Origin: Plasmodiophora brassicae | Taxonomy: Eukaryota | DNA length: 64,000 nt | Assembly (NCBI GenBank): GCA_036867785.1 | Contig: CP145414.1 | Span: 682,001-746,000, forward strand | Direction of reading: 5' to 3' | Shown: positions 1 to 64,000 of the stretch, one piece after another | How the letters are laid out: the number at the start of each line of letters is the position of its first letter | Numbering within the stretch: the first letter of the stretch is position 1 | Made by a program: the position numbers and the translations under genes | Notes under the pieces: model-generated | What the model was told of the DNA's origin: nothing | What the model saw: only the letters and a program-made list of their open reading frames with translations | Database searches by the model: none

Positions 1-700
1 AAGTACTTCTGTGCCATGATCGGCGACTACAAATCACTGATTTTGCTTGGTGATAGCGTTCCCAAGTACGCCCACCCCATGCTAGACTGCACGATTGTAC
101 GCTACATGGACTGGAAGACCGGCGAAGAAGGATCTGCACTGCTTGACGTTAATGGCGCCCCAGTAGTTGACGTACGGTAACGCTGTCGTATGCGACGGGC
201 AGTGGAAGAACCCGGGAACGCTTGTCCAGTTTCTAGCCGCGGTTTCGAACGCACACAAGAATGTCTTTGATCCTGCCTGAACCTATCGAAACGTTCCTAA
301 TGTCATGGGTTCCTTTGGGGACACAATCGAGTCACCCGTGGGGACGTATCCACGCAGGATGACCTTGCTCAACCGGGCGTAGGCATCCATAACGTATTGA
401 ATGTTTCCGCATTGACCCAACATAGGCATCCGTCCAGCATGGTGGCGACAGCCGCTGACCGACCCCTCGTTTCGTACAGTTGGACACATTGGTCGCATGG
501 TTCGGCGTCAGCGTTCAACGTCGATAACTGGGGCGCCATTAAAGTCAAGCAGTGCAGATCGACTAGAACACACCTGAAGATGTGTCCTACCGGAGCATAT
601 CATGGGCAACACGTCAGCGGATGCCGTACGTTCCCAAACGTATCGTTGTTGATGCGCGCTCGAACGTGGGGAGGTTGGAGTCGAATGGAATTTCATCTCT
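1..700. pseudogene. Two converging, degenerate fragments of one repeat-family protein (possible transposon remnant)
   Basis: 131-175 (+) and 516-560 (-) are inverted copies (SALLDVNGAPVVDV vs SALLDFNGAPVIDV). Broken frames give CDGQWKNPG..FLAAVSNAHK (+) and EPCDQC..GCRHHAG..GN (-). Family identity not established. Confidence 0.35.
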
Positions 701-741
701 TTATGGAGCGCACCACTGACTTGCAGGATGGTGTTGCCGGA

Positions 742-1848
742 TTATGACGGGGTGGTCGATCGCCGCTCAATGGCACGAACATGGTCGACATTGACCAGAG
801 CGAATCCGGCAATGACCAGAGCAGACCCGAGCGCGTACAGTGCTCCTGGAACGGCATCCTTCAACGCAAAGTCGCATAGCATCGCCAGCGGGATCGACAT
901 TGACAACCCAACCTGGGCAGCGGCTCAGCACACACACATATAGCACGCCTGGAGTAGATGACTCCTGTTTACGGTGGCAATGAGCGGCGACGTCATGACG
1001 ATTGACTGCGCCCACAGCAGGTCGCTGAAGACGGACAACAGAGCGTTGAGAAGGAGACCTTGCCAGGCAGCCGCGGTCGGGAACGTCACCATCCTTAACG
1101 TGGAGAAGTGCAGAACAATGAGGACCGGGGCGCCGATGCCGACGACCCAGGTGCCCATCCAGCCGAACATTCTCGACATGCTAAGTCGGCGCCATTCACT
1201 GCCGACCTGCTGCTTCAGACCGACGGTGTATACACCGGACAGAGCCGCAGACAGCAAGGCGGCCATATCCCCAAGCGTCGTTGACGATCCCGCATCCTTC
1301 TCACTGTCTTGGAGCGACACGATGCACGCTCCGGCGAAGGCAGCGAACACGCCAGCGACCTTCGTTACGGTGAACGATCGCGGAATGAGAAGGAGCGAGA
1401 ATATCAGGGCGAACACGGGAGCGCTAGACGACAGGATGGTGGTCGAGCTGAGCGTTGTTCGCGACAACGACCAGTTGTAGCAATACGACAGCGCGAACCA
1501 CAACGGCATGAACCGGATCGCAATCCGGTTCGTCTCTCGAACGGACAGCACATCTGGCGTCGGGCGACCGCACACCAGGAATCGCACTTGGAACAACGCG
1601 AACGATGCCGCATTGACGAACGTCAGAAACAGCGGGTCATCAAATTGCAGTTGCCCGAATATCCTCTACGACGCGCGACCGTCACCGACGGCGACGGCCC
1701 GGCGCCAGGCCCGTACCTGAGTCAGGACGCCGGACACGACCCACAGCGCGACCACCAACGCGAGCAGCACGCTGCCGCACACGAAATCGTGCCGCCGGCG
1801 CTCCAGGAGCGGCTCGCGGGCCGCCCCGGCCCCACTCAGCTCCATCAT
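742..1848 (-). CDS. SLC35F/EamA (DMT superfamily) membrane transporter, THI74/SLC35F5-like; spliced
   Basis: Multiple TM helices: LALVVALWVVSGVLTQ, LWFALSYCYNWSLSRTTLSSTTILSSS, GDMAALLSAALSGVY, SDLLWAQSIVMTSPLIATVGLSMSIPLA. GT-AG introns join the ORFs at 1666-2328 and 925-1596 to a last exon ending in TAA at 742-744. Confidence 0.85.
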
Positions 1849-2065
1849 GACGGGCCAGACGCCCCGGCACCGTTTTGTCCGACACTTGACGTGACAAAAC
1901 GGCACGCTGCAGCGAGCTGTTCCCTGCCTGTTGCTGCTGCCCCCCAATGCCACAGCAGCGCCGCACGACACGATGGGTTGTATATAAAAGTCGAGCAACA
2001 GTTCGTCCGATGGGAACACCTTACGCCTGCTGTGGGAAAAGCGATTCGACGTTTGCTCGCTTTCG

Positions 2066-2924
2066 TCAGAATCGGGACGTCTCGGGCGTGTCGGTATCGG
2101 GCGACGTCCACGGCTGGTCGCAATGGGGGCAGTCGGCGTCGGCATTGTGGCGGCCCAGTTCGGACCGGTACCGCTCGAAGCAGTCGACGTGGACGTTGCC
2201 GCCGCAGGAGCGGCACCAGACGAGCGGGTCGTCCGTGTCGTTGCTGGCGAGGTCGCTGCAGCAGATTGGGCATTGGTCGCCTTCCTCGATCGGCGCCGGT
2301 TCCGGTTGATGGACGGCGCCCGTGTCATCCGACGCCGCCGCCGGTTCGACGTCGAGAGCGGCCCCCGTTTCCTTCATGTACCCGGATCGAACGCGCTGCG
2401 GTGCTAGGACCGACTTGCTGACGTCAATCTGGTCACGTCGCTCGATCATTGCGTCGATGTCTTTCGGGTCATGGTCGGCGTCCATCTTGAGGACGCGAGT
2501 CAGCACGAACAGGATGTGCTTGCACAGCTTCTTCCGAACGCGTTGGTCCCTGCACGTGCACGTCGGCACGTACTCCTTCGAGAACATCGGGTAGTATACG
2601 TTGCCCGTTGTGCCCGACACGACGTACGCCTTCGAATCCCACGATCAGAGACGTGCTTCTACTGATGATAGCACCCATCCCTACCAGACTGCCATGGGCC
2701 TCGTAATCCCGCCGGGAGTCGCGCCTGCCAATCAGGTAAATGCGGTCGTTACGGGCCCGTTCGAGACGACTGGGTTCCAGCGGCAGCTTGGGCGGCGTCT
2801 CCTTCGTCGCACCCGATCGCCGGGCCGCTTCGCTCAGCTTCTCATGCGTTGTCTTCGGCCGCGTCGGCGACACCGATTCCGTACTGCCGCTATCGGGGTT
2901 GTCCGATTTCGCTCGACGCCCCAT
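2066..2924 (-). CDS. SWIM zinc finger + RING finger protein (ZSWIM2/MEKK1-like N-terminal module)
   Basis: SWIM motif CTC..LCKHILFVL preceded by GTTGNVY; RING motif CPICC..WCRSCGGNVHVDCF..CPHC; first exon MGRRAKS..RARNDRIYLI. Confidence 0.85.
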
Positions 2925-3130
2925 CTGCTGAAGGGGATGAACGCTGCTGATCCGGCCCAACACGAACCGCCCGATCCGCACGGGACGGGAGGCCATTGCA
3001 ATCGCCGAGGGCACTGCGTCGGATCGGGATCGGATCGGATGAAGGCTCCGGTGGAAGCTGGCCTGATGATGAAGCGTCATGGGTGGAGTGACTGACTGGG
3101 GTCAGGCGCCTGAGATATTTCCAAGAGGCA

Positions 3131-4079
3131 ATGGCGCTTGTCCATCATCATGTCCAGGTGGCGCGTCGTGGTTGGCGCGACCTGGCCAATCGCATCCACA
3201 TTGTCGACGACGCTGTTGACGGAGAACGAGCCCGGTTTCGTCAGGCCTGTTCGGAGTTCGAGGATGCCGTCCACGCCGTCCGGCATCCTTCCAAGCCCCG
3301 GTTTCGTCCCCGATCGCCGATCCACGACCAGGCGAACAGCCTGACGGCGACGACATGGAAGCGATTCCACCCCATGCGGCGACATGAAAAGGCGAACGGG
3401 CATTCGTCGACAACGTCGCACAGGAAAACACACAAACAGGTTGTGCATGATCTCCTGGACGGGTACACGAACGCGTCGCTGAAAGCAACGAAGATCCAGG
3501 CGACGATCAGGACGACGATCCAGGAACTGGCGCGATCCACAATCATGTGCCTGCAGTCGGTGGCCGACGGTGACCGCCATGCCAACGGCCTCGACATTGC
3601 ATCCGGCTTCTGGACTGAACTGACAAAGAAATCGTTGCACCTGCGATGGTACCTTCTCGAAAAGGCCCGACTGCTTGGTATAGTCACGTTGCAGCAGATA
3701 GCGACAGCGGTTCGGCTAACACGTTGGTTCGGTAGATCATCGGCGGAATCAGTTTGCGATGTGCGTTGCGAACAACAACGGCAAAGTGTTTCAGGGGGCG
3801 CTTCACGAGCATCATGGCCCGCTACTGGAGGTGGCAACGACGATGCTGCATGTGATTGGGTCGACGGTTGAACGGCTGGCGACGGTTGCGACCGAGAAAC
3901 GACAGGATGACGATGCGCGCCCGAACCAGAACGTGGCGGGCCAGACGATGGACGGGCCGGTCAATATCTCCAGCACGGTGGTGACTTTATTCACCATCAT
4001 GCACGCCTACGACCTCGTCCGAGAGATTGTCAGCAAGTTCGAGGACGTCATCGATTTCGTCGATTCGTTGCAACCGTAG
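3131..4079 (+). CDS. Hypothetical helical protein, probably spliced
   Basis: Consecutive 246-aa and 106-aa ORFs with coding-like composition, separated by a plausible GT-AG intron at about 3678-3734; no recognisable domain. Confidence 0.5.
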
Positions 4080-4123
4080 CCAGGATCGCTATGTAGATAC
4101 ACGATGTCGGTCGTGTGTCGTAG

Positions 4124-5731
<1,608 letters not shown>

Positions 5732-5876
5732 CAGGCGGCGCAACGATCTGTCGTACAAGTATAGTATGTAGTACTGCACATCGGACTAACAACGGCCGTT
5801 TCTGGAACTGGATGCCGGTCATGACGGGGAACGGTCACTTGACGTACCGTCGGGTACCAATACCGTGAGTGCCAAG

Positions 5877-8800
5877 ATGTCGGAGGCGATGACGATGGAC
5901 GGCGCCGCCCCGAGCGAAGTGGCGACGGCCGCCACCGTCGACATCGCGCTGACCTTGTTCCTGACCGCTGTGGTGATCGGCGCCATCCTGAAGTGGATCT
6001 ATTCGTTCCTGGAGAAACCGTTGCCGCTGACGATCCTCGTGTTCCTGCTCGGCGGCCTGCTGTCGATCTGGGCGGACCACTATGACCTAGGTCTGATCGG
6101 CGAGGGGATCCACATGGCCGAGGATGTACATCCGAACGTCATCTTCTTCATCCTGCTGCCGCCGTTGCTGTTCGAGGCGGCGTCGCTGACGGACTGGCCC
6201 GTCTTCCGGCACGTGTTCGCCCAGAGCGTCTGGCTGGCCGGCCCCGGGGCCCTGGTCTCCACCGCCTTCATGAGCGGCGCCGTCTACGTTATCTTCAATT
6301 TCATCCTGCCGGGCACCCATTGGAGCTTCGCCGACTGCCTCATGTTCTGCTCCATGTTCGCCGCCACTGACACGGTGACCCGAACGTTCTTCCGAAAACG
6401 ATGACCGTCCTCGCTAACGACGCTGTAGGTGGCCGTCGTGACGACGCTCGACAGCCTGGGTGTACCGAACCGTGTGGCGGCCCCGATCAACGGCGAGTCG
6501 CTGATCAACGACGGGTCCGCGATCGTCATGTTCAAGATCTTCAAGGACCTGGCGACAGGAACGCCCGCCTCATTCGGAAGCGTTTTCGTCCAGTTCGTTC
6601 GGCTCGCGTTCGGCGGCACTGCATGGGGATACGCCTGCGCCATCATCGTCTCCTGGATGCTGAGCATGGTCCAGTCGGACGCCAACATCGAGATCACGCT
6701 GCTGATGGCCGGGTCCATCATCACGTACTTCATCGCCGACTACGCGTTCGAGGTGTCCGGCGTCTTAGCCGTCATCACCTTCGGCATGTACATGGCCTCG
6801 AAAGGCATGTACGTCGTCACGCCCGACGTAGCCAAGTTCGAGGAATCGTTCAAATCGCAGGTCGCGTTCTACGCTAACACGCTGATCTTCTTCCTGGCCG
6901 GCGTCGTCTCGTTCCACCGCGTGTCGTACGCCCCCGAGATCACCAACAACCCATACAACTGGCTCGCCATGATTGCCCTGTTCGTCTTCCTGATCCTGGC
7001 GCGTGTCGTCATGGTCGCCGTGCTGTGGCCCATCCTGCGAATCACCGGCTACGGCATGCAGGTCCGTGTGCAGCACGGGCTTCGTGCATATATGGCGGCG
7101 CCCTAATAACGCCCGTAGGTCGCTGAAGCCAAGGTCCTGGTCTGGTCCGGGCTGCGAGGCGCCATGACGGTGGCGCTGGCCCTCGCCATGGACTTGGACC
7201 AGCGCATCTCACGGGAGACCGCTGGGCTGATGATCTTCCACATCGCCGGGCTGGTGTCGATGACGCTGTTGATCAACGGGCCGACCATCGACTCGCTGTA
7301 CATCTGGCTGGATATCCACCCGCCCAACCCGTACCGCGCTGTGATGTTCTCCAAGGCGATGACTGAGCTCGAGTGCGCGTACATGAAGCCGCACATCGAC
7401 GAGATCGTCCACGACCCGTTCTTCGCGATCGCCGACATGGCGACCGTCAAGCAGCTCGTCCTGGACATGACGAAAGCGACCATCATCGGGCGCGGGAAGC
7501 CGAAGTTCGACGAACAGGACACGAGCGTGGACGCGCGCGCCCTCCTGGCCACCATGCTCGAGCGTCGCCAGGCTCGCGAATACGGCATGTGGCGAGAGCA
7601 GGAATTGCTCAAAGCGCAGGGCAAGCCGATCCCCAAGCGGAAACTCGCCAGCATGGACGTGGGAAACGCGGTCCCTGCCAGCGAGGAGCTCATGCATGTC
7701 CGTACCGAGGAGCACGACACTCTGAAACTTCTCGTATCGCCTCGGGGCCCACGGGACGGCCAGCCCTGGCAGAACTCACTGCGAGGGTCCAACCATGACG
7801 CCGGCGGGCACATCCCAGTAACGGCAGTGTTCGGCGCCGACCACGCCGTCGTCGACATCGACCTGGACGGGCCCGCTGCCGAACCGGAACAGCAGGAGGA
7901 GACGCATGATGATCATGCGGAACACGAGTGTCGGACGGACAAGCGCGATCAGCTTCGTATGTTACGGGAGATGTCCACAGCGATGTCGCACCGGCAACGG
8001 GTCGACAGGCGCCGGGCGATGGTGTCCAGGCATAAGCGGGACGCGCAGGTCGCGTTGCTGTTGTTCTCGGCGATCAAGGCCGACTTCCGGGAGCAGTTCG
8101 AGGCGCATCGCTTGTCGCATGAGGCCGTCTGGATGCTGTTCGACGCGGCCAACGACGGGTCGGAGGAATGTGACAAGGCGCCGTTCAAGAAGCTGTCGAC
8201 GCCGTTTAAAGCGGAATGGAACGCGCTGTCGTTGAAGCTGGAGCAGGCGATGATCTCGCCCTGGTTGCGACGCTGGCAGCACCTGTGGGTCGTGCGGCAA
8301 CTCGGCAACTGGGTCATGCTTCGCAACATGTTCCTTGCGCTGGAGGTACTGCACGCGTTCATCGAGTCACACGTCAAGGTCGTCGAGCGAGCGTCCGAGG
8401 AGGTGCTGGCCGACCCGACCAAGATCAAGGCGATGCTGGCGAAGATCGTGCGCAAGGCGGAGGCGATTCTGGCCGGGCACCTGAGCGCCATGCCCAACTT
8501 CTCGCAGGTCGTCGTGACGGTCCTGTGCGCGCGTCGTATCCTGCACCTGAAACGCCAGAAGCTGTTATCGCTGACCGCGGAAGGCGTCATCAGCAAGATG
8601 GACCTGCAGGGCCTGATCCTGGCCATCGACGTACGGCTCGGTCAGCTGTCCACCATGAACGTCATGTTCCATATTGCCCAGATCCGGCACCTCGACCGGG
8701 AACGATCCAAACTGCTGGACGCCGGTGCGGGCGTGTTCGCCACCCGTAACCGGGACCTGCTCACGAAGCGCATGAAGAAGGTGATGGCGACCACCAAGTT

Positions 8801-9002
8801 CAGGAAGACGCGCAAGAGCGACGCCGAACGGTCGTCTGTGAGCAACGGCAACGACGACGCCGAGGAGGACGACGAGGAGAACCTGGAGCAGCACGTCATG
8901 ACTGTCGTGGCGCAGACAGTCGCCGCGAACGCCCGCACGAAGCGATACGATTCGCGAAGCTTCATCGAGCTCGTTGACCACGGATCCGAATACGAAATGT
9001 GA
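5877..9002 (+). CDS. CPA1 Na+/H+ antiporter, SOS1/NHX7-like, with long cytoplasmic tail; 3 exons
   Basis: FFILLPPLLFEAA, AATDTVAVV, INGESLINDGSAIV, EVSGVLAV, ANTLIFFLAG, WSGLRGA, LINGPTI. Confidence 0.92.
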
Positions 9003-9298
9003 AATAGGTGCATATACACTGTTCATCACTGGCCGCTCGCGCGCCATCGCTGCTCCAGGATCAACCAGGGCCTCGCTGACGAGCGAAACACGCCGCTCGC
9101 ACAGAGCAGGACGTCATCGGTGTCGAACGGCAGGTCTGCGCCATTTGATGGCTGGAACCCACCAAAGCGATATCGTGGGTCCTTGCCGGCTCTGGACCAG
9201 AACCGGACGGCAACTGAGGAAAGATGCCCCGTGTTGTTTATCGCATTTCGTCGAGCCAGCCGCCGGGAGAATGCCGCAAGGACTTGGTGTGCACAACG

Positions 9299-9759
9299 TT
9301 ATGTAGTCGGACTGTCGTCCAGCACGGCACGGGTCTGATTGACGACGGAGACGGCTTCGTAGACGTTGGAGGGCGTGTCGCGATGGACAGGCTTGAGCGC
9401 TTCGTATTCCTCAGCGAGACGAGGGCGCACCATCGGATCGATAGGATCTCGCGGCTGCAACGCATCCAGCAGTGACATGGCCATTTCGAGCACTAATGAT
9501 TCCAGGGCGTCAATTCCTAGACTGCGATGCGACCGAGGACATTCTCACCGTCGTCATCCATCTCGTTGGCGGTAACAAACCCAATATCTTCGGGCGGGGA
9601 CGTCTGGCCGCCGACCAGGTCGTCGTCGGCGAACAGGTGGTCGGGGACCGACACCGGACGGGTTTGGTCCCCGCGCACCGCTTCGGCAGTGCAGGCGGAC
9701 AACAGCGCAACGAGGAGCGGTAGCGTCAGCGCGCTGCACGCCCGTCGTGCCGTCAGCAT
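9299..9759 (-). CDS. Small putatively secreted protein
   Basis: Signal-peptide-like N-terminus MLTARRACSALTLPLLVALLSACTAEA; probable short intron near 9493-9535; no known domain recognised. Confidence 0.5.
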
Positions 9760-9984
9760 TGCTGTCGGTTATTGCGGTTCTGCCGAACCACCCTGTCGCC
9801 AGGCAGGCCTATTTTAGGGTTCCCATCCCAGCGTCTCCCAGTCACTGCTGCCGCCTGCACAGAACGAAGTCGCCTGAAACGTCGACCTGACGGTACGGGG
9901 ACGTCTCGAGAATCCCGCTGACGACGAAACGCCAATGCGTATATCGAACAGCAACACCGATTTCGGTGTTACTCGATCACGCCG

Positions 9985-11088
9985 ATGGCTTCCGCGCGGT
10001 TGGAAAACATCTACGAAGCCGTGCCGTGTCGGGCCACAACTTCACGACGTTTGGACAGGAGTACCGCGCCATACCGACCGTCGGACGCGGTGCCCGCTGT
10101 CGAGACGAGCGCGATCTGCACGGATAGGTAGGTTGGCAGCGCATCATCCAGACATTCGTTCGCCATGAATGATTGGGTTGTCGGACGTGCCGGGCCATAT
10201 TTGGACGATTTTCGGGTTCCCACACGGAGGTATGGACGACCAGCGATTGTCGCGCAGGTTGGCGAGCCTGGCCCGTATGCGCGCTGAGCGATCGAGTGGA
10301 ACGCTGTATCACTGACTGATGGTGGCCTACGTCGTAGACGCAACGTCAGGCCTGGCGAATGCGACCAATCAGCTCCAGGCGCAGGTGGCGTCGCTGGACG
10401 AGGCCCATGGCAACCTCGCTCGATTCAATTCCGCGTTTGGCAACTTCCTTGATGGACTTGACGTGTATGCGTCGACGTTGACGTTCGCGCCGTTACCTGC
10501 CAAACGGCCTGTGCAGGTCAAGGTCCCTGCTCCTGAAGGTCAACCTGATCTTGGTTGACCACTGTGCCGCTCATAATCCATGTTGTAGTCGAGTTACGTT
10601 TTGAGCCGGAAGATGAACCTGTAGAACCTGAACCCGAGGTTGCCAAGGTAGGCTAAGCTACGGTAGTATCTAACCGTCGTAACCATGCTGACTATGCAAT
10701 CAGGTGGCGGTGGCACCAGTTCAGGTGAAGCGGAAGCCCTTCAAAGTACCGCTGAAGTATCGCAATTCAGCAGAACGCAAGAAATTGGAGACGTTGATGG
10801 ACATCCTTGCGAACCATCCAAACGGATTGTAGGAACCATTGTACCAACGATCGTGGTTAGTTCTGACGCCGCCCCCGTTCTCAGATGCTTATCCGAAATC
10901 GTTCGGGAATGCGCGCTTAGTCTCATCAAAGCTAAAGAATATCTGGCCTCGCTGATGAAGCTCGGCTGCGTTCAACGCATCAAACTCAAGAAAGTCTGTT
11001 CCTCGTGCGTCTACCTGGTTCCCAATCCTCGATCTCATTGCTGTTATTGCCGCAGGGGTTGACTTACGTGATTAAACCTGACTCCTAA
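9985..11088 (+). CDS. DASH/Dam1 kinetochore complex subunit Dam1-like protein; multi-exon, start uncertain
   Basis: LQAQVASLDEAHGNLARFNSAFGNFLDGLDVYASTLTFAPLP resembles the Dam1 core (L..HESL..FNESF.SFLYGL.MNA.CVDFP). Last exon GLTYVIKPDS* ends at 11088. Confidence 0.6.
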
Positions 11089-11373
11089 GCTGCTTGTTGC
11101 TTTACACGACCATGTTATTGTTATAACACGTTTGAAATTATTCGCCTGTGCCCGTTCAGTACCCTGGTGCCGGCGATATTATTCTTATCCCAGACAGTCA
11201 GGCAACCGCACCCGACCCTGCTTCCTCGGTTCCACCGGCGTGGGCGATTGGTTGTACCGCGGGTAGATAGCGGTACCGTCACCCCAAAAGGCGAATCCGC
11301 ACGTTGAGCCGTTCGTTTTTGTGACGAGGAGTCCCGCTGCTGCGTGGGAGTGTCGTTGGGAGCGCAGTCGACG

Positions 11374-11619
11374 ATGAAGGACGAGTCATTCCTGCAGTTC
11401 GCGGTACGCACGCTTCGAAAGCCGTCGGTACTGCCGTTCTTCATTGGCGGTGTCGTCGTGGTGGTTGGGGCGGCGTTCATCCCGATCAGTGACGAGGACC
11501 TTGCGAAGTCGAGTGAGTCCCGCATCCCGTGCGCCGGTCCACTTGCATGGATGCTAATCGTGGGTGAACAATTAGAATTCGTGCACCCTGACCTAGGACA
11601 CGAGAAGAGTCATCACTAA
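11374..11619 (+). CDS. Mitochondrial ATP synthase small subunit (subunit i/j, plant 6-kDa type); 1 intron
   Basis: About 60-aa single-TM protein, RKPSVLPFFIGGVVVVVGAAFIPISDEDLAKS-KFVHP, like the P-F-F/L-x-G...(T/S)EED.KNSKFV pattern of this family. Confidence 0.6.
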   Translation: MKDESFLQFAVRTLRKPSVLPFFIGGVVVVVGAAFIPISDEDLAKSSESRIPCAGPLAWMLIVGEQLEFVHPDLGHEKSHH

Positions 11620-11700
11620 TCGTCCCGCTGGCAATATAGACGAACGCATTCATCATCAATGTGAAATATCCCAAGTCCTTCATATAGATGTCCGTTCACA

Positions 11701-13609
11701 TCACGCGTCTACTTCCTCGACCTCGAAATCAGCGCTGCCGACGACCTCAGGCTCTTGCATAAGCTCGGCCATAGCGGCGGTCTCTTCCTCCTGCCGGTCG
11801 GCCTTGTCGTCTCCTGTCAGTAACCCCTGGCGCCTGGCAACGTTGTACATGTCGAAGTCCGTTCGGCCCTACGTTGACGTTGAATTCGGTAACCGCCGAG
11901 GTCCCTAACGGCACGTCCATACCTCAATCTCCTTGCCGAACTGCAACTTCGATATATAGGGCATCAGACCCAGCTGCCGGGCGCGCTTGATCGCTCGCGT
12001 AATTTTCCTTTGGTACTTAGCGCACATGCCTCTGTCTGCAGCGTTACGTTGCTGGTTACCAGTGGTGCCATCGTAGACTTACGTCTTCCTTGCCGGCATG
12101 ATCATTCCCAGTTCGGTGACGAACGAATTGAGGAGTTCAATGTTCGTGTGCGAAATGGTATTCGCTTGCTCAGGCTTCACCCAGCATCTGGCTCGGGACC
12201 CCGGTCCTGTCTTTGGCTTGTTGCACAGCGGACAAGCATCAAAGATGATCAGATCCCTGTAGCAATCGTGTCAGTACGACTCCAAGAGGCGGCAGGAACT
12301 CGACGTACGGGGACACCAATTCGGCAGGTTTCTTGTCGGGATCCAAATCGCTAACACGGGGTTGAAGTTCCTCAGGAAGAATCGTAGGATTCTCATATGG
12401 ATCGGCGGGAAGTTTGCCTTGGAATTTCATTCGACGAGCCCAGAACTCGGTCTGTCGTGTCCACGAGTATGAGCAATGCGAGACAGCCAATGTGGGAGGA
12501 GGAGGCTCACCATCGTGCGTTTTTGGTCTAATACAGGAGCCTTGATTTCAGGCTCCTTTAAGATGGCATGCCATTTCTGGTCCTCTGTCATCGGCGACCC
12601 ATCTGGATTGACGCCGCGAATCAAGCGCTCACGTTCCTCAGCTGTTGGGGATTGTCAGAAGGCGCCCGATCTCTGCCTCACCGTTGGAACCAGTGATACC
12701 TTCATAAGGGAGCTGGGGACGGTCAAATTCGTTGATGTCGGCTAGTTGCAGGTTGTAGCCAAGGTCGGTAAGGGTCTTCATCACCTTGAGAGGCTGCGCC
12801 ATGTCGACCGTCTTCCCTTTCAAGACGATACCTGTGTCACGCAGCTTCTGCTCGAAACGAGGGTCGAGCATTGACAGCAACGTAGACAGTCGAACAGGGA
12901 CCGCTTCAGCAAGCTCGGGCTTTTCCCTCACCGTTTCTTCGTACACCTTCCGCATTGGATCGCGTTTCAGGTACAATTCGGTGAATCGCTCCGCGTTCGC
13001 TTTGAGGAGAGCCTGATGAACTTCCCGATCAAGGCGTGCGAATTCTTGCTCCCAGTCGACCCGGTTCGTCACGAACGCCTTTGCAATATCGGGCAGCACC
13101 GAGACGGACTTCTCGAACTGTTCGTTGATGTGCTGAACGCTCCTGTCATACTGGTCCTTCTCGAGCATCCACTGCTCACCGCCATCGGCAGACGCCGACA
13201 GTTCAGCTTTCCGCTTCGTCATTTTCGCCTCTTCTAGCGAACGACGAAGATCGCGCTCGACCCTGTACTTATCCGTCCACTGGGCCACCTTGCGGTTCGC
13301 TTCGTCGGCCTGGGCGCGCGACAGGTGCATCTCCTGCGTCCCGTCGTCCTTCTTCGCAACGGACTTCAACAGATACTGGATGACGGCATCCCTGGTGACC
13401 TCAACATCGCGCATCGACGACGCCGTTCGCGGGCCGCCGACCAGCGGCCCCAGCACGGACATGATCTCCTGGAAGTCATCCATGCATCGCTGGGGCAGCT
13501 CCGGCACCGCAGGGTCCCCAGGGACGCGGCCCGCCGCCGACGACAGCGCTCGCACCTGATGGTGCCGCCCGACGCCGACTGCCCGCTGTACCAACCGCCG
13601 TAGCAACAT
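11701..13609 (-). CDS. Mitochondrial ribosomal protein bS18m with long N-terminal extension; multi-exon
   Basis: Arg-rich presequence MLLRRLVQRAVGVGRHHQVRALSS. C-terminal S18 domain HTNIELLNSFVTELGMIMPARR..GMCAKYQRKITRAIKRARQLGLMPY. An intron at about 12642-12681 joins the ORFs; TGA at 11701-11703. Confidence 0.8.
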
Positions 13610-13787
13610 GGCGGGCAGCTAATGCGGTCGACTGAAGAACCCCCCACGCAGTCGATCGCCCCGCGCACGCGGACGACGAGTTGCCCGGCGAACCACCACG
13701 TGGCCCTGCTCCGCACACAGGGGTTTAGAGCAACGCAGGTCTGTATTCTGGACGGGGATTAACCGATGACGCGGGAACCACATGGGG

Positions 13788-14996
13788 CTACAGTCGGATT
13801 GTCAGGAACACGAATTCCGGAAGGTTGACATCTGGCAGCGCGGTCTTCCTGGTTGGAGGAGGAGGAGGAGTGAGACCGGGGAAGCCGAGGGCGGCGCAGC
13901 GCTCATTGAAACGACGCACCCAGTCCGGGCGCTCTGTCGGCTCCGGCGACCCTCGGTAATATTCGCGGTAGTGTTCTTCGTCGTCGGCGATGGCCTCGAT
14001 GATACGCATGTCGACGTGACGACGGAACAGCTCCTCGAGCAACTGCCATCGGCGATGGCGTGCCAACAGTGCACGCGTTCGGTTCCAGTCGTGCCAGACG
14101 GCCAGCTCGATCATGGGATGGCGCAGAAAGTACTGGACATGTTCCAGCGACTGGTGCTGGATCGCCGATCGGCTCAATAGCTTCACAGTCACTAGGTACA
14201 GGTCGTCGCCCGTGCCAAGCAGCAACGCCTCCAGGACGTCGAAGCGCTCGGCTTTGAAGGCCGTCCAGATGGCCTTGATGCAGTGTTGCCGGCAATGAAG
14301 ATCTTTGAGACAGTCGCACAAAGGCATTCGTCGTTTACGTTCTCCAACGTAGCCCTCGGATTGTCCATCGTATTCGTCAGATTCGTCATCGTATTCATCA
14401 GGGTCATCATCTTCGACAGATTCCTCGTCGTATTCGTCGGATTCATCGTCGTCGTCAGATTCCTCTCCGTCGTCGTCCGTCTCTTCGTCCGAGTAATCCG
14501 ATTCGTCGTCGCCATAGACAAGGCACCCCTCACAGTACATGGCTGAGGGCGACGAGGTGACCCAGAACGGGTACTCATCGCGCATGTGAATGTTCATGAT
14601 TGCTCGCACCAGATCAACGCACGGCAGTGAGGCAGCCTTCAGGAGAGCCCTGGCCAGTTCGATATCGGTCCAGAAGTCCGGCGCCCAGAACTGCTCGCTC
14701 AGCCTCTCTTGCTCGACACGGCGAAGCACAGCAGTAACAGTACGCGAATGGCCATAGCGGAGGGCGGTCCGCAAGCAGATGGCGGCGAGTCTGACGTCGG
14801 TGCCGACGACGTCCAACGCCAATGCGCAATGCCCCATCCGAGCGGCCCAGCGGACCGCATACGTGGGCGAGGAGGGCCTCCGGCAGAGCGACAGCACGGT
14901 CGCCTGGCGGTACAGGCGCGACACCCGGAAGCACGCGTCGATGTTGCCCGGGTGCGCAATGAACGATATGCAGCTGGCGAGAACGTCGGCGTTCAT
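13788..14996 (-). CDS. Intronless 402-aa protein with degenerate ankyrin-like repeats and an Asp/Glu tract
   Basis: AVRWAARMGH and TALRYGHSRTV resemble ankyrin repeats; F-box-like start (DVLASCISFI..CFRVSRLYR); roughly 50-residue D/E-rich insert. Confidence 0.6.
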   Translation of the reverse strand: MNADVLASCISFIAHPGNIDACFRVSRLYRQATVLSLCRRPSSPTYAVRWAARMGHCALALDVVGTDVRLAAICLRTALRYGHSRTVTAVLRRVEQERLSEQFWAPDFWTDIELARALLKAASLPCVDLVRAIMNIHMRDEYPFWVTSSPSAMYCEGCLVYGDDESDYSDEETDDDGEESDDDDESDEYDEESVEDDDPDEYDDESDEYDGQSEGYVGERKRRMPLCDCLKDLHCRQHCIKAIWTAFKAERFDVLEALLLGTGDDLYLVTVKLLSRSAIQHQSLEHVQYFLRHPMIELAVWHDWNRTRALLARHRRWQLLEELFRRHVDMRIIEAIADDEEHYREYYRGSPEPTERPDWVRRFNERCAALGFPGLTPPPPPTRKTALPDVNLPEFVFLTIRL

Positions 14997-15594
14997 TTGC
15001 CCGCGCCTCTCCCGGCCGTGACGGGTGGTGCTGGATGCACCGACACGGCGACTACAAAATCAGGGCACAGAGCGCCGCACTTTCCAGCACCATTCCACGT
15101 AACGGGGCGCGCGGACGGACGGACGGAGCGAGCGCCCCGGCCCCGAACCGAACCGGAATCGCGTTTGCCTGAGACGACCGGTCATGCCCTGCCTTGTGGG
15201 CAATGGTGATGAACGCATGTTCGTGTATTGGCATAGCGGGAGACGCCGACGGCGCTGGATGCTGAGACGTGTGGCTAGGAGACGCCCGTGCCGAACGACC
15301 CCACACACGGGGCCAATCCACAACGCCGCCAGAACGTCAAAGTTCTCGGCTTTCCGTTGGGCGTCCAAATTGTCTCACGCGCGTGCTGCAGGCAATACAG
15401 AGCCTGAAGACAGTCGTACAGGGGAAGAGCCTGACGCACGCTGGGAGCCACGAAACCTTCTTGCATCACTGTGCTCGGGCCCTGCATGACTCACGTTCCG
15501 GTTTGTGTTATCCGGGTGCAGCAGCACCGAGGTCGGCTCGTGTTTCAAATCCGAAACTGGGCCCTGGCGGACAAGGCCGACGTCTGGCGAGATA

Positions 15595-16822
15595 ATGTTG
15601 AGCCCAGTCGTGAGCCGGGCTCTGCTCTTGTCCCTCGGTGCGTCGTCCACGAATGTCATCGGCGGCGCGGCCACGCTCTTTGCCAAGAAGGGCGATTACC
15701 GCCTGCTGGTCTGCACGGTTGGCATCTCTGCAGGCGTCATGGTCCGTCTGATGTGGCGATGCACTGGGGGCGTACCTTTGACACGTGGGCGTGCTCGTGC
15801 CAGGTTTACGTAGCGCTGATGGATGTCATGCGGGAGTCGGAGGCGGCGTTCGAGCGGTACCATAAGGACAGGTCAAAGGCGGCGGTGACGACGGCATGGT
15901 GCTTCTTCGCCGGTATGGTGGTCGTGTACCTTACCCGAGTGGCGAAGAGGCGCCTATCCAAATTACTGAGGCGAAACGATGGCGACGCGACACGCCCGGC
16001 GCCGGACGCCAATGGTGCTGCCGCCACCGACAACGAACGTGACCGTGATGCGGGCGCCGACAACGCGAGTCAGAACGATGACAGGGCAGCGGTCAGGACC
16101 GGGTCACCGGATAATGCCACCGCTCCATCCGATTCGGTGTCGGTCCCGGTCGACGCAGCGCCCGATGACGCCGGCAGCCGAACTAGCGAAGTCGACGAGG
16201 ACCTCGAGGAGGGCATCACCCTAGTGAGCAAGCAGACTGTGATCAGCACTGTCGTTGCCCTGTTGAAACTCGCTGTCTACAACGTCCCGGAGGGGTTCGT
16301 CACCTGCGTCGTGGCCATCCACGAGCCGAGCATGGGGATTTCAGTCGCCGTACGTATACTGTCACCGGTCATCGGTTATGGGTTGATAAGCCCATTGTCT
16401 GTAGTTGGCCGTCGCACTGCACAACGTGACCGAGGGGGTCTGCATCGCCTTGCCGATCTATTTCAAGACCGGATCCCGGTGCAAAGCGTTCACCTGGGGC
16501 CTCGTCAAGGGCGTTGTCCAGTTCTCTGGGGCCTTGATCGGACTGGGCGTCCCGCCAAGGCACATCAGCGATATGTTCTTCGGACTCGTCACCGCATGTA
16601 GGCCTGCCGATCTAACGCTCGGTTCCGATTCTGATTGACCGGGCGGCTACCGTAGTCACGTCGGGCATGCTGGTGTTCACAGCGCTGTCCGAAATCCTGC
16701 ACAAGGCGCGTAAGCACGACCCGAACGACAAGTGCACGACCAGGTTCATCTTCGTCGGCATGTTCGTCACCGCTATCGTGCTGACAGCGCTGATCTCCCA
16801 GCGTCACAGTCGCTACCACTGA
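15595..16822 (+). CDS. ZIP family (ZupT/GufA-like) metal transporter; multi-exon
   Basis: LLLSLGASSTNVIGG, GISAGVM-VYVALMDV, AVYNVPEG, AVALHNVTEGVCIALPIY, GMLVFTALSEIL, GMFVTA. Confidence 0.88.
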
Positions 16823-17944
16823 TACGTACCCACTCACCCAAAGCATGTACTTCCTCCGGCCCGGGAATCTCTATACAATAACTCGGCTCCGATATCGCCG
16901 CGTTGTACGATAGCCTCGGCCGACACGAGCGCCAACTCCACGCGCGAGCCGATCATACTGCTGGCTGCTCTAACGTGGGGTTTAAACCGCACTGCAAGGC
17001 ACCTTGCGTGTCGGGACGTCCAGCTGGTGCTCGTGGTGAAGGACGCGCTTGCAGCGGCGCACGGTTCGTAGCTTGCTAATGAACTGCTCGCAGTTGAAGA
17101 GAAGCCAGGGATTTGCCAGGGCTCTCGTCTGCTTCGACACGGCGGGCGTCATTGTCGCCGACGACGCATTGCCGTTCGAGCACGCATGCGTCCCTGTGGC
17201 TGAGTCTCGCTCAGCGCTCCTGGAATCAGCGGCGAACCCTGGGTTCATGATCCGGAGACCGCATTACTTGCCATTGGCGTATCGCATTGGGCCGGGCTAG
17301 GTTCGATTGGGGAGGGCGTGCTGAGAGGACGACGACCACGTCAACGCTGTCGCTGGGACACAGCGTTCCGAATACGCACGCCGTTGGGGAAGTGCCATTT
17401 CGGCGATGCGAGCTCTGCATCTTCAGTTACACCAGCTCCTTGATGGACCTTTTTCAGTACGAAGATTATGGATGGACCGGGCGGCTGTGTTCGAGATCTT
17501 GACGCAACCTGCCGTCAGTGTGCTAGCTCCCGAGGGAGTGTATATTCTGTTCCAGCACGGCGTGACGATTGGCACTGTGGCTGCATTCCGAAGTTACCAA
17601 TTGCCACCGACTTTGTGGATGGGCTCCGTTGCTCCATGCCCTGGAGAACTAGTCGGCCTGAAGAACAAGCAATAAGGCGTGGAGCCAGGGGACGCAAGAC
17701 GGAGGCACGAGAAGAACCAAGGACGAATTTACGCGTACCTCGTCTCTGCCCTGTTATCGACAGTCCGAAAAGGCTTCTGACGGTCGGCGGGGAAGCGCTG
17801 GCGAGACAGTAAGTGGTCGGAACCTAAAGCAGTACATGGGTCAGCGTACGTGAGAACAACTAGGGGACAAGTCCTGATGAATCAGGGAATACATTTTCGA
17901 AGAATGTAAGGCAGATGAAGGGTTTTCAAGCCTCCTGCGTAATC

Positions 17945-18669
17945 CAGTACGTACAAAGTTAATCCTCGGTTTAAGCACATATATTTGTCCCAGGGGGTCG
18001 GTGCTTAAAGTGAGGGTGTTCTAATATGCGAAAGCTCCCCGGGTTAAGTGAGGGCTCGTGCTATTTTGGTCGCCTGAATGACTCTGGAGTGTGGGGGACT
18101 GTGGTGGACTGTCCACCCCGCCCCGGTGCCGTTGGTGGCATTGCCATTACAGCTGAGGTCTGTATGAACATCTAGGGCGCGCGGAAACAAACGTACCCGC
18201 GTCAGCAACGCTGACAAACTCAAGGTGATTGACTACATCGAAAGCAACCCGGCACCACTCACCACGCAGCTCAGCTGACCGCTTTAACGTTGACCGCTCC
18301 TGCGTCACGAAATGGGTGAAGATCAAAACCGACATTCGGCGACTGTGCGAAACGTCAACGGCTGGGAGGGAAAGAAAAGTGGTGAACGTGGATTCGTATT
18401 ATCCCACGAGCGACGGGTTGCTATATGCCTGGCAGCTGCATGCACGTAAGACTCCATCTGACGATGATGATGATGATGGAATCGATATCGTTCCGGTTTC
18501 AATCGACGAGGCAGTCGTTGGAACGAGGATTTTGCTAAAGTTCATTGAGACGGCAGTTCCTGAAGAGCTACCAGCAAGGTTTAACACCGAAACGCATGAT
18601 GTTCTTACTGGGTTGCTAGCCTCGTTGATCACGGTTCGGCGGCAACAACGCAACGAAAGGCTTGTCTAG
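17945..18669 (+). mobile_element. Degenerate pogo/Tigger (CENP-B-like) DNA transposon remnant; limits uncertain
   Basis: ADRFNVDRSCVTKWVK (psq-type HTH) followed by YP...LLYAW..HAR (CENP-B/Tc5 HTH start). Frames are broken and no DDE domain is seen. Imperfect inverted repeat at 17964-17978/18001-18015 upstream. Confidence 0.5.
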
Positions 18670-19193
18670 TTGCGACTCGAACACGTGTCCATGAAGAAGT
18701 CATCGGCAGCGTCGACGACGTCGACGTCATCTGGAGCGAAGTTCCGCGTCGGCGACCGCGTTGAAGTTCTGAACACCAAGGGAACAGTTGTCGCGTTGGG
18801 CACCATTGAAGGATTCGCTGGATGTGTGATTCACGGGCGACCAGCTGACCAAGACGAAGGCAGTTCTTCGCAGTTCCCAAGTCGCTGATGGATACGAGCA
18901 GATGCCACTGAGCATTCCCAGTGATTTCGCGACGACGCTGTGAAGTGGTGTTCATGCACGTGTTCAAAATTGCTGAATTGCGAGCCACGTGAGCCGACGT
19001 ACGTGCACCAGCCGGACGTCAAATGGCATATGGCCTCTATCTCATTCTCATACAGTACTGAATTCATTGTTATGAAATGTCCTGTCTACCTACTTTTATT
19101 GATACGTACGAGTCGCGAGCGAGTACGTGCCCGTCCTAGATAGTTGGTACATCTACCTGTCCGAGACACCCGCTGGGGGTGTCTCTGTGGGCG

Positions 19194-22100
19194 TTACAAA
19201 TGCGTCAGGAACTTCTGAAACGAGGGAACAATCAGAGGTCGGCATCCTGGAAGTACGACGTTGACTTACCGTCCCCATATGAAACGAAGTCGAACAGCAA
19301 CATGCCGTCAATGAAATCGAAATCAGCCGGGACTGGGTTTAGGCTGGTGCGCAATACATGCTCGCTGATCTGCCACGTATTCATGCATCAGGGACCAAGC
19401 TTGCCTGCTGCCGTTGATTGGTACAACCTGGTAATGGAACTGCCGGAGTTGTCGTAGAGACTTGACCCGACGGAGAGTCAGGATTGGCCTAGCGAGTGAT
19501 CCACCATCGCACGCAGGCGAGATTCCGGTTGATGGATCGGGTCCTGAGGCCATCCTAGAGTGACGTCCGACTTGCACCGCGTTCTCATCCACGGATGACC
19601 TCTCAGATGATCGTAAGCGCTGCCCCAGGACGCGGATGTGGGGCTGGAATGAGGAGAAACGGTTCGTCGCATCAGCATCATCACGATTGAGGTCGTCACC
19701 CGCAGCCTTCAAGCATATATCAGGTGAATGAAGCCTCTCAGCATTAGAGTATCGCATCAGAATGTACCTTTTCTGGACCTGCAGACAAAGAATCCTCTCC
19801 AAGAGCAAGGGCCATCCGGTCGGCCAGGAACATCCACTGGTAGAGTTGGAATTGCGATGGCAAAACGGCTGAAGAACGATAAGCCTGCTGCAGGAAAACA
19901 ACTGACAGGGAACTTGTGTACCGATAGCTAAATCCACAAACTTGCATGCCTCAAGAAGAAGGTCAAGGTCTGCGCTTTCGTCGAGGACGGAAATGATTTC
20001 CATTAATACAACAGGCCTGCAGCACCAGTCATTATACGAGATGCGACTTGTTGACAACGAATCACCATATCAGCGTTAGATGTTCAGGACTAACGCGCAC
20101 AATCAGAATTCGAATGCAGAACAGGACTTGAGCATGAAGTGGACTGGCGTCTTCGAGCTTCAGTGATTCTACCAACTGTTCAACTCGCTTCAGTGTTCGT
20201 TACGATGCGGAACAGTTGATGATAACCTTTTCTACAATGGTTGGAAGATATCGGGCGTATTGATCGACTCGTCCAGCGTGAATCATAAACGTCAATCGCT
20301 TCAGTTGCCGGGAGCGGACTAGGACATCAGACTTGTGCGACGTGAAAAGAGCCACTTGGCTGTTGGTATGCCGGCCCATCAGTTGTTCCGTTAACAAAGG
20401 TGGTTCCTGTGGAGCCTGTCACAATAGCACCAACGTGTTTGAGGTCACGAGCTGACCTCTGTCACGACTCTAGTCAAGATGATTCTCCATTGAGCAAGAG
20501 CGTCAACACTGGTGTCGAAAAAATCATTGTGCTGAAAGATTGACCAGGCCTCACGTTTCCAGACGCGCAAGCTGAACTTATGCTATGCAAGAATAAATCT
20601 CACGAGTCAAGAAACCAATTGCTATTCTAGGATACCTTGTTAACGGCAAGGCTGGCAAATAAAACTGATGCAGCGTAGGCATACTCGACGTTTGCGAGGG
20701 ACCGGTTCTCGATGTTGGCTACAAAGTACGGCACAATAGTCGCCAATGTCGCACAAGCCCTGTCCATAATGCAACACATTAACGCATGGCGACAGCGCGA
20801 CGAAATAGAAGTCAAACTTGTCGTCATCCTCAGGCGACCCGGCAGGCCATACAGCCCGAATAATCTGGGCCGCAACGTTGGACAGCGAGCGCAACGACAG
20901 GAGACGAACTGTGTTCGACGACGATTTGGACGGTGCATGCCACTAGGTATCGGTCAGAGAAGATCTCAGGAACGGCAGGTCAACAATGAAGATTACGCTC
21001 GGCAGTGGAGGAACATCATCATCTTCATCATCATCCCCTTCGAATGATTCGCTACATGTCAAGACGAGGGGGACGGCATGTATCTCGACGGCGATAGGAT
21101 CGTTAGAGCTCTGCAGAGCGTTACAGGGTGCTCCGTCTTTGATGTGGCATCAGTACCTTAGTGCATGCTGACGAGCATAGAAAAAGAAGGCCTTGAACCA
21201 TGTCCCGGATATCCTTAGTCGCTTTGGGATCGATCTTAGACCAGGATGTACGGATGACAAATTCATGCGTAATGGACAGCAACCAGATGTGGGCCATCAA
21301 CGATTCCTCTCTGGAAAGTCGTCAGATTTGAGCATGAATCTCACAGTCTTATACGTTACAGCAGTAGCGAAGGTTGAGAGTATATCTTAAAGAGAAGCAA
21401 CAGGCGGGGCCACGTGTCGGTCTGCGAAGCAATTCAGCCGAAGAGCACGCGCGTCCGCGATGATTCATACAAGTTTGACACTCTTCTTGCACTTATGAAC
21501 GTATTCGTCCGCGAAGTGCAGAATGGTCGCATCGGAAATGGAGGTCGAATTTGGTTTGGAAAGGTCACGATGCTGAATGGGCAGGTTCGCTATGTGGGCC
21601 AACGAGCCGATTATGAGGTCGGGGACGGCTTTGGGTAGAATATCTAGCATTTGACATAGGAAATGACCTAGATGAGAATATCAATGGAGTGAAATGGCAA
21701 GACGATAGAAATTCCTACCAGTGGACATAAGGGAGCGTGTTTGCCATGCTAAAAGGAGTGCCGCGACAACTTGTAAGGGATACTTTTCCAACAGAGGATC
21801 AATCAAAGTAACAACGACACTCAAAATATTGGATGGTTTCTGTAACTGGATTGATAAGAAGACGTGCACAGCAATGGACTCCTTACGGTTCGATCAATAT
21901 CTTCATTGTCCGAAGGGGAACAATCTTGACCAGTGCTGACTAACAACCACGCGCAAATAGCCCCCTTGAAAACCAGCTTAAATACGATTAGAGGCAACCC
22001 ACAATCAAAACTGACATCAACGACACGAGCAATGATAGCATCCGTTGAGGTACCGTCACGTCGAGATGATGCACGTGATGAACCCGCATCGTTACGACTC

Positions 22101-25100
22101 GAAATAGCACCGGCTGAGAAAATCCCTCCGAGAAATCCCAACATACCGGTGGCTGCGGGGACAAGGATTAGGGGACTGAACACGTTTAGTCGCTACGATA
22201 CATTTACCGTTATTCGAGTCGACAGGTACCATAGCCCCAGAATTATCATCCTTCTGAATCGGTACAACGTCTAGAAGGTAGTAATGCACGATAGCACACA
22301 ACCCGTGAAGAAGACGACTCAGTGCATGCATCTTGATTAATGTCGCTTGTTGTACCTGCAACGAAAAACGTGGGCTGCTGCTCTACAAACCATACCAGAG
22401 GATGACACACCAGTCCACAGAGAGTGGATACGACAGCGAGGCACAATGAATCCACAGTCGCGCCCAGGTGAGGGAGGCACAAGAAAGAGACGCTAGGATG
22501 GGACAAGCCGCAGTAAGATGAGAGGACATCGTGAACACACAACACTATTCACTTGATCCACTGGGAGAGCAGATCCACTGACGGGAACAGGCTAGCTCGC
22601 TCGATACCCGACAGAAGTGTTGACGAAAACAGAGGCGAGGCCGTCAGTGACGAATCGCCGCGCCGGTTGTTCTCGATGACAATGTGCCGTACCAGATTCA
22701 ATAAAGAAACCTGCACGAAGTGAGCTGTTGGTCCGACAGCATCAGGGTATTGGTACCTGAACGCATTCGGAGTCATGGGATAAGCTGCCCGAAAGAGCCC
22801 TCACAACAGCTGAACCGATCGCCTCCAGCTCAGGCATTACGATTCGCGGTGCACGCGCTTGTACAGGCGTTTTCTGCGACGATGCTGGACGAACATTCGA
22901 GGATAGCTTAACCAGAATAACCAGAAGGTCGCAAGCGGCAAGTCGAACATCAGTGTTCGCAGATCTGCATGTTTCTAAGTCGCCAGGACACCGCATAGGG
23001 CTGTTGTACCAGTTACCGGAAGTGTGAAAGTTCCATCTGGTCATATCCATCTATGTCGATCACGATACCTTGCGTAAAACGTAGGGCAGACCATACAATG
23101 AGGTCCAAGTACGTCACGGTTTGCGGGAGAACGTATGTCATATCATGTGGTAAGTTCGCATCTACGAAATAAAGGTTAAACTTTCAGAAGGCACAAGGCA
23201 GGCGTTAAAGCATACATCGTTGCAAGTGCCTCTTCAGCAGATCGCACGTGCCATGGTGGGACAGCGAAACTTGTGACGCAGCATCGACAATAGCATCGGC
23301 ATGCACAGTCGAGAAGCAGGATACCAACTGCTTCAGCGCATGCCGGACCATGCCTGTGTCATAGATGTCGTCGTAGTGCAAGTCGGGACTCGAACGAAAT
23401 GTGCTCGGGCACAGTAGGACTGTGAAAATGGGGTCGAGAACCCTAAACCGAAAGCGATTAGCCAAGCATTTTCACAGAATGACGACTTTTGACCTAGCAA
23501 TATGGTGGGTCGATTCGCGAAGCCATTCGTACGCAACCAGCTTGATAGGGGTATGGTCATCGGTCAATGCGTCGAGCATCAGGCTGAGAGCATTGTGGAA
23601 CTGCGACTGATGAAGAACAGAAGTGGTCTCAAGAGTCGACTGCAATTTCCACAAGAGCGCAAACCTGGTATCCAGTCAGAGGGTCAGTCATGCAGACAAG
23701 CGTTCCACGTCAAACTTCTTGTAGCCAGTCATCCGGTCAGAAACATCTTCTCGTGAGCGGAACGGCTGCAGCATGGCATCCGCCACAGCACATTCGCAAA
23801 GGTCGGACCGAACCACATGCAGTTGGGAGATGAGTTTTGCAACCTGCTAGATGTTAACTTCTTTAGAAGTTTAACGAAAGTTATTCGGCACACCTTGATG
23901 TTCGTAGATGGACACGATCGATCGAGAAGGTCCCACAGCCGTAAAATAGCTTGCGAACAATCCTCATCCCGATATTTGATGAGCTGACTTTTCACCAACT
24001 TTAGCCAGCATTCGATGCCTAGGTTCCATATAAACTCCATGAACCGGGATTGCAAGCAGCGTCAATACTAAGGCACGCCAGTTCAGGGTGGGGGAACGCG
24101 CTGGACTGCATCATGAAGGATGCAAATCGCTCCGCAATTTCGAGTCGCTGATTCTCAATGTTGCCACGTAATAGGGCAGAATGCATAAGGGAATACTGGA
24201 CCGCGACAGCAACGAGAGTCTCGCGAGTCGTGTCGGTTGTGCTTACAGACTGGTCGCGACTGTCGGTCTAGCAAAGTATCAGTAAAGCTGGACGCTACTG
24301 GGAATCAATGGGACATACTTCGATGACGGATTCAAGGGTAACAGCGGTCGCTTTGTCAAATATGCCTCCGCCGGACACCAGATGGGAATAGACGGGAAGC
24401 GGGACGTTCAAAAGGAACGTTTTCCATTCTTTGAGTGGTACGTGAGAGTGACCGGAAAATTTCGTCGACAACAATTTCGATGTAAACTGCATGGCGCGCA
24501 GAACGTCGCTCGTAGCTCCACCCCAGTCAACCCTAGTGTGGAACATTCAGGAGGTCGGCAACAATATAGCGCAGTCACTGCTATGAACCTGTATAGCGAT
24601 CGAAGCATTATATCGATCAGTGAAGCGAGAATACGCGCATCGCCTGATGCGCCCTGAACGAATCAGGTGAGATCGTGAAAGGCACAAAACGACGTCGAAC
24701 TAAACCTCGATGAAGTGTACAGGGAGAAAGTCCAGTGCGAAGTCGACTAAATTAATAACGTCGTTTCTGGCGGATGCCGCTGTCTCCCGGGCAACGAGTG
24801 CAGGCTCCGCATTCCCATCTCGCGCGGTGACCGTTAGCTCGAACACTTCTGCCAACGACATTTCAAGGGCCTTCCAAACGATATCGAGGTCAATATGATT
24901 GAAGAACGACTGCGCTGCTTTGAGGACAGCAGCAGAAAACGACGCTGGGGACTCGACTTAGCACACAAGCCATGATACAGTCAAATCCGGGCACGTTATA
25001 CCGGTAGTGGACGACTGGGACGATTCTTGACCCTGCAGGTTCGATTCATACGCATACTTGATCAAGGGGACAGCTATATGAGACAAGAAGGGGCTGGCGC

Positions 25101-26673
25101 GTATCTCCTATAACGGCGAACACTGAAATGACAGAAGTATCTGCTGAGCATCGCAGTCGACTGACCTCGCGTTCCATCAGCGTCCTTGCAATGTTAAAAG
25201 GTTCCGCTGCTTCCTCAGGCGTTTGACTAGACGATTCGATAATTTGAACTAGAGACTGCACGACCATTTCAAGCGTCGTAGGCGTCAGTGATAGAGTCCC
25301 TGCTGATGCCACTGATTCCGGTTGGCCGAGCAACCATGAATAGAATCGCCTATTCACAGATGTTTCTCGACGAAGAATGACAGGAAGAGTAGCTTGAACT
25401 AAATGATATTTGAATGTCACACAGGGTTAGAGCAACCGGTGCGAGGAAACTAACCCAGGTATATAAGCTCGGTGCGGGTGAATAAAGATTCAACCAGCGG
25501 AAAGTGCGAAATCAACAAGTCAAACATGGCACGCTGAGCCAAAACGTCCTTGTCATGCAGAGTGGCAACAATCGCCTGGCAAGAAGACAATGAGGCTTCC
25601 ACAGTTGTTTGCCGAACAGAAACGTTACCTTAATCGCTATTGACCGATTGGGTGGCAAATATTGTTCCAGTTCAGGAGTGCCGATCGCAGGTATTGACGA
25701 ACAGATGTATCGCAGTGCAGAAGGTCGGCATGAAGGGCATTGGAGGAGGCAACGCCACAGCGCCAATGCGAAGTGCGGCGCGCTTGTATTCTGTCTTGTC
25801 TGGTCTGGGCAAGCCACGTTAATTACAATGGCAGGTGCTCTAAGTAGGACAAACCCCCTACCTAGGAGTTTCAGTGTTCGATTGTAGACATCACCGGAAC
25901 CTTCGTCAAGTCCTGATTTAAATAAGACGGGGCAGACATATCACAGCGCTGTGTCAGCCACAGGTTACCAGGTAGCAGCGCAAGAATGAAGCCTCCCAAA
26001 CAGGGCAACAATTTCTTGTCAAGTTTGACAAAATACTGCTCATAAATATCCAGAAGCTCGGGTTTGACCCGCGTAGATGCATAAGACAGCAATGGAAACA
26101 AGCCAGCCGAATAAAGCGAAAGGTCCTATGTCATAGCGGATGATCAAACCATCATTGACGTTCTTCGTTAGCGGCGCTGTTCGAACCTGCGCCAAACGTT
26201 GGCTTCCAATACGCTCAAGGATGGCTTTATACGTTTCGAGCGTCTTGAGATGGACTCCGCCAGGTAGGACAGGGTTCAGACACTGCGCAAGTCTACTCCC
26301 AAGTTTCAACACCAGTCTTGACAGCAGCAAGCGTTGCCGTCAAACCGTTTAGCAACTGTCAATGCCATCGGGACGAGCTCGACGTTGGAATACTTCGCCA
26401 GCACTTTGTTCACCCGTCCAAGGCATTTGATCAGATCCTTGACACACGCATCTCAGTGCCGTCACAACACGAAATCGGCGAGCTCACCGGCCACTCGCGC
26501 GCCTTCTCAAACGCCTATTCCCCCGGCAAGTCAGCTGCAAGCCCATCGTTTCCCGGCGCGACGCGGGAACGCACCTGCATTGAAACGAGCATGGCATCAT
26601 AGAACGGCTTCAGCTGAGGATGGTTCCGCTGCGCCACCTCAGCGGCAGCTCGCGATGCGGGCGGCTGCGACAT
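19194..26673 (-). CDS. DOP1: Dopey / DOP1 family Golgi-endosome trafficking protein; many introns
   Basis: Dopey N-terminal signature [75 protein letters not shown]-terminal [20 protein letters not shown]. Confidence 0.9.
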
Positions 26674-26869
26674 CACCGCGCCGTCGCCCTAACGTTGCAC
26701 GTGGTGCCGATGCAAACGCAGAGACGCCGACCAAAAAATGATGCTTCACCCTGAACCGGTGTTGAAGTGGCGATCTGAATCTGGCAAAGGCTATTCGAGA
26801 ATCTGTAGGTACCTCGACCTGCAAGCTGGAGAATGGTTGGGGGTGTATGCTAAGATTCTGTATACCATA

Positions 26870-27128
26870 TCAGTCAGCATCGAGGATGTCGTCTAGTCGT
26901 CGTCCGCGAGACTGTTGCGTTGTGTCGGTAACGGTGTGGCGATTGTCGAACGTGATGGTCGTCTCGGTCGAGTCGGCGGAGGAGGCCGTCATCATGACGG
27001 GCACGTTGGAAACTCGTACGGCGCCGAGGTACAAGCAACGGATAATGACCCGTAATAGTATGCAGCATATTGCGGCAAGGACCAGGATGCCAACGCCGAC
27101 GAAACTGTATAGGACCACGTCAGGCCAT
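26870..27128 (-). CDS. Small single-pass membrane protein
   Basis: MASWPDVVLYSFVGVGILVLAAICCILLRVIIRC: one TM helix followed by a Cys/Arg juxtamembrane segment. Confidence 0.5.
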
Positions 27129-27322
27129 GACGCCATTGTGACAACAGACACGAAGATATTTCCCTGGTGTCGCATCGCATTCGTATCTGCGGATATTCGA
27201 GTTCACGACGTGGTCCGGCTTGACGTGTCGAGGTTGCACCTGGACCTTATCAGCATGTTCCGAATCGGCACCAGCGGATCTAGGACAACCCGGCCAGAAC
27301 GGTAAAGATGTTGGTTGTGTAC

Positions 27323-28199
27323 TCAGATTGCTTCTCTGAGCTCGCTGAGCTCCTCTTCGGTGATCATGTCCGTCGTGTACCCGATATCGCCCATCATGCT
27401 CAGGACGCCGGACATGAAGCTCGTCGCGAACTCATGGACCACCTCAAGGCTGATGAGTTCTGGTGAAGTGTCGCGCGACTAGATTTCGGTTCAGATCAGC
27501 GTCACGACCCGCCTGACTGGAGCACAGACCTTCTCCTCTGTCTTCTTTCGTAGCTCTGCCATCAGTTCAGCCAACTTCGCTGCGTGTGGCACCATCAGCG
27601 TCAGCGTCGGTTTCAGGCGATCCCGGTGAACGTATTTCTGCTCTCCTGCATCCTCCTCTGTTATCTGCCTGTCGGCGCAAATCAAGTTCAGGACCCAGTC
27701 TCCGAACACCTTCAAACACGTCAGCGTATTCGACACCGGACCAGACATGCGAGGTGCCCGACCTGGCAGCCGAGGTCGGTGAACTGTGCCCACATTTGTA
27801 GCGTGAAGTAGGCACGTAAATGCGAGTCGAATTCCTGCGGACGGTAGACCTGGTGCCGATTCTTGCAGACCTTGATAAATTCCGTCGTGTTCTCGAGGCG
27901 GAACTCCCCTTCGGAAGACGTCAGTAGCGACCATCACTGAAGCGCGTCATGAAAACCTGTCATCAGTGGATCGAGACAGAACACTGTGCCCAGGTGAGCG
28001 ATCGTCATCCTCGTCGTGTGGGGCGGATTGGCCTGCAGAACCTCGCTAATGACCTGCCGGCGTCGACCATCAGCCACCGATATCGTCACGGCCATGATTG
28101 GCGACCCACTAAATGCTGCCTATTGGCGCTGCCTTTGACCCGATTGAACTCGTTCGTCATGTACTGCGTCATACTCGATGTCGACATGTTACTGCCCAT
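27323..28199 (-). CDS. Conserved hypothetical protein (possible degenerate EF-hand, MGxxxS myristoylation-type start); multi-exon
   Basis: Spliceable exons MGSNMS..EFNRVK / HLGTVFCLD / GEFRLENTTEFI / LRAYFTLQMW / FGDWVLNLI / FATSFMSGVLSMMGDIGY. Confidence 0.6.
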
Positions 28200-28774
28200 G
28201 GAGCCGAGCTGTCCCGATTAGCGTATGTGACGTGCAGACGCCAAGGTGAGCGTAATGGAGATATACGGTATACTGCGTTTGACAGGCAGGAGCCATGAAT
28301 TGTCAAACAGCTTTGCTGCAAAGTTATGGCTCAGTTGCAAGGACGCTGAGGCCAGTGATGCCTTTATATTGGGCCTTAGTATGCAGAATATAGCATGTAT
28401 TCAAGTGCTGGACGGAGGGTTGGCAGAAGGTTAGCGCGCCCTTGCTCGCAGTCGCATCAATGGTGGCCCATCAGCAGACCCGCTGATGGACCACCAGATG
28501 CTGATGGACCACCAATGACGGGAGCAAGGGCGCGCCAGCCGTCTGTAAACCCCCCGTCCAGCACTTGAATACATGCTTATTACTGTTGAGTTGTTCTCTG
28601 TCGTTGTGCCAGAGGATGGTGGCGACCGTGTCGAGGCCAGCTGATTCTTGGTGCTAGTTTTGGGGTCAGCAGTCAGCACAAGCGCCGGCACAACAATATA
28701 ACAATACAACTCGTGTTAATTGTGGCGACTTTATGAGATGTCCTATACAGCGACCATGACGCAATGATATCCTT

Positions 28775-31700
28775 CTATTCAACGTCAAGCAGGGACGCCA
28801 CATCGGGAATGCGCTGGAGAACCCGTCCAGGAATACACAGAAGCATCGTCCGCATGTGCTTGGCCTGTAGGTCCAGGCCGCGAACCATCGGTTCGTACAG
28901 GAACGCCATCAATAGCACCAGGATTGATAGGAAAACCAGGGTCACCGCCAGGTACGCCGACCTGAACACGCTGATCTGCCCGGCAATCTGCTGCTTGACA
29001 ATATCGAGGTCGTATGTCAGGGCGTATTGAAGGTACATCGTCTCGAGGGAGCGCATCGTTGCCAAACCACTATGAATAATATCGTGAGACAGGACCGGCT
29101 TCAGGCGCCATCCCCACCGACCTGAATCTCTGGCTCTTAACACGGGAAGTATTTGCAGGCAGTCGCTGGAACATTGCGATCTGGCTGCGAGCGTTACCCG
29201 CGAACTCCATTATAGCGACATGGAGGCCGTTGCCAAGGACAGAATGATCGAATACGGCACAATCGGCATCGTACGCGGCGTCAGGAACGCATCCGTTTGT
29301 GAACATGAGCGCCGGCTCTGGATCGGTGAATGCCGCACCGCTTAAGACGCCCGGAGTCCCCATTGCCGACGAGCCGTACGTGAGACCTGCCCGGAATCTG
29401 ATGACCAGATTGAAGCCCATGATATTCTTCAGGTGTACGTACCGTGTTCGATGGACATGAGTTCGTCGATACTCGACATGGCCTGGTCGAACGACCTGTT
29501 GACGCTGATGGCGCTAACGGGTGCTGCCCATTGGTTCAGGTCGCCTAGCGTCTGCCGAAGCTTCATGCGACGGTACTCGCCCCAGGTCGACGTCGACACG
29601 GCAGCCGACATCTCACCAAGTATAACTTGAACTCTGTGGCATGCGCTTCGTTCAGCACCGAGCTCTGGAATATGATGGCGGGAACGTCACCCAATGGTTG
29701 CGAATATAACGACGACGAACGCGACGTAGACGAACAGCGCGGCATTAAGCTGGAGCAGGACTTTCCATCCAAGGCGGCTCCTCTGCTTTCGGTTCGCCAG
29801 CAGAGTATGTTTGTTTCGCGAATAGCTATCTGATGCCAGGTCTTCAACGGAACGTGCGATGTCTTTGCCGGCGTCGATAGCTATGCACATACGCCCACAG
29901 TCACAAGCCGATGGGCAGGGGGACAGCAAATGCCAACGTACCGCTCTCTTCGTCATCGTCGCTGATGGCGAACAGTTCGTTGCGGGCAACTCGTAGGTCC
30001 TTGAGCCGCTTGACGCATCCCTTGCGAAGAAGTTCGACTTCGCGCGGGGGAACCTTTGTGAACACTGACAGCCTGTTCACCTGCGACGCAATCATCTCCG
30101 ATAGTGACGGGTGTACGAACACCACAATCAGCAGGACGATCAGAACGCCAGGGACAATCGCAACAATCGCGTTGGTAGTCTGAACCGAATTCAGACCCCT
30201 GATGACCTGTAGGATGTCTCCGGTAAGCAACCGGTAACGACATTGTAGCAATTGTCGGTTCCAAAGTCAAACCTCGTCTCTCCATGCGCTCGTCGACCGG
30301 TTCATCTGTGCGGTCAGGTTGCCCCGGTTCAGATATGCAATGAACATGGCGTCCTGGCTAATATTCGTCGATGTGTAAATATTTGTCAACGGTGTAGCGT
30401 ACAATTGGGCGCCCGCTTCCGCTAAGCGCGCCGTTGCATCGCTGAGCGTCACGTGCTCGTACTGGATTCCAGATCCAACAGTGACTGCTAGATTGACGAT
30501 AGGCGACGCCATCATTTGCGAGAAGGTCGCGCTGACCTGGCTCGGGTTCGCTTGGATCGCTTGCGCGAACGACACCAGTTGTTGTGATGCGTCGAGCAAT
30601 ATTGACCTGGCGATGGGTTCGTCATCGGCTGTGTCGACGCCAGCACTAATCACCATCAGCCATTGGGCCGCATACGCAATCGACATCGCCTGAGACCAAC
30701 CGCAATCAGATTCACAAATGGCGGCATGGGCAAGAAGGCTGACCTGGTAGGTTGTCGTGCTGGCGAAGACGAGCAAGTCGTTCGTGTTCTGGTAGTTGTT
30801 GAGGATGTTGTTCATGACGAGGAACGAAGTCAGAACGCCACAGAATGCCGTGACGATGACAAGGGCGAACAGGCCACGAAGCCATCGGGCACGGCCCGCC
30901 ATGGCCGACTTCCCCGACGGCCCGGACGCCATCTGACGAACCAGCTGGGTCCCGATCTCATCGATACTAGTCGTCCCACCAGGGCCGCCCCCATGCTGAT
31001 CGACCGTCGCCTTGTCTGACGACGCCTCGCTGGTGGACGCGCTCTCGTTATCAGTCGTCTGCTCCGCATCGATATTCGTCTCGTGCACATGACCTGCGTC
31101 GTCCTCCTGATCGACATCGCTGTCATCATCGGTGACGATTAGTGCATTCTCTGAGAAGAACGTCTGCAGGAGCCGCAATGCAATTGCGTCCTTGTGGCAC
31201 AGTTGACTGACGTCGGAGCGGATGACGTCCCGCTCAGCAGGGGTGACATCGTCTAGCAAGTCGCGTCGGACGTCGTCGATTTGCCGGTCGTCAACAACCG
31301 GCTTCGTCAATAGAGCCGCTGCGAGCCGCATCGTTAGAGTTTCGAGCCGCATTGTTCGCGGGGATACAATCTTGACGACGTCGTACAGGACCCCATCATG
31401 TGTGCGCTGCTCAGCAGAGCATTGGACATTATAGGAACCAGTTCCGTCAGCGACATATCGAGGAACCAGATCAGGTGAGCCGATGGTGGTTCCTGAGAAC
31501 TGGACCGTCATATGCAACATGTCGTGCAAGCCGGCAATGAACGGGACTGATTGTGGTGTCGGACGATCATCGAGTGTGAACAAAAGATGGCATCCATTGG
31601 TTCGTTCGACGACGGGGAAGGCCTCATCACGATCGATGCGGGCAATGAGGTAGTTGGTGTCGACCACCGGATCAGGCTCATCAGCACTGAATGTGGCCAT

Positions 31701-33929
31701 GAACTCCAGCATGTTCCCTTCGTCAGATACCTCGTGAAGCAGGATCCTACCCGGGACGATGCAACCGTTGCGGTGCTTAGCGAACACATGGCGTACCGTC
31801 TTCGTCAGACGCATGTTGCCCGAATCAAGGAACGCCTGGATCATGGAGTGATGCGTGGTAGCCCATGGCAAGGACACCAACGTGTCGACGTGTTTGCCAA
31901 TCAAGTCGTTCCGTTCGTATCCCAGAATGTTACATAACAAATTATTGACCTAGACAGGGAGACAAGAGTTATTTCGATACAGGACGTTTCTGTCCGGTCG
32001 TCTGTACCTTCGTGATGATGCCCAAGGAGGCGTAATCGACAGAGATGACGACCATGCCGTTACGAACGGACATATCGTTCTGAGCCTGCTCGACGTTGTT
32101 CGCGTTCTTGTTGGCGGCCGCGGCCTGCTCGTCGGCCTGGTTCAAAATCGTCTGGCCCTTGTCGCGCTCATTGAGGGCATCGATTAAGAATCCGGCGTAG
32201 ACTCGCAACGCAGCTGGGGTTCGTTGGGGCATCGTTACGATCTTATTGTAGTTCTGCTGCGCCAGATTGATGAACTTGGACACCTACAGCACGACGTCAA
32301 CGTAAGACCGTTTGCGGTTGCCTATGCGGTGCGCGCACCTGGGAAGTCATTTGATACAGGTCCTCGACTTTCGTCGACGATGATGATATGCTCTCCCAGA
32401 AGCTAACCTGCTCCTTGGCAGCTTTAGCGTCGTTGTCGATGGCGTCTTTAAGGTTCTGCTCATAGGCGATCGCAGTGATGATATCGGACCCACTGGACCC
32501 CGTGTTCTCCTCGCTTTTCTTCTTACGGCGACGATATATCAGGAACTGCTCATCAAGCTGAGGGGAACGTTCCGCTGCCTTCGCCAGTGATCGCATGCCG
32601 ATGTGTCCGTGCTTTAGGACGGTCAGGTAAAACTGGCCTCGGAACAGGAACATCATGGAACTTCCTGAGAATCTCTTGATACCTTCCACGTAAATCTCCT
32701 GTACCGTCAGAGTCATGTGAGCCCACCCACCATGGATTGGTGAGCTACAAACGTACTTCGGCCAACGCAGACACGCGCTCGAACTCATCCGCGAGCAGAA
32801 GGCGACGATCTTCTCGACCATTATCCTGCCATGCATCGGCGACGTTGCACATAAGGAAGTGGACCTTCAGCTGGACCTCGATCGGTGACGATAGACGGGA
32901 CACGGGCGATTCACTGATCCAGATCTTCCTGGTTGTCAATAGCAGGTTCGACACGATGATGACGATTGGTGTCCCGATGTAGAATGCGATGACGGGCGAC
33001 GCGTCGGCGGCGTCGTTGTTGAAAACGGCGACAGCGACGACAACAGCACCCCAACACTGCAGCCAGGCCAGCGTCGCTTTTACCTGGCAAACCGTGAACT
33101 TGTAGAATGGAAGGTACCACGTATAGGCGAACGCGCTGACTGATGTCAGAACCACCATCGACAGAATGACAAACATGTTGGACGATTGGTCGGGCAACAG
33201 TTGCCAGAAGGCGGTCAGCAAGAACCTCATCATCAACTGGACGGCTTCCGCCCGCGAGTGAGACCGACCCATGACGGACGGTTTGCAGGGATCGTCCTCG
33301 AAATACGTCAGCTGGACAATGAAACAGAACATAACGAACAGGATCGAGACGGGCAGGAGGAACGCCAACGATAGGTTATCGCGGCCGGTATAGCAGGAGA
33401 CCGACGGATCCAGGTCGCACTGGATATTCATGATGAAGACGTTGGCAATCGGGATGAACCCGATGGATGTAATCAGGACGGCGAACTGTCGAAGAATATG
33501 CAAGGGCAGCATGTACTTGAAATAGTTCTGGACGAACGAATAACCGACGTACACGACGCACGCCAGAACGATTGCGACTGTGGTCATCGCCGCTCCAAAC
33601 GTCAGACCACCTTTCACGGGCGCTGATGACCCCTGCCAGCCAGCAAGCGTTGAATACGGCAATGCTTCCAGTAACGGGGCGGCCGCCGCCTCATTCAACG
33701 GAAAATGTCGGTCCCGGTTGAACGCAAATCCAAGGACCTGGAAGAATTGCATAAACGACCCAGACAGGATGATGAACATGGATGACGATGTCTCCTTGGA
33801 CATGACGTAGATGACACCGAACAGAGCTTTGCGTAGCATTTCAATGATTTGCGCCAGGCGGTTCATCGTGGACCCCTCGTCGGCATCGGACCCGAAACCG
33901 ATCACGATGGGCGGTGTTGGACCACCCAT
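28775..33929 (-). CDS. TmcB/TmcC-like (tiny macrocysts) multi-pass membrane protein with PAS domain; multi-exon
   Basis: N-terminal 7-8 TM region (LPFYK motif), TPR-like linker (YAGFLIDALN), PAS domain ILGYERNDLIGKHVDTLVSLPWATTHHSMI..FAKHRNGCIVP, and C-terminal TM followed by MRTMLLCIP. Confidence 0.85.
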
Positions 33930-34091
33930 CGTGCAATTGCTGCCGCTGGTTGTAGCTGTTGTCCTTTGTCCCTGGACAGACGTACAGTCAGTCATGGAGT
34001 CATCAGTACGTCGTACAGTACACCACCCGTGGGTGTGCGTCAACCGTCAGGCAGTACCAGGGCAAGGAGAAACACCAGAGCAGCGAGGGCG

Positions 34092-34637
34092 ATGGAGTAT
34101 CACGAGGGATTGTTTGTTGAGGCTGAGGGTATGGCGCCACTCTCGGTCAAGCAGGAGACGGGCATCGTCGTCGGCGAAAGCGATGATGTGGAGACAATCG
34201 TATGCCGCGGCCAGGACACGTACGTACCGAAGATGAGGTCGTTCAAGGAGCGTCAGTACATTTGCAATGGCACACCGATCCACCGGGTCACATTCTGGCG
34301 CCATCGCAAGCACGGTTGCCCGAACATGCCTGGACCCCGCCTGCCTAGAAAGACGGCCATGGTCAGAGCGGATAGTATCGTCAAGGCGGACTTCGACGCC
34401 GATTGCGACATCGACGATGTCGACGACTTGACGAGGAAGGACGACGAGGCCGTCGAGGACCACGGCGACAGACACAACGTCTCCGCCGGCATGGCCGCCA
34501 TGTCGTCCAGCGACGAGGACGGCGAACTGGAATCCGAGGGCGAACCCGTCATCGATGGCGACGACGTCGACTATTTCCGCGACATACTCGGCGACATCGA
34601 CATTGACAAGGTACCCGACCCGATTCTCCTGCTCTGA
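34092..34637 (+). CDS. Hypothetical protein with acidic C-terminal half
   Basis: Intronless ORF with coding-like codon bias, divergent from the TmcB-like gene. Confidence 0.55.
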   Translation: MEYHEGLFVEAEGMAPLSVKQETGIVVGESDDVETIVCRGQDTYVPKMRSFKERQYICNGTPIHRVTFWRHRKHGCPNMPGPRLPRKTAMVRADSIVKADFDADCDIDDVDDLTRKDDEAVEDHGDRHNVSAGMAAMSSSDEDGELESEGEPVIDGDDVDYFRDILGDIDIDKVPDPILLL

Positions 34638-34816
34638 CGGAGACCTGCACACAACGTACAGCCAGCCATGCCACCATCAAAACCGTTAATAATGAAACAA
34701 ATAAGGAAGGCCAGATTAACTACCACGTCTGAGATGTGGGGCACGGTTGGAACAGTCAGTCGTAGAGGGAATTTATGCACCCTGGGTTGGTCAATAATAA
34801 CAAATTACACAAGAGG

Positions 34817-36660
34817 CTATTCGCGGGTAGACCCGCCGAGCGTCAGGTCTGCGCTATGGTTCGCGACGCCACCGACCGCGTACAGAACGTTGACGAGGGG
34901 ATCGTCATCGCCCGCTGTGCTGGAGGCAACGGTTTCTGAGTCTCCTTCACTATACGCCTGATACTCGATGATGGCAAATCGGTCCCAGTCACTACGACCG
35001 CGATTAGAGGGCAAAGCCAAATCGACAGCCGGCAATAATACCTCATTCCAGGTGTTGACCGGCATTGCTCGATGTGGTTCGGATCTCTTGATTCGTATTG
35101 GATGAACTTTTCGAGGTTCATCAGCATGTTGAAGAACACAGTGACGAGCTTGCAGCGTTTCAGATCCCGGCGACGGATTTGGCCGATGACTTCAGGGCTC
35201 ACGATGTCCATTCTGAAACGCGCCGGTTAGATTACATGCAATAACACTACCAAGGCTCAAATGACGGTATATACATTTGGCAAACGAAGTCGTCTAGGCT
35301 AATATGCTCTTGAGAGACTTGCTGAATTCGCAGAGATTGCGCCTTATAGAACGCTTCGATCTCGAAGACAGTAAGTAGGCCGTCAGCATCGATATCACAG
35401 ACACGGAACCAATAGTCGAGCGCGGTTTGAGTCGTTTTATCCTCTTCCGACAACAAGAACCCTATCACCAAGACCTTTCTTAGCTGAAACCAAATAACAC
35501 ATTGAACAGTCGATTACAAATAAAGTCATCGTATCCCATGAATCGTTCGGCACTGCCCGGCATGGTCTGAGGATACTTGAGTGCCACTTCGAAGATTCGG
35601 TTAATAACAATGGGGGTCAAGGCGTAATTCCCCTAAGAAAGCGAGTAAATCATGGATAATTGAGAAATGAAGCGCCGTGACTTACATATCTAGCCATATC
35701 ATCGCGACTCAACAGATAATCATGATCAGAATCCAACTCCCAAAACTTGCAGTAGATAACGTAGAAGTGTTCGTAGGAAAAGTAGGCAGTAACTTGGTTG
35801 ATATCGTCTGCAGTAGCATAATATTTAGACTAGGCGTTTGCAAACGCCGGTCTCCAGACATCCAAACCTTCGTGGTCGAGCAAATCAAGGGTCGCAAGGC
35901 AATCGCTATTTCGAAGCTCCAACAGCGTCATGCGCCCGTTGCCAGACCGGTTAACCGAGTAGAACAGTCTAGCAATGACCGTTTGGATATACTTGTCTTG
36001 AAATTGTTCGGACCCGGCTAGGAACCGTAACCCGGGATGCCTATGAACCACCTCTCGGACGACTGGCTCAAAACAGGACCGCTCCAGGTACGAATCACCA
36101 GATCTTGACGCCGCCTGCAGAACTCGAAACAACCGTGTAACTCGATCGCACGTTTGAAGTCGAGACTCCCAGAATCTATATGGGCGAGTAAGTCGCGACC
36201 ACGAGTTGGGGAGCGCGAGGGCAAACCGTTTGAAGTGTTGCATCGTAACAGTGGTATCGTCGTTCCTGACAGCGTTGAACAGCGCCAGGTTGCAATAGGA
36301 AGGGATTTGGGCGATATCGGTGGTTACTCTTTGAAAATCTTGCAATGATATTGCAGGATTGCAAGCCGGCCCAAGAAACAGAGTACTAATATTATTCTCC
36401 TCGCGATACTTCGTCGCTGGAGATAATGGTTGCCCCCCAGGGAAGTAGAACTGCTTGATCGACGTCGGACCAGGCGACGCCGGTAGGAGACCGACCAGAC
36501 CTCTTTGCCCTATGGACCGCGACAGCGGCGAATGTGGCGGACGCGGCGACGATGGCGCCTGGCTGCTTGTCAGCGCCCGGTCGACCATCTGATGCGTCTC
36601 CGGCAGCGACAGCCACTGCAGGAACGTATATCGCGTCGCGGCGCCCTGGACGTCGTGCAT
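34817..36660 (-). CDS. Protein phosphatase 2A regulatory subunit B'' (PR72/PPP2R3 family, EF-hand); multi-exon
   Basis: [94 protein letters not shown]. Confidence 0.93.
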
Positions 36661-37253
36661 GGCACGTTGAGGATGAGGTGATCGCCAGTGAAAACTCCGG
36701 ACCAACCCACACCCGAAACTGCATCCCAAAACATGCAAACGAATCGGGCAAACTCACCGTTCAACCCAAACGCGCTCCCGTCTATCGGGTCCTGTGCACG
36801 CGCAGAATGAGTGAATGACGGGTACAAGGTACCGAAAGCTATTGGTCGTTTTGGTCTATTGGTCGTTTTGGTGTAAAATGGAAATCAACGTCAGCTGGTA
36901 GCTTCGGTTCACGCCTGTTAAAATCCAAATCCGCCCCGACTGTTGAGCTCTTACAGTTGTAGTCCCCGCAAAGTCAGAAGTGACGTGGCTGCTGTTTCGA
37001 ATCGAAGCCTCGAACCGGCGCGTTTCCTCAGCATGCCCGTTGGCAGCAATAGGGCGCACTCTGTCACGAGAACGCAGTTGACCACAGTTTGTGCATTCAC
37101 CAATATTCATATTTGTATGAGTGGCTGGTCGACCACATAACTCCATGGCATCTAACACGGTGTGGCCGTGAGTGAGCGCCGCCGCCGGGTCGTGCGGTTA
37201 GGGGTCGGCGCAATTCGGTTTCGAACCAGAAACCTCCACGGTTTTGGTTCTCT

Positions 37254-37882
37254 TATCCAACGTTGTCTGTGGCTGTCCGGGCTAACGATAAGATGATCTT
37301 CCACTGCAGGGAATTCCTCGAAACTTGTGAGCGCGGCAACGTGATGCGCGACGCGATACCGAAGATTCTCGAGTATCACCGGAAGTACGATCCGCATTTG
37401 AATTCCGACGCTGCTCTGATAGCCATGTTCCTCGATCCTCGTAATGCGAAGACTGAAGGGTCTTTACGAAACCCTAACGATGGAGTGTCAGTGATAAGAA
37501 TAAGTACCGAAACCAATAGGCTACGCACGCTTCGGCACTATAGCCGCCATTATTCCACAAATCGTCACCTGTTTCAGCTGCAGCAGCCGGTTCTTCTTCA
37601 ACATCAGACAGAGCGCTGTAGGTCAGCAGGCCCAGTTTGACAATCAGAGTTTTTGTCTTGGTGAGTAAAGGCCCTTCACTCTTCGCATTACGAGGATCGA
37701 GGAACATGGTTATCACTGCAGCGTCGGAATTCAAATGCGGATCATACTTCCGGTGATATATACTCGAGGATCCTCGGTATCGCATCGCGCATCACGTTGC
37801 CGCGCTCACAAGTTTCGAGGAATTCCCTGCAGTGGGAGGTCATCTTATCGTTAGCCCGGACAGCCACAGACAACGTTGGATA
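37254..37882. repeat. Long inverted repeat (arms 37254-37467 and 37665-37882) of transposase sequence
   Basis: The arms are reverse complements with scattered substitutions and one 4-bp indel; both encode SVAVRANDKM..HCREFLETCERGNVMRDAIP..YHRKYDPHLNSDAA..MFLDPRNAK. Confidence 0.95.
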
Positions 37883-38991
37883 CGAGTCTCCACCGAGAAA
37901 AGTGGTACGCCTCGCTGGCAATTCTAGAAACGAAGAAACATGGTGCAAGTGCAGCCAACCATCAACGGTCAGACGATGATCGGCAAGATCCGCTTTGCAC
38001 TGTGCATTCTTTGCAATCATGTCGAGAGCAGGCTGCAGCACAACGCACCGCTTGATCATGATATGCGCCAAGTTAAAGCGCGTACAGCAATCTGTGCAAG
38101 GTGGCTCAAATTCCTTATCGAGCAAGCCTTTGCACACAGATCGGAATATGACCTTACATATGCGTATGGCCGACAGAAGGCCACGAAGTGCGTCACAAGC
38201 TGCATTGTGTGCACAGCGCATCGCAGGAGGTTTCTCAGTTCAACGATACGATGACCAGACGATGCCATCGTTGACGAGACATACTCAGCAGCAGCGATGG
38301 CATCTGCGCTGTTATCGTTCACCAACGCCAAAATCTTATCGTCGATTTGGAAATCCGACAGCCGTTCACAGATCGCAGTGCCAATCCGTTTACCTGCACC
38401 TTTCCCAGGATAGATGTGAGCAAAATCAAGTAGCCAAGACAGAAGAAGACCATGTAAGGTGTCTATCCAGTGGCATGTGACAGGATACAATCCCTGCAGT
38501 TTGGGATTCGACTAGCCATCGAACGTGGCGCTGACCTTCGAAGGCACGGTGGCAAAACATTCAACCAACATGGAACGAGGGATGAAATACAGTTTGAGAA
38601 TCCCTCGTTTGACAGTGCGAGCGGGTTTCGGTTCGAAACCAAAGCATAGCGTGCGAGAGTATTCGCGGAAAGAATCGACTTCCGGGAGTGAATGAACGTC
38701 TCCACGACGGACGATATACTTGACGACAGCAGCATTGTTTTTCGCCACGCGATGCAACGGCAACGTTGTCGAAGTGATAAGGATCTGACGGGAAGTTGTT
38801 GTTACACGGCCCTCGACGATACCTGCTTCTGCTGCAGATGTTTCAAAATCGTACCAGTCGACGTCGACATAGACCAAGTCAGGCCACAATGCTGACATTG
38901 AGTGGACGGCGCTTCCGCGATTGAACGACGGCGCCGAATTCGACAACTGCAGCGATGACGGTGGCGCTTTGGATTGCTTCGGGGCTGCCAC
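37474..38991 (-). pseudogene. hAT transposase pseudogene
   Basis: Motifs VSATFDG*S (W codon now TAG at 38512-38514), VTCHWID, LVNDNSA, RCAVHTMQLV, TRFN..IMIKR, YPTLS and MFLDPR are spread over several frames. C-terminal dimerisation domain not seen. Confidence 0.85.
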
Positions 38992-39362
38992 GAGCAGCGG
39001 AAGAATCGGTCAGGGCGGCCTCAGGAGCGAACGCTTGGGGGGAATAAATTCAACACCAATCTCAGAAACCGTGGTCGTTGATGTTTGCTCCATCTAGGCG
39101 ATGACCAGGCATGACAGACACGAGAACAGAACCTCATACGCTCCCAAACTGCTTCGAACGCGATACAGAGAGCGTGGCGCTAGGGCCACTGTGCGGACAC
39201 TGCGCACGCGGATCGGGATTCCTGCAATACTAGCGCATCCGTCATATATACAGCCGCCCAGTGCAAACCACGGTTCAAATCGGTTCCGGCGGAACCGGTT
39301 TGGGCGGACCTCGAACTGAACTAAACCAAACCAAATTGATTGGGTCCACCTGAACCGCTCAG

Positions 39363-39542
39363 TGATTCAAGCAGTTCGAAGCGCTTAGGAAAGTGAAAGT
39401 CCCCAGTGTATCTAACGTGGGGGAAGCCGACGTCCCCATGACGTCGCACACACAGTGGCACGGTCGCCACTGTGCACCAGTTGCGTCACGTCGTCGTGAC
39501 TCATGGGTCGGCCACTGTCGCTAGCCTTCCCATTATGAATCA
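39363..39542 (-). repeat. 3' LTR (180 bp)
   Basis: TGATTCA...TGAATCA (7-bp terminal inverted repeat); base-for-base identical to 44309-44488 on manual comparison. Confidence 0.97.
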
Positions 39543-39548
39543 GCCGCC

Positions 39549-42500
39549 CTAAGGCGCCAGCGACAGGTCCACCCGACCCATCCCGGCCGCCCTCTTCATG
39601 ACCTCCACAGGTTCACGAGTGGTCGGCTTGGTGAGCGCGTCCGCCGGATTGTTCTTTGACGCCACGCGCTCGAACCGGAGCAGTCCCTCCTGGACGCACT
39701 CTCGCACATAGTGCCATTTCACCCGAATGTGCTTGTTCCGGTCCGTGACCCCGAGCGTCTTCACCATCTGCTCGGCAGCCGTGTTGTCCTCCAGCACAAT
39801 CGACGGGTCCGTCAGAGTGAACCCGATGTCGGTGAGGAGCATCCGGACCCACACTACTTCACGCGCCAGCTCGCTGGCCGCCACGTACTCCGCGTGCGCT
39901 GAGGAGGTCGCCACCAGGCTTTGCTGCTTCGATCGCCAGCTCACAGCTGCGTCCATCAGCGTGACGATGAATCCCGTGACCGACTTGGATGTGTCCGGGT
40001 CCATCGCAAAGTCCGAGTCGACCGCCGCCCGGGGCTCCGACTCCTTCACGTTGTCTTTGTTCAGTGCCATCGGGTCGAATTCAGTCGCCGGTGTCTTGCT
40101 CTTCGCGTAGATGATGCCGACATCCGTGTTGTTCTGGACATATCGCAGCACGTGGAGCATCGCCTCGAAATGCTCCCGACCCGGGTTGTTCAGGTGACGC
40201 GACAGCTGCGACACCGCGTGCGTGATTGTCGGCATCGTGCCGATCGACAGATGCGCCAGGCAACCAACGCCCTCGCGGTACCGCTCATGCTGGTGCGGAA
40301 CACCGTCGGTTCGCCGGGGCATAATCTGCCCGACAGGCAGAGCCGTGGCCGGCGCGCGCAAGCGGCGCCCGGCGGCTGCCTCGTCGATGTCGGTCTGGAA
40401 CCGCGCGACCACCTCCTTGGCGTACTGCTGTTGGTCGATCGTGATGCGCGTTGCCTCCTGCTTGATGCGCATCCCCAGGATCCATCTCGCGATGCCGAGG
40501 TCCTTCATCTTGAACTTCTTGCCCAACGCTGCCTTGACGTACTCGATGACGTCGGGATCCGTGCCAAACATCATAAAGTCGTCCACGAACACCCCGAGGA
40601 TCGTGATCTGTCTGCGGCCGTCCTTCGTCGTGAACATAACGAACAGGCACGGGTCGCCGGTCACCCTTGTGAAGCCGATTTCGAACAGAACTGATACGAG
40701 CTTATCGTACCAGAGCTTCGGCGCCTCGACCAGGCCGTACAGCGCCTTCAGGAGCTTCATCACCTTGCCGCGTCCTCCGACCACGAAGTTCTTCGGCTGT
40801 TCACAGTAGATCGGGTACGGCAGGTCTCCATTCAGGAACGCCGTCTTAACGTCCAGCTGGTGGATGACCACGCCCAGCATGGCCGCCAGCGCCACCATGA
40901 TGCGCAACGTCGCATACCGGAGCGTCGGCGAGTACGTCTCCTTCTGGCCCTTGAACTTGTCGCAGCATCCCTTGACGCAGAAGCGGGCCTTGTGGCGCGT
41001 GATCTCCCCGTCCTCGTCGCGCTTCGTCGTGTGCACGAACATTGTTGGCAGCACTTGAGCGTCGGTCGGGCGGTCCACGATCTCATACGTGCCCGCTTCC
41101 TTCAGCGACTGCATCTCCTCGACCTGCGCCGCCAGGTACTTGTCCCGGTCAGGCCCGTTCTCGGCCTCGTACTCAGTGAGGAACGCGTTGCCAGCGTCCT
41201 CCTCCTCCAGGTAGCTGTCCTCGTTCTCGAGCGCCTCGTCCTGGTTGACCTGGTCCTCGTTGTCCGGGTCGTCGTTGGCCTCGTTGTCGTGGTCGACAGC
41301 ATCTGCTGCTGCCGCCTGGTCGACGTTGTCGGCAGCCCCTGCTGCCGCCCTGGCGCTGGCCGCCCTCTGGCGCCGCGCTTCGCCGTCGTAGTCCACGTCG
41401 GCAAACCGAGCGGGCGCTCCTCTGATGCGCGTCGACCGCCTCGGTTCAGGGACGCCTTGAGCAGCAGGTCCTCGATCCCCGCCGCCCTGAGCTGCTTGCT
41501 CATCGCGTCCGTCATGCCGGTCTTCACCGGCACCTGCGAGTTCCCTGGCACGGTCGTCCCCGCCGCCGCCTCGCTGAATGGCGCGGCCATCCTGGCCGCC
41601 GCCCTGTTGTTGACCGACGCGACCTTCTCGATCGCCGTCGTCTTGTCGTGCGACGCGATCGTCCCGACCGCCGTCGTCTTCTTGCCCATGACGATCGTCT
41701 TGACCGCCATCGCCGCCTCCTTGCAGCTGGGCTTGCGCCGTCTCTTGGCGCTTGCGGGTCTCCTCTCCGCGGGAGCCGCTGTCATCCTTGAACGGGAATT
41801 CGTTGGGGAAGAAGACCACGTCCGAAGACTCGATCATCTTGCGGCTGTGCCACAGCAGCAGCCGGTACGCCTTCTTGTCGATGCACACCCCCATGTGGAC
41901 CGCGCGCTCGGCCCTGGCGTCCAGCTTGCACTTCTTTTGCCGCCGGATCCTGACCCACGCCTCGCAACCGAATGGCATCGCCCTCGACAGGTCTGCTTGT
42001 TCCCCCGTCAGTTCCTCGATTGGCGTCGTCCGGTGGCCGTGTCGTTGGAGCGGCACGCGGTTGGCTACCCACGTCTGATGCCGCCCGTTCTCGGTCCAGT
42101 ACTTGCGCGGGACGCCTGACTGGACACGAGCTGCGCGCATCATCTTGACAATCTTGCCACCGAACGTCTCCGCGAGACCGTTCTGGTGCGGGCGGTCCGT
42201 GTCGCTGAACTCCTGTGCGATTCCCCGCTCGCGCAGCAGCTTCGCCAGGCGCGTCGAGGTGAACTCGCCGCCCTGGTCGGCGCGGAACGTGTCGACGCGT
42301 GTGCCGCCCATGACCTCGAGCCGGGTCAGCACGTCCATGACGACTTGCTCCTGGTCACCCTTATTTGCCAGGTTGACCGTGGCACCGACACCAGTCGCGT
42401 GGTCAACGTAGCACGCCATGTACGTCTTTCCGTCATGCGACCTGGTGTCGAACGTCTGCAGGTCCGCCCCGACGATCTGCAGCTTCGAGAGCACCGTCCG

Positions 42501-42823
42501 TGTCCGTCTCCGCGGGATCGCCGTTCGGTTGAGGTTGGCCTCGATGCACACCTTGCACCTGGGCACCTCGTCGCTCGCCAGGTCGGCCTCGTCGATGTTG
42601 AGACCGGTGATTGCCCCGTTCTTGACTGCCTTTCTGATCGTGATCGTGGACAGGTGGCCGCACCTCGCGTGCGCCTCCGCCAATGATATCGTTCTGTCGC
42701 GCTTTACGTCCGCGGGCTTGCGCGTTTCCTTCTTCTCGGCCGGCTCCTCCTTGCTCGGGCTCTTGTTTTCTGGCTGGTTTGGATGATCGTGATCGGGGGC
42801 GGCCAGCGCCACCCCCGCTACTC
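39549..42823 (-). CDS. pol: Copia Pol ORF2: integrase - reverse transcriptase - RNase H (no own ATG; -1 frame relative to ORF1)
   Basis: HARCGH..CKVC (HHCC), VGAD..FRADQGGEF..QNGLAE (DDE), KLDARA, HKARFCVKG, HQLDVKTAFLNG, LLKALYGL, GVFVDD, DSDFA..AEYVAA..EDN..ADALTK. Confidence 0.95.
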
Positions 42824-42830
42824 GAAATCC
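42794..42830 (-). promoter_or_regulatory. Putative -1 programmed ribosomal frameshift signal
   Basis: G_GAU_UUC in the ORF1 frame (42830-42824), 6-nt spacer GAGUAG, then hairpin CGGGGGUGGC-GCUG-GCCGCCCCCG (42817-42794). A -1 slip gives ...QDF-RVAGVALAAPD in the ORF2 frame. Confidence 0.85.
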
Positions 42831-44287
42831 TGGACCTTGTGCAGATCCAGGTAGTACAGGCCCTTGCGGACCGTACTGGTCACGATCGTCCTTCCGGCCC
42901 CGTCCAGGAGCCGGGCTGAGCGCGTCTGCTCATGGTGCTCCGCGCCCGTCTTGCCGTCCTTGCCGAGCTGCAGGAGTGCCGAACGCACCGCGAAGATGTT
43001 CGCGGATGCATCTGGCGCGTACGCGACGTTTGTCAGCGTGATCGACTTGCCGTTAGCCAGCTTGAGGCGGACGTTGCCCCTGGCATGGACCTTGATTCGC
43101 TGCGGGCCGATGCCGCCGATCGTCGGCCGGTCCTTGTCGGCGATGAAGTCCAGCTCCTCGAAGTGCGCCTTGTGGGTGGACACGTGGCCGCACGTCGCCG
43201 CGTTGTCGACGATGAAGTCGCGGATGCCCTTCCGCGGCGCGTCCTCGACGCCCGCCAGGCTCGTCAGGAGCGCGATCGACGCCGAACCGCCTTCCTCTTT
43301 GCCCCCCTTCCGCTTGCCGTTCCTGGCCTTGCCGCGCTCGGCGTTGCCGGTCTTCTTGCGGCTACGGCAGTCGGCCGCCCTGTGTCCAGCCTTTCCACAG
43401 TTGAAGCACTTGCCGGAGAACCCCGTCGTCGTCATGGCCGCCGAGGAGCCGCTGTCGTCGTCGCCGCGCTCTATCGCTCCCCGCTTGTACTGAGCGAGCA
43501 CTTCTGCGCGGACCTTGCTTTGCGTCAGCTCTCCGATGGGACCGCGCAGCATCGCGTTGACTAAGTCCTTGTACTCGGTGTATGGCAGCGAGATAAGGAC
43601 CTTCGTCGCCATGTCCGACTCAGTCTTCGTCCGATTCGGATCCGCCCGGGCCAGGTTGATGCCCAGGTCGCGCATCGCCGTCAGGTGCGCCTTGGTCTCC
43701 GTGAGGTCGGCGCCCGCCTTAAGCTTTGTTGTTGACAGAAGAATGTCGAACATCGCCAGGTCCGTGCCCGTTTGGCCGGAATACTCCGTCTGGATGGCGC
43801 TCCACGCCAGGTCCGGACGGTCGTCGGGTATGTCGAGTATCAAGGGAAGTTCGTCTTCATGCACGTTCTTCTTGATAGCGTACATTGCGTGGAGCCTCTC
43901 TTGCTCCGACGCCGGCTCTTCGTTGTGCCCGCGCGTCGCGGGCTCCACGGCCTTTTGCAGGCCCGACTTCTTGAGCATCGTCGTCATCGACGACGCCCAG
44001 ACCAGGTAATTGTCCTTGCCCTTCAGCTGGACGGAGATCTTGATGCCGGACTCCTTCAGGCCCGTCAGCCTTTCCTTCTGCGCAGCTTCCAGCCGCGCCA
44101 GACGATCCTTGAGCGCCGCGTTCTCGCGCTGGCCGGTCCCGCTCCCGGCCGCCGCTGCTTGCAGACGTTCAACCTCCGCCTCCAGCCGATCCTGCTGCCG
44201 CTGGGCCTCGGACAGCGCAGCGCTTATCTGGGCGATCACGGCCTCTGCTTGGGCCAGGTCGGCTGGGATGCTTGGGATCGTCGCCAT
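42818..44287 (-). CDS. gag: Copia ORF1: Gag (coiled coil, capsid, CCHC knuckle) fused to aspartic protease
   Basis: LKGKDNYLVW, CFNCGKAGHRAADC, FIVDNAATCGHV, LTNVAYAPDASANIFAV, GLYYLD, then TAG at 42818-42820. Confidence 0.93.
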   Translation of the reverse strand: MATIPSIPADLAQAEAVIAQISAALSEAQRQQDRLEAEVERLQAAAAGSGTGQRENAALKDRLARLEAAQKERLTGLKESGIKISVQLKGKDNYLVWASSMTTMLKKSGLQKAVEPATRGHNEEPASEQERLHAMYAIKKNVHEDELPLILDIPDDRPDLAWSAIQTEYSGQTGTDLAMFDILLSTTKLKAGADLTETKAHLTAMRDLGINLARADPNRTKTESDMATKVLISLPYTEYKDLVNAMLRGPIGELTQSKVRAEVLAQYKRGAIERGDDDSGSSAAMTTTGFSGKCFNCGKAGHRAADCRSRKKTGNAERGKARNGKRKGGKEEGGSASIALLTSLAGVEDAPRKGIRDFIVDNAATCGHVSTHKAHFEELDFIADKDRPTIGGIGPQRIKVHARGNVRLKLANGKSITLTNVAYAPDASANIFAVRSALLQLGKDGKTGAEHHEQTRSARLLDGAGRTIVTSTVRKGLYYLDLHKVQDFE

Positions 44288-44290
44288 CAG

Positions 44291-44308
44291 AGAGTGGGAC
44301 TCTTAATC
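44291..44308 (-). promoter_or_regulatory. Primer-binding site complementary to the anticodon arm of tRNA-Lys(CUU)
   Basis: The plus strand reads AGAG-TGGGACTCTTAATC directly abutting the 5' LTR. Eukaryotic tRNA-Lys(CUU) reads AGAGCATGGGACTCTTAATC at about nt 21-40. No TGG-type PBS is present. Confidence 0.8.
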
Positions 44309-44488
44309 TGATTCAAGCAGTTCGAAGCGCTTAGGAAAGTGAAAGTCCCCAGTGTATCTAACGTGGGGGAAGCCGACGTCCCCATGACGTCGCACACACA
44401 GTGGCACGGTCGCCACTGTGCACCAGTTGCGTCACGTCGTCGTGACTCATGGGTCGGCCACTGTCGCTAGCCTTCCCATTATGAATCA
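44309..44488 (-). repeat. 5' LTR (180 bp)
   Basis: Identical to 39363-39542. Confidence 0.97.
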
Positions 44489-44727
44489 AGTTTCGGTTTG
44501 GTTCACGGTTTCTGGTTCGAAACCAAACCGCGCTGTCCCCCACAGTGTCTGCGGCAGCCAGGTTAGGGCACTGGCACTGCCCGCGCGCTCTAAAATACGG
44601 CAGGCGGATTGCGGAGTGCCGTGCGCAATGCCGTGGCGGCAGGCGGTCGTCGGTCCGACCATTCGCGTACTGCAGTCCGTCCGTCAGTTGCAAGTCGTTC
44701 GTCGTCAGGTCCCAGTCATCGCCCAAC

Positions 44728-45039
44728 ATGCCCGCCGAGAAGAAGACAGGCAAGGTCAAGTTCTTCAACAACACCAAGGGCTTCGGCTTCATCACGCCTG
44801 ACGACGGCACCGAGGACCTCTTCGTGCACCAGACGTCCGTCCACGCCAAGGGCTACCGCTCGCTCGCCGACGGCGAGACCGTCGAGTTCGACGTCGAGGT
44901 CGGCGACGATGGCCGCACCAAGGCCATGAACGTGACGGGACCCGACGGCTCATATGTCCAAGGCCAGCCCCGCGAGCAGCGCCAGGAGCGCTCGTACGGC
45001 GGCGGCTACGGCCAGCAGAGCGGCGGCGACCGCTGGTAA
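44728..45039 (+). CDS. Cold-shock domain protein with short Gly/Arg-rich tail
   Basis: GKVKFFNNTKGFGFITPDDG (RNP1), DLFVHQTSV (RNP2), GYRSLADGETVEF, KAMNVTGPDG. Confidence 0.95.
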   Translation: MPAEKKTGKVKFFNNTKGFGFITPDDGTEDLFVHQTSVHAKGYRSLADGETVEFDVEVGDDGRTKAMNVTGPDGSYVQGQPREQRQERSYGGGYGQQSGGDRW

Positions 45040-45201
45040 ACTACCAGCACTGTCGACATCCAAGCCGTCATCATGCCCTCATCTTCATCTCTGACAAACA
45101 ATAAGCCCTATATTGCCGTTGCTAATATAGTACTATGTTGCACCACTGTCATACACTGCCATCGGGAAGACACTCGTCTGTGTTCATGTAAGACCCATGG
45201 G

Positions 45202-45758
45202 TTAACGCGATTCGGAGCTTAAAAGTTCTTCGATTTCCTCTTCCTCGCTAGCCGTGGCCTTGACGACGCCCGTCAGCAGGTCCATGAATTTCGGCATCGT
45301 TTGGGCATACAGGACCTTGTCCTGGTCATTACTGCGACCGATAATGTCAGACGGTACCGTCAACGGTCCTGAATCAGCAGCCGTATACCTGTTCAACGGC
45401 TTCCAGAAGATCAGGTAGAGCTTTGATGCCTGGCGGCCATCGGAAGTCTTGTACTCGTAATCATAGACGATGTACCTACAATTGCTACCAGGAATCGTGG
45501 CCACCAAGTCCTCCCAGTTCTTGTTGCGATCGCCAATCTTCTGCGCCTGGCCGCATAACTTGTCAATTCCTCATTGCCGATCCCAGCTATCACCGTCCTC
45601 ACCTTGACGACAAGATTGTCGATTGTGAAAACAATGAACCGGTGCTTGCGTCCAATTTTCAAGTCCTGATACGCTGACGGCACATCCGGTGCGATGGTCG
45701 CCTACACGAGCACGCCGTCAGTCAACGTTCTGTACAGTACGTCCCACTCAGCTACCAT
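45202..45758 (-). CDS. Actin-depolymerising factor / cofilin; multi-exon
   Basis: YQDLKIGRKHRFIVFTI, NCRYIVYDYEY..DGRQASKLYLIFWKP, KVLYA. The first coding exon appears to be ATG alone. Confidence 0.9.
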
Positions 45759-46021
45759 GGCAACGGATTCCGGTCGTGCTCGGGTTCGATTCGCCTGACG
45801 AGTCCCGTCACCGACTCGAAATAGGAACAGTCCGAAACCTATACCGTATTTGGAATCAGCCAAGCACCTTATGTAATCGCCGCTTTTATCGACGAAAGTA
45901 TAGATCTGGTTGTACCAGTACCACGACAGGTACCCAGCCTGCTGTCAGTACCTAGAATGCAGAGGTCGCGCCTGTGAGTGTTCCCGAAAGGCAGTGTGTT
46001 GATGCCCGCAGGGACCATAGA

Positions 46022-47356
46022 ATGCCTCAGCGGACGAGGGCGACTGCCACCGCTCTCTGGGTAGTGGTAGCCATTGGAATTACGCTCGGCGAGGGGATCC
46101 TGCACGCTTCCGGGTATAGGCCATACGAGACCATACAGGCAGAGCTCTCCGATGCGCGTTATGGACCGCGAATTACATCAAACGTGTGGTTCAAGTCGGT
46201 GTCAGGCCAACCGATCTATACTGTGCGCGCGTCATCAGGATCCGATCACGGTAGGCCAGTCATGGCGTGCGACCAATTGCTATTAACGTGGAAGACGCGG
46301 CAAATGCTGTAGATAAGATTCGAATGGTGTTCGTCTTTGGCATGCATCCTAGGGAGCTGATTACGACCGAGGCGGCGCTGCGCCTGATTCGTACATTGGG
46401 GATTACATCGTGCGCGTCGTTTGCTGGCCGACTAGCAACGTCAATTCTGCAGCACGCCACGATTGATGCAAGTCTCCTTTGTCGATCATGATCGCAGGCG
46501 CTTATGACTTGTGCCCCCCGTTCGCATTGTAGATAATTCCATTATTGAATCCGGATGGGCGAATGCGGCTAGAACGGGACGGCAACCACTGCTGGCGAGG
46601 CAATGCGAATGGCGTCGACCTTAACCGCAACTTTGACTGGGAATGGGGAGGCCCGGGCAGTACTGCCGTTCGGGGCAGCGAAGAATATCGAGGTCCGTCT
46701 GCGTTTTCCGAGAGCGAGGCCGCAGGCCTTCGAGACCTCATCTTAACGAACAATTACACGGGTACGTACGGTGACCTTGCCGGAAACGCTTCAATCGCTG
46801 ATCAGACGCCGCAGCTGTCGTTGACGTTCACTCGGGCGAACAGCAGATGTTCTCGGCGTACGTCGGCACGGAATCGAAATCGCTGGGGCGCAATTCGTCG
46901 AACCACGGTAAGGAGCAGGACGTGATCCGCCGGGTCGTACGACAGCGATACATTCGGGATGGGGGCGTGGCGCATGTGGCCAACTCGTATACCGCCGACG
47001 GCACTCTCCTCGACTGGGCCAGCGGCGCCGCGGCAGTGCCATTCGTGTTCTGCGTCGAAAGCTATGGCGCAATCGGGACAGAGGACCTCGGTTAAGAACG
47101 ACGGCAGCCGTAGACGAGCACACTGATGACGTTTGGTCCGGTAGGTTGTTTGCGCCAGTTCAATCCTGACCAGCGACGCGTGCCACGAGTCCTCGACCGC
47201 ATCGAGCACGCACTTCTGGAGACGATACGAGCCATTCTCGACATCGCTGCTGACGTTGCCTTCGAGACACAAGAACCGGACCCAAGCAGTCCGCTGGCGC
47301 AAGAGAGAGCCGCCTGGTTCAGAGCCGCCTGCGAACGTCAAGCGGGCACCCAGTAA
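46022..47356 (+). CDS. Secreted M14 zinc carboxypeptidase; multi-exon
   Basis: Signal peptide, YRPYETI, GMHPRELIT (HxxE), NPDG..WRGNANGVDLNRNF, YRGPSAFSESE, VDVHSG, CVESY. Confidence 0.93.
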
Positions 47357-47535
47357 CAGGGGAGACACTGCATGGTGATCCTCTAAATATTCGCCACCGC
47401 CTCCCAGACCAACGATGAACTAGGTTGTGCCGTACTCGCGAGGGTTCACCCTGCACAAATAATATCAAGATATTTCCCCGCTCCATATGCGATCTCAACA
47501 GACAAGTAGCCTCGCTTATCAGGCCTGCTGTTGCG

Positions 47536-49641
47536 ATGACGACGAATGGCAGGGCCCGGTTAGCAGTACTGCTAATGGCGTTCAGCCTTGGTGTTCGCAT
47601 GGGTCGCGGGCAATGTGAAAACGCGCCGTACCCGCTGGACGGCCCATATGCAGGCTTATGTGGCGCACAGAACGGCGATCATGGCTGCTTTGCCGACAAC
47701 CCTTGCTGCAGTGCATACGGATGGTAGGTAACATGATGTGATGAACCAACGGTGCCCGTATGCCATGGACGTCAATTTAGGATATGGAATCTGCAGGTGC
47801 GGGTCGGGAGACGCCTGGTGTAGTACCAATCAATGTCAGTCGCCAATGCCCAGTCCGACTCCGCAACCAACCCCGTCTCCAACACCAAGACCAGCACCAC
47901 AACCTACACCACGCCCAACTCCTAGTCCGACACCATCGCCGACCCCTGCGCCTACACCACGGCCGACCCCTGCACCTACTCCACAGCCGACCCCTGCACC
48001 TACACCACAACCGACGCCTGCACCTACGCCCCAGCCGACACCTGCACCTACTCCCCAGCCGACACCTGCTCCTACACCCAAGCCGACACCTGCACCTACA
48101 CCCCAACCGACTCCTGCGCCTACGCCTGCGCCTACGCCTGCGCCTACGCCTGCGCCTACGCCTGCGCCTACGCCTGCGCCTACGCCTGCGCCTACACCTG
48201 CACCTACGCCTGCGCCTACGCCTGCGCCTACACCTGCGCCTACACCTGCGCCTACGCCTGCGCCTACACCTGCGCCTACACCTGCGCCAACGCCCCAGCC
48301 TACACCTGCGCCAACGCCCCAGCCTACACCTGCGCCAACGCCCCAGCCTACACCTGCACCTACGCCGCGCCCACCACCTGCGCCTACGCCTGCGTCAACA
48401 CCCCAGCCGATACCTACGCCTACGCCCCAGCTGACCCCTGCACCTACACCACAACCGACCCCTGCCCCAACACCGCCCCCGACACCTGCCCCTACGCCAA
48501 GTCCAACGCTGAGTCCGACTCCAAGTCCAACGCCAAGCCCAACACCTAACTCAACTCCGAGTCCAACACCAAGCCCGACGCCTGAGCCAACTCCCAGCCC
48601 AACACCGAACCCAGCACCAAGCCCGACACCAAGTACTTCGGGCCCAACGCCACGTCCGACGCCAAGCTCCACGCCGAGTCCAACACCGGCTCCGACTCCA
48701 AGCCCAGCACAGAATCGTACACCTGCCCCAACGCCAACGCCAGCACCAAGTCCTGGAGCAGCGCCAGGGCCATCGTCTGGATCTAGGACTGTCGCAGCAC
48801 GGTCCAGTCCAAACGTTTCGGTTCCATCGCGTAATACGGGCCGTGTTCAGACGCCCAACGTGACTCGCAGGTCGTCTTCTTTTCGGTTTCGAGGTCGGTA
48901 CCACTGCTTTCTGCTATTGAGAGCCTTTCGTTGCCCCAGTAACTCGTACTTACAGGACCCGGTCGCACCACATACGTCACGCCAGGGCAGATCATCGTCC
49001 CCGATACGCGTCATACCACTGTGGTTTTTCGTATCGTGCCTCACCTATCCGGCCCGGGGTGCTAAAACGTACTCGCAGGTGTATCGACACGTCTTCCCAA
49101 CTGTCGTGAATCCCGTCACCCGGCAAGCACCGACAATGACAGCAACACACGTACGGAACCGTTTCCCGTTGCTCTCGAGTGGGTATTGTTGACAGGAGAG
49201 CAGGGCCCTGCGGATTCGGCTGCCAGCAACAGGTCGCTGGCGTCGCAGCTCGCATTGACTCCTGTGCTGGCTATCGGGGCAATCCTGCTGATCGTCATAT
49301 TGGCTATCGCTGTCGTCATGTCGACGGATGTCTGCTTCCGTCGGGCACTGGCGACCGCGACAACGCAGAGCGCCGTTTTGGCGTCCAGCAAAGCGTCTGC
49401 GTTCGGGTCGCCCAGTAACCAGGAACACTTATGGGACGGGGAAGCGAACCATGTCGAGGCGAACGTTGCTCGTCCAGTCCAATCATATTCTTACTTTGGA
49501 AGTCCGCATGCCGAGCCACCTGCAAGTCCACGCCAGTCGCGCGCCCCGAAATCGTTCCACCTGCCCTACAAGTTAACGGACGGGACGGATGACACCTGGG
49601 ATCCCAACTACCCAGATTCAACCGCTCCGACAACAGGCTAG
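47536..49641 (+). CDS. Type I membrane protein: signal peptide, hevein/CBM18 chitin-binding domain, long Pro-Thr stalk, TM, cytoplasmic tail (paralogue 1)
   Basis: [30 protein letters not shown]; about 300 aa of [32 protein letters not shown]. Confidence 0.88.
47848..48760 (+). repeat. Coding minisatellite (12/24-bp units; [12 protein letters not shown]), near-perfect CCTGCGCCTACG run at about 48113-48290
   Basis: Directly visible tandem repeats. Confidence 0.95.
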
Positions 49642-51218
49642 TGATAAACCTTTCGTCCAGAACGACGCACATGGCGAGCGAGACGACCACTACTGAATAT
49701 GCACATAGCCTGCATGTTGCCGACGTCAAGGCGATCCACGAGCAAGAACGTAGATACGCAGCATGCGAGTTGATGGCCGGCGGGCGGCCCCCAGGATTTA
49801 TTCTGATCCGCTGCATCGCCAGACGCGAACGGTACGATCGTACGAGCACGCAGCGAGTTCCCCGGTATGCACATTGACGTCCATATCGCGCTGAACAGAA
49901 GTGCAGGCATTAGAACCCTGATGACAGCCGTCGAACAGTTTGCCTTACAATCTGCTTACGATGGCGACGCAGTTGCCCAACGGCGCGACGCGAACGAAGT
50001 TCCCAGGTCACGATGGAGGCGTCCTGAGAGGTGGAGTAAACGACCGCATCGTTCGGGGAGAACGACGTCCTCGGTGTGCTGTACTCATCGTTGACGGCGC
50101 CGTATAACGCGAATAGGGGCCCGACGGTACTCGGATGGACGACGACAGCGCGATTGCGATCGGTCGTCGCCATCATCAGACCTGGGAATCCGTTCGCGGC
50201 ACATAGGTCGATGCAAGCGAAGCTGACATGCTCGTCCCCATGCGTGTTCAGGGATAGGCGTTGTCTGACAGCCATTGCGGCACCGTCGTACATATGCAAT
50301 TCGTGGCTGTCGCGAATGCTGTACACCAGAGTGGACGACGAAGGGAGCCAAGTCAACGATTCCGGCGTCGCCGTTAGGAACACCTGTTTGACGGTACCCC
50401 ATGAGCCGTCGCGACCCTCCTCTTTCGATAGGCAGATGGTCTTGTCCAGCCCAGCGGTCGCCAGCAGCAACCCGTCCGGTGACCACCGGGCACGCGTGAC
50501 ATGCTTCTTATCGTGAAGGTCTGCAACGTAGACTTGCGACGCGTTCTCCACGTCGATGATGCTGACGGAGCCGTTCATGCAGGCGACGGCCAGCATGTTA
50601 TGCCGGACAGGGTTGAAATCCAGAGCGAGTACGGGGCCCGACACGCCGATGCGCCTGACTTGTTGCTTCGTGTCGACGTCGCAGATGACGACGTGGCCGT
50701 CAGCACCACCGGATGCAATGAGCCGCGTGTTGTTCGGCTGCCAGGCGACAGCGATTATATTGGCAGCATGGTGGCCGGCCAGACACTGCTCGGTGTCGGG
50801 ATCGGGGACGACGCCAGCGCCCTCGGTTGACACCTGACAATAACGCGTCAGCAGTGGGACACTGACGACCAATTAAGGAACGCGCCCGACGAGTCGCTCC
50901 ATGATGGCGTCGCGCGGGTCTGCCGCGTTGCCCGACTTCTCCCTTGCCGCCTGCATGTCATCATACAGGCTGAGTGCGTTCAGCAGCGTATCGGGCGGCA
51001 CGTCGTCGGCAGCGTAGTCGCCGGGGCGCGCCCCTCTGTCGCGCACGCTCTTGTCAGCGCCATGACAAGCACACGCCCGCCATCCCCTTATACAGTTCGG
51101 CACGCAGCGCCCGAAGCGATGCATCCAGGTTCTGGTCGCTCAGGAACTGCATGACAGCGGCCAGCGCCCGCGCTTGCGGGTGCGGCGGCCGGTGCACCCG
51201 ATCCGATGGCGACGCCAT
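49638..51218 (-). CDS. LisH + WD40 repeat protein; 3' end uncertain
   Basis: [21 protein letters not shown] (LisH); WD40 blades [45 protein letters not shown]. Confidence 0.85.
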
Positions 51219-51546
51219 CGCCAGCAACGACGACGACCACCCTCGCACGTGTGAACGGCGCCGCCGCGGCGCGCAGGTACGTACGGTCCGTTTCGCGGCG
51301 GCAGACGACGTCCGTTTCCAAACGGGCGCGGCGCGCTCGTCTCGTCTCGCGTCGCCCCGCACGTTTCACTTTCAGTACAGCGACTCGCAGAGGGTACGAC
51401 GGCAAGCGCGATGAGGAGCGCCGCGCCGGCCGATATCTTGTGTACGCCTAGCGCCATGCGGGGCCGATACCGTATGCGAGATATCTGCCCGTCTGTGTCC
51501 CATATCGTTGACGACGAACCGCTGCTGTACCTGCAGGAGAGTCGTG

Positions 51547-52884
51547 ATGCGAGGGACGCGGCTGGCCGCCGCGTTCCTGCTGGCGGCGGCGACGTGCAGC
51601 GGCGTCGGCGTCCGGCTGGGCGTCGCGCAATGTGAGAACCCGCCGTATCCGACGAACGGGCCGAGCGCCGGCCTCTGCGGTGCACAGAACGGCAATCGCG
51701 GGTGCTTCGCAGCGAACCCCTGCTGCAGCGCCACCGGATGGTACCGCAGCAGCAATGTTCGTCGCTGACCCGACACGCCCGGGTGACCAGTGTGCCGCAC
51801 CTGTGCAGGTGCGGTTCGGGAGACGCCTGGTGCAGCACGAACCAGTGCCAGTCGGCAACAGCGCCCAGCCCGACACCGCTGCCGACGCCTTCGCCAACGC
51901 CGAGGCCCACCCCGCGGCCAACGCCACGCCCGACGCCGATCCCGACGCCCCAGCCCACGCCTGCCCCCACCCCACAGCCGACGCCGAACCCGACGCCGAA
52001 TCCAACGCCGACCCCCGCTCCACGTCCAACGCCGGGCCCCACGCCACGTCCTACACCCATCCCGACGTCACGATGGGCAACACCGCCGGCTACCCGGCAA
52101 CGAACAAGTGCCTTCTTGGGTCGGCCAACAACAGGGAGACGCACACCCGGGCCAACGCCCGCACCGACCAGCATCCGCCCGACGGCGACCCCAGCGCCTG
52201 CCCGTCCTTCGCGAGCGCGGCGCCTGTCTACGCCAGGTTCGTACGCGAGGGTCGGCACGTTTATCTCCATCTGACGTGCACGAACCAGGGACCCTGCTGA
52301 CCCGGCGTACGTCGCCGTCCGTCTCGGCACAGTCGGCGATTGCCGCCACAATACGGTCTGCCACATCGGTTCGTGCCCATCGTACGCGGATACGCTGGGG
52401 ATTCGGCTCGCCTGATTCGCTGGTGACATGACGTCAGCGCACGACCATGAGGAAGGCGGGGGCGTCCAACAACGATGAAAGCGTCCTGTCGTACACGGTC
52501 GGGTCGGTCCCGATCTGGGTCATTGCCACCGGGTTCGGCATCATCGTCACGACCGTCCTCGTCCTCGGCTGGGCCGACGTCTGCCATCGGCGGGCGGTAG
52601 GGATGTTCGGGCCGCGCCCAGGCGGAACAGGCACGATGGCAGCCGTCGTTGGACGACGACCTGCGAGCCGGATGCGGGGTGGCCAGCGCGACCAGCTCGG
52701 CATGGCCATCAACGACGGGCCGGAGCCGTCTCCCCTGGCAGACCAGGTTCGTGGTCGTCAGACGACGTCCCCGAACGTTCTGCGTTCCCCAAGCAGCCGA
52801 CTGCCGTCGTTCCGACTACCGGATCCCAACGCGACCTGGTCTCCGAACTATCCCGACTCGACCGAGCCGTCTGGGCTCGACTAG
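51547..52884 (+). CDS. CBM18 / Pro-Thr stalk / TM protein (paralogue 2)
   Basis: [60 protein letters not shown] stalk; [22 protein letters not shown]. Confidence 0.88.
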
Positions 52885-53007
52885 GTAGACCCTGCACGCT
52901 CCGGGGCAATACACATAGACGTGGGTTAGATACGTTGACAGGCGCCCGTTCTGGAGATTTCTGGGGCACGTTGCCATATATCTATCGAACAGGGTATCCC
53001 CTAGTTA

Positions 53008-54292
53008 ATGTCGACCATGTGGGCAGCCGTTGCTGCCCTGTCGCTGGCGTACCTGCTGGATGTCGGCGAGGCACAGGCACCCTGCAGCAGCCCGGTCATC
53101 GACCCGGTCACTGGGGCGTGCGGTGGGGCGGCCAGCAACTACCAAAGCTGTAGGACGTCGATTGTCGTCGATGGTCATGTGAGATGATGGAAGTACGTCT
53201 GTAGGCGACATTGGCAACTGCTGCAGCCAGTATGGATAGTAAGCCGCATGTCATTGCCAGTGCTTGCCTGTCACCAGGGCTGACGCTGTGGACAGCTGTG
53301 GGAACACGGTTGACTACTGCAATACGTTATCGATATGCCCAGCAGCGACAGCCGCGCCGACACCCAGACCGACGCCGGCTCCTACACCAGCGCCAACACC
53401 AGCGCCAACACCCAGACCAACGCCTGCGCCGACGCCAGCTCCAACGCCAGCACCAACGCCGGCTCCAACGCCAGCACCAACGCCGGCTCCAACGCCAGCA
53501 CCAACGCCGGCTCCAACACCAGCACCGACACCAGCGCCAACACCAGCGCCAACCCCGGCGCCAACTCCCGCGCCGACACCAGCACCGACACCAGCACCGA
53601 CGCCTTCGCTGACACCAGCACCGACGCCTTCACCGACGCCAGCACCGACACAAGCCTCGGCAGCACCTTCGCCATCGCAGACGCCATCTCCCGCTTCCCC
53701 AACACCACGACCGCCATCAGCACAGCCGGGCGTGTCGCCGAGCCCGTCGCCAAGGCCCCAGCCCACTCCGTCACCGACACCGACTTCTCTCCCCAGGCGC
53801 ATGCCGACATCGCCCCTGTCGCCTGGTCAGTCCCGCCCGGGTGTCACGCTAGGCGTCAAGCGCCCGTCGACGACGGCAGCAACCCGGCCGCTGCATCAGT
53901 CGCAGGCGCCGCAGCAACAACAGCAGCAACAGCAGGCGCCATCGGCCACTGCGCCGTCCTGGTACGCGCAGACGCTGTGGACGGTGCCCGTCTGGATGAT
54001 GATGATCATCATCGTGATCGTCGTCATCGCCATCGGCATCGTCTGCAAGGTCGAGGCCGGCCTGCGCAAGTCGCAGCAGATGGCCCCGGCGGCGTTCATG
54101 CAGACGGGGCCGATCGCCCTGACCGGCAACTCGGTCTGGGGCGCCGCGCCGCCCTCGATCTACGGCAGCGACCAGTTCGCCCCGGCCGCCGACATCAACG
54201 GCGTCCCCATGCAACGATCGTCCATGCAGTACTTCCAGGCCGGTCCCCACAATGTGGCCGCCCAGGTGAGACCCTCTGCCACCTATTTCTGA
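53008..54292 (+). CDS. CBM18 / Pro-Thr stalk / TM protein (paralogue 3, more divergent)
   Basis: Signal peptide [45 protein letters not shown] stalk at about 53353-53790; poly-[22 protein letters not shown]. Confidence 0.82.
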
Positions 54293-54353
54293 ACCGATAC
54301 GCCAATGCCCTGTCTACCTACCACGTCCTGTCGTTTCTGTATATGTAGAACGG

Positions 54354-56860
54354 TTAGGACGGTGCGGCAGCATCCCCTGGCGGTTGCTGTTGGTGGTGGT
54401 GGTGCTGCTGCTGCTGCTGTTTCGCTATGCGGTTGGCCGTGATCGCGGCCGACGTCGAACTGAGCGTGCCGGTCCCCGCGTTCATGTTCGCCACGGTGCC
54501 GAGCAATTCGGCCTGCTGCTTCAGCATGAGCTCCATGCGGTTCCTGACGAGCAGCACCCAGTTGGCGTCGTCGTCGGCGGGCTTGTCCGCGTACATGGGC
54601 TTCTTGTCCAGCGCGGCCAGGTCCCTGTAGAACATTGACACGGCGGCGATCGGCGCCATGCCAAAGATCTCCAGATACTCTTTCGCGAACACGTAGAGCC
54701 ACTCGGCCTCGCCGGATTCCACGACCGCATAGAACGTGTTCGACAGGAGCGCGATCTGCGATGCACCATCGGTGGGCCGTGGGCGATCAACCAGCGACAG
54801 AGCGACGAGCGCGTACCAGGATGTTAACCAGGACGACGACGACAACGATCTCGTACAGAATGTACATGGTCTGCCCCATAGACACGTTGTCGGGCGGTAG
54901 GTCGCTGGCGAAGATCGAGTAGTCGACGTCTGCGGCAGAGCTGGCTGTTAGCACAACGGATGTGCAGGGCGCACCTGAACGGCGAGCGCGACCTCCAAAC
55001 ACCCATCGGAACATGACCATGACGACGCTCTTGTACTGGAGGGCGACGCCCTCCCTGAACAGAGCGTAGAACGCGCTCGTGAACGGCAGGTAGAACGGCA
55101 GGAAGAACGCGAAGAACCGCGCGATATCGTTCATCATGACGATGACCATGGACACCTGCAAAGGCAGTCGTCAGCGGCCAGGTCACACGAGCCGACCGCG
55201 CTAGAGCATGGGAAACGAGACCATCATCCCCGTCGCCTGGGGGACGCACGCGAAGCGCAGGAACTTGACGCCGAACAGGATCTGGACGACGGCGGTGCCG
55301 TTGACCCAGTTGGCGGTCCACGTCTGGCGGCGCCCGCAGAACACCATCAGCTGTGTGATCAGCACGAACGTCAGCGCCGACTGCAGGAACAGGTCGGCGA
55401 CGTTCCAGATCGACGTCGCCCAGGCCCGCCCGCCCACTATCCACATCGCACGACCCGCCCTGTAATTCGACCGCACCGCCAGGACGACGACTGTTGCCCC
55501 GCCACCCGTCATTCCAGAGGACGACGATGGACAACGCGATTGCAGATACCGATCGCATAGAGGACGTAGGCGTTCCATGGCAGCGTGGCGCCCGCCTGCA
55601 GATCGGCGACGATGGGCCACGCGTACAGCAGGCCAGCGAAGCACAGGACGAAGAGCGTGTACTCGACGACCAGCATGCGCCAGATTCGCTGACAGACGCG
55701 CTGCCATCCCTCGTGGAGGACCGCCTTGACTATCGGCGTCTCGAGCAGGTCCTTGCGTTTGTACTTGACGACAAGCGACAGGGCGGACAGGCGCTCCTCA
55801 CTGGGCGCCGCCACCTTGCCGGCCTTCTCGCTGACGTCGCCAGGGACGACGCCCGTCGTGATGCCTTCCCGGGCGCCGCCGCCGTCCTTCGGGTGGAAAT
55901 CCCGAAACAGGACCTGCGTCCCGTTGCTGTGGACGAACAGCTTCAGGAAGCGGTGCCTCCAGATGGCACCCGACCCCAACTGCTTCTTCTGCTCGCTGCG
56001 CGACATGAGCATCTCCTTGGCCAGTTCAGGGCAGACGCTCAGGGCCATGGCGAACGGCGCGTTGCCGGCGCCGTCTTCCTGGAACGCGGGCGCGCCGCTT
56101 TCCAGCAGCAACGACCCGATCTCTGCATCCGGGGCCCAGTACAGCATCGCGTGCAACGGCGACCTGCCGCACTCGTCGACGGTCGTCAGCGACGCCCCAT
56201 GCCGAACCAGGACGTCTGGGCAGGCGGATCAGCAAACACGCTCGCGTTGCATGGGGCGCAGCAGCGTACGAAACCTAATGTGGGGTACGATCCAGAGCTG
56301 GCGGCCGCGTGCGCCAACGTGGCGAACTGGTTCCCGGATGGGTCGTCACGAGCGACGGGTGACGCTGACGTCACCGAGTAGCCGAGCTCGATGATGAGCT
56401 CCAGGACGCTCGCTTGTCCATATGACGCCTGCGACGCGCGCTGAGATCGCAGGGGGTGGTGGTGGTGGTGCACAACGAGGGTTACCGCGATGAAGGCGGC
56501 GTGGTGCCTGTCGGGGCGAACGTTCGCGGCGGTCGGTGCCGGCCAGTCCAGCCGAGCGCCGCCTCTCGACACAAGCGCATTGATGAGATTGCACATGGCC
56601 TGCTGCGATACGTTCGACGTGGACGGGTCGACGACCGTGCACAGCGGGGTTAGCCCCGTTTCCGGGTACAGGAAGTTCCATTCGGTGCCCGGGTTGTCGT
56701 TCACGAGGCGAAGGGCGCCTGCGGGATCGTTCGCGAGGACGGCCTTCGCGAACGCCGATCGGTACGACGCCGGGTCATGCGTTGCCGTCATTGGGACAGC
56801 AACGGCACCGGCAACATCACTGGGATCGGGCTGGGCGGTTGCCAGGCCTGCGTCCGCCAT
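54354..56860 (-). CDS. Ankyrin-repeat TRP-like cation channel (TRPV/TRPA-like); multi-exon
   Basis: Ankyrin repeats (GLTPLC, TLAHAAASSG, DGAGNAPFAMA), LLETPIVKAVLHEGW, WNVADL, S5 NDIARFFAFF, S6/TRP-box VVVVLVNILIALLSNTFYAVVESGEAEW. Confidence 0.85.
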
Positions 56861-56954
56861 GCTAGGCGTGTGCATGACCAGCGCAGGTCTACCCCCAGGC
56901 GATCGCCTACGCAAGGGTACCCGGCAGCGATCAGACGGCCATGAAATGCTGTAT

Positions 56955-59900
56955 TTAGGGGGCAGTCAGTTGGCTGATCTCGATCCGGCCCTCAGCAGAT
57001 CGCGCGAGGAGCACCATCAGCAGACGTCCCAGGTCGTTGCTGCCGACGGCCTGGCAGTAAGCCCGTTCAGCAATCGCAAGTATCAACGGCCTGCCCGCGT
57101 CGTCCAGTACCTGATCGAACTGTCGAACGGTGACGAATCCGGCATTGTCCTGATCGGCGATGGATAACTGTCGACGAAGGGCGTCGAGTTCGTCGGGAAG
57201 CGCTTCCCGTAATGCCATAGACAGCATCGACGCACGCCAGTCGCCGATGTCGGCGGCGACCCAGTCGGAGACGACGAGGCGGTTCTCCTCGGAGGCAACG
57301 TTGTTGGCGTCTGCGAAGCGGTCCAGCGCCGCCTCCAGTGAGTCGGCATTCGACAGGACTTCGGCCAGTTGCAGAGCCGGTCCGAATCGAGTCGCCCCCC
57401 TCGGCATCGTCCCTGCGAATGCGCTCTCCACTCGGTCGCGCACGTCGTCGTAAAGTGTGACGCTCCTGTCAACGACGATGTCGACGCCGTCGACGACCTT
57501 CATTGGATGATACAGGACGGATTCGCTCTAGCAGGTCGGGGAATCATTACGATGGGCCAGCGTCCGGTCGTACAACGAAGCGAAATACCTCGATCGTCTG
57601 ACGAATGAGGTGCAAGGCTGGGTCGATGCAGGCGCGTTCCTTCAACTGCCGATCTGCAGCGATGCTGCGAAGGGTGTCCTGCAGCGCCGTCAGCGAGAGC
57701 GTACCCCGATTCGTGATGGGCACGGGCGGTACGATGAGTTGGTTGGCGTGATTGCACAGGTCGCGAAGCTGAACCTCTCCACGGGCCGCCAGGCGCCTGC
57801 ACCGATTACGGGTCACGATCCGCTCCTGACGTACCTGCCCGATGGTTGCGTGTTCAGAGTCGGCCCGCGACACACACTCAGAAACGAATGAAGGCGTTCA
57901 CCAGTGGTGTCTCCACGATGTCGTCCTTGCCGGTGGCGAGGTCGATGCAGAGGCGGCAGGCTCGCGACAGCGCGTCCAACGCACGTGCACTGGTGTACCG
58001 GCCGGTGTTGTCGATAACGCTGCTGCCGGTGCTGCTGTCGGGGGTGGTCGCGGGCGCCAGCGTCGCAGCAGGTTTCGCTGCTGCTGGCGCTGCTGGTCCA
58101 CCGCCGCCAGCAGCAGCACCTTTCTTCACGGGCGTCGTCTCCACAGCCGCAGGCACTGGTCATCCACGTGTTAGTGGGGCGGCCAAGCGAACGGATCCTG
58201 GCGCGCGCGTACCTTCACCGTTGTTGCCATCGATACGTAACGGCGTCGGTGTAGTGGGAGGTGGAGGGCGCCCGCCTTTGCACCGGTCCAGGTCGTCGAA
58301 GAACAGGATCGCCGACTGGTGTCGCCCAGCTTCCGCTTGCAGCAGGGACAGGAACCGCTCCAGGCACAGGTCCGCTTGCCGCTCGAACCACGGGTCCTGG
58401 AGGAACGTTCACCACGAGGGCCAGCACGACAGAACGTGGTGGGGGACCTTGAGGATCCGGTCGATAGCGTCGCTGGTCTCCCTGTTCTTCGCGTCGAGAA
58501 TGGCGACAAGGCCAGCGGCCAGCTCGCGCGCGCGTTCATGCAGCTGAGCATCGCTGGTCAACGCAGGTCGGCAATGGCATACCCCCATCGATGCACGTGT
58601 ACCTCGTCTTTGATGACGTCCTCGACTCGCATGACGCGCGGGATGGCGTTGAATTCCCCGACGAACTTGTCGATCAGCGCCTGGCGGGGGTCGTCGCGCG
58701 TCACAAACGACCCGAACTTGGCGATCGTGTCCGAGAAGAACTCAACGGCCGGATGCCGGCTCCTGCCCACGATCGTTACCAATCGTAGCGATCGCCGTCC
58801 AGGCACGACCCTACAGGCGGTCGTTGCGGAACACGTTCTGGACCTGTGCCACGTAGGCCGTCTCGATCGACATCCATTGCCGGTAGAGACGGTCGACCAG
58901 GTCGCGGTCCAGAAAGTCAGCGGCGACATCTGCTGGCTCCTTCATAGCGCCGTCCTGAGCGGCCGCTACCGGAGCCGGCCCCACATCCGCACCGACGTCC
59001 TTCTTCTTGCCCTTGACGACCCGCTCGACCACCGCAATCGCGTCCGATATCACAGACGCCGGCTCCCCAGCACCGTTCACCGTATGTAGGACCTACATCG
59101 GGTACGTCAGCAGCAGGGACACAAAGGCAATGGACCAAGGACAATGGCGCGCCTGGAAAAGGTTCAGGAAGGCGGACAGGGGCGGGTACTTGCGGCTCCA
59201 TGCGAACAGCTCCTCGGGCACCTGCTCGTTGACGATGATGGCGTCCCGGCCAGGCAGGTCGACGAGGCGCTCCTTGACGACCTGGTCGAACGGCGGGTCG
59301 GCACCGTCCAGCCAGTACGTATCGCCCGTCATCGGATCGATACGTCGCCCCAGCGCGCGACGCTCCACCGCCGAATCGTCCAGGTCGACGTGCAGCACGA
59401 CCGCCATCTTCGAGCACCCGAACGGCGGCCGCTCGACGGCCGGGACGCCATCCGGGTACGGCACGATGTCGGACGCGCGATCCCGACCGGCGTTCCCGTT
59501 GGCGTCTGGCGCTGGGCCCGGGATCGTAAACCCAGACAGCGCCCGCTCCAGCAGGGCGGCCTGCGTCACCGACGTGGGGAACCCGTCGACGACAACGCCA
59601 GCGGCCTGCTGGCCGCACGTGACGATTGCATTGCAGACCAGGTTGACGAACGCGTTGTCGTCCGAGACGGGCCCCGTTGCCAGCGCGTCAACGTCGATAA
59701 CGACGTAGGACAGGGACCTGGCGATCGCGTTCGCGACCGTCGTCTTCCCTGAGAAGCGCTTCCCGATGACAAAGACAAGGTCGGCGTTCGTTGCGATTGC
59801 CGGCGCCAGCGGTGGCTGAACGGTGGCGCGACCCACGACATCGTGGACGGCGCGTCCCAGGGCGCTCGCATCGGTTTCCGACTCCAGAAGGCCATCGGCC

Positions 59901-61417
59901 CACCAGGGGGCGGATCGCGCCAGGAACATCTTCATCTGGCGGCGATCGAGGCGCGCCTGCACCTCCTCAGGCATCGTGACCGCCGACACGTAATCGTCGC
60001 GGACGCTCATCACGAACTTGTACTGGACGCTGTCGACCCTACCTTCGACGTGGGCGCCGGGTGCGACCGCGTCCTGCCAGCGGAACACGTCCTTGCACGC
60101 GTCCCACTCGTCGTCGGGCATGTCCCGTCGCGCCAGGGACCGGTAGGTCGACCGTCTGACGGCCAGCGCCACCAGCCCGTTCACCATCCGACCGCACCAC
60201 CGCCTGTTATGTCGTGATACGCGACGTCTGGCGGCCGCCCTGCAATCGACGATACGCTGCTGGTCGTCGCGAAGGCGATCCTCGTACAGCATCTTCTCCA
60301 GCGCGAAATGCTGACGATCGCGACGAAGGGCGACGTCGGCGCTGACGGCCGCGATCCGCTGCTTCTCCTGCTCGTAGTAGGACCGGCGACGCTCAGCGAT
60401 CGTCTCGACCTTGGCGACCTGCAGCATCTGCTGCTGGACGTCGCGTTCGCTGTTCGACCCGATCGTCGTCAGCGCCCTGGCCACGTCGTTGCCCTCCTGG
60501 GCCCGCAGGCGAGCCATGTCCTGGAACCGGTCGCGAAGCACCTTGTCGAGGCGTTTCCGTCGCGACTGATCGTCACGCTCCTGGGCGTCCGCTCGCTGGC
60601 GAATCAGTTCCAGCAGGTTGTCGTCGTTGATGTCGGCAGCGCGCGCCTTCTTCCCCAGCAACGACTCGTCGAAGGCGGCCAGGTCGCGACTGACGCCGGC
60701 CTGGGCGGCGGTGACGCGTTGCTGGCGCTGACGAAGGCGTCGCACGGCGACGCCTTGTTGTGCTTGCTCGTCCTGCGCGGCCATCTCGCCGTGCTTCGCC
60801 TCGCAATGGTCCAGGTGTCGCCTGGTGCACTCGTCGGCGTAGTCCCGTTGGCGAATCCGCTCGTCAAGCTCGGCCAGACGCTCGAGACGGAACCGCTTGT
60901 GTCGGTCGGCGACCTGCTGTGGACGTGCCCGCCCTGGGCTGTGCTGCCCAGCGGCCGCCTTGGCTCGCAGCGTCTGCAGGACGCCCGGCGACGTCGTCCA
61001 CCTCAGCATCTCGGTCAGGTGGCGCCGCTCGAACGCTGCCATGCGCTCGTTGCGTCGATCGTGGGCGGGGGCGGTCTGCTGGGCGACCTGCGATCGCTCC
61101 CAGTGCACCTTAACGGCGTGCAGCAGGTGGAGCGCGGCGCCCGGCTTCCCGGCGATCACGTCCTGGATCGTGTTCGGCGTGCAGACCACGCCCAGGTTGA
61201 CGAACCCGTCGTGCGCTCGCAACCAGTTCCGCTGGATCGCCTCCGGATGCTCCGGCCTCTGCTTGCCGGCGCCCGCGTCCCCCAGCGGGATCACGCCCAG
61301 GCGCTCCAGCAACCGCACGAACAGGCGCCCGTCGCCTGCCAGCGCCTCCAGCGGCCGGTCGTCCGGCATCGCCAGCCCGACATCGTCGACGATCCATGAC
61401 CGCACCAGCTGCGACAT
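56955..61417 (-). CDS. SPEF2: Sperm flagellar protein 2 (SPEF2/CPC1)-like axonemal central-pair protein; multi-exon
   Basis: N-terminal CH-like domain (GDGRLFVRLL..QRNW..DVIAGKPGAALHLL), coiled coil, adenylate-kinase-like region (IGKRFSGKTT, VVDGFPTSVTQAALLERALSG, RRALGRRIDPMTGDTY), FNAIP..MR....KDEVH, IGDWR. Confidence 0.82.
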
Positions 61418-61538
61418 CACTCAGTGACGATCGTCGCGGGCCTACCCGTCAGCGCCCGATGATTGCAGAAGATTCGCCCGGTGCCCATCGTGGGGTACGC
61501 CCGGGTGGTCCAGCACCACACTCACTCAACGGGCGACG

Positions 61539-63139
61539 ATGGGGCGCGGGGCCGCCGGCGTCGGCAAGTTCATGAAAGGGACCGGGTACCTGGGCGGCGA
61601 CCTGCCGGCGGCGTCCCAGCGACGGCGACCGTCGGGGGCGGTCACCCAGCGGGAGCCGACGGCGCACGAGGTCGAACGGGAGCGCAAGGCGCAACGTCGA
61701 CGGGAGATGACGGCGCTGACGAGCAGCGAGACGCAGGACCTGAACCGCCTGCGACAATGCGTCCTGATGGGGCATCGCGACACGCTTCGCGTCGACCGCC
61801 TGACGTCGCTGCGTCGCGATGTGTTGACGTTGAGCGGCGACTTCGTTGCCGCCGGCGAACGCGTCGGGCGGTACGCGGTCCAGAGCGAGAAGGCGGCCAG
61901 CGAACGGTCCGGGCAGATCGAACGAGCCGCCCAGACGCACGGCCGGGCGCTCGACGACATCGTTGTCGGGACCTGGCGCCACCGCCTGATGGACGTCGTC
62001 GAGAGCAGGTCGGCGTGCGATGGTGTGCCTGATGGTCGCCCACTGAATCGGCGCAGCGGCGGGCGTCTGTCCGACCTGGAGCGCGCCTGGACGCAGGAGA
62101 CGGCGTCGGTGGCCGCCTCGAACCAGTCCGACCTGCGATTCTTCCAGCGGCGCGAAGTCGAGGCGCGCCACGCCGTCGACGACGCTGTGGAGGACAGCAA
62201 GCAGGCGTTCCAGGCCGCCAAGGAGGCCATGCGCAACCGGTACATGGAGCGCGCCAACAACCTTCGCGTCTGGCTCGGCAGTAAGATCGACGCCATCGAG
62301 GTACGACGGAGCGTCAGGCGTGGCCGGCAGCCGTTTGACAGAGCAGCGCTCGGCAGGCCCTGTTCGACGAGGAGCACGCCCGGTACGTGGACGCGACGTC
62401 GGACAGGACGAGGGACTTCCAGGCGCTGTCGGCGCGCGACGCGACCACGTCGTCGGAGATCGACCAGCGCGCGCGACGAGCGGACGGCCTGATCCGGTCT
62501 GTGGCGCGATGGCGCAAGCGATTGCAGGAGAACCAGGCGGCGTGCCTCGCCAGGAACGCGGGCCTGCGGCAGCAGAGGAACCTGGTGGCCGCCCAGTACA
62601 AGGCGCTGAAGGCGGCCATCGGCAGGCAGCGCGACGAGCGGAGCTCGCAGGCGAAGGCGATCGCCCGGGCGTGCACGACGGCTCGGGCGCAGATCGCGGA
62701 CGCGTACGCGCTGAGCACGCGGGTCATCACATTGGCTAACGCGATGCTGGCGCATGGGAACGCGTCGTTCGACGACGAGGTGGGCGATGCGGAAGCATCT
62801 GGCGAGGGTCAGGGCGCCGCGATGCAGGAGGACCCGATCGCGACGTTCCTGAAGCGACGGGCGCGTGCCGAGCTTCAGAACAGGGTGATGGTTGCCGCGC
62901 GCGATCGCCAACGCCAGACGAACGCCCAGCTGAGGCAGGCGATCATGCGGTTCCTGGCGAGCACGACGCTGCCGGCCGACTGGATCGACCAGCACAACTG
63001 CCTGTTCGTGATGAACGGCCGGCACGGGTTGCTGCCCAGACAGGTGTTCCACGTGGACCCAGTCGTGGCCATCAACAAGGTCGACAGCGTCGACGTCGTT
63101 CGATCCCAGGCGCTCCTCCACCGGCCCGCCTGCGCCTGA
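61539..63139 (+). CDS. Dynein regulatory complex subunit 2 (CCDC65/DRC2)-like coiled-coil protein; 1 intron
   Basis: NYD-SP28-like N-terminus (LRRDVLTLSGDF...QIERAAQTHGRALDDI); C-terminal NAQLRQAIMRFLASTT..IDQHNCLFVMN resembles the DRC2 end (LR.ILKQYLDGI....NPLLVVN). Confidence 0.65.
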
Positions 63140-63431
63140 AGTCGCCCAGTTTCTGTTGTTTAACTGCATAAACCAAGGTCGGCCGCTACCACTCGTGCGG
63201 TGGCCACGTCGCCTCCTCCTAATGGCACTCTGGTGTGCACATTGCAACCTTCATGCTGACAACACAAATCAACCCAGCATTCGTGCACCGCGGTGGGCAC
63301 CGTCAGCGTTGCCGCATTCGGGCAGGTCTGCATCGAGTCACACGCCGCCGGCAGAGCAACAACAACATTGGCCCCGGTCCTGTCGCTCAGCAGGTTGCGT
63401 TTCGTACTAGTCACTGGGACGTTCGGCCTCG

Positions 63432-64000
63432 ATGAGCAGTGCCAAGGCGGTTGTCGCGGCGGTTGTGGCTGTGGCCGCCGTCGGCGTCGCCGTGTGGGCC
63501 TGGTGGAGGAGCGCACAGTCGGGGACGCCGACGAAGCACGCGAAGGCGAGGAAGGACGACGGCAGGCACAAGCTGAGCGAGAAAAAGCGCAAGAAGCAGC
63601 ACAAGGACGATGAGAAGCGCCTGCGCGATAAGAAGAAGACTAAGACGCGCAGGAGCGATAGTGACGATAGCGTGGATGATGACGTCAAAGCCGACGACGT
63701 CGCAGCGTCCATGTCCCCTGCCATCGTCGTGTCGCCAGCAGTCGAGGTTGAGCAACCGTCCACCGACGCATCGCCAGCTGCTGCTGTCGAGCAGCAAGCG
63801 CCCGCCGCAGCATCCACGCCTGTTGCTGCTGTCGAGCAGCCGACCGTCGTTCGAGAGGACAGCGCCCCTATCGACGACGAGCAGCCGCGTGCCGTTCGCG
63901 AGGACAGCGCCGTCATCGACAACCATTTCACAGTGGATAACCTGTCCGTCGATCCACGCCCGGACGAGAACGTGCCGGCGACGCTATCGGCGTCGTTCGT
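63432..64000 (+). CDS. Signal-anchor protein with Lys-rich then low-complexity region; truncated by window end
   Basis: MSSAKAVVAAVVAVAAVGVAVWAWWR followed by KKRKKQHK..; frame stays open to the end of the window. Confidence 0.7.
   Translation, partial: MSSAKAVVAAVVAVAAVGVAVWAWWRSAQSGTPTKHAKARKDDGRHKLSEKKRKKQHKDDEKRLRDKKKTKTRRSDSDDSVDDDVKADDVAASMSPAIVVSPAVEVEQPSTDASPAAAVEQQAPAAASTPVAAVEQPTVVREDSAPIDDEQPRAVREDSAVIDNHFTVDNLSVDPRPDENVPATLSASF

Follow-up and report, generated by a model that had tools for sequence, protein, structure and literature searches.

To our knowledge, all retroelements require far more Gag than Pol. An excess of Gag is likewise required in the Ty1/Copia superfamily, for which the introduction of PMC5580714 gives several strategies: Ty1 uses a +1 frameshift, Tca2 a stop codon, and Ty5 a single ORF combined with degradation, and the Gag:Pol ratio of copia, BARE1, and EVD is set by splicing. 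Drosophila 1731 is also described as frameshifting, and +1 arrangements are described for the Sireviruses. Among Ty3/Gypsy and BEL elements, -1 heptamer frameshifts were found in 28/51 animal elements of a 2003 survey (as summarized in PMC5009743). Fungal Gypsy elements are also described with a -1 arrangement, and their protease is located in the pol ORF. These elements belong to other superfamilies, and in the Gypsy cases the shift is placed at the gag/pol border with the protease downstream of it, unlike in the element described below. A protease within the Gag frame is typical of the alpharetroviruses (avian sarcoma/leukosis virus), in which each Gag product carries the protease and one -1 shift at the end of the protease gives rise to the Pol fusion.

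Slip sites of the G_GAU_UUY type are described in RNA viruses. The -1 site of pea enation mosaic virus RNA2, an umbravirus, reads G_GAU_UUU_UGG_UAG, and the conversion of its stop codon into a sense codon strongly reduces frameshifting, according to PMC5009743. G_GAU_UUY is the usual site in insect-specific flaviviruses, and G_GAU_UUU combined with an adjacent stem-loop was active in reporter assays (as given in PMC4342338). A motif of this type is also named in a Fusarium mycovirus.

The locus analyzed here is a Ty1/Copia-type element of 5,126 bp on the minus strand (39363-44488), and it is the sole copy in the window, i.e., the whole 64-kb stretch of DNA that was analyzed (Table 1). The element is bounded by direct LTRs with TG...CA ends, its domains follow the order protease, integrase, reverse transcriptase (of the RVT_2 type), and RNase H, and it encodes a Copia-type Gag with a CCHC knuckle, PF14223 being matched in its relatives. 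The two LTRs are identical at 180/180 positions. With identical LTRs and two intact ORFs, the element appears to be young; judged from its sequence, it is a recently inserted and probably active Ty1/Copia-type LTR retrotransposon. A short purine-rich tract lies just before the 3' LTR and overlaps the stop codon of ORF2. The 21-nt leader contains a short inverted repeat. It appears to match the anticodon-arm region of a lysine tRNA by complementarity, and not the 3' end of a tRNA, which would mean half-tRNA priming of the hemivirus kind. ARAGORN identified no tRNA in the window, and no Rfam family was matched within 39000-45000.

Table 1. Features of the Ty1/Copia-type element (positions refer to the 64-kb window).
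Feature	Position	Strand	Description
5' LTR	44309-44488	-	180 nt; TG...CA ends; 7-nt terminal inverted repeats; direct repeat of 39363-39542
Leader, candidate primer-binding site	44288-44308	-	21 nt between LTR and ORF1 ATG; putative function
ORF1 (Gag, CCHC knuckle, protease)	42818-44287	-	489 aa, 52.7 kDa, TAG stop; domains by Pfam
Retrotran_gag_2 (ORF1)	43484-43978	-	Pfam, 24.8 bits, under the cut-off of 27
zf-CCHC (ORF1)	43364-43414	-	Pfam, 27.2 bits, over the cut-off
Pol_BBD (ORF1)	42980-43216	-	Pfam, Pol beta-barrel (protease), over the cut-off
Slippery heptamer G_GAU_UUC	42824-42830	-	in ORF1 phase
Spacer GAGUAG	42818-42823	-	6 nt; one codon (GAG) and the ORF1 stop (UAG)
Hairpin, putative stimulator	42794-42817	-	predicted fold; arms 42817-42808 and 42803-42794; loop 42807-42804
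ORF2 (IN, RT, RNase H region)	39549-42830	-	-1 frame; 1,091 aa after slip
rve (ORF2)	42189-42443	-	follows the H-H/C-C finger
SH3_retrovirus (ORF2)	41790-42008	-	
RVT_2 (ORF2)	40395-41090	-	Pfam, E 3.6e-54
3' LTR	39363-39542	-	180 nt; direct repeat of 44309-44488

The frame of ORF1 is open from 44302 to 42818, with the ATG at 44287, and the protein ends in QDFE directly before the TAG at 42820-42818. Its matches in the protein atlas were generic Copia Gag-PR clusters. The frame of ORF2 is open from 42929 to 39549, and its codons start one base 5' of those of ORF1, which places it in the -1 frame. It carries the H-H/C-C finger of the integrase and terminates in a Copia-style RNase H tail. No methionine codon was present in this frame upstream of the slip site, and the first one thereafter corresponds to residue 136, downstream of the integrase zinc finger; a complete integrase therefore requires fusion to ORF1. 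The gene call of ORF2 in the assembly itself (P0153, 956 aa) begins at this first methionine and drops the zinc finger. Reading of the minus strand thus bore out what the initial annotation had claimed, namely a TAG stop of ORF1 at 42818-42820 and an ORF2 in the -1 frame lacking its own ATG, and the Pfam matches agree with its placement of the protease in the Gag frame and of the integrase at the opening of the second frame. The heptamer, the 6-nt spacer, and the 10-bp hairpin that it had reported at the junction were all recovered as well.

The protease active site (ORF1 residues 361-365, ~43200-43216 on the minus strand) reads D-N-A-A-T in place of the usual D-S/T-G-A; in the relatives, the position after the aspartate is N, S, G, T, or H, and the next one is mostly A. 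A low-complexity stretch rich in Gly, Asp, Arg, and Gln separates the integrase from the reverse transcriptase (ORF2 residues ~390-560, ~41250-41760 on the minus strand). The GC-rich coding sequence also gives rise to long open frames on the opposite strand, such as 40695-42119 on the plus strand (474 aa).

At the 3' end of ORF1, an in-phase heptamer is followed by a spacer whose 6 nt fall within the range of about 5-9 nt for frameshift cassettes, then by a stable predicted structure, and the downstream ORF overlaps in the -1 frame and lacks its own start. The heptamer lies outside the strict X_XXY_YYZ rule and is a documented functional variant of it; re-pairing in the P site would be imperfect because GGA is not a strict XXX triplet. 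GGAUUUY occurs at this one site only in the 5,126-nt element, and its phase is that of ORF1. Both strands of the whole window (128 kb) contain 10 such motifs, from which a simple calculation gives a chance expectation of ~0.003 in-phase GGAUUUY per 112-nt frame overlap. No canonical X_XXY_YYZ site was found in the 112-nt overlap, and among the remaining in-phase sites only C_AAG_GGC, a poor candidate, contained a YYY triplet. The predicted hairpin comprises 10 bp (nine G-C and one G-U) and a GCUG loop; at -24.3 kcal/mol it exceeds every other 30-nt window of the element in stability, the runner-up reaching -19.7. The fold of the 75-nt junction region has a z-score of -4.05, and none of 200 shuffled sequences was as stable. 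The arrangement at the junction exceeds chance. Pseudoknot formation by pairing of the 4-nt loop with a CAGC farther downstream was also considered and rejected on steric grounds.

The element shares with pea enation mosaic virus RNA2 the type of heptamer and the single codon that precedes the stop. Pea enation mosaic virus, on the other hand, is a plant RNA virus that makes its replicase in this way and not a retroelement, and the comparison is limited to slip site and stop, the putative stimulator of the element being a simple adjacent hairpin. The insect-specific flaviviruses, in which the stem-loop belongs to the CHAOV-LAMV clade, have in common with the element the heptamer, a last base that is U or C, and a 3'-adjacent stem-loop; their shift leads into a short overlapping ORF and not to a polymerase fusion, and the products are unrelated to those of the element. 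Relative to the known strategies of Ty1/Copia elements, the shift would be -1 in direction, and the border lies after the protease and not before it. The protease in the Gag frame and the frame change at its 3' end are those of an alpharetrovirus. However, the element differs from an alpharetrovirus in that the integrase precedes the reverse transcriptase, the latter is of the RVT_2 type, the LTRs are 180 nt in length, and neither env nor a third ORF is present. The slip site and the stimulator of alpharetroviruses also differ from those of the element, which resembles an alpharetrovirus in layout but is no retrovirus.

All sampled words of the element were present in 20 sequencing runs from nine studies. 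Four of these runs (X1, X2, X3, and X8), which came from four studies with four organism labels and did not include the run flagged as a possible source, were compared with the element in detail. Each yielded one contig of 4,976 nt over 39543-44488 with no other letters and no gaps, an agreement that establishes the presence of the sequence rather than the uniformity of all copies, as contigs lose rare variants. As the junction has identical letters in these four runs, each from a different study, assembly error is excluded. The 4,976-nt contigs each self-close through one LTR. Collapsed identical LTRs, one-LTR circles, or many copies would all give such contigs, which cannot separate these possibilities.

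The break between the two frames recurs in diverged relatives. A word-index search with ORF1 retrieved two proteins (P0004 and P0005), both with a BLASTP local-alignment identity of 41% (47 and 45%, respectively, when aligned with MAFFT), and both end in QDF and one further residue, as in this element. When 1.84 billion representatives (clustered at 50% identity) were searched with an ORF1 profile, 4,588 matches were obtained at E <= 0.001, including 40 at E <= 1e-30; the best 150 of the 4,588 were examined. The C-terminal motif of the protease was kept in 29 of these best 150 of 4,588, the ORF1 of the element included, and the pairwise identity among the 29 proteins was at most 50%. The C-terminus consisted of QDF followed by zero or one residue in 22/29 (among the best 150 of 4,588), a count based on predicted proteins alone, so that stops and codon choice are inferred and some ends may be the ends of contigs. 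Under the same sampling of the best 150 of 4,588, 18/29 ended in QDF and one residue, and 4/29 in QDF with nothing further. One protein (P0010) ended in QDF and four residues, one (P0028) ended in SDFQ after an insert of 17 aa, and four (P0009, P0040, P0042, and P0046) had other endings. In the remaining one (P0011), there was no break, and QDF ran straight into an ORF2-like linker and the integrase. The three residues ahead of QDF are variable, with a mean column identity of 23% in an alignment of 26 sequences. All ten relatives that were looked up were metagenomic, on contigs of 1.7-15 kb.

P0011 is a metagenomic fragment of 390 aa that reaches the integrase finger, as though a single base had been added to its source sequence at the slip site; a sequencing error in the U run, a natural fused variant, or an RNA-derived sequence could be the cause. 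Its domain order is that expected of the transframe product. The closest relatives of ORF2 (P0154-P0158) had 41-49% identity and 932-1,078 aa, and contained integrase and reverse transcriptase domains without Gag or protease; P0155 begins within the stretch encoded by the hairpin. The matches next in rank were fused polyproteins of just 26-29% identity. The gene-called starts of the ORF2 relatives fall at differing places, and several of these proteins lose the zinc finger.

A metagenome scan recovered DNA of one junction-spanning relative, L001 (1,143 nt, 46% identical across the protease); scans of viral contigs and of contigs from prokaryote genomes with the ORF1 and ORF2 alignments gave no further relatives. 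ORF1 of L001 ends in Q-D-F-R-stop, encoded as G_GAU_UUU, CGU, and UGA, and its ORF2 is likewise in the -1 frame, in which a stop occurs two codons upstream of the heptamer. The frame change in L001 is therefore confined to 16 nt that include the heptamer. A predicted hairpin with a 10-bp stem (nine G-C and a closing A-U) and a 6-nt loop (z = -3.06) begins 5-6 nt after the heptamer, and the stop again falls within the spacer. The arms of the hairpin, a G-run and a C-run, are alike in the element and L001, although the ORF2 residues that they encode differ, a pattern in the two sequences that points to selection on the RNA. Covariation within the stem, calculated from two sequences only, amounted to one double and one single change in 10 pairs, a level that 254/500 shuffles reached. 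The conservation of heptamer and stop in relatives, which the initial annotation had named as a check, was thus found in the DNA of L001, together with a hairpin, and is consistent with the 22/29 protein ends among the best 150 of 4,588. The layout of one codon followed by a stop is common to the element, L001, and 18/29 of the relatives' protein ends (best 150 of 4,588, with putative stops).

A programmed -1 ribosomal frameshift that yields abundant Gag-PR and rare Gag-PR-IN-RT-RH is, in our judgment, the highly probable explanation of this junction. The majority of ribosomes would read ORF1 and terminate at the UAG, producing the 489-aa Gag-PR. A minority would be paused by the 10-bp GC hairpin that starts 6 nt past G_GAU_UUC, whereupon, with P and A sites occupied by GAU and UUC, respectively, they would slip back by one base to GGA_UUU and continue reading in the -1 frame. 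The product of such a slip would be a Gag-PR-IN-RT-RH fusion of 1,579 aa with a computed mass of 173.6 kDa. The ORF1 stop one codon past the heptamer probably belongs to the signal, as is reported for pea enation mosaic virus RNA2, and the cassette appears to be conserved throughout a clade of such elements from uncultured eukaryotes. The slip, its rate, the contribution of the stop, and the ratio of the proteins produced are inferred from the arrangement described above.

Other explanations of the junction have to be weighed against programmed frameshifting. A dead copy, whose single Gag-Pol ORF was split by a 1-bp indel or an assembly error, would agree with the single ORF of most Copia elements (according to PMC5580714) and with the unbroken relative P0011, but the letters were identical in four runs of four studies, the two LTRs are identical, and the break point is the same in 22-24/29 relatives that share at most 50% identity (best 150 of 4,588) and in the DNA of L001. 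Moreover, the ORF2 relatives are all separate proteins, and a search for longer, fused ORF1 relatives found none, which is weak evidence; we regard a dead copy as next to negligible. The check for a 1-bp indel or assembly error proposed in the initial annotation, which had read the junction as a programmed signal and not a mutation, accordingly gave four identical runs with zero gaps, and its reading is supported by this identity, the intact ORFs, the relatives ending in QDF-x-stop, and L001. Stuttering of the polymerase on the U run could also join the frames by adding one base to some transcripts. P0011, which would read as though one extra base were present at the site, and a class of relatives ending in QDFC and a stop, which would imply a run of five U, are compatible with such transcriptional slippage; however, the U run comprises three bases in the window and four in L001, a short tract for slippage, which would also leave the conserved hairpin unexplained. 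Slippage of this kind is thus a remote alternative, if slightly less so than a dead copy.

Removal of 3n+2 nt at the junction by an intron or other RNA processing would likewise join the two frames and make the heptamer and the hairpin incidental. The host is a eukaryote, as indicated by an ORF with a CPC1/SPEF2 domain in the window, and splicing sets the Gag:Pol ratio in other Copia elements, but the splicing known for Copia yields a Gag-only RNA and does not join frames (both according to PMC5580714). QDF is conserved as translated sequence up to the stop, and GU is not conserved at the junction, AAG|GUC being present upstream in the window and absent there in L001. Splicing would also leave unexplained the in-phase heptamer, the layout of one codon and then a stop, and the equal distance of the hairpin in the element and L001, and we consider it highly improbable. 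Only marginally less improbable is an unfused ORF2 product, made through reinitiation past the ORF1 stop, from an internal start, or from a separate transcript. The stop lies just 6 nt past the heptamer, and automatic gene callers place starts in ORF2 (P0153-P0158). In contrast, the first methionine is located 136 codons in, beyond the integrase zinc finger, and the called starts of the relatives are scattered and in several cases cut off the finger. In general retroelement biology, furthermore, Pol without Gag is not packaged into particles, which argues against an unfused ORF2.

Searches of the literature outside Repbase and the 2003 survey turned up -1 arrangements in Gypsy elements and in the animal elements summarized from that survey; none was found in a Copia element, and likewise no Copia shift located downstream of the protease. 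The initial annotation had known of no such Copia case either, with which this search agrees within the same reach; the usual Copia strategies that it had listed match those in the introduction of PMC5580714, and its statement that G_GAU_UUY serves as a slip site in insect-specific flaviviruses is documented in PMC4342338. The arrangement is real, conserved, built from known parts, and probably unreported. We tentatively propose, at a confidence a little short of even, that the element represents a hitherto undescribed clade of Copia-type elements from uncultured eukaryotes, in which the switch from Gag to Pol takes place at the border of protease and integrase by means of a -1 signal of the RNA-virus type. 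If this is true, programmed -1 frameshifting would be described here for the first time in Pseudoviridae, the Gag-PR/Pol layout of avian retroviruses would have been reinvented independently, and the stimulator would include the nearby stop codon as a conserved component. A conserved -1 signal after the protease would add a fourth type of Gag:Pol solution to the Copia superfamily, and would be a case of convergence in layout with avian retroviruses and in signal with plant and insect RNA viruses. The D-N-A site of the protease may indicate a weak enzyme that is needed in amounts equal to Gag. The compact natural cassette of G_GAU_UUY, codon, stop, and hairpin would also be useful for studying the effect of a stop codon on frameshifting. 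Gene callers split such elements and lose the integrase zinc finger, and the clade is thus easily mis-annotated as broken or truncated.

No target-site duplication was found at the LTR flanks, the 5-nt flanks being different. Recombination between copies or rearranged repeat flanks are possible causes, and the missing duplication has no bearing on the superfamily assignment. Repeats similar to GGTTTGGTTT were present in both flanks (44489-44530 and 39320-39362), and coverage of the flank at 44531-44700 was missing in three of the four runs. A contig of 170 nt over 44641-44700 in run X2 had a depth of 9,457, compared with 698 for the element. The element may lie within a high-copy repeat or have undergone recombination inside one. 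Elsewhere in the window, an ORF at 59093-61420 on the minus strand matched domain D5 of CPC1/SPEF2, a ciliary central-pair protein (E 4.7e-09), and the GC content ranged from 48 to 69% across the window, thus indicating that the host probably has a GC-rich genome and is a flagellated eukaryote.

Follow-up and report, generated by a model that had tools for sequence, protein, structure and literature searches.

Which RNA primes reverse transcription of the Ty1/copia element that lies in this 64-kb stretch of DNA (hereafter the window)? The initial annotation, which was based on the letters of the stretch, had proposed a half-molecule of tRNA-Lys(CUU) in place of the initiator tRNA-Met (tRNA-iMet). 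We have followed up this reading by computational analysis of the element itself, of the site beside its 5' LTR, of tRNA genes that could supply a partner for this site, and of other conceivable ways of priming.

An intact Ty1/copia element

The element measures 5,126 bp and occupies positions 39363-44488 on the minus strand. Its parts are as follows.

44309..44488, minus strand: 5' LTR of 180 nt, with TG...CA ends and a 7-nt terminal inverted repeat (TGATTCA/TGAATCA); its boundary was set where the two LTR copies diverge
39363..39542, minus strand: 3' LTR of 180 nt, 100% identical to the 5' LTR
42818..44287, minus strand: gag-protease (gag-PR) ORF of 489 aa, with the Pfam domains Retrotran_gag_2, zf-CCHC and Pol_BBD; its first ATG lies 22 nt past the LTR
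39549..42929, minus strand: pol ORF of 1126 codons from stop to stop, with integrase (rve), an SH3-like domain (SH3_retrovirus), RVT_2 reverse transcriptase and an RNase H region
39543..39552, minus strand: candidate polypurine tract with a weak purine bias, in element sense TTAGGGCGGC; it adjoins the 3' LTR, overlaps the stop codon of pol and is assigned by position only

Both the LTRs and the gene order (gag, zf-CCHC, protease barrel, integrase, RVT_2, with integrase ahead of reverse transcriptase) are those of a Ty1/copia element. Since the LTRs are identical and the ORFs uninterrupted, the element looks young: it is an intact Ty1/copia retrotransposon with the appearance of a recent insertion. 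Neither a second copy nor a solo LTR of it was found in the 64-kb window.

The target-site duplication of Ty1/copia elements is short, usually 5 bp. This copy is not flanked by one, as the adjoining pentamers read AAACT and CTGAG in element sense (39358-39362, 44489-44493). It is possible that the duplication was lost by recombination between two copies, or that the assembly was joined through the repeat. LTR remnants, considered as another cause of the absent duplication, were not found in the flanks.

A cold-shock-domain gene that is transcribed away from the element has its start codon at 44728-44730, and the 5' LTR ends 240 bp before it; the insertion thus sits in the upstream region of that gene. 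At the protein level, Gag residues 1-75 (44060-44287, minus strand) form an N-terminal extension of about 75 aa that is coiled-coil-like and gives a weak match to TBCA_PH. The extension is not common to the relatives, whose matches begin at query residue 76-90 and at their own residue 5-22.

Complementarity between the LTR-proximal site and tRNA-Lys(CUU)

Between the 5' LTR and the gag ATG lie two adjoining segments.

44295..44308, minus strand: core of the primer binding site (PBS), 14 nt, in element sense GATTAAGAGTCCCA, complementary to nt 27-40 of tRNA-Lys(CUU), at offset 0 from the LTR
44288..44294, minus strand: possible PBS extension CUCUCUG, with two mismatches, then four pairs with tRNA nt 21-24 and, in addition, a possible G-U; weak when taken alone

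Read in element sense (44308 down to 44285), the end of the LTR (...TGAATCA) is followed directly by GATTAAGAGTCCCACTCTCTG and then by the ATG. Two features of this junction had been described correctly. Beside the LTR a TGG-type PBS is lacking: the first 20 nt contain no TGG, and the earliest one, at +22, overlaps the ATG. The gag ATG does follow the PBS almost directly, with 7 nt between the 14-nt core and the first ATG of the gag-PR ORF; no other in-frame ATG is present ahead of the part of Gag that is common to the relatives.

Pairing with tRNA-Lys(CUU) stops exactly at the LTR boundary, where the last LTR base, an A, would face C41. That the complementarity ends at this boundary would put the 3' end of the primer at tRNA nt 40. 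As a plus-strand sequence, the 14-mer (TGGGACTCTTAATC) has exactly one occurrence in the 64-kb window (44295-44308); with up to two mismatches allowed, there are two matches in the window versus 0.28 expected. By our own arithmetic, the chance of a 14-nt match is 4^-14, or about 4e-9, for one tRNA site, and it stays below 1e-4 if about 50 tRNA species, 60 end positions and six offsets are allowed for. The 14-nt complementarity is real and far beyond chance.

The pairing beyond the core had been described as a match of AGAG to the D-arm after a 2-nt bulge. Four further pairs (tRNA nt 21-24) are indeed present. The bulge is not: the alignment is ungapped, with two mismatched positions at nt 25-26. 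Four extra pairs would arise by chance in about 1 of 256 cases (own arithmetic) and are weak evidence on their own.

tRNA genes that carry the matching arm

For comparison we used tRNA genes detected by ARAGORN on fetched viral and metagenome loci; these are not the genes of the host itself. Scanning viral contigs for the 14-mer gave at least 114 loci. Among the matches listed, the 14-mer fell inside a tRNA gene in five, all of them tRNA-Lys(ctt), and outside tRNA genes in 109. In all five of the tRNA-borne matches listed it starts at nt 26-28, and the anticodon occupies nt 34-36. In the anticodon arm, these phage tRNA-Lys(CTT) genes (viral loci L006, L009, L019, L057 and L077) agree with the eukaryote-type genes over all 14 nt.

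The pattern used for the metagenome scan combined the 14-mer with the D-stem, the remaining anticodon stem and the T-loop, and yielded 98 loci. ARAGORN found 220 tRNA genes on them, of which 102 are tRNA-Lys(ctt), and the 14-mer is contained in 100 of these 102 (41 distinct sequences). It spans nt 27-40 of the 73-nt form, again with the anticodon at nt 34-36. Some tRNA-Lys(ctt) genes have a G at nt 26, and with it 15 nt match exactly. The form found most often, in 25 genes, and the variants that differ from it in the acceptor stem are presumably of the type of animal cytoplasmic tRNA-Lys(CUU). The loci bearing tRNA-Lys(ctt) range from 30 to 64% G+C, and several such genes may stand in tandem, for example four copies in 3.9 kb on one locus; arrays of this kind are compatible with eukaryotic DNA. 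In these metagenome and viral genes, 14 of 14 nt of the site are complementary to the 5' arm of the anticodon stem, the CUU loop and nt 39-40 of tRNA-Lys(CUU), exactly as had been claimed from the site alone.

To compare tRNA types, the 50 nt past the LTR were aligned with 274 tRNA genes (195 distinct), both with and without CCA. tRNA-Lys(ctt) paired over 14-15 nt at offset 0, a match that is present by construction because the set had been fetched through the 14-mer itself; the usable control consists of the other 172 genes, a biased sample. The next best were tRNA-Ser(gct) with CCA (9 nt) and tRNA-Arg(tcg) with CCA (8 nt), both at offset 22 on TGGCGACGA, and all remaining tRNA types reached at most 8 nt. 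In the first 30 nt past the LTR, no non-Lys tRNA type of the 274-gene set pairs over more than 9 nt. Within this set from the fetched loci, the comparison supports tRNA-Lys(CUU) as the only tRNA type that fits the site. When the 5' half of the tRNA was compared with the first 400 nt of the element, nothing beyond the 14-mer emerged as further complementarity.

ARAGORN and Rfam found no tRNA gene in the 64-kb window. Among lysine codons, the ratio AAG:AAA is 43:7 for the host ORFs and 94:3 for the element. With AAG so strongly preferred, a Lys tRNA with a CUU anticodon should be needed and abundant in the host. Eukaryote groups (e.g. plants and budding yeast) differ in the 5' arm of this tRNA's anticodon stem, so that the host need not have the matching arm. 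Because the match is perfect and the arm occurs widely, we infer that the host tRNA has the TGGGA arm.

Alternative primers

The site could be an internal-tRNA PBS and yet have a partner in the host other than tRNA-Lys(CUU). A diverged isodecoder, or a tRNA-like or SINE RNA with the same arm, might serve, or the element might be a recent arrival whose PBS still fits the tRNA of its donor. That the closest protein relatives are just 44-54% identical, and all of them metagenome proteins, would suit such a history, as would the copy's want of a target-site duplication. However, the identity of the LTRs and the intactness of the ORFs indicate that the element was active in the host genome recently, the G+C content (0.64) and the AAG bias of the element match those of host genes, and eukaryote-type tRNA-Lys(ctt) genes widely have the arm. 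We regard another partner as improbable.

Still less probable is that the 14-nt Lys match arose by chance and that the TGG-type site TGGCGACGA, located 22 nt downstream over the gag ATG, serves as PBS and pairs with the 3' CCA of a whole tRNA resembling Ser(GCU) or Arg(UCG). The 9 nt of tRNA-Ser(gct) and the 8 nt of tRNA-Arg(tcg) at offset 22, obtained with CCA added, are what speaks for it. Three of these nine nt are, however, the universal CCA, and with 195 distinct 3' ends another six matching nt are to be expected in about 5% of cases (own arithmetic); for the exact 14-nt match at offset 0, the chance probability is lower by orders of magnitude. The PBSs surveyed in the accessible part of Neumann 2019 begin 0-5 nt from the LTR. 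A tRNA primer might also be replaced altogether, either by self-priming as in Tf1 or by a hairpin-type site as in fungal GalEa, and systems of this kind do exist in Copia/Gypsy elements according to the accessible text of Donnart et al. 2017 (PMC5445492) and Neumann 2019. The present site is not palindromic, though, and the longest complement of its 21 nt anywhere in the LTR is 6 nt, which leaves this reading with next to no probability. The initial annotation had itself named a better 3'-CCA match of another tRNA and a self-priming structure among the results that would tell against it. The best CCA match is only 9 nt at +22 versus 14 nt for Lys, and the complement in the LTR, at no more than 6 nt, gives self-priming no support.

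Proposed mode of priming

We consider it likely that this site is a hemivirus-type half-tRNA primer binding site for tRNA-Lys(CUU), on the minus strand of a young Ty1/copia element. What adjoins the 5' LTR is complementary, over 14 of 14 nt, to an internal segment of a tRNA and not to its CCA end. Judged by sequence criteria only, the element belongs to the functional class of half-tRNA-primed Copia elements (Hemivirus in the functional sense of the ICTV). The reading put forward at the outset is supported as regards an anticodon-arm site of the copia/Ty5 type with Lys(CUU) as its sole fit; the novelty of Lys instead of iMet finds no support (see below).

Reverse transcription would start from a 5' fragment of tRNA-Lys(CUU) whose 3' end, near nt 40, falls within the 3' strand of the anticodon stem and is not the CCA end. 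Nt 27-40 of the fragment would pair with the 14 nt next to U5, and its new 3'-OH would be extended into the LTR (U5). This scheme supposes that the tRNA-Lys(CUU) of the host carries the matching arm and that it is cleaved by some nuclease. In ANN-decoding tRNAs, A37 is usually modified and would lie inside the primer duplex, where the modification would have to be tolerated; the same question arises for copia. Should primer supply hinge on a regulated cut of the main tRNA-Lys, transposition would be coupled to the production of tRNA halves, which is speculation.

According to the accessible part of Neumann 2019, half-molecule primers are generated in the region of the 3' arm of the anticodon stem, and the half-primer reading is supported because the proposed primer end falls in just this region. 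It also agrees with the texts available for the model elements, which describe copia as primed from a 'half-tRNA' and Ty5 from an internally cleaved initiator tRNA (PMC5371799), and name the 5' half of tRNA-iMet as the primer of copia (PMC10275265).

Relation to known half-tRNA primers

The closest counterpart is FunCo1. Its PBS, as given in the accessible text of Donnart et al. 2017 (PMC5445492), is ATTAAGAGTCT, which lies directly past the 5' LTR and is attributed to an internal region of tRNA-Lys. The corresponding letters of our element (ATTAAGAGTCC) agree with it at 10 of 11 positions and involve the same tRNA in the same register; the last letter, located in the stem, differs (C here, T in FunCo1). 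Such a difference is to be expected if each PBS tracks the tRNA of its own host. Priming by Lys in place of iMet, the novelty that the initial annotation had implied, was thus already in print for FunCo1 (PMC5445492). The same text reports FunCo1 from 270 fungal species, nearly all of them Pezizomycotina, and from none of 245 Basidiomycota genomes. The present host lies outside this range: it encodes an SPEF2/CPC1 domain of the flagellar central pair and for this reason is not a filamentous ascomycete. We do not claim membership of FunCo1 for the element, which the host range sets apart.

Drosophila copia and yeast Ty5 (ICTV genus Hemivirus) are like the element in that they use a tRNA fragment as primer and have a PBS that pairs with the anticodon stem-loop, as far as described in the available parts of PMC5371799, PMC10275265 and PMC8515867. 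The primer of copia and Ty5 is initiator tRNA-Met, whereas that of the element, judged by sequence complementarity, would be tRNA-Lys(CUU). The copia primer was reportedly shown biochemically, by Kikuchi in 1986, and the Ty5 primer is said to have been shown genetically, by Ke in 1999.

Anticodon-arm sites of other kinds have been described in several groups. Plant Copia elements use half tRNA-Met in Osser, Bryco and Gymco-II and half tRNA-Ile in Bianca (Neumann 2019); Copia and Helenus elements of Puccinia use the anticodon loops of Tyr, Ile, Asp and iMet (PMC10886601); in Candida albicans, internal tRNA-Arg(UCU) serves gamma/whio and iMet serves zeta (PMC4139406). In the parts of these sources that are accessible, the plant, Puccinia and Candida types thus involve other tRNA species, and none is Lys. 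As far as these texts go, the tRNA whose anticodon arm serves has changed repeatedly among Copia lineages.

Beyond FunCo1, the literature searched held no further report of half-tRNA-Lys; more cases may stand in the element-by-element PBS tables that supplement Donnart 2017 and Neumann 2019. No retrotransposon paper was among the matches listed for the 10-letter PBS motif in the literature. The novelty lies in the setting, since the family is divergent and its host is flagellated and outside Pezizomycotina; the priming mode itself is known. The element adds, outside the filamentous ascomycetes, a Copia case whose PBS pairs with the anticodon arm of tRNA-Lys. It supports the view that half-tRNA priming is flexible in its choice of tRNA and follows the host tRNA sequence, and it opens no new mechanism.

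A frame break between protease and integrase

The pol frame is -1 relative to gag-PR. The two ORFs overlap at 42818-42929, pol being open from 42929, and the following feature lies at the end of gag-PR.

42794..42832, minus strand: putative -1 recoding site, CAG GAU UUC GAG UAG (Q D F E stop), followed by a 10-bp G+C-rich hairpin

In the window, the C-terminus of gag-PR reads ...YYLDLHKVQDFE. Among the 18 best-scoring gag-PR relatives (P0127-P0144, 30-54% identical), 15 end at the same point, with L/V-D-L/V-x-x-x-Q-D-F, 0-1 residue and a stop; one of the remaining three has QDF four residues before its end, and two have different C-termini. Since the QDF-stop end is kept in 15 of 18 relatives, the frame break is not a private defect of this copy. 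No gag or protease Pfam domains were found in the 13 nearest pol relatives.

In the minimum free energy fold, the 10-bp hairpin begins directly after the UAG and 6 nt after the UUC; the 102-nt fold is not exceptional overall (z = -1.26). A canonical slippery heptamer (XXXYYYZ) was sought at the recoding site and is not present. Slippage of tRNA-Phe by -1, from UUC to UUU, would let translation continue as ...QDF-RVAGVA... into the integrase frame. From these sequences, the break looks like a conserved programmed -1 shift between protease and integrase that does without the canonical heptamer. A split at this point seems unusual for Copia; it differs from the usual one between gag and pol. The site of the frame break is more unusual than the PBS, as the family seems to part protease from integrase by a conserved recoding site.

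Relatives of the encoded proteins

The nearest relatives of pol are 13 metagenome proteins (P0003-P0015) with 44-54% identity; named Copia proteins of plants, algae and fungi are 28-37% identical to it. At E<=0.001, an exhaustive protein search with gag-PR returned 876 proteins, of which 19, with the window's own among them, reach E<=1e-30. Related elements were not found on viral contigs by protein search with pol, on genome contigs and viral contigs by an 11-sequence pol alignment, or on any of the 212 fetched loci by tblastn of gag-PR and pol.

A wider and rather doubtful proposal is that the family represents a deep, as yet unnamed Copia lineage of a flagellated, plant-associated eukaryote. 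Such a lineage would have gained its tRNA-Lys(CUU) 5'-half primer independently of FunCo1 and would be marked, in addition, by the conserved -1 shift at Q-D-F-stop, with its hairpin, between gag-protease and integrase-RT-RNase H.

The host window

The genes of the window are eukaryotic and encode EamA, an Na/H exchanger, PP2A-B'' EF-hand, a cold-shock domain, an M14 peptidase, WD40 and the SPEF2/CPC1 flagellar domain. Protein searches returned no match for the SPEF2-domain ORF and, for a PP2A-B'' exon, just two hits at 38% besides proteins of the window itself. DNA next to the element occurs in sequencing runs labelled with one coded organism and in others labelled plant metagenome; no RNA run was listed for the locus. 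The G+C content of the window is 49-68%, and that of the element is 0.64. A dip to 0.49-0.55 is seen at 20001-40000, against 0.58-0.68 elsewhere in the window. A tandem-repeat array with a unit of 12 nt (and 24 nt) extends over 47807-48442, inside a 486-codon open frame (47732-49189) without a Pfam match.
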